A stretch of DNA of 64,000 nucleotides from an uncultured Chloroflexia bacterium (GTDB lineage Bacteria; Chloroflexota; Limnocylindria; Limnocylindrales; CSP1-4), in assembly GCA_963800275.1 (NCBI GenBank), contig CAWDAI010000006.1, positions 207,130-271,129 on the forward strand. Reading direction: 5' to 3'. Positions 1 through 64,000 of this stretch are shown here, piece by piece. The number at the start of each line of letters is the position of its first letter. The first letter of the stretch is position 1. The notes under the pieces are model-generated. The model saw only the letters and a list, made by a program, of their open reading frames with translations, did not search any database and was not told where the DNA came from. The translations under genes were made by a program, and so were the position numbers.

Positions 1-13
1 ACCCGCGCTCCCC

Positions 14-871
14 ATGAGCCTGGCCTTGCCGCGACCCGTGTTCGATGCCGCCGGTGCGCCGGTCAGCGTGCTGCTCGACTTCGACGGCACCATCACCCGC
101 CAAGACGTGGGCGACATGCTGCTGGCCCGACTGGTCGAGGACCAGGACCTGGTGCGCCGCATGGACCAGCTCTACATCGAGGGCGTCAAGGGATCGCGCG
201 AGCTGATCGCCTGGGACATGGAGGTGCTGCCGCGAGATCCCGGTCCGCTGCTGGAGGTGATCGACAGCCTGCCCCTGGACGAGAGTCTCGTAGAGCTGGT
301 GGCGGCTGTGCGTGAGGCCGGTGCTGCGATCGAGATCGTCAGCGACGGCGTCGGCTTCCATGTCGAGCGCATGCTGGCTCGCCTCGGGCTGGAGGAGCTG
401 CCCATCGCCACCAACGCCAGCCAGCTCGGTCGCGGGGGCGAGGGCGTGACCTTCCCCTATGGCCACCCTGCCTGCCTGGTCTGCGGCACCTGCAAGCGCG
501 AGCGCATCCGGCGCCATCGCGACGCTGGTCGGGCGGTCGTCTTCGTGGGTGACGGACCCAGTGACCGCTACGCCGCGCACCACGCGGATGTCATCTTCGC
601 CAAGTCGTCGCTGGCTGGCTGGTGCGAGGTCGAGAACGTGCCCTATGAGCCCTGGGACCGCCTGGCGGACGTGGCCGAGTGGCTGGAGCTGGCCCTGCTC
701 GACGGCCGCCTCCCGGCTGACGCTGCCGACTATCCCGCATGGGCCATGTCGGCGCGGCCGGAGGTGGAGGACTTCATCTGTGGCCCAGAGCTCTGGGGTG
801 CGGGGCGCTTGGTCCCACCGGGCTCGGTCGACCGCACCGCACTGGCCGGTCCCGCTTCAGAACAGCCCTGA
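14..871 (+). CDS. HAD-superfamily (subfamily IB, MtnX/phosphoserine-phosphatase-like) hydrolase
   Basis: Complete 285-aa ORF. N-terminal LLDFDGTIT motif (HAD motif I: DxDGT). C-terminal Cys cluster CLVCGTCKRERIRRH, as in MtnX-like HAD-IB enzymes. Confidence 0.6.
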   Translation: MSLALPRPVFDAAGAPVSVLLDFDGTITRQDVGDMLLARLVEDQDLVRRMDQLYIEGVKGSRELIAWDMEVLPRDPGPLLEVIDSLPLDESLVELVAAVREAGAAIEIVSDGVGFHVERMLARLGLEELPIATNASQLGRGGEGVTFPYGHPACLVCGTCKRERIRRHRDAGRAVVFVGDGPSDRYAAHHADVIFAKSSLAGWCEVENVPYEPWDRLADVAEWLELALLDGRLPADAADYPAWAMSARPEVEDFICGPELWGAGRLVPPGSVDRTALAGPASEQP

Positions 872-1096
872 CCGCACCCCTCACGCACCGCGACTGTCCC
901 GCACCAGCGCGCACGTCCGTGCACCACACCTGACCGCCCCGACCTTGAGCCCTCTCGGGCCACGCCCCCCGCACGCAAGTACGGGGTCATCTCCAGCCAG
1001 TGCGGCGGTACGGTGACGTCGGACGCAGATGCGACCTGCGACAGCTCTCCTGCGAGGGCGTCGTGCCCACCGGCAGCAGCGACGGAGCCAAGGCAC

Positions 1097-1669
1097 GTGA
1101 GGTCTTTCGCCCAAGCCATCCGCCAACGACTCGGGGGGGTCAGCGCGATCCTGCCCGTAGGCCGCGGCGATGAACGCGGGCAGGGCATCGTCGAGTTCGC
1201 CATGGTCCTGCCCATCTCGCTCGTGCTCTTGCTGGCCGTGGCCGACCTGGCTCGCGCCTACACCACGATGGCGACGATCGAATCGGCAGCTCGGGAGGCG
1301 GCTGACTTCGGTGCCTACGGATCGGGCAACTGGGACCCGGCGAACGAACCGTACACCCGAGACTCGATGGAGGAGCGCGCCTGCACCGCCAGCCGGCACC
1401 TGACGGACTTCGCGGGCACCACCACCAGCTGCACCAACCCGGCCATCACCGTTTCGCTGGTCGAGGCCAACGGCAACCCCGCCACCGGCTGCGACGACCC
1501 CGAGCGCACCCCGGGTCCGTGCCGGGTGAAGGTGGACCTCGACTACACCTTCAACCTGCTGGTGCCCTTCGGCATCGACTTCGACGGCGTGCGCTTCGGC
1601 GTGCCCGACAGCTTCACCTTCCGTCGCACGAGCATCTTCGCCAACTCGGACTTCATGACCAACCCATGA
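1097..1669 (+). CDS. TadE-like minor pilin (module A, gene 1)
   Basis: In-frame GTG at 1097 inside ORF 1013..1669. N-terminus carries [28 protein letters not shown], a TadE-like prepilin segment. Stop overlaps the next start (ATGA). Confidence 0.6.
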
Positions 1670-2193
1670 TCGGACGACTGATGCGGCGGCTGACCGGCCG
1701 TCATCGCTCCCGCGGACAGGCTCTCGTCGAGTTCACGCTCGTGGCGCCGATGCTGTTCCTGCTCATCCTCGGGACCATCGAGGCTGGGCGGTTCATCTTC
1801 TTCTACGAGGTCATGAACAATGCCACCCGCGAGGGTGCACGCTACGCCATCGTCCACGGCGCCAATTCGACGTGCCCCAGCGGTCCGCCGCCGCCTGGCG
1901 AGGTCAACAATTGCGACCTGCCTGGCAAGAACGTGAAGACGGCGGTGGCCGATGCCGCTCTCGAGCTGGCCGGGGTCGGCGACCTCATCGTCTTCGACCC
2001 GGTCTGGACCAACCGAAGCACGCCTGCCAACCCCAGCCCGGGAGACGCCAGCTCGGGCACCAACGCTCGCGGCGAGTACGTGACCGTCTTCCTCGACTTC
2101 ACCTACCAACCGCTCGTGCGGGAGGTCGTGGACATCCCCTTCCTGCCGGACATCAACATCAGCGCGGAGTCGACCCTTGTCATCAACTACTGA
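1666..2193 (+). CDS. TadE-like minor pilin (module A, gene 2)
   Basis: ATG at 1666 overlaps the upstream stop (ATGA). [49 protein letters not shown] matches the TadE-like motif. Confidence 0.65.
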
Positions 2194-3580
2194 GCGACAG
2201 CGCGGGCAGGTGCTCGCCATCTTCGCCCTGAGCCTGACCGTCGTGCTCGGGGCCGGAGCGCTTGCCTTCGACGGCGGCCTGATGATCCTCGAGCGTCGCG
2301 ATGAGCAGAACGCGGCAGATGCGGCGGCCATGGCCGGTGCGCGCTACGTCACCACCGACCAAACAAAGGCGCGCGACGTGGCTGCGAGCGTGGCCAGTGA
2401 CAATGGCTTCACCGCCGGCGACGGCCAGGAGATCGTCACGGTCAACATCCCGCCGGCTACGGGCAAGTTCGCGACCTGGCCCAATGCCATCCAGGTCGAC
2501 ATCCGGAACACACGTCCCTCTATCCTCGGTGCGGTCATGGGCTTCCTCAACTGGCCCGTCAGCGCCACGGCCACGGCTGCCTCGTTGGACAACGTGGGCG
2601 GTCCGTTCTCAATGCTCGCGCTCGAACCGCACGAGTGCAAGGGCATCCTTGTCGCAGGCTCAGGGGGCATCGTGGCCAACGGCAACATCCAGGTGAATTC
2701 TGACTGTCCGGACTCAGCTCTCATGCGGCAAGCCGGCGGTACGATCACGGTCACAGCGGCTGGCGCAGCGTGCAATGTGAACGGTGGCATCAAGGATGAC
2801 GGAGGCCAAGGCGACAACCTCCACTGCCTCACGGTGACTGGGGCGCCGGTAATTCCGGATCCGCTGGAGGCCCTGCCGGACGTGACGATGCCGTCGTTCC
2901 CGCAAGCGCCCGCGAAGATCGGCCACAACAAGCAAACCCCAACCGGTTGCCCGGGTAGCAACAAACCCGCCACGCTCGACGCGCCCGCCGAGTGCAAGTT
3001 CGGGGCCCAGCTCAAGGACACCACGTGGCGCCTCTATCCGGGTGTGTATCCCGGTGGCATCACCATACTGGGTGGGAACTTCTACCTGGAGCCAGGCATC
3101 TACTGGATCGGCGGAGGCGGCCTATCAATTGGCGGCAACGGCTCGTTCATCGAGTCGGTAGAGGCGGGTACAACCACGATCGGCGGTGGCGTCCTCTTCT
3201 ACAACACAGCAATCTCAGGTTCACCGCTCGGGGTCATCGACCTCAATGGCGCCTCGGCCAACATGCACCTGATGCCGCTGAACATGCCCGCAGGTACGTG
3301 GCAGTCCACTTGGAATGGGTTGATCATCTATCAGGACCGTTCCTACACCAGCGGCGCGAACGATCTCACCGTGAATGGGAACGCCTCCGTGGGCATGGAC
3401 GTCCGAGGCACCATCTACCTGCCTGACGGCGAAGTCGTCATCAATGGCAACAACGGCGACCTGGTGATGGACCAGATCATCGCGCGAACGTTCAAGGTCA
3501 ACGGAGACAGCGGCGACATCCTGGCCCTGAAGGACACGGACAACATCTACAAGTTCAACGCCGCCGGCCTCGTGGAGTAG
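2177..3580 (+). CDS. TadG-like (Tad/PF13400-type N-terminus) pseudopilin with large Gly/Asn-rich beta-rich C-terminal region (module A, gene 3)
   Basis: N-terminus [53 protein letters not shown] matches the TadG-like N-terminal pattern. 467 aa. The C-terminus is rich in G/N/T repeats typical of TadG. Confidence 0.65.
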   Translation: MSSTTERQRGQVLAIFALSLTVVLGAGALAFDGGLMILERRDEQNAADAAAMAGARYVTTDQTKARDVAASVASDNGFTAGDGQEIVTVNIPPATGKFATWPNAIQVDIRNTRPSILGAVMGFLNWPVSATATAASLDNVGGPFSMLALEPHECKGILVAGSGGIVANGNIQVNSDCPDSALMRQAGGTITVTAAGAACNVNGGIKDDGGQGDNLHCLTVTGAPVIPDPLEALPDVTMPSFPQAPAKIGHNKQTPTGCPGSNKPATLDAPAECKFGAQLKDTTWRLYPGVYPGGITILGGNFYLEPGIYWIGGGGLSIGGNGSFIESVEAGTTTIGGGVLFYNTAISGSPLGVIDLNGASANMHLMPLNMPAGTWQSTWNGLIIYQDRSYTSGANDLTVNGNASVGMDVRGTIYLPDGEVVINGNNGDLVMDQIIARTFKVNGDSGDILALKDTDNIYKFNAAGLVE

Positions 3581-3618
3581 CCGCCGGCCCGGCCCGGGCC
3601 TCAAGATCACGAGTAGGA

Positions 3619-3660
3619 CCCCTCCCTCGGACAGCATGTCCGGCGGAGGGGTTCGTTCTT
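3619..3660 (+). terminator. Rho-independent-like terminator after pilin module A
   Basis: CCCCTCC...GGAGGGG 7-bp GC stem (3619-3651) followed by TTCGTTCTT. Sits 40 nt after the TadG-like stop. Confidence 0.45.
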
Positions 3661-3858
3661 GTGCGCTCAGGTGTTAAGCAGGGTGCGCCAGCCGTTGACT
3701 TCCATCGCCACTAATCGCGCTTCGGTGTGGTCGAAAAGTACCGGGGAGCGTACCATCGTAATGTGGTTCGGGGGACCACTGGTCACAGTCGCCGGTCCTC
3801 CTCCTGGACCCGAGTCCTGAGCGCAGGCCCACGTGGGCCCGACTAGGGGGAATGGCCA

Positions 3859-4845
3859 GTGAAGCGCATCGCGGGTTCCCTGCGATCCCGCCATCGAGAC
3901 GTTTCGACTCCAGGGACTGGCCTCACGCGTTCGCGCGGCCAGTCTCTGGTGGAGTTCACCCTGGTCATTCCGGTGCTTCTCCTCATCGTTTTGGGTGCGC
4001 TTGACTTCGGCCGAGCGTTCATGGGTTGGATCGTCCTCAACAATGCTGCACGGGTCGGTGCGAACTACGCATCTCTGTATGCGCCCGCGTGGAATGGTGG
4101 TGTCAACGCGAGCACCCGCCAAGACGCGTACGAGCAACTCGTGGCAGGCGCCAGGAGAGAGGCGGCAGGTGTCTTCGCAGGCTGTGATGACGAGGTTGTG
4201 CCGAGCCCTGCTTTCCCGAGTGGGTATGAGATCGGTGACTATGCCGTCGTCGAGTTGGATTGCGGATTCCAGCCGATCACACCTCTGATCGGGGAGATCC
4301 TCTCTTCAGGTGGTGGCACCTTGCCAGTCGGAGCGAAGGCCGTGTTTCCGATTCGCACGGGCAAGATCGACAGCCCTCCCGAGGATCCGGCGGGGCTCTG
4401 CAGGTCCACTTTCACGTATCAGGCGGAAGCTGAGGACCCGCACGCGGTTCAGTTCACGAATACGACGGCTGGCGGGAGCGGGATATTCGCTTGGGACTTT
4501 GGGGATGCGGAGTACGAGGTCGTCGAGAACCCGCTGCACATCTATGAAGAGGGTCGGGCTTACAGCGTGACATTTCAGGCCGGCGGCTGTACTTCGATCA
4601 CCTACCCGGTGCTGGTGCTCGATGAGGCACCGGAGGATCCACCCCCACCTGGCGACACCCGCTGCCAGGTTCCGGTATTCGCCGACACATTGAATACTGG
4701 CGCCATCGCACTCTGGTCAGATGCTGGGTTCACCGGAACCATCACATACATCCCTGCGGTCGGCGAATGGACGGTTGCATCGCAGACGTTGGTAGGCAAC
4801 TCCCTACAGGCCTGTGATGAGGACATCACCTTGAGGAAGAAATAG
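3859..4845 (+). CDS. TadE-like minor pilin fused to a PKD domain and a Cys-bracketed C-terminal module (module B, gene 1)
   Basis: GTG start, N-terminal RGQSLVEFTLVIPVLLLIVLGALDFGRAF. PKD signature at aa ~181-254 (FAWDFGDAEYEVVENPLHIYEEGRAYSVTFQAGG). C-terminal CQVP...WSDAGFTG...C module. Confidence 0.65.
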   Translation: MKRIAGSLRSRHRDVSTPGTGLTRSRGQSLVEFTLVIPVLLLIVLGALDFGRAFMGWIVLNNAARVGANYASLYAPAWNGGVNASTRQDAYEQLVAGARREAAGVFAGCDDEVVPSPAFPSGYEIGDYAVVELDCGFQPITPLIGEILSSGGGTLPVGAKAVFPIRTGKIDSPPEDPAGLCRSTFTYQAEAEDPHAVQFTNTTAGGSGIFAWDFGDAEYEVVENPLHIYEEGRAYSVTFQAGGCTSITYPVLVLDEAPEDPPPPGDTRCQVPVFADTLNTGAIALWSDAGFTGTITYIPAVGEWTVASQTLVGNSLQACDEDITLRKK

Positions 4846-4853
4846 GACTGGCC

Positions 4854-5321
4854 ATGGACGACCAGTGCCAAGCCAAGACCGTCCCCGCGGCGAGGGAACA
4901 TCAGCTCGGTGGGGGGTTGGTGGAGTTCGCCCTGGTCCTGCCATTGCTCGTGCTTGTGATGCTTGGGTTGTTCGACGGTGGCCGGGCGATCATCTTCTAC
5001 TCAGAGTTGTCGAACGCCTCACGCGCCGGCGCTCGCGTGGCAATGGTCAACCAGTCGAACGATGCGAGTTGCTCGGGTAGCGAGCCCACGTTCAAGTGCG
5101 CCGCTGCTGCGCAGACGAGTGGTACTGGACTGACCGCCTCTGATATCGGCGACCTCACGATCGAGGGGGACGACTGCGCCCTCATCAACGCATGCAGTGT
5201 GACAGTGAAGGTGGAGTACACCTACGAGCCGATCACACCGGTCATCGGCGACCTGATCGGTCCGATCGATCTGGTGGCTGAGTCCACGATGCCCATCGAA
5301 CGCCAGCACACGGGCCCATAG
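4854..5321 (+). CDS. TadE-like minor pilin (module B, gene 2)
   Basis: [47 protein letters not shown]. 155 aa. Confidence 0.65.
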   Translation: MDDQCQAKTVPAAREHQLGGGLVEFALVLPLLVLVMLGLFDGGRAIIFYSELSNASRAGARVAMVNQSNDASCSGSEPTFKCAAAAQTSGTGLTASDIGDLTIEGDDCALINACSVTVKVEYTYEPITPVIGDLIGPIDLVAESTMPIERQHTGP

Positions 5322-5324
5322 GAG

Positions 5325-6533
5325 ATGCACATGGACACGAGGCACTTCGGCTCGCGCGAAGGAGGGCAAGTCTTGCCACTCTTCGCGCTTGGGCTTGTCA
5401 CCCTCATCGCTGCCATCGCGCTCGTGCTGGACGGCGGCTTCGCTCTCGCGAAGCATCGCGAAAGCCAGAATGCGAGCGACGCGGCGGCCGAGGCTGGCGC
5501 AGTCGTCTTGGCGGAGCACCGATCTGGTGCCGACCGAACGGATTCCGAAGTGTGGGATGCCGTACAGGGTGTCCTCACCGCGATGGGCATGGATGTTGTT
5601 GGTTCCAGCGCCGAGTACACCAGGATCGATGGGACCGGACTTGGGCTGATGGTCGGCGAGAGCGGCGGTTCTGCGTCCGCCCCACCACCAGCGGCGTGGG
5701 GAGTCACCGTCAATGGTTCGTTGCCTGTCGACACCTTTTTCGCACGCGTCATCGATATCGACGAGTTCGACGCAGCGACGACGGCAACTGCCATAACCGG
5801 GTATGGCAAGCCCGCGGGAACTACGCTGCTTCCTGTCACGCCACCGATCACGATGGTCACGTGTGATGGCACCAACCGGCCGCTGAGCACGGCAACGCGA
5901 TGGGGCACAGAACAGATCTACAAAGTGCCCCTGTGCTCCAACGGTGCCGGCAATGTCGGTTGGTTGGATTGGTCAGACGAATACGACGAGAATGAGGGGG
6001 GCGGCAAGGTCGAGATCGAGGACCAGATCAGGAGTCCGTACATTCCCCCTCCAGGGATCTTGATCCCGGCGTGGCACCAAGTAGCCGAGACTGGCAGCCC
6101 GAACAAGATCGGGATCGAGGACGCCCTGCGAGAGCACGACGGTGAGATTGTCCTTCTTCCTATCTTCGATGCATGGTGCACAGGAGACGTGGAGCCGAAC
6201 AGCGACGGGGTTCTGGACTGCCCTGAGGGCGATGTGAGCCCAGTCGAGAGCCCCGATCCCAGTAACCCAGGTGGCGGCGCCAAGATGTGGTATCACCTCC
6301 AGGAGATCGCCGCGTTCGAGCTTTGCTCGCCGGCGATTGACGGCTGCACCGAGCATGGTGCGTACATCAACTCAGCGACCGAGGCCACCCAGATCTGCGA
6401 ATCGGGTAACGGATCCACGCGTTGTCTCGTTGGCAAGTTCGTCAACTTCATCCCAGGCCCGGGTTACGTCACCGGCGAGCTCGATACCACGGCTGGGCCT
6501 TCGAACTTCCTCGTCATCCAACTGATCAGGTAG
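5325..6533 (+). CDS. TadG-like pseudopilin (module B, gene 3)
   Basis: EGGQVLPLFALGLVTLIAAIALVLDGGFALAKHRESQNASDAAAEAGAVVLA, a TadG-type N-terminus. 402 aa. The 3-nt gap to the previous gene suggests co-transcription. Confidence 0.65.
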   Translation: MHMDTRHFGSREGGQVLPLFALGLVTLIAAIALVLDGGFALAKHRESQNASDAAAEAGAVVLAEHRSGADRTDSEVWDAVQGVLTAMGMDVVGSSAEYTRIDGTGLGLMVGESGGSASAPPPAAWGVTVNGSLPVDTFFARVIDIDEFDAATTATAITGYGKPAGTTLLPVTPPITMVTCDGTNRPLSTATRWGTEQIYKVPLCSNGAGNVGWLDWSDEYDENEGGGKVEIEDQIRSPYIPPPGILIPAWHQVAETGSPNKIGIEDALREHDGEIVLLPIFDAWCTGDVEPNSDGVLDCPEGDVSPVESPDPSNPGGGAKMWYHLQEIAAFELCSPAIDGCTEHGAYINSATEATQICESGNGSTRCLVGKFVNFIPGPGYVTGELDTTAGPSNFLVIQLIR

Positions 6534-6535
6534 GT

Positions 6536-6561
6536 CCCGACGCTCCAGCAGCGGAGTCGGG
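6536..6561 (+). terminator. Hairpin after pilin module B (possible terminator, no U-tract)
   Basis: CCCGAC-g-CTCC agcagc GGAG-t-CGGG, immediately after the stop at 6533. Confidence 0.3.
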
Positions 6562-6877
6562 CCAGGTTGGGCCGGGAGGAGAACAACTGCGGTGCGGCAC
6601 GCCCTTGTGGTCCCATCGCAGACGTCGGGACAGCCATCCGAGCCATACGTTCACGAATGCTAGTCGAGTTTGACGGCTGCATCAGGCATAGCCTCCAGAT
6701 TTCCCGGTTCTGGTCCATGGTGGACCGCTGGACACCAGTGCGGTGATGTGCAGTCACGCCGTTGATTCCTGTCAGCAGAAAGGCCCAGCGCGCCTATGCA
6801 CTTTGGTCAGGGGACGGTACGATTGAGCCCAGCCGAGGTACCAAGGGTCATCCCTCTGCTGTTCGTCCGAGCGCCAG

Positions 6878-7789
6878 ATGCCTGCCCACTCTCCGGAGGC
6901 GAATGTGGAACCAAACAAATTCAGGGCCGGACCAGAGACCTCCCGGTCGTCATCGTCGCGGTCGGCTGGTCAGGCGCTCGTCGAGTTCGCGCTCGTGCTG
7001 CCCGTCATGCTTCTCCTACTGCTGATGGCAGTCGATTTCGGTCGTTTGTTCACGACCTACATCGCTGTCAACAACGCCGCGCGGGAGGGTGCGTTCTACG
7101 CTGCCGAGCACGCCAAGGACACCCCGTTCGACCAGTCGACGTTCAACGCCGCGGCGCGAGCGGCCGCAGAGAGGGAGGTCAACGTCCAGAGCCAGGGCGG
7201 AGAGGGCACGCTGTCGGTCAGCCTGCCGGTCTGCTCGGTCGCCGGGGTACCATCCAGCACAGTGTCGTGCGAGACGGCGGCTGCCAGTGGTGGTGTAACG
7301 GGCTACCAGGCCACTGTGACGGTCTCTCGGCCCTTCTCGCTGATCACCCCCATCGTGGGCGACCTCTTCGGCGGTTCGCTTGACCTGACCGCGACATCAA
7401 GCGCGCCGGTTCTGAACGCGCCGAGCGTGATCGTGCTCCCCGGGGCTTCGCCGACTCCTACTCCGTCGCCAACCCCCAGCCCGTCGCCTACCCCGAGCCC
7501 TACGCCCGACCCAGGAGCGTCGCCCAGTCCGTCCCCCGACCCGAACGCCAGCCCGACGCCCACCCCCTCGCCTACGCCTGAACCCACCTGCACAGTGCCC
7601 GACGTGACCTCGAGCGGCAACATCCACTGGTACTACAACACTGATCCCAACGCCCTCGATGCCTGGCAGGTGGCCAACTTCACCGGAGCGCTCGTGGACG
7701 ACACCTCCAACCAGAAGATCAAGAGTCAGACGCGCGCCGCCGGATCGGTGGTGGTGTGTTCCAGCAGCATGACTGTGAGCGACAAGTGA
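6878..7789 (+). CDS. TadE-like minor pilin with Pro/Thr/Ser-rich linker and Cys-bracketed C-terminal module (module C, gene 1)
   Basis: [30 protein letters not shown] motif. Alternative GTG start at ~6906 follows a GGAGG RBS. Linker [21 protein letters not shown]...SPTPEP (aa 189-236) precedes CTVP...WQVANFTG...C. Confidence 0.6.
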
Positions 7790-8352
7790 ACCGACATTCC
7801 ACCCGCACCCGCCAGGATGGCCAGACGCTCGTGGAGTTCGCCTTGGTCCTGCCGTTCTTCATGCTCATCCTCTTCGGGGTCTTCGATGCCGGACGGCTCG
7901 TGTTCACCAACTCGACCCTCTCCCAGGCGGCACGTGAGGGTGCGCGTCTGGCGGCCGTGGAGGCTGGCAACGTCGGTCTCAGCGACAGCGATTGCGTCGA
8001 CACCGCCGCCGATGTCGGGACCTCGGGTGGTATCGGTGCCAAGGTGTGCCCACCTTCCTTGACCTCGCTCAAGACGGACGTGGAGTCCGCCGTGGATCGG
8101 ATGACCGCGGCGGTCGGTCCACTAGCGGCCGTCTATTTCTCCTGCGACCCAGACGGCACGGAGCCGAGTGGCGCCTGGACCGAAACAAGCGAGGGCAATG
8201 GCTGTGACGACGGAAGTGGCAACAGCCTCGGTGCCACCGGCGAATTGGTCTCGGTGCGGATCGAGCACGCCTATCAACCCATCACGCCGGTCATCGGCGA
8301 GATCTTCGGCACGATCACGCTCAGCGGGTCGGCCAGCATGACCATCAACTAG
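7786..8352 (+). CDS. TadE-like minor pilin (module C, gene 2)
   Basis: GTG at 7786 overlaps the upstream stop (GTGA). N-terminus [40 protein letters not shown]. The ORF could extend to an ATG at 7756. Confidence 0.6.
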
Positions 8353-8361
8353 GAGGTCATC

Positions 8362-9426
8362 GTGACGGACCATTCACGGCAGAAGGGCCAAGCTCTTGCG
8401 CTCCTCGCCATCGCCTTGGCTGCAATCGTGGCTGGCGTCGCTGTCGTCGTCGACGGCGGATATGCGTATGCACAGCGTCGCGCCTCGCAGAATGCGGCCG
8501 ACTTCGCGGCGATGGCGGGCACTCGCCTCATCGGCCAGGCGCGGACGAACAGTTCCGTTAGTGGCGGACAGGTCCGGAGCGCGGTCGATACGTCGCTCAC
8601 CTCGAACGGTGCCTCGCTCGTCTCTGGCACATACATCGATGAGGACGGCCAGGCCATCGGTGCCCTCTCAACAGGCGGGTCGATCCCGCCGAACGCTTTT
8701 GGACTCGTCGTGCAGGCCAAGACAGACTGGCAGCCGTTCTTGCTCGGAGTCATCGGGATCACTGACTGGGCGGCCGGAGCCAAAGCCACCGCCAAGACGC
8801 CGGGCGAGGCGCTCGGCGGTGGGGTCATGCCGGTGGGGATCCAGGACTCTCAATTCGATGGCCTCGTGCCCTGTCCCATCACCGATCTCGGCACCTGCAT
8901 CGATCAGAACCTCACGTCGGGGGCACTCAACATCCCCGGGGGGTTCGGCTGGCTCAAGTTCGGCCTCCAAGGTACCGGGGGCAAGTGCAGCTGGACGAGC
9001 AGTCTGGGCATGATCGCCGACGGCGGCTGCCAGACCAGCAAGACCTACCTTGATTCGCAGATCGGCCCGCCGGCCGACTCGCACGGCTGCTGCACTGCGG
9101 TGGACCAGAGCGGCAGCGTGGACCTCATCGGCAGCCTCACCGGCAACGAGTGGGGAGACCTCAGCTTCTACATCGATAACCGTATCCCCGTTTGGGTGCC
9201 GATCTGGGACTCGCCGCAGGGAACTGGCGCGAACTCCTCCTACCACATCGTCGGATTCGGCGCGATCGTCTTCACCGGTGAGAACGAGCACGCCAAGTGG
9301 CTGGAAGGTGCGGCTATCGCAGATGCCTGCAAACCCGGTACGGCCATAACTGGCACGTCGTATTGCACGGAACCCGGTGGGCCCTTCGTCTTGGGCGCGA
9401 CCGGGGAAGTGTTCCTGGTGAACTGA
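8362..9426 (+). CDS. TadG-like pseudopilin (module C, gene 3)
   Basis: AGGAGG RBS, then GTG. N-terminus QKGQALALLAIALAAIVAGVAVVVDGGYAYAQRRASQNAADFAAMAGTRL. 354 aa. Confidence 0.65.
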   Translation: MTDHSRQKGQALALLAIALAAIVAGVAVVVDGGYAYAQRRASQNAADFAAMAGTRLIGQARTNSSVSGGQVRSAVDTSLTSNGASLVSGTYIDEDGQAIGALSTGGSIPPNAFGLVVQAKTDWQPFLLGVIGITDWAAGAKATAKTPGEALGGGVMPVGIQDSQFDGLVPCPITDLGTCIDQNLTSGALNIPGGFGWLKFGLQGTGGKCSWTSSLGMIADGGCQTSKTYLDSQIGPPADSHGCCTAVDQSGSVDLIGSLTGNEWGDLSFYIDNRIPVWVPIWDSPQGTGANSSYHIVGFGAIVFTGENEHAKWLEGAAIADACKPGTAITGTSYCTEPGGPFVLGATGEVFLVN

Positions 9427-9621
9427 GGACCAGGTCAGCATGGTCGCCCCGGCTCTGGAAACGAGCTGGCGCCGGCGGAGCGTGACTCGGGGTAGCATCG
9501 TCTGACGGGAGGGACCAGCCCTTGCCAGTCGGAGGAACGATGCGCCCCCACATGCTCCGTACCCTGGCCACGCTCGTGGCCATCCTCGTCTCGCTGCTGA
9601 CACTCGGCACCTGTCGCCTCC

Positions 9622-11232
9622 GTGGCGCAGAGCCCGGAGCCGAGCGCCGTACCATCGGCTTCCGCGTCGTCGGCGTCCGCGCCAACGGCCCCGGCCTCGG
9701 CCGCGCCAGCAGACGCCTGTGTCCAGCCCGAAGCCAGCCTCGCGCCGGTCGCCCAGGAACCGCTGTCCATCCCGGAGGACTTCCGCATCGCGCTGTTCGA
9801 CGGGGTCTGGCAGGGCATCCGCGACTACTACTGGGACCCTGACACCAACGGGCTCGACTGGGACGCGATCGGCGATGAGTACGCGCCGCTGATCATCCAG
9901 ACCGACGATGCCTACGAGGTCTACTCGCTGCTCTCGGAGATGGTCGGCCTGCTCGACGACCCCTACACCGGCTTCTTCGCGCCGGAGGACCTTGCCAGCA
10001 CGGAGGCGTTCAACGCCAGCTACGGCGGTATCGGTGCCCTCCTCGACACCAGCGCCGCGGGTGAGGACACCGACGGCCTGCGGATCATCTACGTCTTCGA
10101 TGGCGGCTCAGCCAAGGATGCCGGCATCCGTCCCCGCGACCGCATCGTCGCGGTGGAGGGCGACCCGTGCGCTCGCATCGCGGACATCCGCGGCCCGTCG
10201 GGCACGGACGTCACGCTGACCGTGGTCTCGCCGGGCGAGGAGCCGCGCGACGTCATGCTCGAGCGCCGCCAGATCGACCCCACCATCCGCCCCGTCGCGC
10301 ACCGGCTGGACGTCGACCCGACGGTCGGCTACCTGGGCATCATCTCGCTCGCCGGACAGGCGGGCATCGATGGTATCCAGCAGGGCCTGACCGAGCTCCT
10401 CCGCGGCGACCCGCTCGATGGGCTCATCATCGACCTGCGAGCATCCGACACGGGCGCGCCGGCGGTCACCATCTCCACGCTCGGGAACTTCGTCGAGGGT
10501 GAGGTCGGCGAGTATCACTCGCGCGTGGGCAACGAGCCCATCGAGATCGAGCCGAGCGACCTCTTCGACCAGTACGCCGAGGTGCCGGTGGCGGTGCTCG
10601 TGGACGAGCAGACCGAGGCCGATGCCGAGCAGCTGGCGGCGATCCTGCAGGACCAGGGCCGAGCGGTCATCGTCGGCGCCCAGACCTCCGGCCAGACGCA
10701 CGGCGTCGCCACCATCGACTTCCCCGAGGGCTCGCTGCTGCAGGTCGTGTCCTTCGGCTTCCAGCTCCCGGACGGCCGGACGCTGGAAGGGGAGGGCGTG
10801 ACGCCCGACGTGCCGGTCGAAGCTGACTGGCTGGCCTATCCGGAGTCGGAGGACCCCTTCATCCTGGCCGCGCTCGACGCGCTGTCGGCCCCGGTCGCCA
10901 GCCCGGGCCCGGAGGGTGGCTCGGCGCCCAGCCCGGCAGCCACCGCGCCAGGCCACCGAACCTGCGACCGCCGAGGCCTCGCCTGCCGGATAGAGGTGGC
11001 AGGCCACCTCGTGGCCCGGCTCGACCTCGATGAGCGGCGGGACCACGCGCTCGCAGACGCCCGCGATGACCGCCGGGCAGCGGGGTGCGAAGGCGCAGCC
11101 GGGTGGCAGGTCGCCCGCATCGGGCGGCTCGCCCCCGACGACCGGGCGCTGCCGATGGCGGTTGGCCGGATCCGGCTCCGGCACCGCCGCCAGCAGGGCC
11201 TTGGTGTAGGGGTGCAGCGGGCGCTTCGATGA
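9622..11232 (+). CDS. S41-family C-terminal processing peptidase (CtpA/Prc-like, PDZ + S41 domain); apparently frameshifted; catalytic residues possibly substituted
   Basis: PDZ-like GGIGALL...IRPRDRIVAVEG. S41 core VAVLVDEQTEADAEQLAAILQDQGRAVIVGAQTSGQTHG. The lipoprotein-type signal peptide (MRPHMLRTLATLVAILVSLLTLGTC, ATG ~9540 after a GGAGG RBS) lies in a different frame. The ORF runs ~240 nt past a plausible natural end (TAG in the +1 frame at ~10991). Confidence 0.55.
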   Translation: MAQSPEPSAVPSASASSASAPTAPASAAPADACVQPEASLAPVAQEPLSIPEDFRIALFDGVWQGIRDYYWDPDTNGLDWDAIGDEYAPLIIQTDDAYEVYSLLSEMVGLLDDPYTGFFAPEDLASTEAFNASYGGIGALLDTSAAGEDTDGLRIIYVFDGGSAKDAGIRPRDRIVAVEGDPCARIADIRGPSGTDVTLTVVSPGEEPRDVMLERRQIDPTIRPVAHRLDVDPTVGYLGIISLAGQAGIDGIQQGLTELLRGDPLDGLIIDLRASDTGAPAVTISTLGNFVEGEVGEYHSRVGNEPIEIEPSDLFDQYAEVPVAVLVDEQTEADAEQLAAILQDQGRAVIVGAQTSGQTHGVATIDFPEGSLLQVVSFGFQLPDGRTLEGEGVTPDVPVEADWLAYPESEDPFILAALDALSAPVASPGPEGGSAPSPAATAPGHRTCDRRGLACRIEVAGHLVARLDLDERRDHALADARDDRRAAGCEGAAGWQVARIGRLAPDDRALPMAVGRIRLRHRRQQGLGVGVQRALR

Positions 11233-11977
11233 TCGCAGCTGCCGATGCCAGCTCCACCACGCGGCCGGCATACATCACCGCGATGCGGTCGGCGAAGTGA
11301 CGCGCAGAGGCCAGGTCGTGGGTGATGTACAGGAACGTCAGGCCGCGCGCTCGCTGCAGCTCGGAGAGCAGGTACAGGATCTCCGCGCGACTCGACGCGT
11401 CGATCATCGAGACGGGCTCGTCCGCGACCAGGTAGTCGGGCTCCAGCACCATGGCGCGGGCGATGCTCACGCGCTGTCGCTGGCCGCCGGAGAGCGTGTG
11501 GGGGTACTTCTCCACGAACTCGGCGGCGGGAGAGAGCTTGACCTGTTCGAGGGCGTCGAGCACCCGTGGCGCCTGCTCTGACCGGTCCGTGGGGCCGTGG
11601 ATGTCCAGTGGCTCCGCCACCAGCTGTCCCACACGCATGTAGGGGCTGAGGCTGGAGAACGGATCCTGGAAGATGGCCTGGGCGCGGCGGCGGAAGGCGA
11701 GCATGGACTTGCCGCTGAGGCCCGCGATGTCCTGGCCTTCGAAGATCACTCGCCCATCGGCTGCCGGCACCAGCCGCAGGGTGGCCCGGCCGAGCGTCGT
11801 CTTGCCGCTGCCCGACTCGCCCACGACCGCCACCGTCTCTCCAGAGGCGAGGTCGAGCGAGACGCCCGTGACCGCGGCGATCGGCCGGGTATGCAGGAAC
11901 GAGGTGCGCACTTCGAACCGGACCGAGAGGTCCTCGATGCGCAGCACCGGCCCGTCCGTCGTGCGCGGTTGGCTCAC
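10859..11977 (-). CDS. Oligopeptide/dipeptide ABC transporter ATP-binding protein (OppF/DppF-like), apparent frameshift near 11225
   Basis: Walker A GESGSGKTTL, signature LSGGQRQR, Walker B LVADEP. The C-terminal oligopeptide-type HPY segment (PLHPYTKALLAAVPEPDP...CAFAPRCP) is in another frame (ORF 10108..11271). The GTG start overlaps the oppD stop (GTGA). Confidence 0.55.
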   Translation of the reverse strand: MSQPRTTDGPVLRIEDLSVRFEVRTSFLHTRPIAAVTGVSLDLASGETVAVVGESGSGKTTLGRATLRLVPAADGRVIFEGQDIAGLSGKSMLAFRRRAQAIFQDPFSSLSPYMRVGQLVAEPLDIHGPTDRSEQAPRVLDALEQVKLSPAAEFVEKYPHTLSGGQRQRVSIARAMVLEPDYLVADEPVSMIDASSRAEILYLLSELQRARGLTFLYITHDLASARHFADRIAVMYAGRVVELASAAAIIEAPAAPLHQGPAGGGAGAGSGQPPSAAPGRRGRAARCGRPATRLRLRTPLPGGHRGRLRARGPAAHRGRAGPRGGLPPLSGRRGLGGRRFGGLARWLPGWAPSHPPGPGWRPGPTARRARPG

Positions 11978-12950
11978 GGCGTCACCTCCGCCCGCGCAGC
12001 ATCCGACACCACCCGCCAGCAGCGCGCGCGGTGGCCGGCCTCGAGCTCCACGTAGGGCGGGGCCGCGCTACACGCCTCGTACACCAGCGGGCATCGGGGC
12101 GCGAAGCGGCAGCCCGCGATGGGCTCGCGCAGATCCGGCGGCGCCCCCCGCAGGAAGGCCGGCGGGCTCGCGTCGTACAGGCTCGGGATGCTTGCCAGCA
12201 GGCGCTGGGTGTAGGGGTCGGCGGGAGCGCCCAGCACCTGCTCGGCGCTGCCCAGCTCGCGCACCTGGCCGGCATAGACCACGGCCACCTCGTCACACAG
12301 GTCGGACGCGAGGGCCAGGTCGTGGGTGATGAAGAGCATGGAGATGTGGCGGCTCGCCTTGAGCTCCTTGAGCAGGTTCATGATCTGGGCCTGGATGCTC
12401 ACGTCGAGCGCGCTGGTGGGCTCGTCGAGGATGAGCAGCGACGGATCGTTGGTCAACGCGGAGGCGATCATCACGCGCTGCTTCATGCCGCCCGACAGCT
12501 CATGGGGATAGCGCTGGGCGATCGCGGCGGGCAGGCCCACCTGCACCAGCAGCTCGGCCACGCGTGCCCGCACCTCGCGCTTGCCCAGCCCGTCCACGCG
12601 CAGGCGCTCTCCGACCTGGTCGCCGACCCGGATGACCGGGTTGAGCGAGTGCATCGCACCCTGGAAGACCATGGCCATCCGACTCCAGCGGATCCGCCGC
12701 CGGAAGGACTCGTCGTCGAACCCGGTGAGCTCCTCGTCCCCGAGGCGGATCGAGCCGCGGGCGAGGCTGCCGTTGCCCGGCAGCAGTCGCATGAGGGCGA
12801 CCGCCAGGCTGGTCTTGCCGCTGCCCGACTCGCCGATGACACCGAGCGCCTGGCCTTCTGCAAGATCGAAGCTGATGCCGTCCACCGCCCGCAGCGGACC
12901 ACGCTCGGTGCGGTACTCGACCACCAGGTCACGCACCTCCAGCAGGGCCA
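11974..12950 (-). CDS. Oligopeptide/dipeptide ABC transporter ATP-binding protein (OppD/DppD-like)
   Basis: Start MALLEVRDLVVEY at ~12950 abuts the upstream permease stop. GESGSGKTS, LSGGMKQR and ILDEPTSALD motifs. C-terminal CRFAPRCP segment. Confidence 0.8.
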
Positions 12951-14372
12951 TCAGTCGCGCCGCAGCCGGGGATTCACGACCGGCTCCATGGCCAGCGCCA
13001 GGAGCATGAAGGTCATGGCCGTGAGCACGATGAGCAAGCCCGGCGACACCACCCACCACCAGTAGCCAAGGAAGACGGCGCCGGTGCGGAAGCCGTCCTC
13101 GAGGATCTGGCCCCAGGTCGGGAGCGAGGGATCGCCCAGCCCCAGGAAGGAGAGACCGGCCTCGGCGAGGATGACCGCGGGCACGAAGAAGATGAGCTGC
13201 GTGAACACGTACGGTGCGGTGTGCGGGAAGATGTGCCGCACCATGATCTGCCGGCTCGAAGCTCCCATCGCGCGCGCGGCCTCCACCTCCTGGCTGCCGG
13301 AGAGCCCCAGCACCATCGAGCGCACGAGGATGGTCAACCCCGGCCAGCTGAACGCCACCAGCAGCAGCAGGATCAGCCACAGCTGGGCCCCGAAGACGAA
13401 GACGAAGAAGATCAGCAGCGGCAGCAAGGGCACGTTGTTGACCACGTCCGCGGCGCGCTGGATGAGCAGGTCGACGCGGCCGCCGCGATAGCCGCTGAGC
13501 AGGCCCAGGCTGGTGCCGATGACGGTGCTGACCGTGGCCGCGGCGATACCGATGAGCAAGGCCACCGGCAGACCGAAGGCGAGGCCCTGTGCCAGGTCGC
13601 GCCCGGAGGCATCGGTGCCGAGCAGGCCGAAGACGGTCCCGCCGACCACGAAGCGGACCCACTCGATCGAATCCTCCGGGCTGGCGAGGGCCGCACGCAC
13701 CTGCGCGCTGTACTCCCCTTGGAGCGGCGCCAGCACCCCGTCGGGCCCAGGTGCGCCGAAGAGGGCTGCGGTCGGGTCCGCTGCGACATCGCTCGCGGTC
13801 AGCTCCAGGCCGTAGGCCTCGTTGAGGGCATCCGCGGTCGCTTGCGCGACCTCGGACTCCGAGGTCAGCAGGACGCGCAGGGGGGTCTGGTCGTGGCGCA
13901 CGTACGGCGGCTCCTCACCCGGGCGAGGGCCCCGGATCGTCGTGCGCAGGAGGGGTACGGACGTGCCGTCCGGCCGCAGGAGCGTCACGCTCAAGGCCGG
14001 CGGACGCTCGCTGAAGGTGACCGGTCCCAGGCTGAAGGAGAGGAAGGTCGGCGCCGCATCTGCGGCCTGGTCGAAGACCAGGTCGTAGACCTCGACGCGG
14101 CCATCGCCGCGCTCGGTGGTCTCGCCCGGCTCGCTCGACTCGAGCACCTGGTGCTCGACGACGTCGCCACCGAGCAGCGCGGTCCAGGCCGGGGGCACGG
14201 CCTTGGGGTAGTCGGCCCAGACCGCGGGGTTGGACCAGCGCGCCGGGCCGAAGTCGAGGGGGAAGGTGATCAGCACCAGCAGGCTCGTGCCCAGCAGTAC
14301 CAGCATCAGGGCTACGCCCACTTTGCCCGCGGTGCTGGCGAGGACGGCGCGCCACAGGCTTCGCCGTTTCAC
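12951..14372 (-). CDS. ABC transporter permease (OppC/DppC-like) with long N-terminal extracytoplasmic segment
   Basis: GTG start overlaps the oppB stop (GTGA). The C-terminal half carries a BPD-transporter motif (EAARAMGAS, multiple TM helices). Confidence 0.75.
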   Translation of the reverse strand: MKRRSLWRAVLASTAGKVGVALMLVLLGTSLLVLITFPLDFGPARWSNPAVWADYPKAVPPAWTALLGGDVVEHQVLESSEPGETTERGDGRVEVYDLVFDQAADAAPTFLSFSLGPVTFSERPPALSVTLLRPDGTSVPLLRTTIRGPRPGEEPPYVRHDQTPLRVLLTSESEVAQATADALNEAYGLELTASDVAADPTAALFGAPGPDGVLAPLQGEYSAQVRAALASPEDSIEWVRFVVGGTVFGLLGTDASGRDLAQGLAFGLPVALLIGIAAATVSTVIGTSLGLLSGYRGGRVDLLIQRAADVVNNVPLLPLLIFFVFVFGAQLWLILLLLVAFSWPGLTILVRSMVLGLSGSQEVEAARAMGASSRQIMVRHIFPHTAPYVFTQLIFFVPAVILAEAGLSFLGLGDPSLPTWGQILEDGFRTGAVFLGYWWWVVSPGLLIVLTAMTFMLLALAMEPVVNPRLRRD

Positions 14373-15427
14373 TGGTAGCGCACCCGCGGGTCGAGGAAGA
14401 CGTAGAGGACCTCCAGCAGCAGCCGTGCCGCCACGTAGATGAGCGTGAACATGAAGGTCAGCCCGATGATGATGGACTCGTCGGGCTGGCCGGAGAAGGT
14501 CTTGAAGTAGAGCTGGCCCATGCCCTCCCAGGCGAAGACCGTCTCGATGAGGATCGAGCCCCCGAGGGTCGCTGCCAGCCCCAGGATGAGCCCGGTCACG
14601 ATGGGCGGCGCGGCCACGCGCAGGATGTGCCGTCGGCGGATCAGCCCCTCCGGCAGGCCCTTGGCTCGGGCCACCGTGACGTGGTCGGAGAGGGCCACGT
14701 TGAGGGTCATCGTGCGGATCACGTAGATCGACGGCCCGATGCTCACCAGCACCAGCGTCAGGACGGGCAGGAGGGCATGCCGCGCGAGATCGAGGAAGGA
14801 GGCGACCGGACCCTCCGGTGGGGGTGTCGAGTACATCCCGCCCGAGGGCAGGATCCGCAGCCAGAAGCTGAAGACGAGGATGAGCAGGATGCCCGCCCAC
14901 CACGCCGGCAGGCCGTTGGTGATGGCGGCCACGTAGGACACGAAGCGGTCGGCCCGCGAGCCGGGCCGCGTCGAGAGCCAGACGCCGACCGTGAGGCCGA
15001 TGAAGGCGGTGATGAGCAACGAGGTCGTGAGCAGCATGACCGTGCGCGGCAGGCGCTCGAGGATGATGTCAGCCACGCTGTTGGAGCCGTCAGCGGCGCG
15101 GATGGACCGGGCCTCGCCGAGGTTGAACACGAGCACCTGGGCGACCACTGCGGGCAGGCGCTCGTACCACGCTCGATCGAGTCCGTACGAAGCCTCCAGC
15201 TCCGCCCGTCGCGTGGCGATGATCTCCTCCACCGCGTCGGGGTCCTTGACCGTCTCGGACAGGCTCGTGCGCATCCCGCGCAGCTCCTCGCCGACCTGCG
15301 CCTGCAGGATGTTGTCCGAGTAGCCCGTGGCGCCAAGCGTGAGCACCAGCAGCACGAGCACGATGATGAGCACCGCGCCCAGGCTCGCGGCCCGGACCAG
15401 GATGGGGCGCAGCAGCGACGAGCTCAC
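14369..15427 (-). CDS. ABC transporter permease (OppB/DppB-like)
   Basis: 352 aa, six predicted TM segments, conserved RTMTLNVALSDHVTVARAKGL segment typical of OppB-type permeases. Confidence 0.8.
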   Translation of the reverse strand: MSSSLLRPILVRAASLGAVLIIVLVLLVLTLGATGYSDNILQAQVGEELRGMRTSLSETVKDPDAVEEIIATRRAELEASYGLDRAWYERLPAVVAQVLVFNLGEARSIRAADGSNSVADIILERLPRTVMLLTTSLLITAFIGLTVGVWLSTRPGSRADRFVSYVAAITNGLPAWWAGILLILVFSFWLRILPSGGMYSTPPPEGPVASFLDLARHALLPVLTLVLVSIGPSIYVIRTMTLNVALSDHVTVARAKGLPEGLIRRRHILRVAAPPIVTGLILGLAATLGGSILIETVFAWEGMGQLYFKTFSGQPDESIIIGLTFMFTLIYVAARLLLEVLYVFLDPRVRYQ

Positions 15428-15475
15428 GAGCCGGTCTGGCCCTCCCTGGGTCTCGCTAGATGGTCGGACCCAAGG

Positions 15476-17887
15476 TCAGGGCAGGACCTCCAGGTCGACC
15501 CGGCGCTCATCGATCAGCGCCAGGGCATCACTCTCGGCGGCCAGGAAGAGCTGGTAGAAGCCGGGGAACAAGGAGCCGGTGATGTCGGCGGGGATGGTCA
15601 CGCTGAAGGCACCATCGGCGCCTGCCTCGGCGTCCCCCGAAGCCACCACCTCACCCACGGCCGGGTCCAGCAGGAGGTAGCGCATGGCCACCGTCCCGGG
15701 TCCGTCCACGGCCGCCTCGACCACGGCAGCCTCACCCGGCACCACCGGCTCGGCGGTGACGTCCGTGATGGCCAGGGTCGGCGGATCGCCGCGGTAGAAG
15801 TCGCCAGCCGTGAAGGGATAGGTCGGATCCCGGAAGGCGTCCAGCTCGGCGAACTGGGCCGGTGGGTCGAAGCGCTCGAGATAGAAGGGCCCCTGGCTGA
15901 TCACCAGGTGGTCCTTCTCGTCGAACCAGTCCTGCGCCGCCTGGTATCTGGCCATGGCCTCGTCGGGCGTGACCAGCGTGCGGTCGCCGAACTGGAACAC
16001 GCCCGCGGGCACGAAGTCGTCGCGCTCGAACCCGCGCAGCGTGCGATCCACCAGCTGGGCGTCGCGCTTGAGCACGAGCGACAGCCAGGGCACGCTGAAG
16101 CGACTGGCCGCGGTATCGCTGTAGGCCGCTCGCCGCTCGTTGAAGACGAGCTCGTCCATGGCCGCCTTGACCTCCCACGGCATGTCGAAGCCGGTGGGGC
16201 TGGCGTAGGCTGCGATGTAGTCGTCATCGAAGTGCCAGTAGTCGGTATAGACCTCCAGGCGGTCGTCGTCGGTGAGGCGGTAGCCCTTGAACGTCTCCAG
16301 CACCGGTCGTGCGGTCACCGCCAGCGCCGTCTCGATCTTGGCTTTCTCGGGGTCGTAGGCCATGTCGAAACCCTGGGCGATCGAGTAGACCGCGTCGGCC
16401 AGGGTGATGGGCTGGCCGTCGTGCCAGTTCGCGCTCGTGTACTTGGAGTAGTCGAAGGTGACTTTGCTCACGGCGGTCGTGCCGGCCGCCACGGGCACCC
16501 AGGCCTTGGTTTCGACATCCCAGGTGAGGGCATCGGCAGGGACGTCCATGGTGCCGTCCGGCCCCGCGGTCTCGACCTCGTATTCCGCCCGGAACGGCTG
16601 CGGCAGGCCGGTGAAGGGATCGTTCCAGATGGGCGGGTCGGCCAGGTTTCGCCACACGTCCACGGAGTAGACGTCGCCGAATCCGCCGACCGGGTTGTAG
16701 GTGGTGCGCTCTGTCCAGACCCACTGGTGACCGACGCGAACGTCGCCGCTGCCGGGCACGTGCGCCTCGCGCAGGGCCCACGGGTTGCGCGGCCCGGCCA
16801 CGATGTCGGTCGTCAGACCCTCCACGTCGTCGAGCACGGGGAAGCTGTTGTCCACCGTCGCGAGCCAGACCCGGACCGACTCGTCGAGACCGGCCTCGGT
16901 CATGGTGCGGTAGATCTGGTTGCGCTCATCGAGGCTGGTGAACTGCCCGCGATAGAGCGTCTGGCCCAGCTGGTCGAGCTCGTCGTTCTCGTACTGCCAG
17001 AAGCCTTCCTCGCGCCAGCCCGGCATCTGGCCCAGCCAGGGCGCGATGTAGGCGTTGACGGCACCCACGTCGTAGCGACTGGCCGAGCTACGGCCCCAGC
17101 CCTCCGTGTAGATGTGCCACTCGAAGGAGGCAGGGTCCGAGGCGTAGACCTTCTGCAGGGCAGCCGCGAACTGGTCATAGGTGATGGCCACCTCGAAGCC
17201 GGCGGCTTCCAGCTCCGAACGCACGAGGTCCGCGATGTCGCGACGCTCGTCCTCCACGCGACCGATGAGCTTGATGCGGATGGGCTGGCCCTCGTAGTGC
17301 CAGGTGCCATCCACCAGCTCCGCGCCGGCCGCGATCATGGCCTCCGAGATGAGGTCTCGGGCCAGCTCGGGGTCGTAGGTGATGCCTGAGCCACGGTCGA
17401 TGTCGTAGATGGTCAGGAAGTCGGGGTCGCTGGGGCCGACCTGCGTGAGCATGGGCTGCGCCGCCCCGCGGTAGATGTCCTGGGCGATGGCCTCGCGGTT
17501 GACGAGGTACTGCATCGCCTGGCGCACCTCCTTGATGGAAAAGGGGTTCAGTTCGCCTTCGCGTGCAGGGGCCGGGTTGAGGATGAGGTCGACCTGGGTC
17601 GCGGGCGCGTCGATGAGACGGACGCCCTCGGTGCCGCGCAGGTCCTGGGCCGCCTCTGTCTTGAGCCCGAAGAGGTAGAGGTCCATGTTGCCGGCCTCGA
17701 TGTCGAGGGGCGCACGGTCCACGAAGAAGCTGTTGAAGAGGAGGCGGTCGGCCGCCGGGCCGGGCCGGTCGGACGCGGGTTCGCTCGAGTCGTCCTGGGC
17801 CAGGGCCGTCCCCGGCAGCAGGCCGGCCACGAGGGCCAGGCCCAGGGCGAACGTGAGTGTTGCCCGCACGTTGGCGCGTCCGGTCAC
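15476..17887 (-). CDS. ABC transporter substrate-binding protein, family 5 (peptide/oligosaccharide-binding), secreted
   Basis: 803 aa. Signal peptide MTGRANVRATLTFALGLALVAGLLPGTALA. Length and composition fit family-5 solute-binding proteins. Placed upstream of oppBCDF-like genes. Confidence 0.75.
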   Translation of the reverse strand: MTGRANVRATLTFALGLALVAGLLPGTALAQDDSSEPASDRPGPAADRLLFNSFFVDRAPLDIEAGNMDLYLFGLKTEAAQDLRGTEGVRLIDAPATQVDLILNPAPAREGELNPFSIKEVRQAMQYLVNREAIAQDIYRGAAQPMLTQVGPSDPDFLTIYDIDRGSGITYDPELARDLISEAMIAAGAELVDGTWHYEGQPIRIKLIGRVEDERRDIADLVRSELEAAGFEVAITYDQFAAALQKVYASDPASFEWHIYTEGWGRSSASRYDVGAVNAYIAPWLGQMPGWREEGFWQYENDELDQLGQTLYRGQFTSLDERNQIYRTMTEAGLDESVRVWLATVDNSFPVLDDVEGLTTDIVAGPRNPWALREAHVPGSGDVRVGHQWVWTERTTYNPVGGFGDVYSVDVWRNLADPPIWNDPFTGLPQPFRAEYEVETAGPDGTMDVPADALTWDVETKAWVPVAAGTTAVSKVTFDYSKYTSANWHDGQPITLADAVYSIAQGFDMAYDPEKAKIETALAVTARPVLETFKGYRLTDDDRLEVYTDYWHFDDDYIAAYASPTGFDMPWEVKAAMDELVFNERRAAYSDTAASRFSVPWLSLVLKRDAQLVDRTLRGFERDDFVPAGVFQFGDRTLVTPDEAMARYQAAQDWFDEKDHLVISQGPFYLERFDPPAQFAELDAFRDPTYPFTAGDFYRGDPPTLAITDVTAEPVVPGEAAVVEAAVDGPGTVAMRYLLLDPAVGEVVASGDAEAGADGAFSVTIPADITGSLFPGFYQLFLAAESDALALIDERRVDLEVLP

Positions 17888-17890
17888 GAT

Positions 17891-20119
17891 CTACTCCCCG
17901 CTATCCGAGGGCGCTGCGCTCGCCGGTGCTTCCGTCGCACGTGCCCCCTCGCTGCCGTTGCCGGCACCGGCGCTCGACTCCATCTCGTCGATGCGCTGGC
18001 CAAGCTGGTCGAGCATCGTGGCGATGTCGCCGAAGCCGAACTCGGTGAAGAACGACGTGCTGGCGCCATTGCCCGACTCGTCGAAGACGGTGATGGTCTG
18101 GCTGCCCTCGCTGGTGATGGGCATGTAGATGCGGGCGCTGAACTCGCCGTCCATGTTCGTGCGCAGCGTGCTGATGGTGCTGTCGCCGAGCTGGACGTAC
18201 ACGCCCATGTCGGGCTGGAAGGCGAAGCCCTGCAGCGTCACCTCCTGGCCACCGGGACCCGACGGCGGGCTGATGAAGATCTCCGGCGTGTCGATGGCCT
18301 CGATGCGTGCGGTCGCGACCTTCTGGTTGGCCGGGCCGAACTCGCCGAGACGGGCGTCGGACCAGACCAGGTGGACGTCATCCTCGGTCGCGGCCAGGCT
18401 GAAGTAGTCGCCGATGAAGAGGCCATTGGGGAAGGCGTAGTTGGGATTGGAGGGGAAGTCGGTCACCCGGGTGTCACCGACCTGCAGACCCAGCTCCTCG
18501 TTGGTGAAGCCGAAGGTCTGGCCCTGGTCGTCGGAGCGCGTGTAGTAGATGTTGTAGCTCGACTCGGTGGGGCTGTCGCGGAAGTCGCCCCACATGGCGT
18601 GGACCACGCCGTCCGGGCTGACGTCGATCGACGGGAACATCTGCGTATGCTCCGAATCGTCGTCATTGAGCACCTTCGGCCGGGACCAGGTCCCGCCCTT
18701 GTCCATGGAGACGGTGAGGAAGACGTCGCCGTCGTCGCTGGGCTTGTCCGAGGGGCGGCCCACATAGGCCACGTAGACCTCGCCTTCCGGCCCCGTCGCG
18801 ATCTGGGGGAAGGCCGAGGCCCAGAAGCGGAAGTAGTTCGTGCGCGGCCGGAACTCGGGCTCGTTGAAGACCGAGGCCACGACCGGTGTGGACCAGGTGT
18901 CGCCCCCGTCGGTCGAGGAGGCCACCTGGATCTCGGCGATGCCCTTCTGGGAGTCGTCATCGGTACTGTCCATCCAGGCCACGTGCACCGTGCCGTCGGG
19001 CGCGACCGCGGGCTGGCTGCCCTGCACCACGCGCAACGTGCCCACCACGCCGGGCGCACCGCTGCCATCGCCGGTCTCACCGTACGCTCGGCGCACGACC
19101 GGGCTCACGGCCACCGGATCGGTCCAGGTCAGGCCGCCGTCCTCGGACTTGACCAGCTCGATGCTGGTGCGCATCTCGGTCGGCAGCAGGTTGGGGATCT
19201 CACCGATATAGAGGATCTCGTAGCTGATGTCGAAGTTGGTGTAGGTGACGTAGAGCACGTCCTGCTCCGAACCGTCGACGCTGGGTCCGGAGGCCATCCA
19301 GGGCTTGTCCAGGAAGCTCATATCCACCGTGCCGCGGAGGCGCCCGAACCGGTCGCTCTCCAGGCCGTCGGTGTTGACCCGGCTGCGCGCCGAAGAGATC
19401 TGGATGGGCCAGGTGTAGCCCTCGTCCTCCGACTTGGCCACGGCGATGCTCGAGACCTGTGCCGAGACCTCGATGGGACCGAGGTTGAAGTCATCGACGC
19501 CGATGGAGATGTAGGCGAGGTAGACGTTGCCATCGCGGTCGAAGGCCACGACCGGGTCACCGCCCGAGCCAAGGTCCTCGGTCAGGTAGGGCACCTGGTT
19601 GGGGCCGTCCCAGCGCTCGCCGCCGTCGAAGCTGACGTACGTGGACATCGACGGGAAGGCGTAGTCGATGACGCCCAGCAGGAGGTGCTGCGGATCCTCC
19701 GGATCGGCCTCGATCATGGGTTCGGTCTGGAAAGGGATGTTGCTGTAGTCGCGTGTTACCAGCAGGTTGCGCGAGAAGGCGGGGCCTGGATCGCGATAGG
19801 GGACCGGCGCGCCTGCGCCGGCCGCCTGGGTGCGCACGTCGCTGCTGAGGTCAGAACCGGTCCAGGGGTCGTAGGTGGGCATGTCGCCGGCACCCGGATC
19901 GACGCCTTTGGTGGCCAGCCACGACGGGCCGGAAAGGAACTGGCTGGCAGGTCCCAGCAGGTCGGCAGGAGATGCACCCAGCAGCCCGATGACGTTGGAG
20001 GGATCCTGGCCCAGCGAGCCCTCTCCTTCTTCTCCCGCGGCGACCGGGAAGGCCAGGCTCAGCACGAACGTGAGGGACGTACCCAGCACGAGCGGCCAGG
20101 CGGATCGGGATGCGGACAT
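17891..20119 (-). CDS. Secreted BNR/Asp-box repeat beta-propeller protein (sialidase/glycosyl-hydrolase-like)
   Basis: Signal peptide. Repeated SxDxGxTW Asp-box motifs (SEDEGYTWP, SEDGGLTWTDP, STDGGDTWSTP, SMDKGGTWSRP, SDDQGQTF). Ends 4 nt upstream of the SBP gene on the same strand. Confidence 0.7.
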   Translation of the reverse strand: MSASRSAWPLVLGTSLTFVLSLAFPVAAGEEGEGSLGQDPSNVIGLLGASPADLLGPASQFLSGPSWLATKGVDPGAGDMPTYDPWTGSDLSSDVRTQAAGAGAPVPYRDPGPAFSRNLLVTRDYSNIPFQTEPMIEADPEDPQHLLLGVIDYAFPSMSTYVSFDGGERWDGPNQVPYLTEDLGSGGDPVVAFDRDGNVYLAYISIGVDDFNLGPIEVSAQVSSIAVAKSEDEGYTWPIQISSARSRVNTDGLESDRFGRLRGTVDMSFLDKPWMASGPSVDGSEQDVLYVTYTNFDISYEILYIGEIPNLLPTEMRTSIELVKSEDGGLTWTDPVAVSPVVRRAYGETGDGSGAPGVVGTLRVVQGSQPAVAPDGTVHVAWMDSTDDDSQKGIAEIQVASSTDGGDTWSTPVVASVFNEPEFRPRTNYFRFWASAFPQIATGPEGEVYVAYVGRPSDKPSDDGDVFLTVSMDKGGTWSRPKVLNDDDSEHTQMFPSIDVSPDGVVHAMWGDFRDSPTESSYNIYYTRSDDQGQTFGFTNEELGLQVGDTRVTDFPSNPNYAFPNGLFIGDYFSLAATEDDVHLVWSDARLGEFGPANQKVATARIEAIDTPEIFISPPSGPGGQEVTLQGFAFQPDMGVYVQLGDSTISTLRTNMDGEFSARIYMPITSEGSQTITVFDESGNGASTSFFTEFGFGDIATMLDQLGQRIDEMESSAGAGNGSEGARATEAPASAAPSDSGE

Positions 20120-20167
20120 CGTTCTCCTTGTCGAAGTGGGTGGGGCGGCGGCCTGAAGGTCAGTGAC

Positions 20168-20758
20168 TCAGCGCACGCGATCGAGGATGGTCAGCAGGCT
20201 GTCCAGCCGGTTGGCCACGGACATGAGCACTTCCGAGCGGAATTCTTCCATGGACGAATCGAAGGCGTTGGCGCCGGTCTCCACATAGGCATCGGTGTAG
20301 GCCTGCACGGAGTCGTAGTCGCCGAAGCGCCAGTCCAGGAACGTGGGCACCGCGTCATCGAGGCGCTTGACGATCCGGCCCAGTCCGGCCGGATCGGACG
20401 CGAGCGCAAGGTCGCGGATACGGGCCAGCTGGGCCTCGGCTTCCGGACGCGTCTCCGGCAGCGCCTTGCGTAGCTCCACGAGCAACTGGCGATCCGCTTC
20501 CAGCGGCGAGTACAGCTTATCGAAACGGTCGAGCGACTTGCGCAGCTGGTCTCGCTCCTGCTCCAGCTGGCTGACCGTCTGCTGCAGGCTGCTGTTGTCC
20601 GCGCGCAGCTCCTCCACCGTGGGGGCAGAGCCTTCCAGCTCGGCACGCTCGGCATCGGTGGCAGTAGCGGTGAGCGCAGGCAGGGACATGGCCGTCGCGA
20701 GGACCACGGCGGTGACGAACCCACGTACGGGCGGGCGGGCGGACTCCTTCGTCAGCAT
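20168..20758 (-). CDS. Hypothetical secreted coiled-coil protein
   Basis: Internal ATG at ~20758 gives MLTKESARPPVRGFVTAVVLATAMSLPALTA (signal-like). Heptad-like, charged helix-rich remainder. Confidence 0.4.
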   Translation of the reverse strand: MLTKESARPPVRGFVTAVVLATAMSLPALTATATDAERAELEGSAPTVEELRADNSSLQQTVSQLEQERDQLRKSLDRFDKLYSPLEADRQLLVELRKALPETRPEAEAQLARIRDLALASDPAGLGRIVKRLDDAVPTFLDWRFGDYDSVQAYTDAYVETGANAFDSSMEEFRSEVLMSVANRLDSLLTILDRVR

Positions 20759-20915
20759 CGGTCGAGGCACCTCTCCGGTTGTGCTGCCGGGTTGGGCATC
20801 CCGGGATCGCAGGGGGCATCGCGCAGTGCGCCACTCCCTGATTGCGGTGGAGCCTACACCCTGCCTTGAGAGTGCGCCATCTCGCGTGTCACGCTTCGAT
20901 GACAGCGCCCGGTCG

Positions 20916-21302
20916 TCAGTCGCGGAAGGCCGGCCGCAGCACCAGCACGACCAGGCCGAGTGACGCGACGATGATCGACCCGTCGAAGGCGGCAGGATCG
21001 TCGAGGCCCAGGTCGAGAGCATCGACGTAGAGCATCACGCCGAGCATGAACGTGGCCAGCGTCAGGCCCGCCCACAAGGTGATGGCCAGGTCGAAGCGCC
21101 TTCGGACGGTCATCAGCAGGCCGCTCAGCACGAGCACCGCCGGGAAGAGCCAGCCGGTCGGGAAGAGGGATGACTCCAGGTCGGCCAGGAAGAAGGCGCT
21201 GCCGAGCAGCAAGCCCAGCGCCAGGAAGGCGAGGCCGGTGGCGGTGAGCACCACCGTGGAGGCCGGTGGGGAAGTCGGTCGCTGCGGGCTGGCTGCGGTC
21301 AT
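20916..21302 (-). CDS. Hypothetical small membrane protein
   Basis: Three or four hydrophobic segments (LTATGLAFLALGLLLGSAFFLADL, LFPAVLVLSGLLMTV, LATFMLGVMLYV). No recognizable motif. Confidence 0.35.
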   Translation of the reverse strand: MTAASPQRPTSPPASTVVLTATGLAFLALGLLLGSAFFLADLESSLFPTGWLFPAVLVLSGLLMTVRRRFDLAITLWAGLTLATFMLGVMLYVDALDLGLDDPAAFDGSIIVASLGLVVLVLRPAFRD

Positions 21303-21349
21303 CGCGCCTATCCTATCGACCCATCCGCACACCGCCTCGGAGCTCGCCG

Positions 21350-22651
21350 ATGCCTGCCCTACCGTCCCGCCTGGTTCGCCTCCTCACGTTGGCCGTGCTG
21401 CTCGTGGCCGCGACCACCTCCGCCGCCTCGGCCCAGCAGCCATCCGGGTCGGTCTCGTTCATGGTCTTCGGCGATCCCGCCGAGCTGGCTGCGTACCAGG
21501 CCCTGGTCGGGGCCTTCGAAGAGCAGCAGCCGGACATCGACGTGCAGCTGATCCACATCCCCAGCACGTCCGACTATCGGGCCCGCCTGGGGGCCGACTT
21601 CGCGGCCGGCGATCCCGCCGACGTGGTCCTCGTCAACTATCGCCGCTATGCACCGTTCGCGGCGATGGGCGTGCTGGAGCCGCTGGCACCCTACCTGCGC
21701 GCGAGCGATGTCATCAGCGCGGGCGATCTCTACCAGGTCGCCACGGAGCCCTTCACGTGGCGCGGCCAGCTCATGTGCATCCCCCAGAACATCAGCAGCC
21801 TGGTGGTCTACTACGACCGTGACCTCTTCGCCGCCGCGGGTCTGCCCTATCCGACCGATGGCTGGACCTGGGACGAATTCCTGGCGGCCGCGAAGGCCCT
21901 GACCCGTGACCTCGATGGTGACGGCACGACCGACCAGTACGGGGTCGGCATCGAGCCCTCCATCTTCCGCTTGGCGCCGTTCGTGTGGGCCAACGGCGGG
22001 GAGCTGGTGGTGCTCGAGTCCGGCCAGCGGCCGATCCGGCTGGCGCTCGACTCACGAGCCTCGCGCGAAGCGGTCGAGTGGTTCGTGGCCCTGCAGACCG
22101 AACACGGCGTGGTGCCGGATGCGCTGGCCGCGGCGGCACGAGACGATGCCAGTCGCTTCCTCGATGGCACCACGGCCATGTACTTCGACAGCCGGCGCTT
22201 CACGCCCACCGCGCGCACGATCGAATCCTTCGCCTGGGACGTGGCGGCATTACCGGTGGGACAGGAGCGTGCGGGCATCCTCCACTCGGACGCCTATTGC
22301 ATGGCTGCGGCGGCCGAGGACAAGGGCGCGGCCTGGGCCTTCATCGAGTTCGCCAACTCGCCCGAGGGCCAGGCCATCGTGGCGCGCAGCGGCCGGACGG
22401 TGCCCTCGCTGCGCGCGGTAGCCGAGTCGGATGCCTTCCTCGATCCGGCCGCGAGCCCGGCCAATTCGCGCGTCTGGCTCGACACCATCGACTCGCTGCG
22501 CGGCGTGCCGGTGATCGCCGGCTGGGTGGATGTGGAAGAGCTTACGGGCGACGAGCTGGAACGCGCCTTCTATGGACAGGTCGGGGTGGATGAGGCCATC
22601 GATGCGATGGTCGCGCGGACGTTGCCTTTCTTCGCCGGTGAGGAAGGCTAG
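21350..22651 (+). CDS. Sugar ABC transporter substrate-binding protein (family 1 extracellular SBP)
   Basis: Signal peptide MPALPSRLVRLLTLAVLLVAATTSAASA. Overall pattern matches MalE/UgpB-like SBPs. Followed by two MalFG-type permeases. Confidence 0.75.
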   Translation: MPALPSRLVRLLTLAVLLVAATTSAASAQQPSGSVSFMVFGDPAELAAYQALVGAFEEQQPDIDVQLIHIPSTSDYRARLGADFAAGDPADVVLVNYRRYAPFAAMGVLEPLAPYLRASDVISAGDLYQVATEPFTWRGQLMCIPQNISSLVVYYDRDLFAAAGLPYPTDGWTWDEFLAAAKALTRDLDGDGTTDQYGVGIEPSIFRLAPFVWANGGELVVLESGQRPIRLALDSRASREAVEWFVALQTEHGVVPDALAAAARDDASRFLDGTTAMYFDSRRFTPTARTIESFAWDVAALPVGQERAGILHSDAYCMAAAAEDKGAAWAFIEFANSPEGQAIVARSGRTVPSLRAVAESDAFLDPAASPANSRVWLDTIDSLRGVPVIAGWVDVEELTGDELERAFYGQVGVDEAIDAMVARTLPFFAGEEG

Positions 22652-22681
22652 GGGCGCGGTCCTGATGCCGCTTCCGCACCG

Positions 22682-23566
22682 GTGAGGCGCTCCTCGGTCT
22701 CGTGGCGGTCCCGCCTGTGGGTCATGCTCCTGCCCTACCTCGTGGGCAGCCTGCTGCTGGTAGGCCTGCCGGCACTCCTCTCGGCGGTGCTGGCCTTCAC
22801 CAGCTACGACGCCCTGCGCCCGCCGGTGTTCGCGGGCTTCGCCAACTTCCGGCTGCTGGCCGCTGACCCCGTCGTGGGCACGGCGCTGCGCAACACGCTC
22901 TTCTTCATCGTCCTGGCCGTGCCCCTGCGCATCGCGGGCGCCCTGGGCCTGGCCCTGTTGCTGTCGCGTCCGCGCCGAGGCGCCACCGGCTATCGGGCGG
23001 CTGTCTATGTGCCCACCGTCATCCCCGACGTGGCCTTCGCGCTCATCTGGCTCTGGATCTTCAACCCCGTCTTCGGACCCGTCAACGTGGCGCTGGAGGC
23101 GGTGGGTCTGCCTGCGCCCGGCTGGCTGGCGGATGCGGACACGGCGCGGTTCCCCTTCGTGGTCATGGCCGCCTTCGTCATCGGCGAGGGCTTCGTGGTG
23201 CTGCTGGCGGCCCTGCGCGGGCTGTCGCGGGAGATCTTCGACGCAGCGGCCGTGGACGGAGCCGGGCGCTGGGCGTCGTTCCGCCATCTGACGTTCCCCC
23301 TCTTGCTGCCGTGGCTCGCGCTGCTCAGCGCCAGGGACGTCGTGCTCAGCTTCCAGTGGACGTTCACGCCCTCATACGTGATGACCGGCGGCGATCCCTA
23401 CTACGCCACGATGTTCCTGCCGCTGGTGACCTACGAGGAGGCCTTCGACCGCTTTCGCTTCGGAGCCGGATCGGCGCTGATGCTGGTGACGTTCCTGCTC
23501 TCGGTGCTGATCATCGGGGGTCTCTACCTGCTGTTCCGTCGTCGCGGATACGTGGCCGATGTCTGA
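22682..23566 (+). CDS. Sugar ABC transporter permease (MalF/UgpA-like)
   Basis: Six TM helices. Conserved EAAAVDGAGRWASFRHLTFPLL segment (the EAA loop of binding-protein-dependent permeases). Confidence 0.8.
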   Translation: MRRSSVSWRSRLWVMLLPYLVGSLLLVGLPALLSAVLAFTSYDALRPPVFAGFANFRLLAADPVVGTALRNTLFFIVLAVPLRIAGALGLALLLSRPRRGATGYRAAVYVPTVIPDVAFALIWLWIFNPVFGPVNVALEAVGLPAPGWLADADTARFPFVVMAAFVIGEGFVVLLAALRGLSREIFDAAAVDGAGRWASFRHLTFPLLLPWLALLSARDVVLSFQWTFTPSYVMTGGDPYYATMFLPLVTYEEAFDRFRFGAGSALMLVTFLLSVLIIGGLYLLFRRRGYVADV

Positions 23567-24392
23567 GCGGGCCGATCCACGCGGCGGATGGCTGAGCGTG
23601 CATCTGCTCCCGCTGCTGGTGGCGGCGGTCTTCCTGCTGCCGCTGCTGTGGATGATCACGGCCTCGCTGCGGGGGCCGGGGCTGGCGCCGCCCTCGACCA
23701 TCGAGTGGCTGCCCCCGGGGGCCACGCCCGCCAACTACGGGACGGTCTTCGAGCTGCTGCCGTTCGGGCGCTACCTGCTCAACTCGCTGGCGGTCGTGGC
23801 GCTGGCGGTACCACTCACGGTGATCACCGCGTCGATGGCGGGCTTCGCCATGGCCCTGCTGGACCGGCACGTTCGGGGCGCCCTGGTGGTGCTCTCGGTG
23901 GCCTTGCTGCTGGTGCCGGTGACGGCGCTCTGGCTGACCCGCTTCCTGCTCTTCAGCTGGATCGGTCTCACGGACACCTTGGTGGCCCTGGTCGTGCCCG
24001 CGCTGGCCGGCTCGAGCCCGCTCTTCGTGCTCATCTACTACTGGACCTTCCGGCGAGCCAACGCCGAGGTCTTCGAGATGGCTCATCTCGACGGCGCTGG
24101 TCCGCTGGACGTGTGGCGGCGCGTGGCCATGCCCAACGCCTGGCCCTCCACGGTGGCGGTGGCCGTGCTTACGTTCATCCTCTATTGGAACGACTTCATC
24201 AGCCCGCTGCTCTACCTGCGTGACCAGGACCTCTACACGCTGCCGCTGGGACTGCGGCAGCTCCAGCAGCTCGATCCCACGGGCTGGCCGGTGATGATGG
24301 CCGGGGCGGTCATGCTGACGCTGCCGGCAGTGCTCTTCTTCCTCGTCGTCGGCCGACTCTTCCTCGGCCAGCGCGGCTGGGAGCGCGACTAG
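23559..24392 (+). CDS. Sugar ABC transporter permease (MalG/UgpE-like)
   Basis: EAA-loop-like EMAHLDGAGPLDVWRRVAMPN. TM-rich. Overlaps the previous permease by 8 nt. Confidence 0.8.
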   Translation: MSERADPRGGWLSVHLLPLLVAAVFLLPLLWMITASLRGPGLAPPSTIEWLPPGATPANYGTVFELLPFGRYLLNSLAVVALAVPLTVITASMAGFAMALLDRHVRGALVVLSVALLLVPVTALWLTRFLLFSWIGLTDTLVALVVPALAGSSPLFVLIYYWTFRRANAEVFEMAHLDGAGPLDVWRRVAMPNAWPSTVAVAVLTFILYWNDFISPLLYLRDQDLYTLPLGLRQLQQLDPTGWPVMMAGAVMLTLPAVLFFLVVGRLFLGQRGWERD

Positions 24393-24596
24393 CCAAGGAC
24401 CCAGCACACCGGTGCCGGCACCCGACTTCCAGGCCCTGCTGGGCAGGTGCAAGGAAGCCGTAATCGCCCACGGGGCTTCGGCGATGCGAGCGTAGCCGCC
24501 GCGGCGCTGGACTGGTGGCATGAACGGCATCGATCCGGCCGGCCGCGGCCGCCTCTCTACGGTTCCCGCAACGTGGGGCTGATCGACCTCAACGCC

Positions 24597-25166
24597 ATGC
24601 TCCGGACGCTGGCCGTCGGCGCTATCGCCTACGTCGCCCTCGTGGCCATGCTGCGGGTATCGGGCAAACGGACGCTCTCGCAGCTGAACGCGTTCGACCT
24701 CGTCGTCACCGTCGCGCTCGGCTCGACGCTGGCTACGATCCTGCTCTCGGACGACACCGGCCTGGCGCAGGGGCTCGTGGCGTTCGCCTTGTTGATCGCA
24801 CTCCAGTTCCTCATCACGTGGAGCTCGCTGCGCTCACGGAAGGTCGCGCGATTGGCCAAGTCGGAGCCCACGATGCTGGTCTTGCGCGGCGAGCTGCTCA
24901 CCGAGGCGCTGCGTCGGGAGCGCCTGCTGCTCAGCGAGGTGGAAGCGGCCCTGCGGCAGCACGGCTTGGCCACGGTGGACGAGGCGGCCCTGGTCACGCT
25001 CGAGACGGACGGCTCGATCTCGGTGGTTCCGCACCTCGCGCCCGAGACGGCCCGCAGACTCGAGGATGGCCTTGTCGCCCGCGGCCCCGGCACCGCTGCT
25101 TCGAGACCGGGGCAGTCGCCATCGACGTGGAACGACCCTACGGTTACCGAGGACCGGGCCGATTGA
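24597..25166 (+). CDS. DUF421/YetF-like membrane protein
   Basis: N-terminal two TM segments, then GKRTLSQLNAFDLVVTVALGSTLA, typical of the YetF/DUF421 family. Start chosen at the internal ATG (MLRTLAVGAIAYV). Confidence 0.55.
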   Translation: MLRTLAVGAIAYVALVAMLRVSGKRTLSQLNAFDLVVTVALGSTLATILLSDDTGLAQGLVAFALLIALQFLITWSSLRSRKVARLAKSEPTMLVLRGELLTEALRRERLLLSEVEAALRQHGLATVDEAALVTLETDGSISVVPHLAPETARRLEDGLVARGPGTAASRPGQSPSTWNDPTVTEDRAD

Positions 25167-27787
<2,621 letters not shown>

Positions 27788-27962
27788 GCGCAGTGAGACG
27801 TCACCGCGGGTCGGGTGGTTCCCGGCGAGATGGTGCGATCGCAAGGGCGACGGCATCGGGAACGGCGACAGGCGGCAAAGGACAGGGACGCGGCCGGCTG
27901 CCCGTACAATGGTGGCCCATCCCCCAGTCGCAACGAATCAACCTCCGGAGGCGGCCAGACCC

Positions 27963-28628
27963 ATGAAGCTGTTCCTTGATACCGCTGTCATCGATGAGAT
28001 CCGCACCGTCCACAAGTGGGGCGTGCTCGATGGCGTGACCACCAACCCGACGCTCTTCGCCAAGGCCGGAGGTGGCAGCTACGAGGACGTGCTCGCGGAG
28101 ATCTGCGACATCACCTCGGGCCCCGTGAGCGCGGAGGTCATCGCTGACGACCTCGAGGGCATCCTGCGCGAAGGCCGCGCCTTCACCAAGATCGCGCCCA
28201 ACATCGTCATCAAGGTGCCCATGTCCGAGACCGGCCTGACTGCCATCTCGACCTTCGCCGAGGAGGGCATCAAGACCAACTGCACGCTCATCTTCAGCTC
28301 GGCCCAGGGCCTCCTGGCGGCGAAGGCCGGCGCGACCTACCTGTCGCCGTTCGTGGGGCGGCTCGATGACATCGCCGAGGAGGGCATGGACATGGTCCGC
28401 GAGCTTTCCGCCATCCTCGAGATCCAGGGCCTGGACGCGGAGATCATCGTGGCTTCCACCCGCTCGCCGCGCCACGTCATCGACGGCGCGCTGGCCGGGG
28501 CCCAGATCGCGACGGTGCCGTTCAAGGTCGTCCAGCAGATGGTCCATCACCCCTTGACGGACAAGGGCATCGCCCAGTTCGAGGCTGACTGGGCCAAGGC
28601 CCAGAAGGAGCTCGCCGCCAAGGGCTAG
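27963..28628 (+). CDS. tal: Transaldolase (short form, fructose-6-phosphate aldolase-like)
   Basis: MKLFLDTAVIDEIRTVHKWGVLDGVTTNPTLFAKAGG, then KIAPNIVIKVPMSETGLTAISTFAEEGIKTNCTLIFS with Schiff-base Lys context. 221 aa. Confidence 0.85.
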   Translation: MKLFLDTAVIDEIRTVHKWGVLDGVTTNPTLFAKAGGGSYEDVLAEICDITSGPVSAEVIADDLEGILREGRAFTKIAPNIVIKVPMSETGLTAISTFAEEGIKTNCTLIFSSAQGLLAAKAGATYLSPFVGRLDDIAEEGMDMVRELSAILEIQGLDAEIIVASTRSPRHVIDGALAGAQIATVPFKVVQQMVHHPLTDKGIAQFEADWAKAQKELAAKG

Positions 28629-28894
28629 CTCGCCAGGCGGCGGCCGTCGCCAGCGCGATCGGACACGCACCGGAGGCGGAGCGACCGCCCGGTCCCACGT
28701 GGTTGACCGATTCCGGGTGCGTGATTACTATCCCATCAACCCCTTCCTTCCCACGATCTGCCGAACCGTCGGTGCATGGTCGGCCGTACCGGATCGGAAC
28801 GGGGTCCCATCCTTCAGCTTGGTCCGGCGTCGTGCGTCGCGCTGTTCGCCCCGAGCACCCATCCCCGTTGCCGCAAGGATCGAAGACCCTGGAT

Positions 28895-30166
28895 ATGGAC
28901 ATCAAGGAACTCGAGAAGAAGGACGCCGACGAGCTCGCCAGGATCGGTGGAGACCTGGATGTGGCCGATGCCGATGGCATGGATCGCGGAGAGCTGGTCG
29001 AGCAGATCATGCAGCGTCAGTCCGAGCAGAAGGGCCAGCGCTATGCGGCCGGCATCCTGGACCTGGTCGAGGACGGCTATGGCTTCATGCGCCGCCGTGG
29101 CCTCATGCCCAGCCCCGACGATGTCTACGTCAGCTCCAGCCACGTCCGCCGCTTCAGCCTGCGTGCCGGCGACCGTGTGGCCGGCATCCCGCGTCCGCCC
29201 AAGAAGGGTGAGAAGTACTGGGGCCTGGTGCGCGTCGAGACCGTCAACGGCATGGACCCCAACGACGCTCGCCGCCGGCCGCACTTCGATGAGCTCACGC
29301 CCATCCACCCCTACCAGCTGATCAACCTCGAGTCCGACCCCGAGAACCTGAGCCAGCGGCTGGTCAACATCGTCAACCCCATCGGCAAGGGCCAGCGTGC
29401 TCTTGTGGTGAGCCCGCCCAAGGCGGGTAAGACGATGCTGCTCAAGAACATGGCCAATGGCATCACCACCAACTACCCGGAGATCCTGCTCATGGTCGCG
29501 CTCATCGGCGAGCGGCCGGAGGAGGTCACGGACATGCGACGGTCGGTGAAGGGTGAGGTCATCTCCTCGACCTTCGACGAGCCCACCGAGAACCACACGC
29601 ATGTCGCCGAGATGGCCCTGGAGATCGCCAAGCGCCAGGTGGAGTCCGGCCGCGACGTGGTCATCCTGCTCGACTCCATCACGCGCCTCTCGCGGGCCTA
29701 CAACCTGGCCCTGCCGCCGTCCGGCCGCACGCTCACCGGCGGCATCGACCCCGTCGCCCTGTATCCGCCCAAGCGCTTCTTCGGCGCCGCCCGCAAACTG
29801 GAGGAAGGTGGTTCGCTGACCATCATCGCGACCTGCCTCGTGGACACCGGGTCGCGCATGGATGACGTCATCTACGAGGAGTTCAAGGGGACCGGCAACA
29901 GCGAGCTGATCCTTGATCGCAAGCTGGCCGAGAAGCGCATCTACCCCTCCATCGACGTGCAACGTTCCGGCACCCGTCGCGAAGAGCTGCTGCTCGAGGA
30001 GCCGGTGCTCAAGATGGTCTGGACCATGCGCCGCATGCTCAGCGCGGTGGGCACCAACGAGGGCATCGAGCTGCTGCTCAACCGCCTCTCCAAGACGGAT
30101 ACCAACGCCGAGTTCCTGGCCTCGCTCACGCGGCAGGCTGCCAGCGAGGGTTCCGGCAACAAGTGA
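28895..30166 (+). CDS. rho: Transcription termination factor Rho
   Basis: Start MDIKELEKK at 28895. RNA-binding N-terminus, Walker A GQRALVVSPPKAGKTMLL, and conserved DSITRLSRAYN / LIATCLVDTGSRMD segments. Confidence 0.9.
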   Translation: MDIKELEKKDADELARIGGDLDVADADGMDRGELVEQIMQRQSEQKGQRYAAGILDLVEDGYGFMRRRGLMPSPDDVYVSSSHVRRFSLRAGDRVAGIPRPPKKGEKYWGLVRVETVNGMDPNDARRRPHFDELTPIHPYQLINLESDPENLSQRLVNIVNPIGKGQRALVVSPPKAGKTMLLKNMANGITTNYPEILLMVALIGERPEEVTDMRRSVKGEVISSTFDEPTENHTHVAEMALEIAKRQVESGRDVVILLDSITRLSRAYNLALPPSGRTLTGGIDPVALYPPKRFFGAARKLEEGGSLTIIATCLVDTGSRMDDVIYEEFKGTGNSELILDRKLAEKRIYPSIDVQRSGTRREELLLEEPVLKMVWTMRRMLSAVGTNEGIELLLNRLSKTDTNAEFLASLTRQAASEGSGNK

Positions 30167-30212
30167 CGCGGCCGGTCGGGTGCATGACCGACCTCGCCCA
30201 CGGGTCTGAGCG

Positions 30213-31517
30213 ATGTTCCTCGACCGCGTCGATCTGACCGTCATCGCCGGCAACGGCGGCAACGGCGCGGCCACCTTCCGGCGCGAAGCGCACGTGCCCC
30301 GCGGCGGTCCCGATGGCGGGGATGGCGGCCGCGGCGGCTCCGTCTACCTGGTCGTCGATGTGGGCCAGACGATGCTCATCGACTACCGCTACAAGCACCA
30401 CTTCCGGGCCGAGCACGGCGGTGCGGGCGCGCGCGCTCGCCGCCACGGCAAGTCCGGCTCGGACCTGGAGCTGCCCGTCCCGCCAGGGACGACCATCTAC
30501 GACGCCAACAGCGGCGACCTGCTCGCAGACCTGGTCTACCCGGCACAGCGCGTGATGGTCGCACGGGGCGGCCGCGGCGGGCTGGGCAACACCCACTTCG
30601 CCACCTCCACGCACCAGGCGCCGAAGCATGCCCAGAAGGGTGAGCCGGGTGAGGAGCGTCGGCTCCGCCTGGAGCTGCGGCTGATCGCCGACGTGGGCCT
30701 GGTGGGTCTGCCCAACGCTGGCAAGTCGACCCTCCTGCGGGCGTTGACCGCGGCCACGCCCAAGGTCGCTGACTACCCCTTCACCACGCTCGAGCCCAAC
30801 CTCGGTGTGCTCGACCTGGCCCAGGATGACGCGGGCGATGAGCGGCGCCCGACGCTGGCCGACCTGCCTGGGCTCATCGAGGGCGCCAGTGCTGGTGCCG
30901 GCCTGGGACACGCCTTCCTGCGCCACGTCGAGCGCACGCGCGTGCTGGTGCACGTGGTGGACATGTCCGAGACCGATCCTGAGCGTGACTACGAGGTCAT
31001 CCGGGACGAGCTGGAGGCGCGCGACCCGGCATTGCTCGAGAAGGCCACCCTGGTGGTGCTCAACAAACTGGACCTCGATCCCGATCCGGCAGCGGTCCGT
31101 GGCTTCGCCGCGGCCCGCGCGCGCGAGGGTCTCGAGGTGGTGGGCATCTCTGCCGCGGAGGGCCTGGGACTGGCCGAGCTACGGGCAGCGCTGGCGCGGA
31201 TGTTGCCGGCGGACGAGGAGCTGGGCGGTCCCGGCGAGGCTGCGGGCGTGGTCGTCCATCGCTATGACCCGGCAGAGGAGGGCTACGTCATCGAGCGTGA
31301 GTCGGATGGGGTGTGGGTCGTGGAAGGCCGGCGCGTCGAGCGACTCGTGGCCCAGACGGACTTCGAGAACGATGAGTCGGCCGCGCGCTTCCAGCGGGAG
31401 CTGGCCCGACTGGGCCTGGTGGACAAGCTGCGCGCGGCCGGTGTGGAGGCGGGCGACACCGTGCGTATCGGTCGCACCGAGCTCGAGTGGGGAGCCGAAC
31501 CTGGAGCGTGGGTGTGA
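30213..31517 (+). CDS. obg: GTPase Obg/CgtA
   Basis: MFLDRVDLTVIAGNGGNGAATFRREAHVPRGGPDGGDGGRGGSVYLVVD Obg fold. G-domain motifs GLVGLPNAGKSTL, DLPGLIEGA and NKLD. Confidence 0.95.
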   Translation: MFLDRVDLTVIAGNGGNGAATFRREAHVPRGGPDGGDGGRGGSVYLVVDVGQTMLIDYRYKHHFRAEHGGAGARARRHGKSGSDLELPVPPGTTIYDANSGDLLADLVYPAQRVMVARGGRGGLGNTHFATSTHQAPKHAQKGEPGEERRLRLELRLIADVGLVGLPNAGKSTLLRALTAATPKVADYPFTTLEPNLGVLDLAQDDAGDERRPTLADLPGLIEGASAGAGLGHAFLRHVERTRVLVHVVDMSETDPERDYEVIRDELEARDPALLEKATLVVLNKLDLDPDPAAVRGFAAARAREGLEVVGISAAEGLGLAELRAALARMLPADEELGGPGEAAGVVVHRYDPAEEGYVIERESDGVWVVEGRRVERLVAQTDFENDESAARFQRELARLGLVDKLRAAGVEAGDTVRIGRTELEWGAEPGAWV

Positions 31518-32158
31518 CCACGGCAGGGGAGGCGCGCGCCTTCGGCATCCTCGGAGGCACGTTCGACCCGGTCCACGAGGGCCATCTCGCGCTCGCGCGC
31601 GAGGCGCTGCGGGAGCTCGACCTCGATCATGTGCTCTTCGTGCCCAATGCCGACCCACCTCACAAGCAGGACCAGGTCATCACCCCGGCGAACGACCGGG
31701 AGGCGATGGTGGCCCTCGCGGTCGAACCCGAGTCGGGCTTGCGGCTATCGCGCATCGAGCTTGACCGGCCCGGACCGTCGTACACGGTGGACACGGTGGC
31801 GGAGCTGGCGGCGCGTGCCCGCCGCGAAAGCCGTCCCGAACCGTGGTTCGTGATGTCCGCGGAGGTCCTCGATGACTTCGAGACCTGGCGCGAGCCCGAA
31901 CGGATCCTGCAGCTGTGCCGCATCGCCGTCGGGCCGCGGCCGGGCACGGAACCGCTCGATGACCGTTGGGTGGAGGCGCGGTTCCCGGGCTGCGGCTCAC
32001 GCTTCGCCTTCCTGCCCGGCCCGGAACTGGACATCGCCAGCACCACCATCCGCGAGCGGGTGGCGCGAGGTGAACCGATCGACACGCTGGTGCCCGCCCC
32101 CGTGCGACGCTACATCGACGTACACGGGCTCTACCGCATGCATGCGCCCGCTCGGTGA
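31514..32158 (+). CDS. nadD: Nicotinate-nucleotide adenylyltransferase
   Basis: GTG overlaps the obg stop (GTGA). FGILGGTFDPVHEGHL (HxGH nucleotidyltransferase motif). The ORF could also start at GTG 31487. Confidence 0.8.
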   Translation: MTTAGEARAFGILGGTFDPVHEGHLALAREALRELDLDHVLFVPNADPPHKQDQVITPANDREAMVALAVEPESGLRLSRIELDRPGPSYTVDTVAELAARARRESRPEPWFVMSAEVLDDFETWREPERILQLCRIAVGPRPGTEPLDDRWVEARFPGCGSRFAFLPGPELDIASTTIRERVARGEPIDTLVPAPVRRYIDVHGLYRMHAPAR

Positions 32159-32868
32159 GCAGCCTTCGGACGATCGGGCTCCTCGGGGGCATGAGCGCCG
32201 AGTCGTCCATCGAGTACGAGCGCACGATCAACGCCGAAGTCCGCGCTGCGCTCGGCGGCCTGCACTCGGCGAGTCTGCTCATCCGCTCGTACGATTTCGC
32301 GGCCATCGAGGAGTTGCAGACCTCTGGTCAGTGGGATGCCGCCGGCGAGATCCTGGCCACCGACGCGCGTGTGCTGCAGGACGCTGGCGCCGGACTCATC
32401 GTGCTCTGCACCAACACCATGCACCGTTGTGCCGAGGCCATCGAGGCGGCGCTGTCCGTGCCCTTCCTGCACATCGGCGATGCGACCGCGCGAGCCGCGC
32501 TGGAGGCCGGGGTGGGTCGGGTCGCGCTGCTGGGGACGCGCTACACCATGGAGGGCGACTTCTACCGCGCGCGTCTGGAGGCGGCCGGCCTCACCGTGCT
32601 CGTGCCTGACGAGCCCGACCGCACACTCGTCCACGACGTGATCTACGACGAGCTGGTGCAGGGCCTGGTGAGGGAAGGCTCCAGGGTGGCCTACCTCGAG
32701 GTCATCGGGCGACTGGCCGAGCGCGGTGCCCAGGGCGTCATCGCCGGCTGCACGGAGATCGAGCTGCTGGTGGGTCCCCGCGACACGGGCCTACCCTACT
32801 TCCCGACGGCGGCGATCCACGCCCGGGCCGCTGCGCGCTGGGCGCTGGCTGGACCGGAGGAGGCATGA
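32155..32868 (+). CDS. Asp/Glu/hydantoin racemase family protein (aspartate racemase-like)
   Basis: TIGLLGGMSAESSIEY N-terminus. Two-Cys racemase-type motifs (LIVLCTNTMH, VIAGCTEIEL). Confidence 0.75.
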   Translation: MSSLRTIGLLGGMSAESSIEYERTINAEVRAALGGLHSASLLIRSYDFAAIEELQTSGQWDAAGEILATDARVLQDAGAGLIVLCTNTMHRCAEAIEAALSVPFLHIGDATARAALEAGVGRVALLGTRYTMEGDFYRARLEAAGLTVLVPDEPDRTLVHDVIYDELVQGLVREGSRVAYLEVIGRLAERGAQGVIAGCTEIELLVGPRDTGLPYFPTAAIHARAAARWALAGPEEA

Positions 32869-33074
32869 TGGGGCGCGAGCCAACCCACGAGGAGGAACCC
32901 GACACGGTGCATGAAGACCAGGACCAGGTGCCGACCCCGACCGCACAGCCCGTGAAGGACGTGCCCGACCCCCACGCGGCGCCGAGGCCGGGCCTGCCCG
33001 CCGGTCGCCGGGAGGCCACTGTCAGGCGGTCGCGACCCGTGGTGCCGGACGAGCCCGATCCGGCGGTCCTGGCG

Positions 33075-33404
33075 ATGGCCCATCGAGTCGTGGACCTCGC
33101 GGCTGACAAGAAGGCCAGCGACATCGTCCTGCTCGACGTGCGCGGCCAGACGGCCATGACCGACTACTTCGTCATCTGCTCCGGCGCCTCGGACCGGCAG
33201 CTCGACGCCATCGCCGACGGCGTCATCGAGGGACTCAAGGAGCACGGGGACCTGGCGCTCTCGCGCGAGGGTGATGCCGGTTCGCACTGGCTGCTCGTCG
33301 ACTTCGGTGGCGTCATCGTGCACGTCATGAGCAAGCCCGAACGCGAGTTCTACCAGCTGGAGAAGCTGTGGTCGGAGGCGACGCTGCTGGTCCACGTCGT
33401 CTAG
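33075..33404 (+). CDS. rsfS: Ribosome silencing factor RsfS (Iojap family)
   Basis: DYFVICSGASDRQLDAIADGVIEGLKEHG...WLLVDFGGVIVHVM. The ORF extends upstream to 32865 with a Pro/Asp/Glu-rich 70-aa segment that may or may not be translated. Confidence 0.75.
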   Translation: MAHRVVDLAADKKASDIVLLDVRGQTAMTDYFVICSGASDRQLDAIADGVIEGLKEHGDLALSREGDAGSHWLLVDFGGVIVHVMSKPEREFYQLEKLWSEATLLVHVV

Positions 33405-33567
33405 ACGCACAGCGGCCGTGGTGCGGGAGCGCAACACCAGCGCACCGTACTCTTCTACCCCCACCCCCAAAGGGGTCTTGGTACCACCGGGGCATGGGGC
33501 CTGAACGGGTCGATACCTAGCATCGAAGACCTGAGTGACCGGACCGAACCGGTGACCGAGCTGAGGT

Positions 33568-33834
33568 GTGATGTCGACGATGAGCTGGCTCCGGGACACC
33601 TGCCCGCAGTGCGAGCACCAGTTGGTCAACTCGCGCTTCGATACCACGTTCCGGATGCCTGACGGCGAGGAGCGACTGTGCTTCGCGGTGCCGGCTGGCT
33701 TGTGCGCTGATTGTCATCAGCTGTATCTCGATCCCGACCTGCTCGAGGTCCTCGACATCCCCGACGGCCGTTGCGTGTTCGCCATCGAATCCGACGGTGT
33801 CACCCAGGAGCGCGCAACCCAGTTCCCCGTCTGA
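33568..33834 (+). CDS. Hypothetical small Cys-rich protein (YgiT/MqsA-type zinc-ribbon-like)
   Basis: CPQCEH ...(30 aa)... CADCHQ: two CxxC pairs spaced as in YgiT-type zinc ribbons. 88 aa. Confidence 0.35.
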   Translation: MMSTMSWLRDTCPQCEHQLVNSRFDTTFRMPDGEERLCFAVPAGLCADCHQLYLDPDLLEVLDIPDGRCVFAIESDGVTQERATQFPV

Positions 33835-33883
33835 TCCGAGCCTCATCGATCGACCGAGCCGGGCGGGACGCCCGGCTCCTCGT

Positions 33884-34834
33884 CTATGTCGGGCCGTCTG
33901 CGGCCCGGGCGAGCGGCTGCACTTCGCCGCCTCGGCGGCGAGCCACCTGCACGAGGTAGACACCGCTCGAGACGAGGGCGATGCCGAGCAGGCCCAGGAG
34001 GCCCGGTGACTCGCCAAGCAGGAGCCAGGCCAACAGGGCGATCTGGACCAGCATGGTGTTGTTGATGCCGGCCGATTCGAGCGCCGAGAGTCGTTGGAGC
34101 GACAGGTTCCAGAGTGTGAAGGCCAGCGCGGTGTTGACGAGAGCCAGCCATCCGATGATCAGCCAGCCGCGCGGTGAGATGACAGGCATGCCCTCCAGGC
34201 CCAGCGCGAGCAGGACCAGCACACCCGCGCCCACGCTCATGCTCACCGCGGTGACAGCCACCGCCGGCAGCGCGTCGCTTCGGTTCACGCTCCGCCCGAT
34301 GATGGCCGCCGCGACGTTGGCGCAGAGGGCGATCAGCGCCGCCAGCAGGCCCACGCTCGTCGCGCCCAGGTCGCCGGCGAAATAGCAGGCTGCTCCGACC
34401 AGGACGATCAGGGCTCCCCCGATCTGCGCGCGGCTGGGCACCTCGGACAGGGTCACGGCCGCCCCGCCCGCCACCAGCAGCGGGCTCAGCGACAGGATCA
34501 GGCTGGTGGTGGCGGCGGGTTGCTCGTCGAGGGCCACGAACTGGGCTCCCTGCGTCAGCGCATACATCACGATCCCCAGGACCACGAGCCTGAGCAGGAA
34601 GCCTCGCTCGGCGTGGCGAAGCCTGGGACGGCGGCGGTCAGAGACGATCGCGACGACCACGAGCAGGGCGGCAGCGAGGCCGTAACGCAGCGCTGCGAAG
34701 GTCAGTGGCCGGAGGCTCTCGTCCTCCAGTCCCCATCGGATGAGCACCCAGGAGGTGGACCACAGGAACGTGACCAGCAGGGCCAGCCAGACCGCTGTCC
34801 GGTGGGTGCGCAGCTGGAGCCGCCGCGCCTCCAT
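33884..34834 (-). CDS. EamA/DMT-family transporter
   Basis: Ten predicted TM helices in two halves. Generic DMT composition. Confidence 0.7.
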   Translation of the reverse strand: MEARRLQLRTHRTAVWLALLVTFLWSTSWVLIRWGLEDESLRPLTFAALRYGLAAALLVVVAIVSDRRRPRLRHAERGFLLRLVVLGIVMYALTQGAQFVALDEQPAATTSLILSLSPLLVAGGAAVTLSEVPSRAQIGGALIVLVGAACYFAGDLGATSVGLLAALIALCANVAAAIIGRSVNRSDALPAVAVTAVSMSVGAGVLVLLALGLEGMPVISPRGWLIIGWLALVNTALAFTLWNLSLQRLSALESAGINNTMLVQIALLAWLLLGESPGLLGLLGIALVSSGVYLVQVARRRGGEVQPLARAADGPT

Positions 34835-34836
34835 GC

Positions 34837-35953
34837 CTATCGAGCGGTGTCGACGTGGCGCGCGAGCCAGGTCTGGACGGTCAAGGCATCGATCCGTTCA
34901 GAGACTTGCAGCGTGGAGCCATCGAGGGCGATGCCCTTGGAGCGCAGGTCCAGCGCAAGCAGCTCGACGAGCGCCAGCTCCAGCCCCGGCGCGGTCCAGG
35001 TGCGGGCTTGCTCGGCCAGCTTCTGGGCCCGGAACGGCTGCATCTTGAGCTCCCTGACCAGCTGGGGGTTGGGGGTGCCCACGTCGATGTGTTCGCGCAC
35101 CACGATGAGGTCGCGCAGCCGGCGATGGAGCTGCGATACCAGCACCGGCAGGGGCGTACCCTCGGCCAACAGTCGCTCGGCGAGTGCGGTGGCGCTGGCA
35201 GCCGAGCGCGACCCGACCGCATCGAGGAAGGCCCAGGTCGAGCCTGGCACGGTCTCGGTCACGAGCGCGTCGACATCCTCGGGCTCGATCGTGCCCTCGG
35301 GCTTGTAGAGAGCCAGCTTCTCCAGCTCGCTGTTGGCCAGCTCGGTCCGCCGGCGACGATCGACATCGGTCTCGCGGACATGGCCGCCCACGCGCTCGGC
35401 CAGCAGCCGGGCGGCCGCCGGCCGCAGTTCCGATCCGAGCTCGCGCGCACGCTTCACCAGCCACGGCTCGAGCTGGCCGGCAGCCGGCACCTCGGAACTC
35501 CTGGACCACGCCACCAGACGCAGCCACGGCGTCCCGCAGCAGGCCCCTTCCCGATGGCCCCTTGGCACCCGACGCCGTCAGATCGGTGACGCACAGGGCA
35601 TTGCCCGGCGGCACCGAGGCGACGAGGGCCAGGAGCCGCTCGCGAGCGCTCTTCTCGGCCAGGAGCCCGCCGGGTTGGCGCAGGACCACCAGCGTCCCGG
35701 CACCGAAGAGCGGGGCCATGCCCAGGTGCTGTTCGATGCCGTCGAGCGCCCGGGCACGGCGCTTGGCCAGGCCCGCGGAAGCCCCCTCCTCGCCGGCGTC
35801 GTCATCGAGGTTGACGCGCCAGGCCTCCATGGTCTCGCCTGCTGGTGCCACTCGATCGGCATAGCTCCGTGCCGCCCGCTCGATCATGAAGGCGTCCTCG
35901 CCCCAGAAATAGGCCAGGGCCGGCGCCTCGGTCGACTCGCTCACCTTGCCCAT
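34837..35953 (-). CDS. holA: DNA polymerase III delta subunit (HolA), apparent frameshift near 35495
   Basis: The N-terminal domain (frame of ORF 34898..35953) reaches ...GGVVQEFRG. The continuation SEVPAAGQLEPWLVKRARELG...ELANSELEKLALY and the C-terminal domain are in the frame of ORF 34837..35568. Confidence 0.6.
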
Positions 35954-36573
35954 GCAGCCGCCCGGCCTTGCGGCCCGGGCAGGCCATGAGCGACGGCGTG
36001 GTCGAGTGCATCCCCCACCCAGCGCAGGCGCTCGACCTCACACGGCTCGATCGCCGCCGCCGCGCAGACGGCATCCTCCAACCGGCGCGCCACGATCCGC
36101 GCCTGCTCGAGCTTCGCCACGTACTCCGGATGCCTGCGCTCCCAGCGCTCGAAGCGCTGGTCCAGAGAGACCACCCGTTGCGTGGCTCGCTTGTCGGCAT
36201 AGGTCACGATGCGCTCCTCCAGCGGAGCGTCCTGCAGCCAGTGCTCGATATCGGGATCGGTGAAGTGCATGACCGGATGGGCGGTGAGAGTGCGGGCCAG
36301 CTCCGGGTGCCCGGCCTCGGTCACCCAGGCGGCGCCGGCGGCGCCGTGCGGCAGGGCCCTCAGCGGGTGGTCGTCGGGCAGCGCCTTGTCGACGTCGTGG
36401 AGGAGCGCGGCCGTTTCCACCAGGCGCCGGTCCACCGGAACCCCGGCGCGCGCGCTGCGATAGGCCAGGAAGGCCGCCACCTCGGCGACCACCGTCATGT
36501 GCTGCAGCAAGCGCGGCGAGGGTGACGTGGACAGGAGCAGGGAGAGCGCCTCGGTGCGCGTTGGTACCGCCAT
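35941..36573 (-). CDS. HD-domain hydrolase YqeK-like (bis(5'-nucleosyl)-tetraphosphatase family)
   Basis: Start MAVPTRTEALSLL at ~36573. AALLHDVDK HD motif. 211 aa, typical YqeK size. Confidence 0.7.
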   Translation of the reverse strand: MAVPTRTEALSLLLSTSPSPRLLQHMTVVAEVAAFLAYRSARAGVPVDRRLVETAALLHDVDKALPDDHPLRALPHGAAGAAWVTEAGHPELARTLTAHPVMHFTDPDIEHWLQDAPLEERIVTYADKRATQRVVSLDQRFERWERRHPEYVAKLEQARIVARRLEDAVCAAAAIEPCEVERLRWVGDALDHAVAHGLPGPQGRAAAWAR

Positions 36574-39052
36574 CGGGACGAATGTAGCAGGGGTCGGAGA
36601 GCGAGGTCGCGGACCTGGCGCCCGCTGGCCGGTGCACGCAGGCGGGCGACCCGACCGCGGCGAGCAGCGTGCCCGCGGAACGCGTCCGCCCGTCGAAGTC
36701 GACAGTGAGCGTGCCCCCGCGATCGGTCCGCCAGACCGATGCACCGACCGACGCCAGGCGGGCGAGCGTGGCCGGCGCGGGATGGCCATAGGGGTTGCCG
36801 GTGCCGGAGCTGATCACCGCCAGGCGCGGGCGCAGGGCCTCCAGCAGTGGCTGGCTGGTAGACGTGGCGCTGCCGTGGTGGGCGACCTTCAGCAGGTCCC
36901 AACGGTAGCGGCGCCCGGCGAGCGCTTCGAGCAGATCGGCGTCGTGGTCGTCCTCCGCGTCGCCGGTGAGCAGGATGTGCTGCTCACCGACGTGGACCGC
37001 GAGCACGATGGAGGTGCCGTTGATGGCTCGCCCGTCGGACAGGGGGCGGTCGGGCAGCAGCTCCCGCGGCGGCCACACCACCTCGATCGCCGCCTGACCC
37101 AGTCTCAGGCGATCACCGCGCAGGACCCGCGAGCGGGGGATGGACAGGCGGGCCGAGGCCGCCCGCAGCTCGAGCACACCGGCGCCCTCGCTGGGCATGC
37201 CCGTCTCGACCACTCGTCCGACCCGATAGCGTGGTGCCAACCCGGCGAGCCCACCGGCATGATCCTCATGTGGATGCGTCAGGAGCGCTGTGTCGATCCT
37301 CCTGTCCCAGGTCGGGATGCGCTCGTCGAGTCGCCGCACCAGGACGTCGGGATCGGGGCCGCCGTCGACGAGCATGCGCTCACCGTCGCGTGCCTCCAGC
37401 AGGATGGCATCGCCCTGGCCGACGTCGAGGACGCTGACCCGAAGGGCCGCCGCCGGGCCTGCCACCAGCGCCACCGAGACCGTGGCTACGAGGGTCAGCG
37501 AAAGCCCGGCCGCGACGAGCCGCCACCGGCCCCTGTGCGCGGTGGGTGGCGCCGGACCGGTAGGCGTCGGGGCCAGGGTGGTCAGCTCCGGCCGGCGGCG
37601 GCTGCGACGTGTCCGCCGGAGCACCACCACCAGGATGGCGAGGGCGACCAGCGCGCCGACGATGTCCGATGGCTCCGCCAGCTCCACATTGGCCAGGGGT
37701 ACCCGGGCGAGCAGCGACGCTCCCCGGGTCATGAGCACGAGCGGCAGCCAGGCTGCCAGCAGCAGCGGCGCGAGCAGGAGCGACAGCTGTCCGACCGCGA
37801 GGAGCGGGGCCACGACCACGCCGATCACCGCACCGAGCATGGCCAGCGGCACGACCGGCGCCACCAGCAGGTTCGCCAGCGGCGAGATGAGCGAGAGTCG
37901 ACCGAAGTGGAACAGCACCAGGGGCAGGGTCGACAGCTGAGCCGCCAGGGAGACACCCAGCGACTCGCTGAGCCAGCGCGGACCACGGTCGCGGCAGGCG
38001 CGTCGCACCGCTCGTTCGGCCGGGCCGCCCAGTGCGAGCAGGCCGGCCGTGGCGGCCATCGACAGCTGCAGGCCGATGTCCTCGATCATGCCGGGATCGG
38101 CCAGCAGGAGCCCCCAGCAGGCGAGCCCGAGGGCGGCCGCGGCGCCCGACGGCCGGCCGCCCTCGCGGGCGATGAGCACGACCCCGCCCATGACCGCCGC
38201 GCGCACGACGCTGGCGTCGGCACCGGCGAAGACGGTATAGGCCACGATGGCCGCGAGCACGATCGCGCTGCGCCAGCGCCGCCGCAGACCGGTGGCGCGC
38301 AGCAGGGCCGTGGCGATGCCCGCGACGAGCGCGATGTTCCAGCCGCTGATGGCGACCACGTGGGTCAGACCCGTGACCGTGAAGTCGTCCGCCACGGCCT
38401 GCGAGACTCGTTCGCGCAGGCCGATGAGGATGCCCGATGCGAGTCCGGCCTCGGGTTCGGGGACCGCCCGCCCCAGGGCGCCATCGACAGCCCATCGAAG
38501 CTGCTCGACCGTGGGCCCGAGGCCACTGCCGTGACCGCGCAGCTCCAGGGCATGGGCCTTGAGCGTGCCCACCGCTCCCCGGCTCTCGAGGAAGTCGGCG
38601 AAGCCTGGTGCACTTGCGGGTGGGCCCTCGACGACGCCGCGCACGTGGACGCGGTCGCCGGTCACCAGTGCCGGATGGCGAGGCAGCCAGGCGTACACGA
38701 GCCAGCCCTCGGGTCTCCCGGGCGGCTCGAGCGTGATGAAGGCGCGCTGGTCAGGCCCCTTGGGAGCGGAGACGTCGGTGACCGTGCCGTCCCATTCCGC
38801 GCTACCGGTGACGAGCGCGGGGACGACGCTCCCGGGACCGGCCAGCAGGGCCACCAGGCTGGCTCGCAGCGCGACCGTGCCGAAGGCTAGCGCAAGCGCG
38901 GCCGCGCTGCGCCGGTGAGCCACGGCCAGCACGAACGCGGCGGACAGTCCGATCGTCCCCGCGACCGCCGCCAGGGGGCCAGCATCGCGCAGGAGCAGCG
39001 CCGCCACGAGGGCGCCGATGGCCAGCCAGCCGGCGCGAGGGATCCGCTGCAT
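36038..39052 (-). CDS. comEC: DNA internalization competence protein ComEC/Rec2 (competence + metallo-beta-lactamase domains)
   Basis: Polytopic competence domain, then MBL motifs LLTHPHEDHAGG and KVAHHGS. The recognizable domain ends near TLTVDFDG (~36680), but the ORF stays open to 36038, overlapping yqeK by >500 nt; the 3' end is doubtful. Confidence 0.7.
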   Translation of the reverse strand: MQRIPRAGWLAIGALVAALLLRDAGPLAAVAGTIGLSAAFVLAVAHRRSAAALALAFGTVALRASLVALLAGPGSVVPALVTGSAEWDGTVTDVSAPKGPDQRAFITLEPPGRPEGWLVYAWLPRHPALVTGDRVHVRGVVEGPPASAPGFADFLESRGAVGTLKAHALELRGHGSGLGPTVEQLRWAVDGALGRAVPEPEAGLASGILIGLRERVSQAVADDFTVTGLTHVVAISGWNIALVAGIATALLRATGLRRRWRSAIVLAAIVAYTVFAGADASVVRAAVMGGVVLIAREGGRPSGAAAALGLACWGLLLADPGMIEDIGLQLSMAATAGLLALGGPAERAVRRACRDRGPRWLSESLGVSLAAQLSTLPLVLFHFGRLSLISPLANLLVAPVVPLAMLGAVIGVVVAPLLAVGQLSLLLAPLLLAAWLPLVLMTRGASLLARVPLANVELAEPSDIVGALVALAILVVVLRRTRRSRRRPELTTLAPTPTGPAPPTAHRGRWRLVAAGLSLTLVATVSVALVAGPAAALRVSVLDVGQGDAILLEARDGERMLVDGGPDPDVLVRRLDERIPTWDRRIDTALLTHPHEDHAGGLAGLAPRYRVGRVVETGMPSEGAGVLELRAASARLSIPRSRVLRGDRLRLGQAAIEVVWPPRELLPDRPLSDGRAINGTSIVLAVHVGEQHILLTGDAEDDHDADLLEALAGRRYRWDLLKVAHHGSATSTSQPLLEALRPRLAVISSGTGNPYGHPAPATLARLASVGASVWRTDRGGTLTVDFDGRTRSAGTLLAAVGSPACVHRPAGARSATSLSDPCYIRPDGGTNAHRGALPAPVHVTLAALAAAHDGGRRGGGLPGLSQRARRGSGGPAPGGNGRAPPRRRQGAARRPPAEGPAARRRRRRLGDRGRAPGAGPHSHRPSGHALHRSRYRALAAGRSAGGAHRDLCRQASHATGGLSGPALRALGAQASGVRGEARAGADRGAPVGGCRLRGGGDRAV

Positions 39053-39070
39053 CGGACGCGTCCCGGGGAT

Positions 39071-39772
39071 TCAGCCCGCGGTGACGAGCTCCTCGATGTC
39101 GCCGAAGACCGACTCCCCGACGAGGCCGCGGCTGCGCAGGTCGCGGATAGACTGGAAACGTCGTTCGGCGCGCGCGGCCATGATCTTGCCGGCGGTCACC
39201 GGGCCGATGCCGGGCAGCGACTCGAGCTCGCTCTGGCTGGCCGCGTTGAGATCGATCCGACCGTCGCGGGCGGCTGATCTCGGCCCCTCGCGGTCGAGAC
39301 CCAGCTCCGGTACCAGCACCTTGGCACCATCCTCCAGGCGCTGTGCCAGGTTCAGCTGCTCACTCGCGGCGACGATATCGACTCGCGGCGCGAAGCCGCC
39401 GGCCGCCTCGATGGCATCGCCCACGCGGTCGCTCGCGCGCAGGCGGTGGAGGCCCGGGCGCACGACCGCGCCGGCCACGTCGACCAGGATGTCCTCGCCG
39501 GATGGCAGGGGCTCGATCGCCGCGACCGGCGGCAGCTCGAGCGGCTCGCCGATGGCGTCGGCCGGCGGAGCGGAGCCCACCACGAGGATGAACGCCAGCA
39601 GCCCCGCGGCCAGCCCACCGATAGCGAGACCGCCCAACCCCAGCAGGAGGGGCACCAGCCACCATGCCCGCGAAGTGGGTGCCGGCTCGTCACCGGGGCG
39701 TGCGGAGGCGGCTTCAGGGCCCGCCGGTGTCTCGGAGGAGAAGGACCGCCACGGTGGCGTGGCTTGGTTCAA
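39071..39772 (-). CDS. comEA: Competence protein ComEA (helix-hairpin-helix DNA-binding)
   Basis: N-terminal TM. C-terminal RIDLNAASQSELESLPGIGPVTAGKIMAARAERRFQSIRDL, the ComEA HhH signature. Confidence 0.8.
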   Translation of the reverse strand: MNQATPPWRSFSSETPAGPEAASARPGDEPAPTSRAWWLVPLLLGLGGLAIGGLAAGLLAFILVVGSAPPADAIGEPLELPPVAAIEPLPSGEDILVDVAGAVVRPGLHRLRASDRVGDAIEAAGGFAPRVDIVAASEQLNLAQRLEDGAKVLVPELGLDREGPRSAARDGRIDLNAASQSELESLPGIGPVTAGKIMAARAERRFQSIRDLRSRGLVGESVFGDIEELVTAG

Positions 39773-39971
39773 GGGTTCGCTCCAGCCGGCGGGCGGAAGC
39801 GGCGGGTATCGGTTCGGCGGGCCGTTCGGCGGTCACGACCCGGTTTCGGCGGATCGCTGGCGAACGGGAGCGCCTCGGGCACCGTGGCCGGTCATGCGGT
39901 CGGGCCCGATGGCGCGAGCACAGGCTAGCCAGGTCGCCTTGCGGCTCCCTGGCCCGTGCCTTGGCCGCGAC

Positions 39972-40961
39972 TTAGATGTAGTCCTCGAGCTGTGGACGGA
40001 CCTCGGTCGCCAGGCGCCGCATGGTCTCGTCGTCGTAGGGCGGCGGGAAGCCGCAGATGAGATGGCGATAGCCCGCGTCGACGTAGGGCTTGAGCTGCTC
40101 GAAGACCTCGTCGGGGTTGCCCGCGATGATGCGTTCCGAGCCGACGCCGGCGGAACCGGGGCGCTCCTCGTCATCGACCGCCCCACCGTTGTGTTCCAGC
40201 AGCTCCGCCTCCCGTGCCAGGGCCGCTTCGCGCGTGTCGCGGATGACCACGCGCTGGAGCTCGACGGTACGCTCGATCTGCTTCTCGTCGCGCCCCAGGC
40301 GCTCGCAGTGCTCGCGCAGGATGGCGTCCGACTTGATCAGCGGCTCGACCGGGTTGCCGAGGTTGTTCATGTCCGCGTACTGGGCCACCAGCCGCAGGGT
40401 CACCTTGGGCCCGGAGCCGCCGATGAGGATGGGGATGTGCTTCTGCACCGGCGCCGGCAGGTTGAGCACGTCATGGAAGTCGTAGCGGTCGCCCTCTGCC
40501 GACGACGGTCGCTTGCCCGCGAGCATGCCCGTGATGATCTGCAGCGATTGCTCCAGCCAGCGCAGGCGGGTTCCGGGGCGGTCGCCGAACTCGATGCCGA
40601 AGCCGGTGTGCTCCGGCTCCATCCAGGCGGCCCCGATACCGAGCACCGCGCGGCCGTGGCTGATGTGATCGATGGTGCTGATCATCTTGGCCACCAGGCC
40701 CGGATTGCGGAAGGTATTGGCGGTCACGAGATGGCCGATGGTGGCGCGCTTCGTCTGCGCCGCCACCGCCGCCATGGCCGTGTACGTCTCCAGGGCCGGG
40801 CCTTCCCACGAGCCCACGATGGGATAGACGTGATCCCAGGTGAAGAGGGAGTCGTAGCCCAGGTCCTCCGCCTGCAGCATGCCCTCGAGGAAGCGGGGCC
40901 ACTCCACGTACTGGTTCCAGAGGTTGGCACCGAGCTTGATCGGTGCGTTCATGTTCGGCAT
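39972..40961 (-). CDS. LLM-class (luciferase-like) flavin/F420-dependent oxidoreductase, paralog 1
   Basis: MPNMNAPIKLGANLWNQ...LFTWDHVYPIVGS...GRAVLGIGAAWMEPEH...PILIGGSGPKVTLRLVAQYADMNN. Confidence 0.8.
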   Translation of the reverse strand: MPNMNAPIKLGANLWNQYVEWPRFLEGMLQAEDLGYDSLFTWDHVYPIVGSWEGPALETYTAMAAVAAQTKRATIGHLVTANTFRNPGLVAKMISTIDHISHGRAVLGIGAAWMEPEHTGFGIEFGDRPGTRLRWLEQSLQIITGMLAGKRPSSAEGDRYDFHDVLNLPAPVQKHIPILIGGSGPKVTLRLVAQYADMNNLGNPVEPLIKSDAILREHCERLGRDEKQIERTVELQRVVIRDTREAALAREAELLEHNGGAVDDEERPGSAGVGSERIIAGNPDEVFEQLKPYVDAGYRHLICGFPPPYDDETMRRLATEVRPQLEDYI

Positions 40962-40987
40962 CGGTCGCTCCTTCCTGCTGTGGCCGC

Positions 40988-41944
40988 TCAGGCCGCGAGA
41001 TGGGCTTCGAGCGCCGGGCGGACCTCGGTCGCGATCCGCTCGGCGGTCTGCTGGTCGTACGGCGGGGGGAAGCCGAAGATGAGGTGTCGGTAGCCGACGT
41101 CGAGGTAGGGCTTGCAGTGCTCGATCACCTGCGCGACCGTGCCCACGGGCATACCCGTGGGCACCTTGGCCTCGCCGTTGTCGGCAAACATGTCGGCCAG
41201 GACCGTGTAGGCCTCCTCGCGACTGTCGCGGATGATGGGGATGCCCACGCCGACGGTGCGCTCGACCGTCTTCTCGTCACGGCCGAGGTCCTCGCAGTGG
41301 CCCACCAGGTGGGCGTCCTTCTCGGGCAGTTCCTTGGCCCCGCCGCCGAGGTTGTTCATATCCGCGTACTCCGCCACCAGGCGCAGCGTGACCTTGGGCC
41401 CGGAGCCGCCGATGAGGATGGGCAGGTGCGACTGCACGGGTGCCGGCAGGTTGAGGGCCGCGTTGGTGATGTAGCGGCCGCCGGTCGAGGGTTCCTCGCC
41501 GTCGAGCATGGCGCGCATGATGGGCAGGGCTGCCCGCAGCCAGCGCAGGCGTTCAGGCGGACCGTCGCCGAACTCGATGCCGAAGGCCTTGTGCTCGGTC
41601 TCGAACCAGGCGGCCCCGATACCGAGCACCGCGCGACCACCGCTGATGTGGTCGAGCGTGGTCACCATCTTGGCCACCAGCGCGGGGTTGCGGAAGGTAT
41701 TGGCACCGACGAGCAGGCCGATGGTCGCGCGCTCGGTGGTGCCCGCCACCGCCGCCATGGCCGTGTACGCCTCGAGGATCGGCCCCTTGTGCGATCCGAC
41801 GATGGGATAGAGGTGATCCCACGTCCAGATGGAGTCGAAGCCGAGTCGGTCTGCGCGCTGCTGTGCCGCCAGGAACGAGTCCCAGTCGGTGTACTGGTTC
41901 CAGTTGTTGATGCCCAACTTCAGCGGGGCGCTCATGTCCGGCAT
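40988..41944 (-). CDS. LLM-class flavin/F420-dependent oxidoreductase, paralog 2
   Basis: Start MPDMSAPLKLGINNW by analogy with paralog 1. ~60% identical to paralog 1 by eye (IWTWDHLYPIVGS, GRAVLGIGAAWFETEH). Confidence 0.8.
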   Translation of the reverse strand: MPDMSAPLKLGINNWNQYTDWDSFLAAQQRADRLGFDSIWTWDHLYPIVGSHKGPILEAYTAMAAVAGTTERATIGLLVGANTFRNPALVAKMVTTLDHISGGRAVLGIGAAWFETEHKAFGIEFGDGPPERLRWLRAALPIMRAMLDGEEPSTGGRYITNAALNLPAPVQSHLPILIGGSGPKVTLRLVAEYADMNNLGGGAKELPEKDAHLVGHCEDLGRDEKTVERTVGVGIPIIRDSREEAYTVLADMFADNGEAKVPTGMPVGTVAQVIEHCKPYLDVGYRHLIFGFPPPYDQQTAERIATEVRPALEAHLAA

Positions 41945-41963
41945 GTCTGTCCTGTCCTTCCTT

Positions 41964-42926
41964 TCAGCGGTTGATGAGGGCTTCGAGTCGGGGGCGCACC
42001 TCATTGGCCATGCGCACCATCGTCTCCTCGTCATAGGGCGCCGGCCAGTAGAAGACCAGGTGGTGGTAGCCCAGCTCCACGTAGCGGGCGAGCCACTCGA
42101 AGACGTCCTCCGGCGTGCCTGTAGGCTGGTTCTTCCAGGGGGCCGAGCCCTGCGCTGCGAAGAGGTCGTCGCGATCCTTGAAGGCCTGGGCCCGAGAGTC
42201 TCGGATGGTGGGCGCGCCCACGTCGATGGAACGCTCGATGGTGCGCTCATCACGCCCGACCGCCTGGCAGTGCTCGATCAGGATGGCGTCCTTGGCGGCG
42301 ACGTTGGAGGGCGAGCCACCGATGTTACAGATGTCGGCGTATTCCGCCACCAGCCGCAGGGTGACCTTGGGGCCCGAGCCACCGATGAGCAGCGGCATGT
42401 GCTCCTGGAGGGGCGGCGGCTCGTTGTAGGCGTGCTTGATGGCGTAGTGGGGGCCACTCGAGCTGGGGGTGGTGCCGTCGAGCATGCCGCGCATGACCGG
42501 AAGGGCCTCCTTGAGCCAGCGCAGGCGCTCGCCGGGACCGGAACCGAACGCGAAACCGAAACCTTCGTGCTCGTGCTCAGCCCAGCCGGCGCCCACGCCG
42601 AGGATGGCCCGACCCTCGCTGATGTGGTCGATGGTCGTGATGATCTTGGTCAGCATGGCCGGGTTGCGATAGGTATTCGAGGCCACCATCACGCTGATCG
42701 AAGCCCGCGACGTGACCTCCGCGATCGCGGACATGGCCGTGAAGGCCTCGAAGATGGGCCCGTCCGAGGGCTTGTTGGGCGGATAGATGTGGTCCATCGT
42801 CCAGAGCGACTCGTAGCCAAGCTCCTCGGCCCGCAGGTGAGCCGCCTTGAAAGCGGGCCAATCGGTGTACTGGTTCCAGATGTCGGCGCCTAGCTTGAGG
42901 GGCGCGGTCAGGTCGGGCATCGTCAC
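41964..42926 (-). CDS. LLM-class flavin/F420-dependent oxidoreductase, paralog 3
   Basis: MTMPDLTAPLKLGADIWNQYTDW...LWTMDHIYPP...GRAILGVGAGWAEHEH...PLLIGGSGPKVTLRLVAEYADICN. Confidence 0.8.
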   Translation of the reverse strand: MTMPDLTAPLKLGADIWNQYTDWPAFKAAHLRAEELGYESLWTMDHIYPPNKPSDGPIFEAFTAMSAIAEVTSRASISVMVASNTYRNPAMLTKIITTIDHISEGRAILGVGAGWAEHEHEGFGFAFGSGPGERLRWLKEALPVMRGMLDGTTPSSSGPHYAIKHAYNEPPPLQEHMPLLIGGSGPKVTLRLVAEYADICNIGGSPSNVAAKDAILIEHCQAVGRDERTIERSIDVGAPTIRDSRAQAFKDRDDLFAAQGSAPWKNQPTGTPEDVFEWLARYVELGYHHLVFYWPAPYDEETMVRMANEVRPRLEALINR

Positions 42927-43066
42927 TTCACGCGTGCGGTTCGGGACCGCATCAGGCTAGCGCACCGGTCGCCAGCGGGTCGCTGGTGGCCCTACGGCAG
43001 CTCCCCGTCGAGGTAGACCCAGGCCGTGTCCTCGCCCACGCCATCCCAGCCCATGCCGACCGTCCT

Positions 43067-45661
43067 TCAGCGCACGACGATGTTGACGAGGCGTCCCCCG
43101 ACATGGATGACCTTGACGATCTGCTTGCCCTCGAGGTTGGCCTGCACCCTGGGTTGCGCCATGACGATGGCCTCCAGCTCGTCTTGCGCCAACCCCGGCG
43201 CGACCAGCACCTTGTCGCGCAGCTTGCCGTTGATCTGGACCGGCAGCTCCACCATCTCTGCTGCCACCAGCGCCTCGTCGAACGCCGGCCACGACTCGGT
43301 ATGGATCGAGCGCCATCCTGCCCCACGCGCCTCCAGCCGCCGCGACCACAGCTCCTCGGCGATATGCGGCGCCTCCGGCGCCAGCATCAGCAGGAGCAGG
43401 CTGACCGCCTCGTCATAGGCGGGTGTCGCCGCCGCGGGCGTGCCGCGGTGCTTCATGAGCGTGTTGGTCAGCTCCATGAGCTTGGCCACGATGGTGTTCC
43501 AGCGGAAGCCCGCCTGGTCCGCGGTGACGCCCGCCAGGGTCTTGTGCGCGGCCACGCGCAGCGCCTTCTCCGCCGCCGCGAGATCCTGGCCGCCCGGCAG
43601 CGCGCCGGCTTCGGAGTCGCCGGGTTCCCGGCCGTGTGGGTCCAGCGAGACGGTCCAGACGCGCCGCAGGAAGCGGTTGATGCCCTCGATGCCTTGCGGG
43701 TTCCACGGGCCACCCTGGTCCCACGGCCCCATGAACATGAGGAACAAGCGGACCGTGTCCGCACCATAGCGCGAGACGAGCTCGTCGGGATCTTGCACGT
43801 TGCCGCGCGACTTGGACATGCGTTCACCATCGGCGCCCAGGATCTGACCCTGGTTGAAGAGGCGCTTGAAGGGTTCGCGCGCGCTGGTCACGCCGATGTC
43901 GTTGAGGGCCTTGGCGAAGAAGCGGCTGTAGAGCAGGTGCATGACCGCGTGCTCCGCGCCACCGGTGTACTGGTCGACCGGCGTCCAGCGGGCCGCGAGG
44001 TCCTTGTCGATGGCCACGTCGTCCGCGTGCGGCGAGAGGTATCGCCAGTAGTACCAGGAGCTGTCCACGAACGTGTCCATGGTGTCGGTCTCGCGCCGGG
44101 CAGGAGCGCCGCAGCGGGGGCAGGTCGTGTGCAGGAACGATTCGTTCGTCTCGAGTGGGTTGCCGCCGCCCTCCGGGTAGCTGAAGTCGTCCGGCAGCAG
44201 CACCGGCAGGTCGTTCTCCGGCACCGGCACGATCCCGCACTCGGCCGAGCAGTAGACGGCGGGGATGGGCGTACCCCACGCCCGCTGGCGGCTGATGAGC
44301 CAGTCGCGGATGCGATAGGTGACCGCGGCCTCGCCCTGGCCACTGGCCTCGAGGTCCTGCACGATGGCCGCGAACCCCTCCGCCCAGGGCAGGCCGCTGT
44401 AGGGCCCCGAGTTCACCAGCCGAGCCCGCTCATCCTTGGCCGGGTAGGCCTCGTCGAGTGGCGCATCGTCGGCGTCATCGGGTCCGGCCACCACGCGCCT
44501 GATCGGGATGTCGAACTTGCGCGCGAACGCGAAGTCACGCTCATCGTGCGCGGGCACGGCCATGATGGCGCCGGTGCCATAGCTCGAGAGCACATAGTCG
44601 GCGATCCAGATGGGGATGCGTTCGCCGTTGACGGGGTTGATGGCGTCCGCGCCGAGGGGCACGCCGGTCTTCTCGCGCTCGGTCGAGAGCCGCTCGATCT
44701 CCGTCTGTCGACGAGCGGCGGTGATGTAGGTCTCGACGGCCTCCCGCTGTGTCGGGGCCGTCAGCTCGGCGACCAGTGGATGCTCCGGCGCGAGCACCAT
44801 GAAGGTCGCGCCATAGAGGGTGTCTGGTCGGGTCGTGAAGACGCGCAGCTCCTCGCCGCCCGCGTGATGGTCTGACGGAGCGGTGTGGAAGGTGATGTCG
44901 GCACCCTCGCTGCGGCCGATCCAGTTGGTCTGCATCAGGCGCACGGGCTCGGGCCAGTCGAGACCCTCGAAGGAGAGCAGCTCGTCCGCGTAGCGGGTGA
45001 TGCGGAAGAACCACTGCTCCAGGTCGCGCTTGACGACCGGGGTCCCGCAACGCCAGCAGACGCGATCGACACCCTCCACCTGCTCTCGCGCGAGCACCAC
45101 CTGGTCTTTGGGGCACCAGTCGACCGGCGCCATCTGGCGGTAGGCCAGTCCGGCCTTGAGGAACTGCAGGAAGATCCACTGGTTCCACTTGTAGTACTCG
45201 GGCTGGCAGGTGACGACCTCCGCCGACCAGTCGAAGGTGGCGCCCATCGTACGCAGCTGGCGGCGCATGTTGGCGATGTTCTTCATGGTCCACTCGGCCG
45301 GGTGGACGCCGCTCTTGATGGCCGCGTTCTCCGCCGGCAGCCCGAAGGCGTCGAAGCCGATGGGGAAGAAGACGTTGTCGCCGTTCATGCGCCGATAGCG
45401 GCTGATGGCATCCGAGGGCGTGGTGATGTACCAGTGGCCGATGTGCAGGTCGCCCGATGGGTAGGGGTACATCGTGAGCAGGTAGTAGTCGGGCTTGCCG
45501 GTCGCATCGAGGTCGGTGTGGTGGAGCCCGAGCTCTTCCCAGCGCTGCTGCCAGCGAGGCTCGATCGTGGACGCGTCGTAGCGATCGATCGTGGAACGCT
45601 CAGCTGAGCCGTCGGCGTGTTGCGCGCCGCCGGCTGGGCCGTCCTGGACGGGGCTGCTCAT
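43067..45661 (-). CDS. leuS: Leucine--tRNA ligase
   Basis: Start MSSPVQDG at ~45661. [11 protein letters not shown] (HIGH motif). KMSKS motif (ERMSKSRGN). CP1 editing-domain hallmarks. 864 aa. Confidence 0.95.
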
Positions 45662-45733
45662 GCGTGGATCCTCACCGATGTCTGGCCGTGCGGGCCGGCC
45701 GAGCTGTGGTTCCGGGCTGGGCCGGAATGACAA

Positions 45734-45756
45734 GACCCCCGTCGGTGACGGGGGTC
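45734..45756 (-). terminator. Hairpin downstream of tRNA-Ala(GGC)
   Basis: Near-perfect inverted repeat GACCCCCGTC-ggt-GACGGGGGTC. On the minus strand it is followed by TTGTCATTCC. Confidence 0.4.
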
Positions 45757-45771
45757 CGCGTTGGGGTCGGG

Positions 45772-45847
45772 TGGTGGAGCGACGGGGACTTGAACCCCGG
45801 ACCTTCTGCATGCCATGCAGATGCTCTCCCAGCTGAGCTATCGCCCC
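45772..45847 (-). tRNA. tRNA-Ala (anticodon GGC), CCA encoded
   Basis: Reverse complement GGGGCGATAGCTCAGCTGGGAGAGCATCTGCATGGCATGCAGAAGGTCCGGGGTTCAAGTCCCCGTCGCTCCACCA. G3:U70 Ala identity pair. Anticodon loop AT-GGC-AT. T-loop GGTTCAAGTCC. Confidence 0.85.
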
Positions 45848-45869
45848 GTGCGGCGCATCATACCGAATC

Positions 45870-46592
45870 ATGGCAAACCCCGCGACCACTCGCCATCCGT
45901 ACATGGTGCGCCGCTCCGACCGCGCTCGGCGGGCACGGGTGATGGTGGACCGTGAAGGCCGGACGGTCGTGGTCCTGCCGCGCCGATGGCCGCTCGTCGA
46001 AGCCGAGCGGCTGGTGGCCCGGCACGCGGCCTGGATCGAGCGTCACGTCTCGCGGATCACGATCGTCCAGGCGAGGCTCGGCACACGTCCGACGCTGGGG
46101 GAGGGGCGGGTCCTGAGCGTGGCCGGTGAGACGCTGCGGGTATCGGTGGTCGACGGCGTGTCCGCTCGCCCGGCGCGCGGCCGAGTGGAGGCGGTGCCCG
46201 GGGGCCTGGTGGTGCGGCTGGGCCGGGACGGACGCGACACGGCGGCGGTGCTCGAGCCCTGGCTGCGAGTCCGGGCACGGGAGGTGCTCCAGGCCCGGGT
46301 CGCGGCGCGGGCGGCCGAGATGGAGGTGCTGCCGGGACGCCTGACGATCCGCGACCAGACCAGCCGCTGGGCGTCGGCATCGGCGAGCGGATCGCTCTCG
46401 TTCAGCTGGCGGCTGGTGCTGGCGCCGCCGTTCGTGCTCGATGCGGTCGTGGTCCACGAGCTCGCACACCTGCGCATCCGCAACCATTCGCGACGCTTCT
46501 GGGAGCTGGTCGAGCGGTACGCGCCGCGCACCGCGGAGGCGCGTCGGTGGCTGCGCGAACATGCCCCCGAGCTGCGCGCGGCCCTGGACTAA
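45870..46592 (+). CDS. YgjP-like metal-dependent hydrolase (DUF45/WLM-type, HExxH)
   Basis: C-terminal [18 protein letters not shown] (HExxH...NHS) signature of the YgjP/DUF45 family. Confidence 0.75.
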
Positions 46593-46869
46593 AGGAGTGT
46601 CCGGAGGTTCGCCGGTCCTCTAAGTGCCAGCCAGCGGACTTGCGCTGCTGGCCTATGGACTCGAGGTGCCGGCCAGCGGACGCACGCGGATGCGGCGCAG
46701 GTGTGCATGCGGGGCACACCCGCGTCGGGTCAGGCCCATGCCGGCGTCCCGGATCTGGCGGACGTGCCTGTCTGGCACATCACGGACGATGACGTGCCCA
46801 AGGCCGGCATTTGCGTGTCTGGCACGCACGGCATCCCTCCAGCAGATCCCGCCAGCCCTGCGGTGTGAC

Positions 46870-47361
46870 CTAGCAGCGCGAGAGGACGACGAAGGCTGCG
46901 AGCTCGTCGGCCACGCGCTGGGCATCACTCTCCACGTGGGGCGCAGCCTTGCGAGGCTTGGGATTGGTGCGGAAGTCCTCGACCGCCAGGTCCAGGTCGC
47001 CGAGGCGGTACTTGAGCCGCGTCGATGATCGCTCCAGCTCGTCCGCGCGGTCACCGAGGTCGGCATCGTCCAGCTCGTTGTAGGCGGCCACCAGCTTCTC
47101 GAGCTCGATGTCGAGCGCGACCCGGTTGGGCAGCTTGAGCTCGACCGCTCGCAGCGACGCCAGCCGGGTCTCCATCTCCGTCAGGAGCTGACACAGGCCG
47201 GTATCGGGATCAGGGCTCGGCAGCAGCGAAGGGCTCGGGCTCGGGCTCGGTGCGACGACGGACGGGCCGGGAGAAGGACTGCCCGGAGCGCTCCCGCCGC
47301 CACCGCAGGCGCCGACGACGAGTGCGGTCGCAGCGAGGCAGGCAAGGAGACGGTTGGACAC
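46870..47361 (-). CDS. Hypothetical lipoprotein
   Basis: MSNRLLACLAATALVVGACGGGG (lipobox LVVGAC). PSPSPSPS linker. Coiled-coil-like remainder. Confidence 0.5.
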   Translation of the reverse strand: MSNRLLACLAATALVVGACGGGGSAPGSPSPGPSVVAPSPSPSPSLLPSPDPDTGLCQLLTEMETRLASLRAVELKLPNRVALDIELEKLVAAYNELDDADLGDRADELERSSTRLKYRLGDLDLAVEDFRTNPKPRKAAPHVESDAQRVADELAAFVVLSRC

Positions 47362-47444
47362 CCGGACAGTCTCGCAGACGATCGTGGACTCGGCAGTGAT
47401 CGGTCCCCCAGGTGGGCCGTGCGGTTCTGGGTGAAGATGTGCCC

Positions 47445-49076
47445 ATGTGGTCGAAGCGCCCGCCGCGGCTCTCCTCGCCCGCCGCCGGCCTGGTCCTGGT
47501 CCTGCTGCTGGTCACGGCCCTGCTCCCGGCGCCGCTGGCGACACTGGGAGCCGACCCCAGCGTCGCGCCCGAGCCTGCTCCCTCCGCTGCGGCCGCGCTC
47601 TCGACCCCAGGCGAGCGCCAGACGGACGTCAGCGGCACCTGGCGCCGCGTGGCCAACGCGCCATTCGCGTCTGAGCGTGCGTCCGGAGGCTGGACCGGGA
47701 CCGAGGCCATCGTCGTGGCCCAGGGACGGGAGCGCCGGGCGGCGGCCTACGACCCCGTCAGCGATGTGTGGAGGAGGATCGCCCGACCTCCGCGGCCGAT
47801 GGCGAGCGGCACCCGCGCCGAATGGACCGGCAGCGAGCTGCTCTTCGTCGAGGAGGACGCGGGCTCGGGAGACGGCCTCCTGGCCTACGCTCCCGCTTCC
47901 GACAGCTGGCGCGCGACGGCGCCGGCACCGGTCACCGATATCTCGTCGGCAGCCATGGTGGGGGCCACGCTCGTCACGCTCGCGTCCGACGGGTCGGCAG
48001 CGAGCTACGACCCCGCCGTGGACGCCTGGACGGCGCTGCCGCCGCTCGAGCAAGCCGTCCTCCTGGCGGCGGGGGACGAAGTCCTGGCGCTGACCGGGGA
48101 CGTGACGCTTGCCGTCCGCCGTCTCGACCTGCTGGCGAACAGCTGGAGCGGTCCGTCGGCAGGACCGCTCGCCGAGTCCAGCGCCCCGCCGGTCTGGGTC
48201 GGCGACGCGCTCGTGTTCCTGTCCCGGCCCCTCGACCCGGACGCGGATGGCACGGGCCTGGCGCGCGACGGGCGGTACGACCCCGCGACCGACACGTGGT
48301 CGCTCACCGAGAACCCCTGCGGGCTCGACACGTCCGAGGCGGTCCGGACCGGCGCACTCATCCTGTCGATGGGGCAGCGGCTGGCGTTCGACCCGGCCTC
48401 GGAGACCTGCCAGGACCTGCCGGCGCCGCCGTGGCCGTCACGCAAGCGATCGCTGCGGATCTGGACCGGCGAGGAAGCCATCGAGTGGTCCGGCCGCAGC
48501 GGCAAGCAGGGCCAAGCGCGCCGTGATGGGATCGCCTATCGGCCGGTTCCGGCGGAGGGTGCGCGAGGGGCGATCGTGGACCAGGCGGCGCGGCCGGTGC
48601 GGGTGCGGATCCCGTCGCTGGACATCGATCTGCCGGTGGTCTCGCTCGAGCGACGAGTGAAGGGTGCGACGCCCGGCTACCCCGCCTGCGACGTGGCCTT
48701 CTTCTGGCCGGTGTTCGACCTGCCCGGCGCGCCCGGCACCACCTGGATCCTGGCCCACGCCCAGGAGGGCATGTTCCTGCCGCTTCTCGACACGGCCCGA
48801 CGACTCGGCCCTGACAGCCTGCTCGGCCGCAAGGTGGAGCTGCAGCTGCGCGACGGCCGCCTTTTCACCTACCGCACCTATCGCGTGAAGCGGCGCGCGG
48901 ACAACTACGACCTGGGCCTTGCCACCCAGGGCCGCAAGGACTGGGAGCAGCGACTCGTCCTGCAGACCAGCACCGGCATCGGCAGCGCGCCCAAGCTGCA
49001 GGTCGCAGCGCGCCTGCTGGACGTGGGCACCACCGACGAGCCACGACCCAGGCCGCGTCCGCGCGCCTGCGGCTGA
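47445..49076 (+). CDS. Secreted Kelch-like repeat protein with C-terminal sortase-fold (class E/F-like) domain carrying Cys->Ser at the TLxTC position
   Basis: Signal peptide. Five YDP..D.W-type repeats. C-terminal RVRIPSLDIDLPVV...GTTWILAHAQEG...GRLFTYRTYRV...LVLQTSTG...AARLL parallels the sortase pattern (L.IP.IGV.APV...AGH...TLxTC...R). Confidence 0.5.
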   Translation: MWSKRPPRLSSPAAGLVLVLLLVTALLPAPLATLGADPSVAPEPAPSAAAALSTPGERQTDVSGTWRRVANAPFASERASGGWTGTEAIVVAQGRERRAAAYDPVSDVWRRIARPPRPMASGTRAEWTGSELLFVEEDAGSGDGLLAYAPASDSWRATAPAPVTDISSAAMVGATLVTLASDGSAASYDPAVDAWTALPPLEQAVLLAAGDEVLALTGDVTLAVRRLDLLANSWSGPSAGPLAESSAPPVWVGDALVFLSRPLDPDADGTGLARDGRYDPATDTWSLTENPCGLDTSEAVRTGALILSMGQRLAFDPASETCQDLPAPPWPSRKRSLRIWTGEEAIEWSGRSGKQGQARRDGIAYRPVPAEGARGAIVDQAARPVRVRIPSLDIDLPVVSLERRVKGATPGYPACDVAFFWPVFDLPGAPGTTWILAHAQEGMFLPLLDTARRLGPDSLLGRKVELQLRDGRLFTYRTYRVKRRADNYDLGLATQGRKDWEQRLVLQTSTGIGSAPKLQVAARLLDVGTTDEPRPRPRPRACG

Positions 49077-49136
49077 GCGCTGCGGGCTCCATCATAGGCG
49101 GGCCCCCGATGGACCCAGCCAGGAGTTGAGAGAGAC

Positions 49137-50052
49137 ATGCTACTGATCACCATCGTGCTCATCGTCGTCGGCATCGCGCTGATCGTGGCCGGCATCGCCA
49201 TCGTGGCCCAGGCCCTCAGCACCCGCAGTGGGGGCCTGACCGTGGGCAAGGCGGCGCTCGCGGTGGCCTCGGTCGCCCTTGGGGTCGTCGTCTCGGTGGG
49301 CGCCCTCGGCCTGAACGAGATCGGACCCGGGCCAGGTCGGCGTCAAGATCCGTTTCGGCCAACCGCAGGAAGGCACGCATGCCTCGGGACTCAGGCTGGT
49401 TCCCCTGGTCGAGACCGCCATGGTCTACGATGGGCGCGTGCAGGCCTACAACTTCGAGGGCATCGCGGGGGCCACCAAGGACCTCCAGCCGGTGAAGCTG
49501 TCCGGGCTCATCAACTACCACATCGACGGCGCGCAAGGCGGACAAGGTCCTGCAGGACATCGGCGGCCCCGACCGATTACGCGGCGAAGGTCTTCCTGCG
49601 GCCGGCCAACACCGCGCTCAAGGAGATCACCCGCGATACAACGCGGCCGAGGTCATCGGCAAGCGCGACGAGATCGGGCAGCTGACGCTGAGCGCGCTGC
49701 AGGAACGCATGGACCCGTTCAACATCATCGTGGATCGCGTGTCGGTGGAGAACGTCATCCTCAACGAGGCCTTCCTGAGTCGGTGGAGGCCAAGCAGATC
49801 GCCCAGCAGGACCAGGAGCGCGCGACCTTCGAGAAGCAGCGCCAGGTGACGCTGGCACAGGCGGACGCCGAGGCCACCATCGAGCGGGCCCGGGGCCAGG
49901 CGCAAGCGAATGACCTCATCAACAACAGCCTGACCGAGAACCTGCTGCGCTGGCAGACGATCCAGCAGCTGGCCGACAACATCCGGGTCATGCTGCTGCC
50001 CTCGGACCAGAACTTCATCCTCGACACGAGCGGCATGCAGCTGGACGAGTGA
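49137..50052 (+). pseudogene. SPFH/band-7 (prohibitin/HflC-like) gene disrupted by multiple frameshifts
   Basis: N-terminal TM helix (frame 0). GQVGVKIRFGQPQEGTHASGLRLVPLVETAMVYDGRVQAYNFEGIAGATKD (frame 1). Further SPFH-like segments (TDYAAKVFLRPANTALKEITRD, YNAAEVIGKRDEIGQLTLSALQERMDPFNIIVDRVSVENV, EAKQIAQQDQERATFEKQRQ...) alternate between frames. At least four shifts in 0.9 kb. Confidence 0.6.
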
Positions 50053-50083
50053 CTGCCGGCTGACAGCGTGGCTGCCAACGCGG

Positions 50084-50503
50084 ATGGTCTCGTGGCCACG
50101 ACTTCACATCTACCCAGGGGGAGGCAATGCCGCCGCTGAAGGCTCCCGAGTCCACAAAGCTCGCCCGCACGCGTCTTGGGCCCTCGCTCAAGGCCGCCGG
50201 GTTCAAGCGAACGCCCAAGGCAGCGCCCGCCAGCTGGTCGAACTCCGACACCACCAGAACCAGGCCATCGCGAAGCTGCCGCCGCCCGACATGCGGTTCA
50301 TCGGCGGCCTGCCTCCGAGCACGCAGGAGCACGTTGTGGAAGGGTGGCGCCCACGGACCAACCCGTATGGCCGCGGTGGTGAGGACATCTGGATGAGGCA
50401 GGGCAGCCGAGAGGACGTGGAAGCGCTCCTCGACTTCAGCTCGGCGCAGTTGCCGGACGTGATCGAGACGTTCATCTCGCAAGCCCGCGCCACCGCCTCC
50501 TGA
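50084..50503 (+). CDS. Hypothetical protein, possibly frameshifted (two overlapping ORFs 50127..50396 and 50084..50503)
   Basis: MPPLKAPESTKLARTRLGPSLKAAGFKRTPK (one frame) continues plausibly as ...QLVELRHHQNQAIAKLPPPDMRFIGGLPPSTQEHVVEGW...EALLDFSSAQLPDVIETFISQARATAS in the other. No family recognized. Confidence 0.25.
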   Translation: MVSWPRLHIYPGGGNAAAEGSRVHKARPHASWALAQGRRVQANAQGSARQLVELRHHQNQAIAKLPPPDMRFIGGLPPSTQEHVVEGWRPRTNPYGRGGEDIWMRQGSREDVEALLDFSSAQLPDVIETFISQARATAS

Positions 50504-50714
50504 CCGCCAGTGGGACCATCCGAGCGATCGCCTTTCCGCTGCTTCCTCGTCGATGACGGCCTGCGCATCGGGGCCGGCGTGCGCTAGACCCGGCCGTTTC
50601 GGACCGGGGACCCGCGGAGGCACCTGGGGGTCCCGACCGGCAGGGCCACTCGGCCTTGACCACGCCTGGTGGGACCGGGACCATGGGCTCGAGCGCACGA
50701 ACGGGAGGGACCTG

Positions 50715-51836
50715 ATGCCAGCATCCACGAACCCACACCGGGTCAGCACACAGCGGTGGCTCAGCGCCGCCCTGGCCACGCTGCTGGCCCTGGCCACGCT
50801 GCTGACGCTCGAGGCCGCCCCGGTCGCAGCCGCCGGCAAGACCTGCCGGGTGCGCGACACCAGCAGCGGTGCGGTCTACGGCCGGCTCCAGCAGGCCGTC
50901 TACCGTGCCCGGCCCGGCAGCACGCTGGTGCTGAAGGGCACCTGCGCCGGCCAGACCATCATCGGCAAGCGGCTCACGATCGTGGGCGTCAGGACCGCGC
51001 GGCTCGGGCGCCCGACGCTCGACGGCCAGCGCTGGAAGTCCCCGGGCAGGCCCGTCCTGACCGTCAAGGCCAGGGCCTCGGTCGGCCTGCGCGACCTCGA
51101 GATCGTGCGCGGCGAACGAGCCATCGTGAATCGTGGTCGCCTGTGGCTGCGGGCTGTCACCATCCGCCACAACACCGGGCTCGCGGTGACCAACGTCGGG
51201 ACCCTGGTCACGAACGGGCACACCCGCATCGTCGACAACGACACCGCTCGCACGCTCGTTAACCGGGGCACGATGCGGCTGCGCGGTAGCACCGCCATCC
51301 ACGACAACCAGCTCTTCCACGGCGTCTCGGCCACGGTCATCAACCGCGGCGCGCTCGTCTTCGACGACCGGGCCAGCCTCTCGCGACAGGGACCGGTCGA
51401 CAACGCCGGCAGGCTGGTCATGCGGGGGACGAGCGCCATCCACCACACCTGGACGACCTCGTGTGTGAACGTCACCTGCGAGGCCTCCGGCGATCCCGGG
51501 GCCGGGGTCCGCAATAGCGGCACGCTCCGGCTCGAGGAGCGGTCCAGCATCCACCACGCGGTGGTACGCGACGACACCCCCCAAGGCAGTTACAGCGACC
51601 CGCCCGGTAGCTACCCACCGGCGCGGGGTGGCGGCGTCTACAACGCGGGCACCCTGGTCATGCAGGACGACAGCAGCATCCACGACAACGCCGCCAAGAC
51701 CCTGTTCGGCGGCACCGTGGCCGGTCAGGGTGGCGGTGTCTACGACGCGCCCGGCGGTGTCCTCGTGGGCGTGCGCTGCACCGGTCCCGATGCCAACGTC
51801 TTCGACAACGCACCGGACGACTGCTCCGCGCCGTAG
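50715..51836 (+). CDS. Secreted right-handed parallel beta-helix repeat protein
   Basis: Signal peptide after internal ATG (MPASTNPHRVSTQRWLSAALATLLALATLLTLEAAPVAAA). Repeated N.GTL...T.I.DN / IHDN / IHHA beta-helix-like repeats. Confidence 0.5.
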   Translation: MPASTNPHRVSTQRWLSAALATLLALATLLTLEAAPVAAAGKTCRVRDTSSGAVYGRLQQAVYRARPGSTLVLKGTCAGQTIIGKRLTIVGVRTARLGRPTLDGQRWKSPGRPVLTVKARASVGLRDLEIVRGERAIVNRGRLWLRAVTIRHNTGLAVTNVGTLVTNGHTRIVDNDTARTLVNRGTMRLRGSTAIHDNQLFHGVSATVINRGALVFDDRASLSRQGPVDNAGRLVMRGTSAIHHTWTTSCVNVTCEASGDPGAGVRNSGTLRLEERSSIHHAVVRDDTPQGSYSDPPGSYPPARGGGVYNAGTLVMQDDSSIHDNAAKTLFGGTVAGQGGGVYDAPGGVLVGVRCTGPDANVFDNAPDDCSAP

Positions 51837-51936
51837 GGATCGCCGGGTGGCCGAGTTCCAATGCAGCTATCGACTGGCCACCCGGCAATTCCGCTCGGTG
51901 TCCGGCAGAAGTGACCGCCGGCTGACGGCGGGAAGG

Positions 51937-52012
51937 TGGTGGAGATGAGGGGACTCGAACCCCTGGCCTCTGCGATGCGAACGCAGCGCTCTCCCAGCTG
52001 AGCTACATCCCC
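51937..52012 (-). tRNA. tRNA-Ala (anticodon CGC), CCA encoded
   Basis: Reverse complement GGGGATGTAGCTCAGCTGGGAGAGCGCTGCGTTCGCATCGCAGAGGCCAGGGGTTCGAGTCCCCTCATCTCCACCA. G3:U70. Anticodon loop TT-CGC-AT. Confidence 0.85.
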
Positions 52013-52120
52013 ACTGAGCGTGGCCGAAGCCACCGGCGGGCGAAAGTATACCCCGCCTCGTGCGACCGCTCCGCGCTGTCTGCCTGGAGCCATCGGCCTA
52101 CCAGCCATGCAGTAGCATCG

Positions 52121-52924
52121 ATGGCCTACCAGCACACCAAAGGGGTCCGTGTCGTGTTCTGGCCAGTCTGGTTCGTCTATAAGCTGTCGAGGCGCCTGTG
52201 GCTCCTGCTCGCCGCAGCCAGCGCCGGGTTCGCGGCCGGTCTGCTCCTGCAGGCCCGGGCTGAGCAGCGAAGCTGGGCCGTGGTGCGGGCCGATGCCGAG
52301 CGGCAGCTGGTGGGAGATGACCTCATTCCCGCAGCCGACACGGTCGACACCCGCAGCCTGCGGATCGAAGCCCCGCCGGAGCGGGTCTGGCCATGGATCG
52401 TGCAGATGGGCTGGGGACGTGGCGGCTGGTATTCGTACGACAAGCTGGACATGGACCGGCCCAGTGCCCAGACCATCCTTGAGGAGTTCCAGGACCTGTC
52501 CCCGGGCCAGACCGTGCCGATGTACCCCGAGGGTGGGTTCGAGGCACGTGCCGTGGATCCGCAAAAGGCGCTCGTCCTCTACCTCGACACCGAGCTGGTG
52601 CGGGCCCAGGACGCGGCCGCGCAGGACGACCGCACGGCCGCTGGAGCAGCGACGGCGGGTCCGCACATGGGCCTCGAGGCCGCGGGCGCGATGAGCGAGC
52701 TGACGATGCCCGACTTCCGGGTCAGCTGGGCCTTCGTGCTGGAGCCTGCTGCCGGCGGTGGTACACGACTCATCGAGCGCCTGCGCCTGTGGACCGCGCC
52801 GGGCGGCGTGGCGCAGCGTCTGGGCCTGCCGTTCGTGGGACTCGGTGTCTTCCTCATGACTCGCAAGCACATGCTCGGCCTCAAGGAACGAGCCGAGCGC
52901 CACGCACCGACCGGGGAGGTCTAG
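52121..52924 (+). CDS. SRPBCC-superfamily protein (polyketide-cyclase/START-like), paralog 1
   Basis: PERVWPWIVQMGWGRGGWYSYDKLD motif. N-terminal TM segment. Confidence 0.55.
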   Translation: MAYQHTKGVRVVFWPVWFVYKLSRRLWLLLAAASAGFAAGLLLQARAEQRSWAVVRADAERQLVGDDLIPAADTVDTRSLRIEAPPERVWPWIVQMGWGRGGWYSYDKLDMDRPSAQTILEEFQDLSPGQTVPMYPEGGFEARAVDPQKALVLYLDTELVRAQDAAAQDDRTAAGAATAGPHMGLEAAGAMSELTMPDFRVSWAFVLEPAAGGGTRLIERLRLWTAPGGVAQRLGLPFVGLGVFLMTRKHMLGLKERAERHAPTGEV

Positions 52925-52927
52925 CCC

Positions 52928-53701
52928 ATGTTCCGGCTGCTCAGATCCAACTTCAAGACCATCGTGCTCCTGCAGCTGCTGGCGCTGGCCTTCAGCGCGG
53001 GCATGGGCGCGGCCTACGTCCTTCAGCTCCGCCGGCACTACGGCAGTTGGGGCAAGGCCCACGGCGAGGACGCGCGAGCCATGGCCGGTGACGACCTGGT
53101 GGCCGCTCCCGATCTGGTCGAGACCCGCTCCATCGATATCGATGCCGCGCCCGACGAGGTCTGGCCCTGGCTGGCACAGCTGGGCTATGGGCGGGGCGGC
53201 TGGTACAGCTTCCCGGTGCTCGACCGCCCGTGGGCGCCCAGCGGCGGCCCCACTCGTCGCAGCGCCGACGAGATCCTACCCCAGTTCGGCACTCTCGCCG
53301 AAGGCGACATCGTGCCCACCCAGACGGGCGCCGGCTTCATCGCCCGCGCGGTGCAGCCGGGGCAGGCTCTGCTGCTGTACCTCGACGACGAGATCACCCG
53401 AGAGCAGTTGCGCGAGGTCGCGGAGGCCGCTGCCGACATGGACAGCGACGAGGCTTTCGAAGGTGCGGGCGCAGACCTGGAGCTGACCGACCAGGTCCCG
53501 CCCTACCAGGTCACCTTCGCCTACGAGCTGGAGTCGCTGCCAGGTGGGCGAACCCGGCTGACCGAGCGCCTGCGAGTGCACCTGGAGGCGAGCGAACAGC
53601 AGTGGCGCCTGCGGCCTGCCTTGGTGCTGGCCCTGTTCGCCTTCATGCGCTGTCAGCTGCTGGGCATCAAGCGTCGCGCCGAGGGCTTGGAGAGGGACTG
53701 A
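52928..53701 (+). CDS. SRPBCC-superfamily protein, paralog 2
   Basis: PDEVWPWLAQLGYGRGGWYSFPVLD. Same architecture as paralog 1, 4 nt downstream of it. Confidence 0.55.
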   Translation: MFRLLRSNFKTIVLLQLLALAFSAGMGAAYVLQLRRHYGSWGKAHGEDARAMAGDDLVAAPDLVETRSIDIDAAPDEVWPWLAQLGYGRGGWYSFPVLDRPWAPSGGPTRRSADEILPQFGTLAEGDIVPTQTGAGFIARAVQPGQALLLYLDDEITREQLREVAEAAADMDSDEAFEGAGADLELTDQVPPYQVTFAYELESLPGGRTRLTERLRVHLEASEQQWRLRPALVLALFAFMRCQLLGIKRRAEGLERD

Positions 53702-53710
53702 GCGAGCGGC

Positions 53711-54895
53711 TCAGCGACCGCTGCCGGGCAGTGATGGGCCTGCCGGCAGGCTGAACCAGAAACGCGTCAGCCCGGAGCTCGATTCGGCACCCACGCGGCC
53801 ACCCCAGCCCTCTACCAGCTGCTTGACGATGGCCAGCCCGATGCCGGCGCCACCGCGTGCCCGGTCACGTGATTTCTCCACGCGATAGAAGCGCTCGAAG
53901 AGGCGCGGCAGGTCCTCGGCCGGGATGGACTCGCCGCTGTTGGTGATGCTCACGAGCAGGGTGTCGTCGCGCTGCTCGGCCGCCAGCACGACGGTCCCAC
54001 CCGCGGCCGCATAGCGGGCCGCGTTCTGCAGCAGGTTGGCCAGCACCTGGGCCAGCTGATCGGGGTCGGCTCGTGCGGGCAGGGCTCGCGGCCAGTGCCG
54101 TTCGAGGCGCAGGCGGCGGGCATCGAAGGTGGGGCGCGCCAGCTCGGCCGCGGCCGTCATGATCGCGGCCAGGTCGACATCGAGCGGGTGCGCGGGCTTG
54201 CCCGCCGCATCGCCCTGAGCCAGGTCGTCGAGCGAGCGAGCCAGCCGCACCAGGCGCTCGGTCTCCTCCAGCAGTGATTCGTAGGTGCTCGCCTCGGGCC
54301 TGATGACACCGTCCCGGATGGCCTCGACATAGCCCTCCAGGTTGGTCAGGGGCGTGCGCAGCTCGTGGGCCGTGTTGGCGATGATGTCGCGACGCTGGCG
54401 CTCGCTCTCCTCCAGCTCGGCCGCCATCTGGTTGAAGGAATCGGCCAGGCTGGCCAGCTCGTCGGGCGCGGCCCGGGGCACGCGGATGGCGAGGTCGCCC
54501 GCGGCCAGACGTCGAGCGGCGGCGCCGACCTCCGCCAGCGGCCGGGCGATCATGCGCGAAAGCACGACGGCCAGGACGATGCTGGCGACGACGGCCACGC
54601 CGATGGCCAGGAAGAGCAGCTCCCGCACGGAATCGTCGAACATGGCGTAGGCGTGGCTGGTGCTCTCGCCCTGCTCCATGGCCTCCATGAGCACGTGCGC
54701 CAGCTCGTTGCGAAAGGCCCAGATGCCGGCGGCCACGATGCCCACCGTCAGCAGCGTGGAGGCGATGCCGACGAGCGCGATGCGCCAAGCCAGGCCCCGC
54801 CCGAAGGCCGGGCGCTGACCGATCCCCGGTCGAGGGTCGCGGCTCACGGTCTGCTCAGGACTCGTCGAGCGTGGGTGCGGCTCGGTAGCCGACAC
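53711..54895 (-). CDS. Sensor histidine kinase (HAMP-HisKA-HATPase_c)
   Basis: Two TM segments. HAMP (LAEVGAAARRLAAGDL). H-box ANTAHELRTPLTNL. N/G boxes (LLQNAARYA, GGAGIGLAIVKQLVE). Confidence 0.85.
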   Translation of the reverse strand: MSATEPHPRSTSPEQTVSRDPRPGIGQRPAFGRGLAWRIALVGIASTLLTVGIVAAGIWAFRNELAHVLMEAMEQGESTSHAYAMFDDSVRELLFLAIGVAVVASIVLAVVLSRMIARPLAEVGAAARRLAAGDLAIRVPRAAPDELASLADSFNQMAAELEESERQRRDIIANTAHELRTPLTNLEGYVEAIRDGVIRPEASTYESLLEETERLVRLARSLDDLAQGDAAGKPAHPLDVDLAAIMTAAAELARPTFDARRLRLERHWPRALPARADPDQLAQVLANLLQNAARYAAAGGTVVLAAEQRDDTLLVSITNSGESIPAEDLPRLFERFYRVEKSRDRARGGAGIGLAIVKQLVEGWGGRVGAESSSGLTRFWFSLPAGPSLPGSGR

Positions 54896-55622
54896 CGCGC
54901 ACGGTCATGACATAACGGGGTCGATCGGCATCATCCCCGAGCTTCTCGCGTAGGCGGCCGATGTGGACGTCGATGGTCCGGTCGAGCACATCGCCATCGT
55001 CGGAGCCGTACACCGCGTCGAGCAGCTGGTCACGGGTGAGCGCCCGTCCATCGGCTGCGACCAGGGTCACCAGCAGCTTGAACTCGACGGGGGTCAACGG
55101 GATCAGGCTGCCGTCGCGGCGGACCTCGTAGCGCTCCGTGTCGATGCGCAGGTCGTTCTGGGCCAGGACCGCCGGTGTCGCCGACTCCGCGGAGGTGCTC
55201 GATGCCGGACCGCCGGCGCGCCGCAGCACGGCCTTCACGCGCACCACCAGCTCGGCCGGGCTGAAGGGCTTGGGCAGGTAGTCGTCGGCACCCCGCTCGA
55301 GGCCGATGATGCGCTCGGGCAGCGAGCTGCGAGCGGTGAGCATCAGCACCGGCACCTGGCTGTCTGCGCGGAGCAGGCGCATGACCTCGTAGCCATCGAC
55401 CTCCGGCAGCATCAGGTCGAGCACGATGAGCGCGGGATCCTCGGCCCGGGCCTGGCGCAGGGCCTCACGGCCGTCATGGGCGGCGATGACGGTGAAGCCC
55501 TCGCGCTCGAGATAGGCGCGTACGAGGGCCACGATCTTGCGGTCGTCATCGACGACGAGGATGGGCCGAGCGGGGATGGCCGGCTCGGCGTTGGGCGTGA
55601 GGGTAGGCATCAGGCTGTTCAT
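54855..55622 (-). CDS. OmpR-family response regulator
   Basis: Receiver ILVVDDD...DLMLP.. and winged-helix C-terminus ...LTPVEFKLLVTLV...RTIDVHIGRLREKL...YVMTVRGVGYR. Overlaps the kinase gene start. Confidence 0.85.
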   Translation of the reverse strand: MNSLMPTLTPNAEPAIPARPILVVDDDRKIVALVRAYLEREGFTVIAAHDGREALRQARAEDPALIVLDLMLPEVDGYEVMRLLRADSQVPVLMLTARSSLPERIIGLERGADDYLPKPFSPAELVVRVKAVLRRAGGPASSTSAESATPAVLAQNDLRIDTERYEVRRDGSLIPLTPVEFKLLVTLVAADGRALTRDQLLDAVYGSDDGDVLDRTIDVHIGRLREKLGDDADRPRYVMTVRGVGYRAAPTLDES

Positions 55623-55678
55623 GCTAGCGCCGCAGTCTCGCGGGCTTCGGTGACAGCGACGTGACACTTGACGAAATA

Positions 55679-55690
55679 GAACGGATGTTC
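55679..55690. promoter_or_regulatory. Cheo-type LexA (SOS) box upstream of imuA
   Basis: aTAGAACGGATGTTCGAt = GAAC-N4-GTTC palindrome directly upstream of the imuA-like ORF. TTGACG -35-like hexamer ~15 nt upstream. Confidence 0.6.
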
Positions 55691-55691
55691 G

Positions 55692-56648
55692 ATGATTCGT
55701 CGGGCCATGGAACGGTCATCAGCGCCTCTCGGCAGTGCTCTCGCCACCCTCCAGACCCGCTGGGGCAGTGCTGCCGTCCGGCTGGGTAACGGCAACCCGG
55801 TCGGTGCGGTGGCACCAGCGGATCGGATGGTCGGAGATGCGCCGGCCGTCCATGGCGCCCTCGCCCTCTCGGCGCTCCCGGACTCCCACCCGGGGGCGCC
55901 GCAGCCCATGCCGAACCGGTCCGTCATCTCCACCGGGTTCCCCTTGCTGGATGCGGTCCTCGGACCAGCGGGCCTGCCGGCGGAGGCGAGCGTCGTGGTT
56001 CGCGGCGGGCCCTCCAGCGGCAAGACCACGTTGGCCCTGCGCTGTGTGGCGGAGGCCCAGGCGGACGGGGACATCGTGGTCTGGCTCGACCTGGGCCGAG
56101 CCTTCGATCCGGTGGAGGCGGTCGGCCGCGGCGTGGATCCGCGCTGGTTACTGGTCGTGCGCCCAGCGGATCCCCAGGAGGGCCTGGACCTCGCAGCGGC
56201 CCTGCTGGCAGGCCGTTCCATCGGCCTGTTGGTCGTGGACCTGCCGGCGCGTGCTCGCGGACGGCTCGATGACGGACTGCGCCGCCTCGCGGCCCATGCT
56301 CGGCGGGTAGGCGCACGCTTCATCGCGCTGGAGCCGGACCGGGCGCCTGGCGCGGTGCAGGCCGTGCTGGCGCGCAGCACGGGCCTGCGGCTGGAGTTGG
56401 AGCGGCAGGCATGGCTGCGCCTGGGGCCGGACGTGGTGGGTCAGCGCACGGCCGTGGTCGTGGCCAAGAACCGCTATGGACCACCCGGACAGCGGGTGGA
56501 GCTGGACATCCACTACCTGGCCGATGGCGAACGGGCCCTGGCTGCACACCAGCTGACCACCGACGAGGGCGGGATCGCCGGCGAGCCGATACCCATCCGC
56601 CTGGAGCCGGTGCCACCGTCCCGATCATCACGGCCGGTCCCGGCCTGA
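55692..56648 (+). CDS. imuA: ImuA-like RecA-fold SOS mutagenesis protein
   Basis: FPLLDAVLGPAGLPAEASVVVRGGPSSGKTTLALR (RecA/SulA-like P-loop). Immediately precedes an ImuB-like gene. LexA box upstream. Confidence 0.65.
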   Translation: MIRRAMERSSAPLGSALATLQTRWGSAAVRLGNGNPVGAVAPADRMVGDAPAVHGALALSALPDSHPGAPQPMPNRSVISTGFPLLDAVLGPAGLPAEASVVVRGGPSSGKTTLALRCVAEAQADGDIVVWLDLGRAFDPVEAVGRGVDPRWLLVVRPADPQEGLDLAAALLAGRSIGLLVVDLPARARGRLDDGLRRLAAHARRVGARFIALEPDRAPGAVQAVLARSTGLRLELERQAWLRLGPDVVGQRTAVVVAKNRYGPPGQRVELDIHYLADGERALAAHQLTTDEGGIAGEPIPIRLEPVPPSRSSRPVPA

Positions 56649-56679
56649 CCACCGACCCTCTACCGCCATCGATCGAGCC

Positions 56680-57915
56680 ATGCGCCTGCTGTACCTGGAC
56701 TGGCCGCACCTGCCCATCCGCCTGGCCCTGGGCCACGAGCCCGCACCCGATGAGCCCGTCGTGCTCGGTGGGCGGCCGTGGGACCCGGGCGTGGTGCTCG
56801 ACCGCAGTCCCGCTGCCGGTGCCCTGGGTGTGCGCCGGGGGCAGCCCCTGGGCACGGCCCACAGCCTGGTCCCGGAAGCGCTGTTCCTGCCCCTGGAGCC
56901 GGCCATCCTGGCTGACCCGTTCGAGGCCGCGCTGGAGGCACTGGGTGGCCTCGCCCCGGCAGTGGAAGGGGAGGTCGACCCGGCCGACCCACGGTTCGGT
57001 CAGGTCCTCCTGGGGATCGAGGGCCTGGAGCGGCTGTGGGGTGACGAGGCGGCACTCGTGCGCCGGGCCCTGGCGCTCACCGCACCATTGCTGCCGGGCT
57101 GCCCCCGGACCGGCATCGGCAACACCCGCTTCGGGGCGGCGGTGGCCGCCCGGCTGGGCGCCGGCATCATCCCGCCCGGCGGCCGGCGGGAGGAGGCTGC
57201 CTTCCTGGCGCCACTACCGCTGGGGCTGCTGCCGGTGGACCCGTCCGTCCATGAGCGCCTGCGCGTGCTCGGCCTGGAGACCATGGGTCAGCTGGCCGCG
57301 CTCGACCACGCCGCGGTGGTGGCCCGCTTCGGTTCGGCCGGTGAGTCGATGCACGACCTGGTCCGTGGTCTGGACCGGCGGCCGCTGCGTCCCCGGCGCC
57401 CCCTGGAGCACCTGGTCGCGGACGTGGAGCTGGACCCGCCGGCGAGCGAGCTCGAGCCGCTGCGTTTCGTGCTGCACCACCTATGCGGAACGCTCTGCGC
57501 GCAGTTGTCAGCCCGCGGAGCGGGAGCAGCGCGGGCGACGCTGACGGTGACCCTGGAACGATCAGAGCGAGACCCGGCACCCCGCACGTGGACCTATGGA
57601 CAGGCCTTGCCGGAGCCATCCGCCGCCGCGGAGCTGCTGGAGCGCCTGCTCATGGCCCGCCTGGAGGCGGAGCCGCCATCAGCGCCGGTCGAGCGGCTGG
57701 CCCTACAGCTCGATGGCACGGCGCCGGAGGCGGGCCAGCAACTGGCCCTGTTCGACCGGCAGGGCATACAGGCCGGACGTCTCGAGTGGCAGCTGGCCAG
57801 CCTCGCGGTCCGGTTCGGTCACGATCGCGTGCTGCGAGCGGTCATCGCAGACGCGGACGACCCGGTGGCCGAACGGCGCTTCGGCTGGCAGGACACGGCG
57901 GTGGCCGAGCCGTGA
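56680..57915 (+). CDS. imuB: ImuB (Y-family polymerase-like, SOS mutagenesis accessory)
   Basis: MRLLYLDWPHLPIRLAL...GQPLGTAHSLVPEALFLPLEP N-terminus typical of ImuB/DinB-like fold. Lacks the obvious catalytic acidic triad context. 411 aa. Confidence 0.7.
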   Translation: MRLLYLDWPHLPIRLALGHEPAPDEPVVLGGRPWDPGVVLDRSPAAGALGVRRGQPLGTAHSLVPEALFLPLEPAILADPFEAALEALGGLAPAVEGEVDPADPRFGQVLLGIEGLERLWGDEAALVRRALALTAPLLPGCPRTGIGNTRFGAAVAARLGAGIIPPGGRREEAAFLAPLPLGLLPVDPSVHERLRVLGLETMGQLAALDHAAVVARFGSAGESMHDLVRGLDRRPLRPRRPLEHLVADVELDPPASELEPLRFVLHHLCGTLCAQLSARGAGAARATLTVTLERSERDPAPRTWTYGQALPEPSAAAELLERLLMARLEAEPPSAPVERLALQLDGTAPEAGQQLALFDRQGIQAGRLEWQLASLAVRFGHDRVLRAVIADADDPVAERRFGWQDTAVAEP

Positions 57916-58160
57916 CCCGTTTGCTGGGACAGCATCCACGCATCGAGGTGGAGCTGGATGACCGTGGCTGGCCGGTGGGCCTGCGCTGGCCTGGCGTGCG
58001 CGAGCCCGTCGAGGCCTGCAATCACTGGCGGGTGGAGGAGGCCTGGTGGCGCCGGCCGCTGGTGCGCGACTACTTCAAGGTCGTCGGTCCGCGCGTGCTG
58101 GCGCTGGTCTACCGGGATGCCCTCGATGACACGTGGCACCTGGAACGTCTCTATGACTAA
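57912..58160 (+). CDS. Small hypothetical protein translationally coupled to imuB
   Basis: GTG overlaps the imuB stop (GTGA). 83 aa, VTRLLGQHPRIEVELDDRGWPVGLRWPGVREPVEACNHWRVEEAWWRRPLVRDYFKVVGPRVLALVYRDALDDTWHLERLYD. Protein-like composition unlike surrounding shadow ORFs. Confidence 0.35.
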   Translation: MTRLLGQHPRIEVELDDRGWPVGLRWPGVREPVEACNHWRVEEAWWRRPLVRDYFKVVGPRVLALVYRDALDDTWHLERLYD

Positions 58161-58331
58161 GGAGATGAACGCAACATCACATCCGGGCTACCCACGATCC
58201 TGCCGTACGGCCAGAGCATGCTGGTGGTGTGGTCGCAGATCGCGGGGCTGGTCGCCGCCACCATCGTGGCCTTCGCCGCGGCCTACATCGCCTTCATGCG
58301 CCAGGAGGTGCGTGCCTGATCGGGTCTCGGG

Positions 58332-59231
58332 CTAGTAATCGGAGAGGCGCGGCGGGTTCGCGGGCGGCTGGCGCAGCATGCGTGGCTTGCGCTTGACGTT
58401 CAGGGGCAGCACCACGAGTGGGTCCACGCGCTCCCTCGCGTACCCCGGATAGCCGCGGTCGCGTGCGCTCTCATGGACCTTCATGAGCGGCCCGTCCATG
58501 CGCACCAAGCGGTACCGCATCATCTGCTTCCGCTCGGCCAGGGACATGTAGCCGATGGGCTGGGCAGCCTTGACCTTGTCTCCCGGCTCGACCAGCAGGT
58601 CCTTCAGCTCGGTGTAGACGCTGTAGTAGCCATTGCCGTCATCGATGACGATCCCCAGCGGGAACTGCGGCTTCTTGCTCTTCTTCTTGCTCGGGTCGGC
58701 GAAGTGCTTGTAGACCTCGTCGAGCGGGCTATCGAAGCCGACGTACTCGGCCCAGTCCCTCCCGGCGGCCACGACCACACCCTTGTGGGCGGCCTTGACC
58801 ACGGCGCCCTCGTCCCAGGTGATGAGCAGGCCGTCGTGGATACGCTTGCCATCGACTTCGAAGTCGCCGCGCTCGTCCGGTGCGTAGTAGGTGTGGATTT
58901 CGCCACCCCGGACCGGCCACACGTAGCCCCGCAACTTGTCTGGCGACTTGGAGGTCGGCGGGGCCTCGATCCTGAGCGGTGCCGCCTGCGCCGGATCGAG
59001 TGAGGGGAGAGGGCTCTCGAGGGCGACATCACCGGTCACCGGAGGTTCAGCCTCGGCGTACTGGGGAACGACCATGACGATGGCCAGGACCGCGGCGATG
59101 ACGGCAACCAGAAAACCGCCGGTGATCAGCCCAGAGAGAGCGTCACGGCGCGCAGCGGGGTCTGTTTGCTGGCCCGCTCGCGCCGAGGGCACGGACGTCG
59201 TTCGCAGGCCCCTATCTGCCACTGCCGGCAT
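58332..59231 (-). CDS. Membrane-anchored LytM/M23-like domain protein (probably non-catalytic)
   Basis: Start MPAVADRG at ~59231. One TM helix. C-terminal region with M23-like topology (YVWPVRGGEIHTYY...GIVIDDGNGYYSVYTELKDLLVEPGDKVKAAQPIGYM) but without an HxH motif. Confidence 0.4.
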   Translation of the reverse strand: MPAVADRGLRTTSVPSARAGQQTDPAARRDALSGLITGGFLVAVIAAVLAIVMVVPQYAEAEPPVTGDVALESPLPSLDPAQAAPLRIEAPPTSKSPDKLRGYVWPVRGGEIHTYYAPDERGDFEVDGKRIHDGLLITWDEGAVVKAAHKGVVVAAGRDWAEYVGFDSPLDEVYKHFADPSKKKSKKPQFPLGIVIDDGNGYYSVYTELKDLLVEPGDKVKAAQPIGYMSLAERKQMMRYRLVRMDGPLMKVHESARDRGYPGYARERVDPLVVLPLNVKRKPRMLRQPPANPPRLSDY

Positions 59232-59291
59232 TGTAGCAACTCGCCGCTGTTGACAGGACGCACCAGCGCACGCTGGGGCACTCGAATGCGG

Positions 59292-59307
59292 TAGAACATC
59301 TGTTCTA
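59292..59307. promoter_or_regulatory. Cheo-type LexA (SOS) box in the divergent promoter region of dnaE2 and the M23-like gene
   Basis: TAGAACATCTGTTCTA is a perfect 16-nt palindrome (GAAC-N4-GTTC). Immediately followed by TAATAT, a -10-like hexamer. Confidence 0.65.
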
Positions 59308-59318
59308 ATATCAGGCCG

Positions 59319-62300
59319 GTGACGGCCTTCGCGGAACTTCATTGCCACTCCGATTTCTCGTTCCTCGACGGCGCGTCTCCGGCCGACGACCTGGTGGAGC
59401 GAGCGCTCGAGCTGGGCCTGGCCGGCCTCGCGGTGACCGACCACCAGGGCCTCTATGGCGCGGTCCGTTTCAGCGCCGCCGCGCGTGAAGCCGGCTTGCA
59501 TCCGCTCATCGGCATGGAGATCGAGCTGGTGGACCCGGTCGTGCCCGACCCGGCGCGGATCGTGGTCCCGCCGCGTCGGCCTGCCCGCCGGGCGCCGAGT
59601 CCTCCGCCGGCCGTCGCCACGCGCGGGGCGCCGGGCGTCCGGATCGAGACGCGACGCCTGCGCCCGCCGGGCCATCGGCGCCCACGCCGCGAAGACCTGC
59701 GGGGGGTGCGGCCGCGCGAGCTCGGTCCGCACTTGACACTGCTGGCGCGCGACCAGGCCGGCTACGCCAGCCTCTGTCGTCTGGCCAGCGCGGCCCACCT
59801 CGCCGGCACCAAGGGCGTGCCCCGCTTCAGCCACGAGCTGCTCGAACGACACCGCGAGGGCCTGCTCGTGCTCAGCGGATGTCGCCACGGGGAGCTGTCG
59901 CGACGCCTGCTGGCGGGAGACCGCGAGGGGGCGGCCCGGGCCCTGGAGCGGTTGGCGCGAGTGGTGGCCCGCGACGGGCTCTACGTGGAGTTGCAGCATC
60001 ACCTGCTGCCAGATGACAGCTGGCTGACCGCGGAGCTGGCGCGGCTGGCGCACGAGGCCGGCCTGCCCACGGTCGTGACCAACGGCGCCCACTACGCCCT
60101 GCGCTCGGACCGCGAGCTGCAGGACGTGCTCGTCTGCATCCGCCACGGCGCGGACTCTCGATGGCAGCACGCACCTGCGCCGGCCAATGCCGAGTACGCG
60201 CTCAAGAGCGGTGCTGAGCTGGCGGCACTACCCCCCGGCCGAGACCTCGACCCGCTCGTGCGCCACGCCTGGCTCGACGGCATCAAGCGCAGCGGTGAGA
60301 TCGCCGCGCGCTGCCAGGTCGATCTCGAGTTCGAGCGCTATCGTTTCCCGGGCTTCCCGGTGCCGGGGGGAGAGACGCCGTTCTCCTACCTGGAGCGGCT
60401 CTGCCACGATGGCTGCGCGGCGCGCTACCACCCCATCACGCCGCCGGTGCTCAAGCAGCTGGCCCACGAGCTGGAGGTCATCGAGCGCACCGGCCTGGCC
60501 GAGTTCTTCCTCATCTGCTGGGATCTCATGGGCTTCGCGCGCGATCGGGGCATCCCGGCCCAGGGGCGCGGCAGTGCGGGCGACTCGATCGTGGCGTACG
60601 TACTGGGCATCACGCGTGTCGATCCCATCCGCCATCAGCTGCTCTTCGAGCGCTTCATCAACGAGGGCCGCACCACCTACCCCGACGTGGACATCGACTT
60701 CGCCTCCTCCCGTCGCGAGGAGGTGATCCAGTACGTCTACGAACGCTACGGCCCCGAGCACACGGGCATGGTCTGCAACATCGTCACCTATCGCGCCCGC
60801 TCGGCCGTACGCGAGGTGGGCTACGCACTGGGCTTCCCGCGCCCGCTGGTGGATCGGGTGGCCAAGGCGCTCGAGACCTATGACTCGGTGATGGTGCGGC
60901 GGGACCTGGAGGCGGACGGCGGGTTCGCCGAATTCTTCGCCGAGCCGGGTGGTGGCGGAGAGCGTGCACCGGCTGCTCGACGACATGGGCGAGCTGGCGA
61001 CCAACCGACGCGAGGCTGCTCGGGCACACGCCGTCGCCTGCGCGGCGGGTGCACCACCGACGACGAGGGCGGCCCCGGCGCCAGGCGACACCCCCGCGAG
61101 CGAGCACTATCTGCGCCACGAGCGCGCGGCGCGGCCCTGGCCTCGCTGCGGGAGAGGGTGGCCCCGACAGCACGGCGGCCGGCCCGTAGCGGAGGCGGAG
61201 CGCCGGATCATCCCGACCAGGCGTGGGAGGCGGTCGAACTCGACCCGCTGCCGCCACGCCGTCGCGGCTCCACCCTCGGCCTCTCGCCCTGGGACCGCTG
61301 GCTCGAGCTGTGCGCGCGGATCGACGGCGTCCCCGGCACCTCTCGATCCATGTCGGGGGCATGCTCGTGACGCGCGCGCCGCTCGTGGACATCGCTCCGC
61401 TCGAGCGTGCCACCATGCCCGGGCGCGTGGTGGTCCAGTTCGACAAGCGCGACATCGAGACGATGAAGCTGATCAAACTCGACCTGCTCGGCCTGCGCAT
61501 GCTCAGCGCCATCGATGACGCCCTGCGTGACATCCGCGCCGACTGCGCGGTCGACCTTGACCTGGACCGCCTGCCGGAGGACATCGAAGAGGTCTTCCGC
61601 ATGATCGTCGCGGCGGACACGGTCGGCGTCTTCCAGATCGAGTCACGGGCCCAGATGCAGACGCTGCCCAAGAGCCGGCCCCGGACGCTCGATGACCTGG
61701 TGGTGGAGGTGGCCATCATCCGGCCCGGACCCATCCAGGGCGATGCCGTCCATCCCTACCTGCGCCGCCGGCAGGGGCTCGAGCCGGTGACCTACCTGCA
61801 CCCGTCCCTGGAGCCGATCCTCTCCGAGACGCTGGGCGTGATCCTCTACCAGGAGCAGGTCATGCGCATCGCCATCGATGTGGCCGGCTACAGCGCCGCC
61901 GAGTCCGATGGCTTCCGCCGGGCCATGGGCACGTGGCGCTCGACGCGCGAGATGGAACGGCTCCACCGGGGATTCGTGGATGGCTGCATGGCCACCAGCG
62001 GCCTGACCGGGGCGCAGGCGGAAGAGCTCTTCACCAAGGTCGCGGGTTTCGCCAGCTTCGGCTTCAACAAGAGTCATGCCGCGGCCTTCGCACGCACCGC
62101 CTACGAGTCGGCCTTCCTCAAGCTCTTCTACCCGGCACAGTTCGTGACCGGGCTCATCAACGCCCAGCCGATGGGCTTCTACCCGGTCGAGGTGCTCATC
62201 AACGACGCCAAGCGCCACGGGGTGGCGGTGCTGCCACCGGACGTCAACGCCAGCCGCTTCCGGACCACGACCGAGTGGGTCGGCCTGCCCGGTACGCCAC

Positions 62301-63203
62301 TGCCGACGGGGACCGGGATCGAGGCGCGGCCGGAGGTGGTGGCCTCGTCCGCGGTGGTCGTCCCCGCAGACGAGGCGCGCGAACGGCTCGCAGCCCCGGC
62401 CGCGCGAGGCTACGGCATCCGCCTGGGCCTGGGCCTGGTCAAGGGCATCGGCGAGGCGGAAGGGGAGGCGCTCGATGCGGCGCGCTCCGGGGGCGGGCCG
62501 TTTCGCTCGCTGGCCGACCTGGTGGCCCGAACCGGGCTGGACGAGGAGGTGGTCGAGCGGCTCATCCGGGCGGGTGCGCTCGATCCACTGGGCCAGCCGC
62601 GGCGCGAGGCACTGTGGCAGCTGCGCGAGGTCGCGGGCGCTACCCGCGGTCGGACCGACGGGCGCACGGTCCGGTCGCCACGAGCCGCTGGGCGGCCGCT
62701 GGATATCCGCCTGCCGCCGACGCCGGCGCCCGACCTGCCACCACCGACGGAGCTGGAGCGATTGGGCGATGCCTACGCCATCCTCTCGCTCGACGCGCGC
62801 CACCAGGTCATGGAGCTCTATCGTCCGGCCCTGCAGCAGCTGGGGGCGTGCACGCTGGGAGAGTTGTCGGATCGCCGTCCCGGGCGGGTGGCGATCGGTG
62901 GGCTGGTGGTCACTCGCCAGCACCCCATGACCGCCAAGGGCACGGTCTTCCTCGCGCTGGAGGACGAGACCGGCATGGTCAACGTGACCCTCTGGCCTCG
63001 GACCTGGGGGCGGCTGCGCGGTGTCGTCAGGCGGCACGCGCTGCTCTACGTGGAGGGCCAGCTGCAGGTCGAATTCAGGTGTCATCAACCTGGTGGCGCG
63101 GCAGGTGCGGCCGCTGATCGAGGTCTGTCGTACGGCCGGCGGTCCGGAGCAGCCTCGTGGCGTCCGACAGCTGGGTCACGCCGGCATGCGTCGGCTGGGT
63201 TGA
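59319..63203 (+). CDS. dnaE2: Error-prone DNA polymerase DnaE2/ImuC (PHP + polymerase core), several apparent frameshifts
   Basis: PHP N-terminus MTAFAELHCHSDFSFLDGAS. Polymerase core FDKRDIETMKLIKLDLLGLRMLS. The C-terminus GVINLVARQVRPL is in the frame of ORF 63021..63203. Frame changes near ~60960, ~61130, ~61345 (CCCC run) and ~63075. Confidence 0.7.
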
Positions 63204-63209
63204 ACCGAG

Positions 63210-63917
63210 CTAGCTCTCGCTGGAGGACTTGCTCGAGCCCTTGCGGCGAGCCTCGCGTTCGGCGAACTTCTGCGCGCGCAGGGTCTCGCGATCGGCCCGT
63301 GCCTGCTCCTTGGCCTTGGCCGCCTGCTCGCGATCACGCTGGGCGCGGTTGGCCGCGGCCCGCTCCTGCGAGGAGCGCAGGAAGCGGCGATACCAGGCCG
63401 CGAAGCCGCCCGCGAAGACGCCGATGACGACGCCCAGGCCGAGCGTCTGGATGATCAGGTCCGTGCTGATGGCCGGGACCGTACCGCCGGTCGAGGAGGT
63501 GAGGGCGTCGGTGCTGGTGGGCGCCGCGTCGATGGCGAGCGAGACCACGACCAGGTAGACGATGGCGCTGAGAAGACCGAGTACGCCACCCACGAGGTAC
63601 GAACCACGCGGCGCGAGGAAGCCGCCGATGAAGAAGATGAACAGGCTCGTCGGGTGCAGCGTCAGGCTGATGTAGAGCGTGAGGACGTCCCGGACCGGAT
63701 TCGGCAGGTCGTCGAGCGCGCCATTGACGAGGGCGATCCCCAGGATCAGCGTCAGCGCCAGCAGGCCGAAGGGCAGCCACACCAGCTTGCGACTGAGGAA
63801 GATCTCCGGCAGGTGCCGCAGGTCGTCGCCGACGTTGGGCATCTGGATGACCGATGACCGTTTCTGTGGCTCCTCGGCGACGATGGCTGCCGGCGCTTCA
63901 GCGCCATCGGCGGTCAC
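63210..63917 (-). CDS. Hypothetical membrane protein with basic coiled-coil C-terminus
   Basis: Four TM segments, then ERAAANRAQRDREQAAKAKEQARADRETLRAQKFAEREARRKGSS. Start uncertain (internal ATG at ~63842 possible). Confidence 0.45.
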   Translation of the reverse strand: MTADGAEAPAAIVAEEPQKRSSVIQMPNVGDDLRHLPEIFLSRKLVWLPFGLLALTLILGIALVNGALDDLPNPVRDVLTLYISLTLHPTSLFIFFIGGFLAPRGSYLVGGVLGLLSAIVYLVVVSLAIDAAPTSTDALTSSTGGTVPAISTDLIIQTLGLGVVIGVFAGGFAAWYRRFLRSSQERAAANRAQRDREQAAKAKEQARADRETLRAQKFAEREARRKGSSKSSSES

Positions 63918-64000
63918 GTCGGCCTCACGATCCTCCTCGCGATGGCGGCGCCGAGCCTCGGCTCGACTGGTGTCCTTGGGGCGGATGCGGGTATTCCTGG

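Follow-up and report, generated by a model that had tools for sequence, protein, structure and literature searches.

The idea that a Tad pilus can carry interchangeable tips is already known from Myxococcus xanthus, in which experiments published in 2025 showed that several paralogous TadE/F/G triads serve a single Tad-like pilus as interchangeable tips (PMC12075869). Tip1-4 of this Kil system (KilL/KilM/KilN; PMC12075869, Nat Commun 2025) are paralogous three-gene clusters of the TadE/TadF/TadG type, most of them located away from the core machine, and each encodes a short pilin, an extended pilin, and a large pilin whose head is novel. The three proteins form a heterotrimer via a bundle of three α1N helices; any single tip suffices for priming, and no pilus is made once all tips are lost. 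The tip families of Kil are reported to occur in Myxococcota only (PMC12075869). In the canonical tad loci of Aggregatibacter, Caulobacter, and Pseudomonas, a single tadE-tadF-tadG set per locus is embedded in the core. TadG is classically viewed as a cytoplasmic-membrane assembly component rather than a pilin (PMC10191384, Table 1). Filaments grow from tip to base, and the subunit capping a tip complex has no Glu5 (PMC10191384).

We analyzed a 64-kb stretch of DNA (the window) from an uncultured soil Chloroflexota bacterium. Nine intact Tad-type open reading frames (ORFs) were found on its + strand at positions 1097-9426, in the order E, E, G three times over; the triads are called modules A, B, and C. 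All nine proteins scored above the Pfam cutoffs (22.9 bits for PF07811, TadE; 22.3 bits for PF13400, Tad), which bears out the three TadE-TadE-TadG modules claimed in a preliminary description of this DNA. The six proteins at positions 1 and 2 all matched PF07811 (E 1e-10 to 1e-17), with 41.9 bits for A1, 57.3 for A2, 56.4 for B1, 51.4 for B2, 59.7 for C1, and 64.3 for C2. PF13400 was matched by the protein at position 3 of each module, after the two pseudopilin genes (A3, 36.1; B3, 34.1; C3, 26.8 bits), and A3 additionally matched Tad_C. In a six-frame translation of the 64 kb, G-x4-E-[FY] with a hydrophobic stretch directly after it occurred exactly six times, always in the TadE-like genes. 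The order E-F-G, the PF07811 and PF13400 N-termini, and a class-III signal (G/xxxxE) in both small proteins are shared with the canonical tad loci.

Module A consists of A1 (1097-1669; the ORF is open from 1013, and the start at 1097 is the one called independently on contig L001, which is identical in sequence), A2 (1666-2193), whose ATG lies on the A1 stop in an ATGA overlap, and A3 (2177-3580), which has a TTG start and overlaps A2 by 17 nt. In module B, gaps of 8 and 3 nt separate B1 (3859-4845), B2 (4854-5321), and B3 (5325-6533). Module C comprises C1 (6878-7789, alternative start 6905), C2 (7756-8352, alternative GTG 7786), and C3 (8362-9426). C1 and C2 possibly share a GTGA overlap at GTG 7786, or overlap by 34 nt if the upstream GTG (7756) is used, and the 9-nt gap between C2 and C3 contains AGGAGG. 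The tight packing described earlier, in the form of ATGA or GTGA overlaps and 3-9-nt gaps, is indeed seen at these junctions, except that the overlap between A2 and A3 is not 4 nt long. The array has kept its ribosome-binding sites and translational coupling, and GC3 was 0.79-0.87 for the ORFs for which it was computed.

The gaps between the modules measure 278 nt (3581-3858) and 344 nt (6534-6877), in agreement with the 280-340 nt given before, and neither contains a Flp-like ORF. Both had been said to begin with hairpins and to be lower in GC. A terminator-like hairpin is present 3′ of module A (3616-3654, + strand), with 16-nt arms, 88% complementarity, and a U-rich tail, and is followed by UUCGUUCUUGUG. 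The 90-nt stretch around it (3581-3670) folds at -50.9 kcal/mol, clearly beyond chance (z -4.7; 0 of 200 shuffles equally stable), but no significant hairpin (z -0.7) and no Rfam match was found in gap 2. The GC content is 0.655 in gap 1, 0.625 in gap 2, 0.639 in the array, and 0.699 in the rest of the window. The claim of lower GC in the gaps did not hold against the array's own value; rather, the whole array lies below the rest of the window. The 5′ leader of module A (884-1096, + strand) travels with the module: window positions 884-3700 correspond to 8708-11522 of the related locus L086 in a blastn block of 85.3% identity, which includes the hairpin, and in L086 the stretch homologous to the leader lies between a C-type and an A-type triad. 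The modules look like separate expression units, most clearly module A, which is accompanied by its leader and its terminator-like hairpin when it moves. Of the short-read contigs, L001 ends at 3661 and L002 starts at 3698; both positions are inside gap 1, which leaves the A/B junction of the window without confirmation from these contigs.

A class-III cleavage site (G at -1, E at +5, followed by a hydrophobic helix) was predicted for all six small proteins, with G/Q-x-L-V-E-F in five and G/GGLVEF in B2 (ERG/QGIVEF in A1, RG/QALVEF in A2, LG/GGLVEF in B2). The Flp pilins of the clade carry the same signature (G/QTLVEY in 13/13). Across the clade, Q at +1 and E at +5 were each found in 99/102 position-1 proteins, and in 98/102 and 100/102 position-2 proteins, respectively. 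The TadG-like proteins retain Q at +1 (101/102), but have I, L, V, or M at +5 in all 102; the predicted site of C3, for example, is KG/QALALL. The largest subunit, including A3, B3, and C3, accordingly combines a pilin-type N-terminus with the lack of Glu5, as is typical of tip-capping pilins. With median mature lengths of 250 aa at position 1 and 151 aa at position 2, the triads show a long/short/large size pattern, which corresponds to that of KilL/KilM/KilN (PMC12075869).

In both single-chain models of TadG-like proteins, a long pilin-type α1 helix is followed by a β-sheet. A3 is predicted to carry a C-terminal β-solenoid head on this pilin sheet, and its best structural match was the tip pilin ComZ of Thermus thermophilus (PDB 6qvi; PMC6561018), which likewise has a β-solenoid grafted onto a pilin fold. 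The two share 13% sequence identity, however, and ComZ belongs to a DNA-binding type IVa competence pilus, while A3, with its Tad-type leader, is part of a TadE/TadE/TadG triad. B3 is modeled with an α1 helix and a Cys-rich, β-rich head containing the motif GNVGWLDW. The head of C3 (motif GGFGWLKF) is a shorter homolog of that of B3 (99.7% probability over 265 columns in an hhalign comparison with the B3 family), and the Cys and motif columns are invariant across the families. The A3 head is not of this type. No close solved fold was found for the B3/C3 head, and the matches of B3 to GspK and XcpX were weak; GspK/PilK-type tip-capping (pseudo)pilins of T2SS and T4aP moreover differ in having no sequence relationship to these proteins and in acting as four subunits (HIJK) instead of three. 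A vWA-type C-terminal domain is carried by some, though not all, proteobacterial TadG proteins; no Pfam match to one was found in the TadG-like proteins of the array.

The position-1 proteins also vary in their C-termini. As noted in the preliminary description, the first genes of two modules carry additions, and heads and add-on domains do differ between the modules. B1 ends in a PKD-like and a ~60-aa C-terminal domain; its PKD_4 score of 21-24 bits is under the cutoff of 27, and its orthologs in L004 and L007 scored 42.3 and 37.4 bits. In C1, a Pro/Thr-rich linker leads to a C-terminal domain of ~65 aa, which gave no match when searched alone against Pfam, but can be aligned to the C-terminal end of the B1-like protein encoded in L004. 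A1 has no add-on. Among 100 position-1 proteins of the clade, PKD domains were found in 18, PASTA in 11, and Big_3_5 and InlK_D3 in one each. Such domains, like the cleavage signature of the TadG-like proteins and the unrelated heads of A3 and B3/C3, distinguish these triads from the canonical tad sets.

No homologs of Flp, TadZ, CpaF, or TadB/C and no prepilin-peptidase Pfam matches were found among the scanned genes of the window and 3.6 kb further upstream, nor a Peptidase_A24 match among those of the window. A Tad core is absent from the ~4.6 kb upstream of the array and the 54.5 kb downstream. The earlier statements that the 64 kb hold no Flp, prepilin peptidase, or Tad ATPase, and that the array is detached from a core, are correct for the ~68 kb that could be read, in which the usual location of TadE-family genes in or next to a tad core is not seen. 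In more distant relatives, a triad directly follows flp-tadZ-cpaF-tadB-tadC (e.g., L005, L012, L017, L029); therefore, the triad is the normal minor-pilin set of the clade. These core-bearing loci have a single flp-cpaF core within the 10-kb flank beside one or two triads, and no secretin was seen in them. As no core was found near the array, a cognate Tad machine in this genome is assumed from clade-level conservation.

A triplicated cassette had been proposed, and the triad is indeed a repeated unit. Using HMMs built from the position-1 and position-2 proteins of B-type triads in other genomes, C1 was assigned to position 1 (116.7 vs 90.6 for position 2; B1, 168 vs 66), and A2 and C2 to position 2 (63.8 vs 44.2 and 101.2 vs 60.2 for position 1; B2, 146 vs 59); A1 was ambiguous. 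These position-specific profiles support the view that the triad was duplicated as a whole long ago. A recent triplication is ruled out by the identity of ~30% between modules, the absence of common DNA repeats beyond diverged coding motifs, and the existence of separate orthologs of each module type in other Chloroflexota genomes (37-97% identity). The arrangement is unusual compared to proteobacterial tad loci, as had been claimed, but it is the rule in this clade, where two to four tandem triads were found in 23/37 related loci of at least 15 kb.

More notable is that, at the level of strains, the triads are shuffled and their alleles replaced, which could not be seen in the preliminary description. 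The array lies between a HAD and an S41 peptidase gene. In a co-occurring relative, the flanking DNA is 91-97% identical, yet the module order is C-A-B and the B and C proteins are only 44-60% identical. This is the behavior of a hypervariable cassette site: the module types are old paralogs, genomes differ in module order by circular permutation, and close relatives carry replaced alleles of B and C. Single modules have also been lost or degraded: L010 lacks A, a fragment of C1 is all that L004 retains of module C, and L007 has a truncated C3 gene. Compared to L086, A1 shows 96% amino acid identity in its mature region and 92.5% over the full gene, with a dN/dS of 0.14; that of A2 is 0.04, and values for module A range from 0.04 to 0.17. 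Module A is under purifying selection, as expected of functional genes.

Together, these features favor a reading, to which we give a probability of about 60%, in which each triad forms a self-contained priming and tip complex, so that three alternative tips would serve one Flp filament, with the Tad machine encoded elsewhere, and the locus is a hypervariable cassette. A long modular and a short pseudopilin, both with the class-III signal of the clade's Flp pilins, would join a large TadG-like minor pilin, which, having the cleavage signature without Glu5, would assemble first and cap the tip. Tip A would then present a ComZ-like β-solenoid head, tip B a Cys-rich head with a PKD-bearing partner, and tip C a smaller B-type head with a partner carrying the linker and a small end domain, all on what is presumably an adhesive Tad (type IVc, Flp) pilus. 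Interchangeable tip complexes had been suggested from the start, and the idea fits both the structure models and the way Glu5 is distributed among the subunits. By analogy, the array may work like the Kil tips, with the same proposed role of interchangeable tips that also prime assembly; the claim is one of similar function, not of membership in the tip1-tip4 families. There are clear differences: the triads stand side by side in a single tandem array, at one chromosomal site of a Chloroflexota genome, instead of in separate clusters as in Myxococcus, the heads are ComZ-like or Cys-rich, and there is no link to predation. In addition, Kil has not been described as varying in order or exchanging alleles among close relatives; the tandem array, reordered and swapped between close strains, sets the present case apart.

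The triads could instead be non-interchangeable, being served by separate Tad machines or Flp filaments encoded elsewhere, or supplying nine proteins that jointly build one pilus. There is precedent for both: in Micrococcus luteus, piliation requires genes from each of the two duplicated tad loci, so that paralogs need not be interchangeable (PMC6916266, citing Angelov 2015; PMC4322843), and in Synechocystis, two minor-pilin sets prime two different filaments (bioRxiv 10.64898/2026.02.12.705559). The latter sets resemble the present ones in specifying alternative functions and in having a β-solenoid tip subunit, but are type IVa, yield two filament types, and do not form a tandem array of Tad triads. 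Many relatives keep at least two triads, and the window, L007, L013, and L086 keep all of A, B, and C. On the other hand, the loss or decay of single modules in L010, L004, and L007 is more easily tolerated if modules are redundant, the core-bearing loci show only one flp-cpaF core within the 10-kb flank, and the G/Q leader type is common to all nine proteins. We consider this alternative unlikely, though it deserves to be taken seriously.

It is less probable still that the TadG-like proteins are membrane-anchored assembly factors with heads facing the cell wall rather than placed on the pilus tip, in which case a triad would comprise two pseudopilins and an anchor or assembly protein. PASTA domains, found here on some position-1 partners, occur in cell-wall-associated proteins, and an uncleaved anchor would likewise show no Glu5; TadG is also listed in the cytoplasmic-membrane sub-complex (PMC10191384, Table 1). 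However, G(-1)/Q(+1) is as conserved in these proteins as in the Flp and TadE-like proteins, both models show the pilin-type helix and sheet, with a tip pilin as best match of A3, and the KilN/TadG homologs of Myxococcus are modeled as the backbone of the tip, with the tip clusters as a set needed for pilus formation (PMC12075869). Detachment from the core, low GC, and degraded copies in some relatives might suggest a decaying, functionless relic of duplicated minor-pilin genes, but the intact ORFs, their GC3, the dN/dS of module A, the invariant Cys and motif columns, and the preserved translation signals make this very improbable.

The HAD-S41 site might further be a dedicated hypervariable tip-cassette locus, a tentative proposal that we hold to be possible rather than probable. 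Self-contained triads that each bring a promoter and a terminator would change their order through circular permutation, and anciently diverged alleles would be exchanged between co-occurring soil Chloroflexota, with the variation held by balancing or diversifying selection, for example by pilus-specific phages or partitioning of attachment substrates. Such a locus would be the Tad-pilus counterpart of tail-fiber or pilin-variation loci.

Separately, comEA and comEC are present in the window; because both are common competence and DNA-uptake genes, their presence is a lead toward a ComZ-like role in DNA binding and natural transformation, and nothing further.

The array consists of nine ORFs on the + strand (1013-9426) in the order E, E, G repeated three times, and profile searches bore out their description as Tad-type minor-pilin genes. 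All six proteins in positions 1 and 2 matched PF07811 (TadE) at 42-64 bits, and all three position-3 proteins matched PF13400 (Tad) at 27-36 bits, above the Pfam cutoffs of 22.9 and 22.3 bits, respectively. A3, the TadG-like protein of the first triad (module A), additionally matched the Pfam model Tad_C, and the actinobacterial TadE models of NCBIfam were matched by array proteins below threshold only. In a six-frame translation of the whole 64 kb, the class-III motif G-x4-E-[FY] with a hydrophobic stretch was found exactly six times, each time within an array gene. Independent gene calls on identical short contigs from the source sample placed the starts of A1 at 1097, A2 at 1681, B3 at 5331, and C1 at 6905. 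The modules are tightly packed inside, as the preliminary description had stated: one junction is an ATGA overlap, one a possible GTGA overlap, and one a 17-nt overlap, while at the remaining ones the genes lie 3, 8, and 9 nt apart, with AGGAG-type sites. Between the modules lie 278 nt (A to B, 3581-3858) and 344 nt (B to C, 6534-6877).

Labeling the C-terminal domains of B1 and C1, the longer TadE-like proteins of modules B and C, as PASTA domains was rejected, as the isolated domains had no Pfam match; significant PASTA matches were confined to more distant position-1 proteins, for example with 45.5 bits in one related locus (L005). An ORF of 97 aa on the - strand (6464-6757) spans the B3 stop codon and part of the second gap. 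It was called as a 72-aa ORF on two of the short contigs (L002 and L003), has no Pfam match on record, and is probably a spurious product of GC-rich DNA.

The three large proteins, A3, B3, and C3, carry the Gly(-1)/Gln(+1) signature of Flp and TadE-like proteins, but have I or L at position +5 of the mature pilin. Among 102 triads, a glutamate at this position (Glu5) was present in 99 position-1 and 100 position-2 proteins, and never in the TadG-like proteins. According to a review, priming complexes are capped by a subunit without Glu5, with filaments growing from tip to base (PMC10191384). Across the clade, the retention of Glu5 in the two small proteins and never in the large one offers a simple sequence criterion for regarding TadG-like proteins as tip-capping pilins and not as membrane assembly factors.

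Outside the array, the window is ordinary chromosome, with a HAD hydrolase gene upstream (14-871) and an S41 peptidase gene downstream (from 9622). Further genes encode peptide and sugar ABC transporters, pyrG, transaldolase, rho, obg, nadD, rsfS, luciferase-like oxidoreductases, leuS, and a two-component system. Searching the 64 kb by tblastn with the Flp, TadZ, CpaF, and TadB proteins of the clade itself gave no match. An identical 7.3-kb contig, which reaches 3.6 kb further upstream, carries small unknown ORFs besides the genes for PfkB and a pseudouridine glycosidase. Any Tad core must thus lie at least ~4.6 kb upstream or at least 54.5 kb downstream of the array, whose detachment holds for the window and a further 3.6 kb upstream. 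No ORF with a G/xxxxE[YF] signal, as sought for Flp pilins, was found in the two inter-module gaps or upstream of the HAD gene; a 53-aa ORF upstream of the latter was rejected as a candidate Flp, being a plain transmembrane peptide.

Relatives place the triads in a wider context. The B3 family had 186 matches and the A3 family at least 774, both conserved along their full length. Scanning species-representative genomes for the B3 family yielded 79 loci, nearly all in Chloroflexota MAGs and many labeled Candidatus Limnocylindria or Limnocylindrales. By local annotation, a typical core locus of this clade reads flp, tadZ, cpaF, tadB, tadC, a response regulator, a histidine kinase, one or two E-E-G triads, and a DUF192 gene. 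Since the triad forms part of this typical core locus, it is the normal minor-pilin set of the clade. Among 37 loci of at least 15 kb, 12 contained one triad, 19 two, 3 three, and 1 four. Median mature lengths in the 102 triads were 250 aa for position 1 and 151 aa for position 2, and the position-1 proteins carried add-on domains of the PKD (18/100), PASTA (11/100), Big_3_5 (1/100), and InlK_D3 (1/100) types. In core-linked loci (L005, L012, L017, L020, L029, and others; around 6000-8500 in locus coordinates), the response regulator and histidine kinase genes lie between tadC and the first triad, and the DUF192 gene follows the last one. Many triads without a core in their flank are still preceded by such a pair; the array in the window has neither an adjoining two-component pair nor a DUF192 gene.

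The preliminary description had spoken of a triplicated cassette, but a recent event was not supported. Modules A, B, and C are only ~30% identical to each other, and at the DNA level they have only diverged coding motifs in common; direct repeats, considered as traces of recent duplication or recombination, were just such motifs, at only 60-73% identity. Each module type instead has its own orthologues elsewhere: A-B-C in L007 (37-78% identity), C-A-B in L013 (43-77%), and A-B in L009. HMMs built from positions 1 and 2 of B-type triads in other genomes assigned C1 to position 1 (117 versus 91 for the position-2 model), and C2 (101 versus 60 for the position-1 model) and A2 (64 versus 44) to position 2. 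The module-wise correspondence of the copies was thus upheld for C1, C2, and A2, while A1 remained undecided (49 for position 1, 52 for position 2). Because of the low inter-module identity, the separate orthologues, and these position-wise scores, the sequences are best read as old paralogous module types, derived from an ancestral E1-E2-G triad that was duplicated as a unit long ago.

The modules vary between strains. The flanks of the window (HAD upstream, S41 peptidase and ABC transporter downstream) are common to L004, L007, L010, and L086, a close relative whose sample also yielded the contigs identical to the window. Between these flanks or in other relatives, the order is A-B-C in the window and L007, C-A-B in L086/L087 and L013, B-C1 fragment-A in L004, C-B in L010, and A-B followed by the contig end in L009. 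Among the loci compared, A was followed by B five times, B by C and C by A three times each, and C by B once, and neither A followed by C nor B followed by A was ever seen, a pattern consistent with circular permutation of a single cyclic order, in genomes that are not independent samples.

The comparison with L086 separates flanks from modules. The upstream flank is 91.0% identical in nucleotides (proteins: PfkB 92%, HAD 93%) and the downstream flank 97.0% (S41 93%, ABC 92%). Module A, including its 5' leader and hairpin (884-3700), is 85.3% identical and sits behind a C-type triad in L086 (A1, A2, and A3: 96, 97, and 81% in amino acids). Module B had no nucleotide match (44, 58, and 48%), and module C matched in patches of 69-74% (51, 48, and 60%). 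These protein identities are as low as, or below, those to genomes with flank proteins only 54-78% identical. Synonymous divergence was 0.07-0.31 in the flank genes, A1, and A2, and 0.49-0.83 in A3, at a dN/dS that stayed within 0.04-0.17, leaving out S41, for which a frameshift in L086 makes the value unreliable. As synonymous divergence rises while dN/dS stays low, these rates indicate functional genes with deeper allelic lineages towards the array center, rather than simple decay. In L089, a third haplotype of this sample, an A-type triad (43-50% identical) precedes a B-type triad (58-74%). With near-identical flanks versus B and C modules at 44-60% and a permuted order in a co-occurring strain, existing long-read soil metagenomes would allow tip variation to be tested at the strain level.

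Decaying modules or their remnants are suggested by C3 of L007 (12431-13113), which matches that of the window only patchily, over ~43% of its length, by the C1 fragment of L004 (11439-11827), which alone is left of module C, and by a short second A3-like solenoid fragment behind A3 of L013 (7619-7965). Several relatives are long-read assemblies with apparent frameshifts, and degraded modules in them should be read with care.

The gaps had been described as beginning with hairpins and having lower GC. A strong hairpin with a U-rich tail is present in the first gap (3616-3654; z of -4.7 for a 90-nt stretch), while that in the second was no better than shuffled sequence. GC is not lower in the gaps than in the array; rather, the whole array (1097-9426) is low, at 0.639 versus 0.699 for the rest of the window (~6 points), and lowest in module B (0.616). 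Both exchange between lineages and a weak codon bias of genes with low expression would be compatible with this. A consensus scan for sigma-70 promoters and terminators had no promoter-like match and none at all in the gaps; of Rfam families, the window contains just two tRNAs at gathering thresholds, both outside the array. Two short-read contigs of the source sample (assembly ERZ25039549, run ERR11594398), both identical to the window, break off here: one ends at 3661 and the other begins at 3698, just past the module-A hairpin. A break in the assembly graph after module A would be expected if co-occurring strains carried different modules there. The A/B junction of the window coincides with this break, and the A-to-B adjacency was seen in five other loci.

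Few adhesive appendages of bacteria are as widespread as Tad pili. The origin of their specificity was unclear until interchangeable minor-pilin tips were proposed in Myxococcus in 2025 (PMC12075869). There, the Kil pilus has interchangeable heterotrimeric tips, encoded by four paralogous kilLMN clusters (TadE/F/G-like); any one tip suffices to prime the pilus, and none is formed when all four clusters are deleted (PMC12075869). This is the closest known system to the array, which resembles it in having a long, a short, and a large subunit per triad, no Glu5 in the predicted capping subunit, differing heads, and clusters away from the core. By analogy, the array would fit the Kil logic of interchangeable tips, each triad being a predicted alternative tip of one Tad pilus; we infer that the genome encodes a Tad machine, that each triad forms a trimer located at the tip, and that the tips are used alternatively. 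The observation in the preliminary description thus stands, and its interpretation is supported in part only. Relative to the Kil system, the phylum is new, as are the tandem arrangement and the variation of cassettes between strains. Literature searches found no paper naming both Limnocylindria and pili, and no multi-triad Tad arrays in Chloroflexota were described among the matches listed. As similar logic appears in Chloroflexota, a soil lineage that is abundant, uncultured, and unrelated to Myxococcus (its more distant members here are labeled Limnocylindria), the analogy argues that multi-tip Tad pili may be a general strategy rather than a specialization of predators.

Elsewhere in the window, holA, comEC, and comEA form a cluster on the - strand (34837-39772), encoding a DNA-uptake channel and a DNA receptor. 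It is of interest in view of the resemblance of the A3 model to ComZ, a tip pilin that binds DNA, and of the transformation mediated by Tad pili in Micrococcus luteus (PMC4322843). As these genes are common in bacteria, the cluster is only a lead. An imuA-like (RecA-fold)/imuB/dnaE2 mutagenesis cassette occupies 55692-63427 (+ strand), with dnaE2 broken up into a pair of overlapping ORFs (59319-61370 and 61223-63427), suggesting a frameshift or assembly error. Finally, six likely genes without significant Pfam match lie at 45772-53701, among two tRNA-Ala genes (45772-45847 and 51937-52012); one 554-aa protein (47412-49076) has a weakly sortase-like C-terminus (25.1 bits, cutoff 26.6) and weak Kelch matches.

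Follow-up and report, generated by a model that had tools for sequence, protein, structure and literature searches.

A tri-modular TadE-type minor prepilin with PKD and PASTA-like modules in a tandem TadE–TadE–TadG array of an uncultured Chloroflexota lineage

The stretch of DNA analysed here (64,000 nucleotides, hereafter the window) encodes B1, a tri-modular minor prepilin in which a TadE pilin module is followed by a PKD domain and then by a C-terminal domain that appears to be a divergent PASTA-like unit. B1 heads the second of three paralogous TadE–TadE–TadG triplets that lie in tandem at positions 1097-9426 (modules A, B and C; Table 1). From its domain composition and its neighbours, B1 is probably a modular minor pilin of the tip or priming complex of a Tad (type IVc) pilus, acting together with the two proteins encoded immediately downstream, B2 and B3.

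Table 1. Position and nature of the features of B1 and of the surrounding pilin gene array; coordinates refer to the window.
Feature	Residues	Position	Strand	Basis and details
B1, tri-modular TadE-type minor prepilin	1-328	3859..4845	+	ORF, 328 aa, GTG start, stop 4843-4845
B1 leader peptide	1-27	3859..3939	+	Read from sequence; ends RSRG27↓QSLVE32F, prepilin-peptidase-type site
B1 pilin module	28-168	3940..4362	+	Pfam TadE, AF2; α1 28-73 plus small α/β globular part
B1 flexible linker 1, RTGKIDSPPEDPAGL region	169-180	4363..4398	+	AF2 pLDDT <50 at 169-178
B1 PKD domain	181-254	4399..4620	+	Pfam, phmmer, family profile, Foldseek; WDFGD 212-216, Cys181/Cys244
B1 Pro-rich linker 2, DEAPEDPPPPGDTR	255-268	4621..4662	+	Orthologue alignment
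B1 PASTA-like domain	269-328	4663..4842	+	Foldseek, family profile; motif C-x-V-P…W…F…Q…C, Cys269/Cys319
Module A		1097..3580	+	TadE 1097-1669, TadE 1681-2193, TadG-like with Tad_C 2177-3580
Hairpin with U-rich tail, terminator-like		3616..3665	+	Between modules A and B
B2, short TadE-type minor prepilin		4854..5321	+	155 aa; Pfam TadE, 51 bits
B3, TadG-like large minor pilin		5325..6533	+	402 aa; Pfam Tad PF13400, 34 bits; called as 400 aa from 5331
Module C		6878..9426	+	C1 TadE 6878-7789, TadE 7756-8352, TadG-like 8362-9426

The B1 reading frame begins 7 nt downstream of an SD-like AGGGGGA, the identical product is called on two independent assemblies, and the alignment of B1 orthologues runs from the leader onward. 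The public model of the same protein (P0001) is 274 aa long and starts at M55, so that the pilin N-terminus is lost and the pilin nature of the protein is hidden. No Pfam domain is recorded for B1 in the public annotation, and a search of NCBIfam with B1 returned no family. We flag this public gene model as mis-started.

The N-terminal part of B1, which a first-pass annotation of the window had described as TadE-like, is that of a genuine TadE prepilin. Pfam TadE (PF07811) matches residues 27-68 at E=3.3e-15 with 56.4 bits against a cut-off of 22.9, and the leader runs into the site G27↓QSLVE32F, an instance of the G↓xxxVEF motif common to all six TadE-like ORFs of the array. Cleavage of B1 would, on the strength of this motif, take place after Gly27. 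A hydrophobic stretch follows the site, and the helix modelled by AF2 at residues 28-73 provides a 46-residue α1. The pilin module is modelled with a pLDDT of ~83-96 and contains a conserved Cys109/Cys135 pair, and the Pro-rich segment that connects it to the PKD domain is of low confidence (pLDDT 44 for residues 169-178).

The PKD domain that the first-pass annotation had placed at 4399-4620 is confirmed by orthologue Pfam matches, by a family profile and by the match of its AF2 fold. The peptide quoted for it, VQFTNTTAGGSGIFAWDFGDAEYEVVENPLHIYEEGRAYSVTFQAGG, occurs exactly in the translation of ORF 3859-4845(+), where residues 181-254 correspond to nt 4399-4620. For the window protein taken alone, the evidence for a PKD domain is weak but specific. 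Pfam PKD_4 (PF18911) aligns with residues 196-239 at E=3.6e-4 and 21 bits, below its gathering threshold of 27, and Pfam PKD (PF00801) gives E=0.12 and 12.8 bits, likewise below threshold (23.5). A phmmer search of the PDB with B1 returned matches to PKD domains only, at E=5e-4 to 0.5, including ColH (E=5e-4), the M. mazei S-layer PKD (E=0.03) and ColG. The signature itself reads W212-D-F-G-D-A … H227-I-Y … G232-R-A-Y-S-V-T-F and follows the WDFGDG…(H)xY…GxYxVxL pattern.

Because the window copy is sub-threshold and the orthologues that align with it column for column score far better, PKD homology is established here through the family. PKD_4 is matched at E<0.01 by 28/28 aligned B1 orthologues (best 1.3e-20) and PF00801 by 27/28, and the B1 family profile recovers from the PDB the ColH PKD at E=2.3e-20, 1l0q at 4e-16 and PrtV PKD1 at 4e-11, as well as the M. 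mazei S-layer PKD and Epp. W212 of the WDFGD motif is invariant across the orthologue alignment, and the motif is degenerate in one B1 subclade (W-F-W-V-V-E-G-P). In the AF2 model the PKD segment has a pLDDT of ~86-97, and its top 15 Foldseek matches in the PDB are all PKD or PKD-like; the first PKD domains of Vibrio Epp (6aem) and PrtV (4l9d) align over 82-83 columns with a target-normalised TM of 0.77 and an rmsd of 2.1-2.2 Å. PKD matches were thus obtained with Pfam, profile and Foldseek searches alike. An exhaustive HMMER search of representatives aligned residues ~180-260 with giant proteins made up of many PKD domains, in which as many as 74 stretches were matched. Such proteins dominate this search, which confirms PKD homology but yields no usable family size. 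TadE–PKD fusions, which the first-pass annotation had proposed to look for in other genomes, recur in ~73 of the 117 clusters of our homologue set, in which the combination was called from precomputed Pfam domains.

We also considered that the PKD signature might be a chance resemblance, or an assembly or annotation artefact in the form of a chimeric ORF. The PKD scores below gathering threshold, together with a public annotation that has no Pfam domain and another start, speak for this explanation. It is ruled out by the two independent assemblies, the ~73 TadE+PKD clusters, the profile match at 2e-20, the TM of 0.77 and the invariance of W212, and we regard it as practically inconceivable.

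Distal to the PKD domain lies a further domain at residues 269-328, which the first-pass annotation overlooked. Its modelled elements (E268-270, H279-288, E295-298, E316-318 and E323-326) amount to one helix on a small sheet. Foldseek aligned this C-terminal domain with the PASTA domain of PknB (5e12_A, 65 columns, prob 1.00) and with PBP1 (7o4c, 63 columns, rmsd 2.4 Å). The full-length family profile matches PknB 2kui at E=8.7e-5 through profile positions 276-336, and a domain-only profile of the unit matches PknB at E=0.028. PF03793 (PASTA) is the only Pfam family to recur among the aligned domain copies, 9/18 of which match it at E<1 (best 2e-5). We use the name PASTA-like rather than PASTA since a Pfam search with the window copy gave no match at E<1. 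These profile and model comparisons point to a divergent PASTA-like domain at the C-terminus of B1. Pairwise BLASTP between the C-terminus of B1 and that of C1 gave no significant match (E=0.16), and their homology is clear only in the multiple alignment, through the common C-x-V-P…W…F…Q…C columns. The linker that precedes the domain is P/S/T-rich and 6-37 aa long in orthologues.

As a whole, the B1 model has a mean pLDDT of 85 and consists of three well-folded domains with low-confidence linkers between them; its inter-domain geometry is unreliable (pTM 0.47), and distal exposure of the modules is not readable from it. A single pair of conserved Cys residues is found in every domain (109/135, 181/244 and 269/319), which fits an exported, disulfide-bonded protein, and the PKD and PASTA-like modules are probably disulfide-stabilised. 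Conservation declines from α1 outward, with 71% identity in α1, 46% in the pilin body, 40% in the PASTA-like domain and 37% in the PKD domain.

Relatives of B1 show that these modules are shuffled within a common layout. Among full-length TadE proteins of related loci, PKD copies range from 0 to 2 and PASTA-like units from 0 to 3, and the architectures found are pilin-PKD-PASTA-like, pilin-PKD-PKD-PASTA-like, pilin with one or two PKD domains, and pilin with one to three PASTA-like units. FN3 is added in a few members of the homologue set. Their module joints are P/S/T-rich linkers of 6-37 aa. Where full-length relatives carry the PASTA-like unit, it stands at the end of the protein in all but one, and where both modules are present the PKD domain lies between the pilin module and the PASTA-like unit. 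Members of the family turn up repeatedly in metagenomes, where automatic annotation names them no more precisely than 'PKD repeat protein' or 'hypothetical'; a literature search that combined TadE, PKD and pilin found no paper on TadE-PKD or TadE-PASTA pilins.

This layout bears on the first-pass proposal of a pilus-presented adhesin. The part of that proposal that stands is the C-terminal fusion of a PKD domain to a true TadE module. The part that is not established is the PKD domain as the adhesive element, given that a PASTA-like domain lies distal to it, that PKD number varies from 0 to 2, and that its position fits a spacer or stalk equally well. We consider it unlikely that the PKD domain itself is the protein- or carbohydrate-binding element displayed on the pilus. 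It is present and well folded in B1, some solved PKD-containing relatives are parts of collagenases or of surface proteins that bind glycans (7kv5-7, ColG/ColH), and it can be the terminal unit, as in pilin-PKD and pilin-PKD-PKD relatives that have no further domain (tail ≤10 aa in 9 of them). However, it is internal, with another domain distal to it, in B1 and in most orthologues; the variable copy number and the degenerate WDFGD motif of one subclade are as expected of a structural spacer, and the paralogue C1 keeps its PASTA-like end with no PKD domain at all. Given its internal position, its changing copy number and its partial degeneracy in one subclade, a role of the PKD domain as stalk or auxiliary unit is at least as likely as a role as adhesin. 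The PASTA-like unit is the more likely recognition head of the two.

The triplet array around B1 had escaped the first-pass annotation. In module A, the first TadE protein (A1) has no C-terminal extension, and A3 is the longest of the TadG-like proteins, with Tad_C and a long C-terminus. Homologues of B3 are named TadG by JGI. The B3 model (pLDDT 83) combines a long N-terminal helix with a β-rich body and has no significant fold match in the PDB, the best being aminopeptidase 'pita-bread' folds at E=0.095. In module C, C1 has a P/T-rich linker and a PASTA-like C-terminus without a PKD domain. A Pfam search detected no vWA domain in the nine array proteins. The segment 3581-3670, 3′ of module A, folds at -50.9 kcal/mol (z=-4.7), with 0/200 shuffles as stable, and the terminator-like hairpin within it suggests that the modules are separate transcription units; a simple terminator scan did not list the 3616-3665 hairpin, and a scan for σ70 promoters found none at 800-9700.

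Comparison of the nine array proteins by tblastn with loci from GTDB representative genomes shows that the triplet order is conserved in Chloroflexota MAGs. A B2 homologue and then a B3 homologue lie directly 3′ of the B1 homologue in 17/23 representative loci (L001-L023), and the A, B and C modules stand side by side in L002-L008; MAGs with this arrangement are numerous and bear the labels Chloroflexota, Chloroflexia, Anaerolineaceae or Limnocylindria. Neither an Flp pilin nor a TadA/CpaF ATPase, TadB/C or prepilin peptidase was found in the 64-kb window, in the 3.6 kb available upstream of it or within ±10 kb in the close relatives; for Flp and secretion ATPases, regular expressions for their motifs were run on the six-frame ORFs of the window and of all the related loci. 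The only products encoded in the upstream 3.6 kb are PfkB, an indigoidine_A-type protein, hypotheticals and a HAD protein, and a 53-aa upstream ORF considered as Flp is a TM peptide that is not Flp-like. Chromosomal housekeeping genes make up the remainder of the window (among their products CTP synthase, Rho, LeuRS, a DnaE-type polymerase and ABC transporters). Elsewhere, CpaF-like ATPases are present in loci L013, L043 and L063, and in L013, which comes from a Chloroflexota MAG, a B1-like TadE gene directly follows tadZ-tadA-tadB-tadC. An ATPase-motif match in L023 was rejected as a Tad ATPase, as it falls in an ABC-transporter-like ATPase.

An alternative is that the TadE-like N-terminus is a membrane anchor or pseudopilin stub rather than a filament subunit, and that the PKD and PASTA-like modules stay in the cell-wall zone. 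There they might, for example, bind peptidoglycan of the same cell and in this way guide the Tad machine, or anchor it, across the thick envelope of a monoderm-like Chloroflexota cell. The absence of pilus core genes nearby would agree with such a role. PASTA domains of PknB and PBPs are wall-associated modules, and the PASTA matches obtained here are to just these proteins; Chloroflexota envelopes are also described as atypical. Several features nevertheless make this alternative quite improbable: the canonical cleavage-type motif, the Glu at +5 and the conserved α1 are what selection for filament packing would leave, co-inheritance with a short TadE gene and a TadG-like gene matches tip or priming trimers, and the long P/S/T linkers suggest reach and not anchoring.

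The tip model is our preferred reading, and it might operate as follows. B1 would be made as a prepilin and cut after Gly27 by a TadV-type peptidase. The mature protein would be incorporated into the filament by way of its hydrophobic α1, with Glu at mature position 5, and would assemble with B2, the short TadE protein, and B3, the TadG-like protein, into a heterotrimeric priming or tip complex. Presentation on the pilus would leave the PKD and PASTA-like modules hanging extracellularly from the pilin module on flexible Pro-rich linkers. The PKD domain could then serve as a stalk, or as an auxiliary glycan- or protein-binding unit, that projects the PASTA-like unit away from the filament, and the terminal PASTA-like unit would be the ligand-recognition head, for which a wall glycan may be the ligand. 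The triplets A, B and C would correspondingly form three alternative tip complexes with different distal decorations. Some observations sit less easily with the tip model: Tad core genes are absent from the window, the available upstream DNA and the surroundings of the array in close relatives, the PKD and PASTA-like copies of B1 itself are divergent, and published Tips carry the variable distal domain on TadG/KilN and not on the TadE-like subunit.

A bolder extension of the tip model is that soil Limnocylindria-like Chloroflexota possess three alternative Tad tips, two of which end in PASTA-like heads that recognise the peptidoglycan or wall glycans of other cells. The heads would be held out on PKD or P/S/T stalks. 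We regard this extension as speculative and very unlikely to hold. If it were true, the pilus would act as a cell-wall sensor for partner or prey recognition, or for filament cohesion, which is undescribed for any pilus. The PKD and PASTA-like modules are small, well-folding and probably disulfide-bonded, and hence tractable for expression and ligand screening, which would reveal what uncultured soil Chloroflexota stick to.

The B1 family fits a published view in which minor pilins receive grafted binding modules and the pilus tip is thereby tailored. This concept is left unchanged by our analysis, as modular pilins and variable, paralogous Tad tip triplets are already published. Of note are an extension on the TadE-type subunit, a PASTA-like head, and an array of three cassettes that is conserved in a lineage of uncultured soil bacteria. 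Modular pilins were established with S. sanguinis PilB, and 264 architectures have been catalogued (Raynaud et al. 2021, PMC8179133). Dataset S1 of that survey includes rare pilin-PKD proteins (IPR012902-IPR000601-PF18911 ×3 and IPR012902-PF18911 ×2) and one PASTA-containing architecture (PMC8179133). The survey took the class III signal motif of T4P (IPR012902) as its criterion, and the Tad pilins of the TadE family (PF07811) were left out (PMC8179133). Like PilB-vWA and PilC-lectin of S. sanguinis, B1 has a functional module joined by a short linker to a pilin module at the N-terminus, but its N-terminus is of the TadE (PF07811) type, and it is tri-modular, with both PKD and PASTA-like modules.

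The individual modules likewise have known counterparts. The PKD domain of B1 shares its fold and the WDFGD…H.Y…G.Y.V motif with those of ColG/ColH, Vibrio PrtV and Epp, the M. mazei S-layer protein and Bacteroides SGBP-B, and differs from these secreted or surface PKD domains in being a single copy between a pilin module and a PASTA-like unit, in a Gly→Ala change after WDFGD, and in the extra Cys181/Cys244 pair. The C-terminal unit is similar to the PASTA domains of PknB-type kinases and class B PBPs in its ~60-aa α/β fold starting x-V-P, with up to three copies in tandem in B1 relatives. It is nonetheless very divergent from them, is flanked by a pair of Cys residues peculiar to the B1 family, and is carried by a pilin instead of a kinase or transpeptidase.

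Among Tad systems, a close parallel is offered by Caulobacter crescentus CpaL, a TadG orthologue in which a Tad minor pilin is fused to vWA and which is predicted to lie at the tip with CpaJ/K (PMC12607857). CpaL and B1 have in common a Tad minor pilin joined to a domain of the adhesion or mechanosensing type and a predicted tip trimer with two small minor pilins; the CpaL module differs in consisting of vWA and β-rich inserts on a TadG-type subunit. In M. xanthus, KilL/M/N are homologous to TadE/F/G, and a prediction has them assemble as heterotrimeric Tips (Herrou et al. 2025, PMC12075869). Their genes occupy four paralogous clusters, some of which lie apart from the core genes, and the proteins are disulfide-rich and have their variable domains exposed (PMC12075869). 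Specific combinations of these Tips are genetically required to kill different prey (PMC12075869). The Kil-associated tip1-4 genes are reported to be restricted to Myxococcota, and the authors predict TadE/F/G tip complexes in other bacteria as well (PMC12075869).

The array described here and the Kil Tips share triplets of the TadE/F/G type, prepilin sites, several paralogous clusters, extra modules and many Cys pairs, and the three-cassette array parallels the interchangeable Tips of predatory Myxococcus. As with the Tips, the paralogous triplets of the window have different distal domains, namely Tad_C in A3, PKD plus PASTA-like in B1, and PASTA-like only in C1. In the Kil system, the TadG-like KilN bears a distal variable domain that has no PDB homologue, and KilL has only wrapping extensions, whereas in the B1 array the PKD and PASTA-like modules sit on flexible linkers on the TadE-like first subunit. 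The clusters are also in tandem and not dispersed, and the host is a member of the Chloroflexota and not a known predator. Within this phylum, the type IV pili reported from genomes of cultured Chloroflexales are all of the Tad type, and tadEEG triplets are reported for Chloroflexales (PMC7332563).

The minor-pilin genes of this region form a tandem array of paralogous triplets (Table) whose distal decorations differ from one triplet to another, and the synteny of the three-triplet array is kept in many Chloroflexota MAG loci (e.g. L002-L008). Across the array (window 2001-10000), the G+C content is 0.62-0.66, as compared to ~0.67-0.74 elsewhere in the window, for which amino-acid composition and foreign origin are candidate causes. 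The hairpin after module A, together with the following UUCGUUCUUGUG, looks like a terminator. The 90-nt fold that contains it (3581-3670) has a free energy of -50.9 kcal/mol (z=-4.7), and the hairpin is not among the results of a simple consensus terminator scan. Beyond module C, the 3′ end of the long peptidase ORF overlaps ABC-transporter ORFs on the minus strand, and the actual stop or extent of the peptidase ORF is therefore uncertain. In the related locus L084, PIN/PhdYeFM toxin-antitoxin genes are scattered between TadE-TadE-TadG triplets of this kind.

Features of the triplet array, its flanks and a related Tad locus
Feature	Position	Context
TadE-TadE-TadG paralogous triplets A, B and C	window 1097-9426	three in tandem
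Very stable hairpin	window 3616-3665	just 3′ of the module A TadG stop; followed by UUCGUUCUUGUG
B3, TadG-like protein	window 5325-6533	module B
C1, first TadE	window 6878-7789	module C
S41/Tricorn_C1/PDZ C-terminal-processing-type peptidase gene	window 9622-11232	adjoining module C downstream, same strand
REC-ParA (TadZ-like), T2SSE (TadA), T2SSF x2 (TadB/C), then TadE	L013 5467-10480	Chloroflexota MAG

The conserved form of B1, the PKD-bearing TadE-type prepilin, is 328 aa with a GTG start. The public model of this gene (P0001, on a 506-kb contig) instead starts at M55, giving 274 aa with no recorded Pfam domains. Because this start removes the leader and the α1 helix (window 3859-4020), the pilin nature of B1 is masked in the database entry. 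In the alignment of B1 orthologues, a subclade (P0019, P0020, P0022, P0023, P0027 and P0032) carries W-F/L-W-V-V/F-E-G-P in place of WDFGDG and retains the remaining PKD scaffold, which suggests that the canonical motif is under relaxed constraint. The predicted fold of B3 is confident (pLDDT 83), and Cys, Trp and Gly are invariant at many of its positions; comparison of B3 with solved structures returned nothing significant (best E=0.095).

Among the fetched loci, only L013 physically joins the B1 pilin lineage to a Tad core, with the pilin module of its TadE being 35% identical to that of B1. C1 contains a long Pro/Thr/Ser linker (residues ~179-239). This stretch produces weak NCBIfam matches to SslE and TonB, which we regard as spurious. 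Such a linker is characteristic of extracellular proteins, where it would be extended and may carry glycans.

Follow-up and report, generated by a model that had tools for sequence, protein, structure and literature searches.

An S41-like protein with lost catalytic residues next to an Opp-type importer cluster in Limnocylindria: a secreted pseudo-protease probably encoded by an intact gene

Introduction

Downstream of an array of pseudopilin genes in the window (the whole stretch of 64,000 nucleotides that was analysed), an open reading frame for an S41-type peptidase raises two questions: is it an intact gene, and can its product still be a protease? A sequence-only reading had described a signal peptide and a mature protein in different frames, a substituted catalytic dyad and a frame running past the natural C-terminus, and had proposed a role in pilus biogenesis. 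Bacterial pseudo-proteases have, to our knowledge, been little studied, and our literature search on bacterial S41 pseudo-proteases yielded nothing directly usable.

Results

The frame opened by ATG 9540 (MRPHMLRTLATLVAILVSLLTLGTC..., with the ribosome binding site GGAGG at 9531-9535) does not encode the S41 body, which is found in the following frame and is shut upstream by a TGA at 9598-9600. Alignment to two relatives identified one additional base at position 9609, where the window reads GGCACCTG and the relatives read GGT-CCTG (contig L002) and GGG-CCTG (contig L001). The GC3 frame plot changes phase at the same position, confirming that the frame split noticed near 9600-9620 is an indel. 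GTG 9622, proposed as the start of the mature S41 protein, is only the earliest possible start codon to follow a stop and not a real start. At the 3´ end, the reading frame remains open to 11232, and the relatives terminate at a TAG in the next frame (10991-10993); the suspicion that the frame stays open past its natural end was therefore correct. This read-through is caused by one extra G at about 10952 in the Pro/Ala-rich tail, close to the ~10950 region suggested for re-inspection, which carries the plus-strand gene beyond its stop and also shifts the tail of the OppF gene overlapping on the minus strand. With one G taken out, the tail ...APATEPATAEASPAG* is restored. A third extra base, a T at about 11226-11227, is located in the convergent OppF gene.

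Without the additional bases at 9609 and ~10952, the gene encodes a clean protein of 483 amino acids, colinear with its homologue P0001 (486 aa, 92-94% identity) from the short-read contig L002. In comparison with L002, the whole gene has a dN/dS of 0.175 and the core one of 0.117, and a GC-periodicity HMM lets the coding signal end at 10990. Most likely, 9540-10993 is one intact gene in the organism. The remainder, 10994-11232, is noncoding on the plus strand; the sole homologue of its translation is the same run-on (P0113) in the error-rich contig L001. The features of the gene are as follows:

9477-9539, plus strand: conserved leader/promoter region including the ribosome binding site (conservation, synteny)
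9540-10993, plus strand: putative S41-like pseudo-protease gene, likely true extent, 483 aa, stop TAG 10991-10993 (colinearity with P0001)
9540-9629, plus strand: Sec-type signal peptide (MRPHMLRTLATLVAILVSLLTLGPVASVAQ), broken by the extra base at 9609 (alignment, homologues)
9609, plus strand: extra base (+1) parting signal peptide from body (alignment with L002 and L001)
9796-9948, plus strand: Tricorn_C1-type N-terminal helical domain (Pfam PF14684, E = 1.7e-14)
10033-10224, plus strand: PDZ domain with the loop YGGIGA (Pfam PDZ_6/PDZ)
10324-10818, plus strand: S41 domain, by alignment without catalytic residues (Pfam PF03572)
10946-10953, plus strand: Pro/Ala-rich tail of variable length with one extra G at ~10952 (three-way alignment)
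10994-11232, plus strand: false extension of the open frame, antisense to OppF (assigned to the minus strand by the frame plot and the HMM)

All three breaks are +1 bases relative to L002, and once they are removed OppF, like the S41-like protein, is colinear with its homologues; the OppF reconstruction (corrected at ~10952 and 11227) comprises 379 amino acids and matches the 357-aa OppF of locus L053. Frame changes are found elsewhere in the window as well: the essential dnaE gene lies in two frames and is split within its conserved core, around 61315-61325 (between ...CARIDGVP and RHLSIHVGG...), and about five more stop-less frame switches are present. The relatives are mostly Nanopore-style 'contig_N' MAGs, and L001 (96.5% identity) has its own 1-nt indels at other positions, about one per kb. 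Given the split dnaE and a dN/dS of 0.12-0.18, indels from the assembly are much more probable than a decaying gene, and the three breaks between 9.6 and 11.23 kb are most likely single-base insertions introduced by assembly or sequencing.

It is unlikely that the frameshifts are real, making the S41-like gene and OppF recently inactivated pseudogenes that perhaps decay together as functional partners. The distribution of the breaks would fit such a scenario, with three indels within 1.7 kb (the window average is roughly one per 7 kb) striking two genes of one conserved module, and the following 10 kb of the operon being without a window-specific frame break; furthermore, the close relative L001 reads through the same stop. 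However, the low dN/dS speaks against decay, in-frame stops or other signs of decay were not found in the gene, and the split dnaE shows that the assembly itself carries indels. L001 breaks at other positions, on a contig full of 1-nt insertions, and the region borders a strain-variable junction at ~9470, where consensus errors would be expected. Programmed ribosomal frameshifting, for which the two frame changes within one gene are the only support, is effectively refuted: the orthologues encode the same protein in a single frame, a slippery heptamer is absent at 9600-9612 and 10945-10955, and OppF and dnaE contain similar breaks. Separately, splits in holA and Band_7 were checked with Pfam, and the results were suggestive, short of conclusive.

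Correction of the first break also changes the signal peptide. The clean lipoprotein-type signal reported earlier is a misframe artefact, and a lipoprotein was rejected: the Cys of LGTC arises only when reading across the inserted base. The corrected sequence, ...LGPVASVAQ, contains no Cys, nor do the homologues, which read ...LLTLGPVASVAQSPE (...A.P.AAQ(E/D)). The true signal is of the Sec type, with a probable cleavage at ...LLTLGPVASVAQ↓S.

The leader upstream of the start codon does not differ between the window, L001 and L002 (100% identity), the coding region being 92-96% identical, and strain synteny begins at this leader. Its boxes GAGTCGGGGTAGCATC / GGAGGGACCAC / GGAGGAACG-ATG are kept across the Limnocylindria loci, and the predicted fold of 9470-9560 (-50.9 kcal/mol, z = -3.75) pairs the ribosome binding site. 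The box GGGTAGCATC is not enriched elsewhere in the window, for instance upstream of the ABC cluster (5 hits, 3.9 expected). A promoter/terminator consensus scan of 9300-11300 found no match, and an Rfam scan of the whole window returned two tRNAs only, with no match in the leader.

The secreted 483-aa protein most likely shares its C1-PDZ-S41 arrangement with tricorn-like S41 peptidases. Its membership in the S41 homology family is supported by a PF03572 match of 81.1 bits (cut-off 24) that spans positions 2 to 165 of the 165-position profile. The AF2 model has a pLDDT of 85, rising above 90 in the PDZ domain, and places the beginning of a helix exactly at the Ala in the nucleophile position (A360 in the numbering of the reconstruction, A333 in that of the ORF). 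Foldseek found the D1 protease 1fc7 as best match (E = 3.5e-29), followed by CtpA and CtpB. In the PDZ loop, 49 sequences show no variation at G163, I164, G165 and A166. The NCBIfam models for CTPs all score below cut-off (TIGR00225, 129 versus 218.6; CtpA/B/C/Z, 121-133 versus 525-665).

The motif region of the window protein, LVDEQTEADAEQLAAILQDQGRAVIVGAQTSGQTHG, can be aligned without gaps to CtpA (...GGSASAAE...SFGKG), the D1 protease (...GTASASE...TFGKG) and canonical S41 genes of other loci (...GSASASEI...TFGKG..Q). In these alignments, the nucleophile position is Ala (A333, nt 10618-10620) and the Lys position of S41A enzymes is Gln (Q358, nt 10693-10695); H360 stands in place of the Glu that active relatives have in their GN[TV]E motif. 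Orthologues carry the same kind of substitution: Ser was found at the nucleophile column in none of the readable motifs of 120 close homologues (three frame-broken sequences and one truncated sequence were left out of the count) or 29 related loci. Wherever the motif could be read, in clade members from Limnocylindria (Chloroflexota) as well as Trueperaceae, this position is Ala or Gly. Judged from these alignments, the loss of catalytic residues is real and family-wide. Ser loss in this S41 subfamily has occurred repeatedly: a rough tree shows at least 12 state changes.

The sequence-only reading had proposed a substituted Ser/Lys dyad, which holds for the nucleophile and, as far as the residue is concerned, for the Gln in the Lys column; it does not hold for the Lys as a lost catalytic residue, since the relatives are Ser/His enzymes. 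Within the clade, the Lys column is variable (Q/K/E/L/M/R/V), and of the 90 nearest Ser-bearing relatives, 72 have Asn there and only 3 have Lys. Instead, these relatives have a His in the C1 domain (86 of 90), which is absent in 38 of 40 Ser-less sequences; in 130 representatives, both Ser and His occur in 86, neither in 38, Ser only in 4 and His only in 2. The window protein has Y115 (nt 9964-9966, directly past the Pfam match) in this His column, its sequence DDPYTGF aligning with KDGHTNL (4l8k) and QDGHVNL (8vcb). Because the Lys column is mostly Asn in Ser-bearing relatives and Ser co-varies with His, the change from Lys to Gln is not a loss. These comparisons identify Ser/His (tricorn-like) enzymes, not Ser/Lys enzymes, as the nearest active relatives, and Ser to Ala (A333) and His to Tyr (Y115) as the real losses. 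By linear offset, we take A333 and Y115 to correspond to tricorn Ser965 and His746 (numbering of Brandstetter et al. 2001).

A search of 1.84 billion proteins (representatives) returned tricorn-like/C1-domain S41 peptidases as nearest relatives (MEROPS S41B-type Ser-His; tricorn core 1k32/1n6d; putative 4l8k, 8vcb and 4ghn), which have the same order of Tricorn_C1, PDZ and S41. As in tricorn- and CPAF-type enzymes, a C1 domain precedes the PDZ domain of the window protein; in contrast to them, its clade has Ala/Gly for Ser and Tyr/Leu and others for His, and the GN[TV]E motif reads GQTH in the window protein. The best matches among solved structures, in sequence as well as in fold, are CtpA, CtpB, Prc and the D1 protease (S41A, Ser/Lys dyad), with E = 5e-27 for 7rqh/8sxe. 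With these CTPs the window protein shares secretion and a PDZ domain inserted in the protease fold, including the carboxylate-binding loop; unlike them it has neither the Ser motif G-[ST]-A-S-A-[SA]-E nor the Lys motif T-F-G-K-G, and its closest active relatives use no Lys.

With the nucleophile Ser and the partner His lost throughout the clade, the protein should be unable to act as an S41 serine protease, as sequence and predicted structure suggest, and the earlier assignment as a pseudo-protease is supported. Some residues around the old active site are retained: the conserved Thr/Ser at -2 from the lost Ser, E389 and in most cases H360. E389 does not vary within the clade, and 69 of 90 active relatives also have Glu at this column; by spacing only (Glu about 56-58 residues after Ser), it might match tricorn Glu1023 or CPAF Glu558.

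These residues could be taken to indicate a hydrolase with a non-canonical active site, based for example on the Thr/Ser at -2, H360, E389 or the acidic TEADAE cluster; conservation is strong in the fold and in many of the motifs that form the pocket, and E336 is kept too. We consider such an enzyme improbable. Canonical S41 enzymes likewise conserve the Ser/Thr at -2 and the Glu at +3, which therefore are nothing new. Within the clade, H360 is replaced by Gln or Arg, and E332 and D334 are variable positions (Q, V, A, P, G). In addition, the DLRxNxGG loop is altered to DLRAS(D/N)xGAP, and Ser and His vanish jointly, as expected when catalysis is given up.

On the opposite strand, the S41-like gene is followed by genes for an Opp-type importer and three further proteins (assignments by Pfam and NCBIfam):

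10836-11977, minus strand: OppF-like ATPase, convergent with the S41-like gene (158-nt overlap), frame-split by the extra T at ~11226-11227
11974-20758, minus strand: remaining conserved cluster as a whole
11974-12954, minus strand: OppD
12951-14378, minus strand: OppC
14369-15427, minus strand: OppB
15476-17887, minus strand: large OppA-like binding protein, 803 aa
17891-20119, minus strand: membrane-anchored BNR propeller protein, 742 aa
20171-20758, minus strand: secreted helical protein, 196 aa

The OppA-like protein has a partial Pfam match only and resembles a 732-aa PDB chain (7fi3, 'ABC-type dipeptide/oligopeptide transport system', E = 4.9e-46). For the BNR protein, the comparison with solved structures was not informative, the best match being a GH33 candidate sialidase (E = 0.004), and the NCBIfam search gave no specific name for any gene of the cluster. 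The single-sequence AF2 model of the helical protein is of low confidence (pLDDT 59, pTM 0.30).

The S41-like gene adjoins this cluster (helical, BNR, OppA-like and OppBCDF genes) in 31 of 31 related loci with enough flanking sequence, an OppF homologue being located at most 2.5 kb away in each of them, and the full cluster was found wherever the locus sequence extends far enough. Three loci (L053, L023 and L024) contain a co-directional eight-gene operon; in Limnocylindria, the S41-like gene lies outside the operon and convergent with it. In two Trueperaceae genomes, the S41-like and the helical protein are encoded by one continuous ORF, and the cluster proteins are 62-70% identical across phyla. 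Gene neighbourhood together with this fusion suggests that the S41-like protein is linked functionally to the importer cluster.

The other neighbour, the Tad pilin array, had led to the proposal that the protein processes or chaperones the nine TadE/TadG-like pseudopilins encoded just upstream. The gene indeed shares the strand of the array, with 113 nt between it and the last TadG-like gene, and in about half of the Limnocylindria loci a TadG-like gene is located immediately upstream. A role as Tad pilus accessory is nevertheless very unlikely, because adjacency to the array is variable within the clade and lacking in other phyla, while the invariant neighbour is the Opp-type importer. The distance to the array varies from 0.1 to 7 kb, and the array is missing upstream in several Limnocylindria loci, in Trueperaceae and in the loci L053, L054 and L056. 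The break in strain synteny falls exactly between the array and the conserved leader of the S41-like gene, arguing against membership in the Tad locus by conserved linkage or co-transcription. Furthermore, the nucleophile for processing is missing, and Tad prepilins are processed by the aspartic peptidase TadV.

Discussion

Altogether, we consider it probable that the locus encodes an intact, secreted 483-aa S41 homologue that is catalytically dead, that the frame breaks are artefacts and that the protein is an accessory of the neighbouring importer cluster. The reading that fits best is a non-catalytic, peptide-binding accessory of the Opp-type importer; the fold and the PDZ loop for carboxylate binding are retained, and the dN/dS values indicate strong purifying selection. 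The extracellular S41-like protein might bind the C-termini of peptides or proteins without cutting them and, together with its helical partner, could capture, hold or hand over a ligand to the oligopeptide-type ABC importer. Going further, the S41 protein without Ser and His, the helical partner, the surface BNR protein and the 800-aa OppA-like protein might form an undescribed multi-component capture system feeding the importer, in which the dead protease would be the extracellular C-terminus-binding receptor or hand-off subunit; we put this forward tentatively, as a speculative extension.

A precedent for a secreted S41 fold with a replaced nucleophile is IRBP (retinol-binding protein 3), in which the catalytic Ser at the helix start was lost and which became a ligand carrier (PMC10120077). 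The S41 domain of the window protein matches IRBP (9frx) with E = 1.6e-17. IRBP is a eukaryotic (vertebrate) protein of four tandem modules without PDZ that binds retinoids and fatty acids, whereas the window protein is bacterial, consists of a single module with PDZ and is tied to an Opp-type importer. By analogy with this Ser-less homologue turned carrier, the bacterial protein may have taken a comparable route; if so, it would be a bacterial parallel to the transition from protease to carrier behind IRBP, and the repeated Ser loss in this S41 subfamily parallels the route to the vertebrate protein. The loss of both catalytic residues is genuine biology, concerning a conserved and secreted S41 homologue that is under strong purifying selection and genomically welded to an importer in two phyla. 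The pseudo-protease also arrives with an evident set of partners for testing.

Two of the three oddities noticed at this locus are a warning on long-read MAG assemblies: single-base insertions simulated a lipoprotein signal, a truncated N-terminus and a C-terminal extension of 80 residues, all of them false.

Frame breaks and the reconstructed gene

The S41-like gene belongs to the S41 homology family and has a C1-PDZ-S41 architecture. In Pfam, its long ORF matches Tricorn_C1 (E = 1.7e-14), a PDZ domain and Peptidase_S41 (81 bits against a cut-off of 24), and when this ORF was scored with the curated NCBIfam models for C-terminal processing proteases, none reached its cut-off, all staying far below (for example TIGR00225, 129 against 218.6). 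The frame of the long ORF is closed upstream by TGA 9598-9600; the G+C content of the window is 69%.

Features at the S41-like gene
9531-9535, plus strand: RBS GGAGG, preceding the ATG of the signal-peptide-like ORF (region 9540-11232)
9622-11232, plus strand: long ORF, 536 codons, in the next frame after the signal-peptide-like ORF
10836-11977, minus strand: OppF-like ATPase, frame-split by the extra T and overlapping the S41-like 3' end
9609: insertion, GGCACCTG in the window against GGT-CCTG / GGG-CCTG in the relatives, hitting the S41-like signal peptide
about 10952: insertion of one extra G missing in the relatives, in the Pro/Ala-rich tail of the S41-like gene and the OppF tail
about 11226-11227: insertion of one extra T missing in the relatives, in the convergent OppF gene

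More than 200 homologues, about 445-490 aa long, were found in a protein search. The closest intact one, P0001 (486 aa, 94% identity, N-terminus MRPHMLRTLATFVAVLASLLTLGPVASVAQSPE, C-terminal end ...AATEPATAEAPPAG*), is encoded on L002, a MEGAHIT-style short-read contig. The DNA-level alignment of the window with L002 and L001 (contig_47652, long-read-style, 96.5% identical) revealed the three insertions. The indel suspected near the signal peptide is thus confirmed as one extra base at 9609, and taking it out along with one G at 10952 restores an uninterrupted protein of 483 aa that is colinear with P0001 and ends at the stop TAG 10991-10993; the ORF had correctly been noted to stay open for about 240 nt beyond a plausible C-terminus. 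This protein is secreted. Since the deletions give a clean colinear protein, the 'lipobox' LTLGTC, on which a lipoprotein signal had been proposed, is a misreading across the inserted base and was rejected: the corrected signal is of the Sec type (...LLTLGPVASVAQ↓S), and homologues read ...AAQ(E/D), without Cys.

Removing the extra T and the same G restores an OppF of 379 aa, colinear with its counterpart on the short-read contig L053. The corrected genes have a convergent overlap of 158 nt (10836-10993), and because of this overlap the one G upsets both. The 240-nt run-on 3' of 10993 is antisense to OppF, and its DNA is so rich in G+C that it contains no stops; GC3 frame plot and GC-periodicity HMM both call it minus strand, and the plus-strand coding signal ends at 10990.

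We regard it as highly probable that the frame breaks are assembly errors. A real, recent inactivation, which would make the gene a pseudogene, is unlikely: the three indels lie closer together than indels do on average in the window, but measured against L002 the gene has a dN/dS of 0.175 over its full length and 0.117 in the core, and with such low values the gene is not drifting but is under purifying selection. Also arguing against inactivation, the essential dnaE (DNA polymerase III alpha) is frame-broken alike in the same window, with a junction at about 61320 (about 61315-61325) within the conserved core (...CARIDGVP / RHLSIHVGGMLV...), which indicates assembly indels in the window.

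The two dnaE ORFs
59295-61370, plus strand: 5' ORF, PHP and DNA_pol3_alpha profile positions 1-179
61190-63427, plus strand: 3' ORF in a different frame, with profile positions 206-260 followed by the finger, HHH and OB domains

HMM and ORF analysis found about five more places where the frame switches on the same strand without a stop close by (35494, 36581, 49322, 56613, 60944-61332), which likewise speak against inactivation; the first four are probably more assembly indels. Candidate genes at these four approximate positions are holA, the comEC 3' end, a Band_7/SPFH gene and one without assignment; ORF 34837-35577 holds only the C-terminal domain of the holA candidate, and the Band_7/SPFH domain begins at the first codon of its ORF. 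A further point against inactivation is that the relatives are nearly all MAGs with Flye-style contig names, and that L001 has its own, different 1-nt insertions, about one per kb; in the same Pro/Ala-rich tail, a different extra G leads to the same read-through. The three indels adjoin a junction at about 9470 that varies between strains, a place where one would expect consensus errors from mixed strains. Programmed frameshifting as the origin of the frame changes is not favoured. The frame split and the run-on are most likely assembly artefacts, of no interest in themselves.

Loss of the catalytic residues

In pairwise HMMER alignments of the window protein to P. aeruginosa CtpA and D1 protease, the active-site region is gap-free and pairs Ala A333 (nt 10618-10620; numbering of the long ORF) with the nucleophile Ser and Gln Q358 with the Lys. 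The canonical S41 genes that the scan also recovered from other phyla have ...GSASASEI...TFGKG..Q in those columns. Among the readable motifs of 120 close homologues (three frame-broken sequences and one truncated sequence left out) and 29 related genomic loci, none has Ser at the nucleophile. The clade motif is [TS]-E-[AG]-[DE]-A-E, and the 'Lys' column holds Q, K, E, L, M, R or V. Loss of the nucleophile Ser is a property of the clade, not an error in the window. In the AlphaFold2 model (49-sequence alignment; pLDDT 85, pTM 0.78), whose best structural matches are D1 protease, CtpA and CtpB, a helix begins exactly at the Ala.

A profile search of 1.84 billion representatives was carried out and the best 148 matches were aligned to the family profile. 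Ser and the C1-domain His co-vary across the 130 representatives with residues in both columns.

Nucleophile and C1-His columns in 130 representatives
Nucleophile Ser, His in C1 domain: 86
Nucleophile Ser, no His: 4
No Ser, His in C1 domain: 2
No Ser, no His: 38

Where the Ser is present, 72 of 90 sequences have Asn in the S41A 'Lys' column and only three have Lys; a Glu follows two residues past it (GN[TV]E) in 80/90, and the Glu equivalent to window E389 is found in 69/90. Judged by these residues, the pattern is that of tricorn/CPAF style S41 chemistry; a plain offset of the numbering puts A333 and Y115 on tricorn Ser965 and His746. In the window clade Ser is changed to Ala, His to Tyr (DDPYTGF in the window versus KDGHTNL and QDGHVNL in solved relatives) and GNTE to GQTH, with E389 kept. 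The clade thus lacks the Ser and His used by active relatives; a non-canonical hydrolase is not the reading we favour. The PDZ carboxylate-binding loop YGGIGA is invariant, C60 and C210 (reconstructed numbering) are invariant or nearly so, and the S41 scaffold is also largely conserved. At least 12 Ser/non-Ser changes are needed on a rough neighbour-joining tree, in which the window falls within a monophyletic group of 11 representatives that all lack Ser; loss of catalysis is recurrent in the subfamily. The Ser/Lys dyad described as substituted in the sequence-only reading is so at the nucleophile, clade-wide, but Ser/Lys was the wrong reference; the protein is better described as belonging to a tricorn-like S41 subfamily and lacking both Ser and His.

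Genomic context

1013-9426, plus strand: nine TadE/TadG-like genes in three TadE-TadE-TadG triplets, upstream of the S41-like gene

A role in pilus biogenesis had been considered from this array. Synteny between close strains stops exactly at about 9470-9477, before the leader, and the nearest TadG-like gene lies 0.1 to 7 kb from the S41-like gene; in the related loci compared, none is present in several loci nor in other phyla. The link to the TadE/TadG genes is weak, and a pilus accessory is not favoured. The 60 nt 5' of the ATG are 100% conserved in three strains and the boxes GAGTCGGGGTAGCATC, GGAGGGACCAC and GGAGGAACG-ATG are conserved across Limnocylindria, indicating an independent promoter or leader. 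The triplets start at 1013/1519/2177, 3859/4854/5325 and 6878/7756/8362, and closely related strains differ in array content (blocks of 85% and 69% identity that are rearranged against L001). The leader with the first codons (9477-9560, plus strand) contains a candidate hairpin (-50.9 kcal/mol, z = -3.75, RBS paired) and has no Rfam match.

The S41-like gene is strongly linked to the cluster that follows it downstream. An OppF homologue is located within 2.5 kb in 31/31 related loci with enough downstream sequence, and wherever the sequence extends the full set is present: OppF, OppD, OppC, OppB, an 800-aa family-5 binding protein, a BNR propeller and a secreted helical protein. The gene is invariably linked to this helical-BNR-OppA-like-OppBCDF cluster in two phyla.

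Arrangement of the S41-like gene and the cluster
Limnocylindria, window included: convergent with the cluster operon
L053 (55% identity): leads a tightly packed operon of eight genes, all in one direction
Two Trueperaceae chromosomes (46-48% identity): gene order the same, with one continuous ORF for the S41-like and helical proteins
L054 / L055: sulfatase between the S41-like gene and OppF

The continuous ORF (L023 9833-11767 and L024; chromosomes OY759346.1 and OY764543.1) is possibly a gene fusion; its junction is a hydrophobic, signal-peptide-like segment. The sulfatase gene (L054 11473-12963, L055 1995-3485) overlaps the S41-like stop, with OppF convergent; these loci are from a branch of the clade that is further removed (48% identity).

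The partners of the protein are likely the ABC importer cluster, not the pilins. The protein would no longer cleave but might still bind peptide C-termini via its PDZ domain and cleft and, with the helical partner, could capture or present a ligand for an oligopeptide-type importer. This is similar to IRBP, in which an S41 peptidase became a non-catalytic extracellular carrier through loss of the same nucleophile Ser (PMC10120077).

The only strong solved relative of the binding protein is 7fi3, a 732-aa 'ABC-type dipeptide/oligopeptide transport system' protein (E = 4.9e-46), and permeases and ATPases are of the generic Opp/Dpp/Nik type. The binding protein (15476-17887, minus strand) is unusually large (803 aa) with a partial SBP_bac_5 match, and OppC (12951-14378, minus strand) is extended at its N-terminus by about 250 aa. 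The cluster is headed by a small protein of 138 aa (20916-21332, minus strand), predicted to span the membrane several times and without a family match. Elsewhere in the window, two tRNA genes match Rfam RF00005 (45775-45847, minus strand, 64.6 bits; 51940-52012, minus strand, 67.9 bits).

Follow-up and report, generated by a model that had tools for sequence, protein, structure and literature searches.

The gene at positions 47445 to 49076 (+ strand) of the window, by which is meant the whole 64-kb stretch of Chloroflexota DNA analysed, encodes a secreted protein in which a Kelch-type β-propeller precedes a domain with a sortase fold, and in this domain the canonical His-Cys-Arg triad of sortases appears to be replaced by His438, Ser509 and Lys517, as across the whole clade to which it belongs. 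Judged from family alignments and structure models, there is an even chance that the protein is a working Ser-His-Lys variant of a sortase, with the propeller in place of the membrane anchor and a PxTD-type sorting signal as its target.

The reading frame given in a preliminary description of this DNA proved to be real: an identical protein (P0001) is encoded on public contigs. The start codon is the ATG at 47445, with a GTG at 47412 as an alternative. The gene is organised as follows.

47445 to 49076, + strand: whole gene, 543 amino acids plus the stop codon, from the list of open reading frames
47445 to 47552, + strand: signal peptide, residues 1–36 (MWSKRPPRLSSPAAGLVLVLLLVTALLPAPLATLGA), read from the sequence, with presumed cleavage
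47553 to 47612, + strand: Pro/Ala/Ser-rich linker, residues 37–56, directly after the signal peptide
47613 to 48545, + strand: Kelch-type β-propeller, residues 57–367, from Pfam Kelch_1, the AF2 model and Foldseek
48546 to 48593, + strand: inter-domain linker, residues 368–383, modelled with low confidence (pLDDT <50 at residues 370–376 of the full-length model)
48594 to 49031, + strand: sortase-fold β-barrel, β1 to β8, residues 384–529, from the domain model, PDB matches and PF04203
48687 to 48689, + strand: Cys415 (YPACDVA), just before β3, Cys in 285/285 family members; β-bridges make it the probable disulfide partner of Cys542
48756 to 48758, + strand: His438 (ILAHAQEGMF), two residues past β4, His in 280/285 members; putative general base
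48963 to 48971, + strand: Gln507-Thr508-Ser509, end of β7, with Ser509 at the position of the sortase catalytic Cys (SrtA alignments)
48993 to 48995, + strand: Lys517, first residue of β8, at the position of the sortase catalytic Arg (profile alignment to SrtA)
49032 to 49073, + strand: C-terminal tail, residues 530–543 (TDEPRPRPRPRACG), with a conserved P-x-P-x-P-R-x-C motif (family alignment)
49068 to 49070, + strand: Cys542, within the C-terminal tail, Cys in 255/255 members

About 23 full-length orthologues (45–90% identity) have an identical architecture, which places this domain combination far beyond chance. Their signal peptides have short h-regions and end in AxA followed by Q (e.g. 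...APVSAQEE); they lack a lipobox. The signal peptide is of the cleavable type in the window protein and its orthologues, and no further transmembrane segment follows it, so these proteins lack the membrane anchor of sortases. The mature protein contains exactly four cysteines and should have no free thiol, since all four are invariant. Constraint among the orthologues is much stronger on the sortase-like half than on the propeller: mean identity is 73.5% versus 49%, and invariant columns make up 41% versus 16%.

The Kelch-like nature of the N-terminal half, proposed from its repeats, was borne out. Pfam Kelch_1 matched it with 23.4 bits (cutoff 20.1), its sequence matches in the PDB were designed Kelch propellers, and the full-length AF2 model (pLDDT 81) found Keap1, KLHDC3 and SAKe as its best Foldseek matches in the PDB (E about 1e-11). 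Both the fold and the repeat signature of Kelch β-propellers are thus present, although the count of five YDP..D.W repeats had to be revised: there are six such junctions (at residues 102, 148, 188, 227, 278 and 315), and a GIAYRP strand closes the propeller. The window propeller resembles Keap1, KLHDC3 and the designed SAKe in fold and in its YDP..W repeat signature; unlike them, it is bacterial and secreted, contains its own invariant cysteine pair (C292 and C322) and is fused to a sortase-like domain.

The C-terminal domain, which including its tail comprises residues 384–543, has a sortase fold, as its predicted structure indicates. The domain model was of high quality (pLDDT 94.5, pTM 0.90), and the best 50 PDB structures matching it were all sortases, of classes E, A and C (Foldseek E down to 3.5e-9, TM 0.57–0.65, probability 1.00), in agreement with the sortase layout first read from the sequence. 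The Pfam model of the sortase superfamily with the MEROPS C60 fold, PF04203, scored the whole protein at 25.2 bits, just below its cutoff of 26.6, and the isolated domain at 28.8 bits, above it; 120 of 126 family members matched this model. The class E and A sortases compared were SrtE of Thermobifida fusca (PDB 9iok/9j0t) and SrtA of Streptococcus pyogenes and S. agalactiae (3fn5, 7s56, 3rcc). The window domain shares with them the eight-stranded barrel (Foldseek E 3.5e-9 to 1e-7, TM 0.57–0.65), an alignable I.IP..xI.LPV pair of strands β1-β2, and an alignable β6-β8 region in which Thr-nucleophile ends β7 and a basic residue starts β8; the β7-β8 loop has seven residues, as in streptococcal SrtA. 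It differs from them in having Ser for the nucleophilic Cys and Lys for Arg, in an extra invariant Cys pair with the P-x-P-x-P-R-x-C tail, in the lack of a membrane anchor, in the N-terminal propeller, and in the likely signal of its family, PxTD rather than LPXTG or LAXTG. Among curated NCBIfam models the best-scoring one was that of the class F sortases (NF033748; Cutibacterium acnes SrtF), and NCBI annotates some short family members as 'class F sortase'. The score of the window protein was, however, 20.5 bits, and that of the short members 22–28 bits, against a cutoff of 166; with 20–28 bits and without the catalytic Cys and Arg, the family does not belong to class F. Together with the cleavable signal peptide and the propeller fusion, this agrees with the earlier statement that the protein is not a housekeeping sortase.

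Sortases are cysteine transpeptidases with a His-Cys-Arg triad, a statement made for all those described (PMC8225981). In the window domain, the expected His just after β4 is present (His438); the TLxTC motif at the end of β7 has Ser509 in place of the catalytic Cys, and Lys517 stands where the catalytic Arg starts β8 (in the domain model, β7 comprises residues 502–509 and β8 residues 517–529). These assignments come from several alignments. In an alignment of the family profile with S. agalactiae SrtA (E = 4.9e-5), LvLQTSEGP paired with LTLVTCTDP, and pKLqV with ERIIV, which places Lys517 at the Arg. With S. aureus SrtA, hmmalign set Q507-T508-S509 on I182-T183-C184, with only β6-β7 aligned; hhalign of the family against that single sequence gave a probability below 1% but still paired Ser509 with Cys184. 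Neither of these two programs placed His438 on S. aureus SrtA, and its assignment as the sortase His follows its position after β4 in the domain model. The preliminary description had read a Ser or Thr at the nucleophile position, and the alignments agree, with Ser and not Cys there. It had also taken the Arg of AARLL for the sortase Arg, which was not sustained: Lys517 (PKL) aligns instead, and the residue in question, R523, varies across the family, with Arg in just 140 of 263 members.

The family is a large and essentially Chloroflexota-specific clade; species-representative genomes contain at least 557 loci, almost all from Chloroflexota/Limnocylindria. Its most conserved positions are His438, Gln-Thr-Ser509, Lys517 and the Cys415/Cys542 pair. 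Gln507 is kept in 266, Thr508 in 267 and Ser509 in 261 of 267 members; residue 517 is Lys in 239 and Arg in 15 of about 264 (K/R 254/264), and is kept less strictly than His438 or Ser509, being Val in several members of the family alignment. His438 and Ser509 also tend to be lost together: 259 members have both, four have neither and two have lost one (Fisher p = 1.2e-7). Cys occurs naturally at position 509 in the P0171 lineage, where His and Lys are retained; this variant is recurrent (four sequences on several contigs). As a proxy for contact between the loops that carry His and Ser, covariation was examined: position 510 (E/T) covaries with position 440 (R/Q) among 90 representatives (p = 5e-4), yet 440 is not a top mutual-information partner of 510, and this covariation may be a subclade signature.

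These figures bear on the question of whether catalysis has been lost. The domain could be a pseudo-enzyme that binds peptides or sorting signals, with the propeller as a second binding surface, in which case the whole would be a scaffold associated with the wall or an adaptor outside the cell. Of the canonical triad only His is retained, with Ser for Cys and Lys for Arg, in a fold whose described members all have His-Cys-Arg; the Kelch-fused form has neither a membrane anchor nor a neighbouring substrate, and the clear decay of the site in a few lineages shows that members of the family do lose function. Simple replacement of the catalytic Cys of sortases is generally reported to be inactivating; catalysis by Ser would hence need a re-tuned active site. 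In dead enzymes, however, the former catalytic positions usually drift, while few residues of this family are conserved as well as His, Gln-Thr-Ser and Lys, over at least 260 diverse sequences; the coupled loss of His and Ser and the existence of a Cys variant at 509 also speak against a pseudo-enzyme, as does the genomic setting of the paralogues described below. This explanation is regarded as rather unlikely. Of the two options first offered for the domain, binding without catalysis or transpeptidation by Ser, the evidence at family level leans towards the active one, because His, Gln-Thr-Ser and Lys are near-invariant, triad loss is coupled, Cys509 occurs naturally and substrate-like genes lie beside the paralogues.

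The other invariant residues, Cys415 and Cys542, are conserved even more strictly than Ser509, which would be expected if one of them were a relocated thiol nucleophile and Ser509 a bystander. They always occur as a pair, however, and β-bridges at 414-415 and 540-541, present in both the full-length and the domain model, dock the tail beside Cys415. The pair is still kept in the rare lineages from which His, Ser and Lys have all disappeared; this fits a structural disulfide and not catalysis with His438. By analogy with sortase topology, the start of β3 and the end of β8 should lie at the end of the barrel opposite the active site; and since the propeller, too, contains an invariant pair of Cys, disulfides seem to be usual for this protein. 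Catalysis by either thiol is therefore considered highly improbable. About 150 members of the family terminate 0–7 residues beyond Cys542, and the models suggest that a Cys415-Cys542 disulfide probably ties the C-terminal tail down on the barrel. The protein's own tail (TTDEP; GPAD in relatives) was considered as a PxTD-like tethered pseudo-substrate, an idea that is not favoured, since sortase topology should route the tail round the far end of the barrel.

A search for LPXTG or LAXTG substrates nearby had been proposed; no cognate substrate with a sorting signal was found beside the window gene, within the 64-kb window, and the PxTD tails described here adjoin paralogues in other loci. The neighbourhood of the Kelch-fused subfamily is plain housekeeping synteny, with neither an adjacent substrate nor a membrane anchor. 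A small upstream lipoprotein ending in SRC is present in all six Kelch-fused loci, but so are LeuRS and YgjP, and it was set aside as a partner because this reflects lineage synteny only; a downstream Band_7 gene was dismissed as an operon partner since it is not kept in the orthologous loci.

Paralogues of the window domain are 50–61% identical to it and share the residue signature of the family, and other family members carry transmembrane or lipoprotein anchors. The gene beside the membrane-anchored paralogues encodes a DUF11/DUF7507/SpaA-type surface protein, the C-terminus of which has a PxTD motif resembling LPXTG, followed by a spacer, a transmembrane helix and an RRxR tail. A motif screen found proteins of this PxTD-TM-RR type at 12 loci, and theirs was the immediately adjacent gene in all 11 loci where a family member was also called, although these genomes are related and share synteny, so that the twelve loci should be counted as about two independent associations; about five further neighbours with PxTD tails were found by eye. 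The peptides KPPTDMLLVTDTLGG and NFENSPATDTEV were named as candidate substrates. None of the curated sorting-signal models covers the PxTD tail; one such tail is accepted by the LPXTG_anchor model on account of its transmembrane and basic part. All the substrate-adjacent enzymes carry LILQTS[TE]GP; an apparent QTRDG at their nucleophile position was an artefact that came from the β5 segment ELQTRDGRL. A six-frame search of 86 loci returned no canonical Cys sortase, although one could be encoded elsewhere in these genomes. PxTD is the likely sorting signal of the family, as read from gene neighbourhoods, and an arrangement of the classic enzyme-next-to-substrate kind, with no other sortase nearby, counts against an inactive domain.

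The paralogues resemble class C (pilus-assembly) sortases both in their layout, with an N-terminal anchor and a C-terminal transmembrane helix, and in their position beside genes for SpaA-fold or DUF11 surface proteins; the likeness is one of the paralogues and not of the window protein, and the nucleophile position of the family is Ser. It does, however, bear on a further alternative, in which Ser509 forms the acyl-enzyme but water resolves it, making the protein a secreted sheddase or maturase that would release or trim PxTD surface proteins. The active-site evidence is the same for such a hydrolase as for a transpeptidase, and a soluble secreted protein fits a diffusible protease better than an anchoring enzyme coupled to lipid II. 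Against this, the neighbours of the anchored paralogues are pilin-like proteins with SpaA domains, a setting reminiscent of sortases that anchor or polymerise their substrates, and a hydrolase is judged improbable.

If the protein is instead a serine sortase, Ser509, activated by His438, would act as the nucleophile that forms the acyl-enzyme, and Lys517 would take the role of the sortase Arg. Proteins would be cleaved, and probably transferred, at the LPXTG-like PxTD signal. The Kelch propeller would stand in for the membrane anchor in the window paralogue and could hold the catalytic domain in place at a component of the wall or at a target protein. One and the same acyl-transfer chemistry is carried out on the cell wall with either nucleophile, by D,D-transpeptidases (Ser/Lys PBPs) and by L,D-transpeptidases (Cys/His); these are cited as an analogy only, as their folds are unrelated to that of the window domain and no homology is implied. 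A full-text literature search found no report of a Ser-type or Cys-less sortase and no study of Chloroflexota sortases. A broader proposal, which we hold to fall a little short of an even chance, is that this Chloroflexota clade comprises the first natural serine sortases, with a Ser-His-Lys site, a disulfide-stapled barrel and PxTD sorting, and that the window gene encodes a soluble, secreted version whose transpeptidase or ligase activity the Kelch propeller would steer to a target outside the cell.

The sortase fold was already known; what may be new is its Ser/Lys-for-Cys/Arg version within a large undescribed Chloroflexota family. Were the domain inactive, it would be a clear example of a pseudo-sortase that has been conserved, and automatic labels such as "class F sortase" would then mislead. 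If the family is active as proposed, the sortase scaffold would support serine chemistry, in parallel with the Ser and Cys transpeptidases of peptidoglycan, and protein engineering might gain ligases that are insensitive to oxidation and recognise a new motif, PxTD. It would also provide a handle on how uncultured Limnocylindria display proteins at their surface.

The gene at 47445-49076 (+) encodes a protein of 543 aa (a GTG at 47412 is an alternative start), an identical copy of which is called on public contigs from a Chloroflexota MAG; about 23 full-length orthologues with the same architecture share 45–90% identity. The protein (543-aa numbering) is laid out as follows:

aa 1-36, signal peptide
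aa 37-56, Pro/Ala-rich linker
aa 57-367, propeller
aa 368-383, low-confidence linker
aa 384-529, barrel
aa 530-543, tail ending in ...PRPRPRACG

The preliminary description had assigned five Kelch-like repeats to the N-terminal half. The Kelch assignment held: the Pfam model Kelch_1 is passed (23.4 bits; cutoff 20.1), designed Kelch propellers are its sequence matches in the PDB, and the full-length AF2 model (pLDDT 81) matches Keap1, KLHDC3 and SAKe proteins with E values of ∼1e-11. The repeat number did not, as there are six YDP..D.W-type junctions (aa 102, 148, 188, 227, 278 and 315) together with a closing strand (GIAYRP); DSSP strands counted in the model are compatible with seven four-stranded blades, and a blade count of six or seven would fit. 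Among the Kelch-fused orthologues mean identity is 73.5% in the sortase-like half versus 49% in the propeller, and 41% versus 16% of the columns are invariant; as judged from these alignments, constraint is much stronger on the sortase-like half. In one orthologous locus (L008:4913-6522) the gene appears as two ORFs (215 and 318 aa) with the break around a PKPRPP-rich stretch, suggesting a frameshift or else an insertion.

Both its fold and its Pfam match place the protein in the sortase superfamily. The Pfam Sortase model scores slightly under its cutoff of 26.6 bits with the whole protein (25.2) and above it with the domain alone (28.8), and matches 120 of 126 diverse members of the family. 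When the domain was modelled from a 126-sequence alignment (pLDDT 94.5, pTM 0.90), its best 50 PDB matches were all sortases, of classes E, A and C (E values down to 3.5e-9, TM 0.57–0.65), bearing out the fold proposed earlier. The serine suspected at the cysteine position was likewise recovered. The family profile matches streptococcal SrtA sequences (E = 4.9e-5), pairing LvLQTSEGP...pKLqV with LTLVTCTDP...ERIIV; this places Ser509 at the Cys, Thr508 at the conserved Thr and Lys517 at the catalytic Arg. Independently, S. aureus SrtA (an exact match to PDB 1ija), aligned to the family HMM, sets I182-T183-C184 opposite Q507-T508-S509. In the model, strands β4, β7 and β8 span residues 431-436, 502-509 and 517-529, so that Ser509 ends β7 and Lys517 starts β8, their canonical positions, and His438 lies two residues past β4. 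The arginine of AARLL (R523), previously taken for the sortase Arg, gives way to Lys517, and just 140 of 263 members have Arg there at R523.

A few family members are labelled ‘class F sortase’ or ‘sortase’ by NCBI; the curated class F model gives those scored only 20–28 bits against a cutoff of 166. Because of this failure, and since two of the three residues that define sortase catalysis are absent, the window protein was not placed in any described sortase class. A full-text literature search found no description of Ser-type or Cys-less sortases, or of Chloroflexota sortases.

An exhaustive search returned 238 family representatives at the 50%-identity level, and a word-indexed search 245 clusters at 90% identity. 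Species-representative genomes contained at least 557 family loci, nearly all in Chloroflexota/Limnocylindria MAGs, frequently with several paralogues per genome. The domain follows an N-terminal TM or lipoprotein anchor, with or without a C-terminal TM helix and basic tail, or occurs in tandem double domains or the Kelch fusion. In the tandem members (L058:4912-6477, L061:5032-6501, L069:5065-6504), His, QTS, Lys and the Cys pair are present in both copies.

Residue conservation counted over 289 aligned domains
Cys415: C in 285 of 285
His438: H in 280 of 285
Gln507: Q in 266 of 267
Thr508: T in 267 of 267
Ser509: S in 261 of 267
Lys517: K in 239 and R in 15 of about 264
Cys542: C in 255 of 255

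His, Ser and Lys are among the best-conserved residues in sequences down to ∼35% identity, and the exceptions lose them jointly (Gln, Gly, Val in P0180 and P0199; Asn, Gly, Asn in P0201; Asn, Ala, gap in P0215). His and Ser (or Cys) are both present in 259 members, both missing in four and singly lost in two (Fisher P = 1.2e-7, uncorrected for phylogeny). The decayed sequences share 36–55% identity, indicating at least two separate losses, and are found again on independent contigs, which rules out read errors. In the recurrent P0171 lineage (four sequences: P0171, P0332-P0334) His and Lys are retained and residue 509 is Cys (LVLQTCET), which marks it as the presumptive nucleophile position. 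With such decayed lineages in the family, a conserved pseudo-enzyme or binding module has to be considered, and we hold it to be somewhat doubtful: the conservation, the joint loss and the Cys variant speak for His, Ser and Lys as a functional unit and against a relic.

Cys415 and Cys542 are invariant, always paired and kept even in the triad-decayed lineages. Both models contain β-bridges at 414-415 and 540-541, which dock the tail beside Cys415. The mature protein has exactly four cysteines, all invariant, C292 and C322 being the propeller pair; these probably form two structural disulfides, which would leave the secreted protein without a free thiol. Against that background a relocated thiol nucleophile appears highly improbable.

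The Kelch-fused gene has a syntenic, conserved housekeeping neighbourhood, in which it follows LeuRS, a YgjP-like gene, a small lipoprotein gene and sometimes NAPRTase; no conserved operon partner was found across the orthologous loci examined. The search for nearby LPXTG/LAXTG substrates proposed earlier came back empty, with neither a sorting-signal protein nor a second family member within the 64-kb window. Other features of the window are:

2177-9426 (+), at least six clustered TadE/TadG-like genes (Flp/Tad pilus pseudopilin type), one with a weak PKD match
45772-45847 (-) and 51937-52012 (-), a pair of tRNA-Ala genes (anticodons GGC and CGC); the former falls within the N-terminal extension that makes the mechanical LeuRS ORF too long (945 aa, versus 864 aa as called)
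46870-47361 (-), small lipoprotein (lipobox ...VVGAC, exact end ...VLSRC, one more conserved Cys, no Pfam match), found with the Kelch-fused gene in 6 of 6 orthologous loci examined, company that may be lineage synteny only
49137-50054 (+), directly downstream, Band_7/SPFH gene disrupted at several 1-bp indels (among them those near 49325, 49391-49393, 49535, 49571, 49630 and 49777), whereas ENA contig L001, which otherwise matches, carries it whole (305 aa); the breaks may reflect a pseudogene or local noise in the assembly
50553-51836 (+), ORF of 427 aa without a Pfam match, with a hydrophobic, signal-like stretch in its interior and repetitive Asn/Gly/Thr-rich segments, possibly a secreted β-helix-type protein
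52121-52924 and 52928-53701 (+), tandem paralogous membrane proteins ending in ...LGIKRRAEG, one with a weak Polyketide_cyc2 match, syntenic in orthologous loci L008, L009 and L012

Paralogues with a C-terminal TM helix (50–61% identity to the window domain, identical signature) directly adjoin large surface proteins with DUF11/DUF7507, DUF7619, CARDB and SpaA-fold domains, one C-terminus reading KPPTDMLLVTDTLGG...WVLLSALLILSTGFVIRRER. Short enzymes form a second group and adjoin smaller proteins ending in ...HIYNFE.SPATDT...TM...RRR. A motif screen found 12 sorting-signal-like proteins in 12 loci, immediately adjacent to the family member in all 11 where the gene caller found both, and inspection by eye added about five. 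Conservation at the P, T and RR positions is 90% or more among 15 such proteins, which makes the signal LPXTG-like, PxT followed by Asp in place of Gly (LPATDA in one locus). One tail passes the LPXTG-anchor model TIGR01167, on its TM and basic part; none of the curated sorting-domain models covers this PxTD motif. Many of these loci are syntenic, so independent support amounts to about two enzyme–substrate pairings, not twelve. A six-frame search found no canonical Cys sortase in any of 86 loci. For the window domain, a Ser hydrolase that sheds and does not transfer seems unlikely.

The likeliest reading, to which we give about an even chance, is that the window domain is a catalytically competent sortase variant. 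Ser509 would then be the nucleophile and His438 the base, with Lys517 acting in place of the Arg; the conserved site would suggest an active Ser enzyme, and the partners of the paralogues may indicate the kind of substrate the window protein acts on. The propeller of this paralogue would take the place of the membrane anchor and serve as a module for positioning or recognition.
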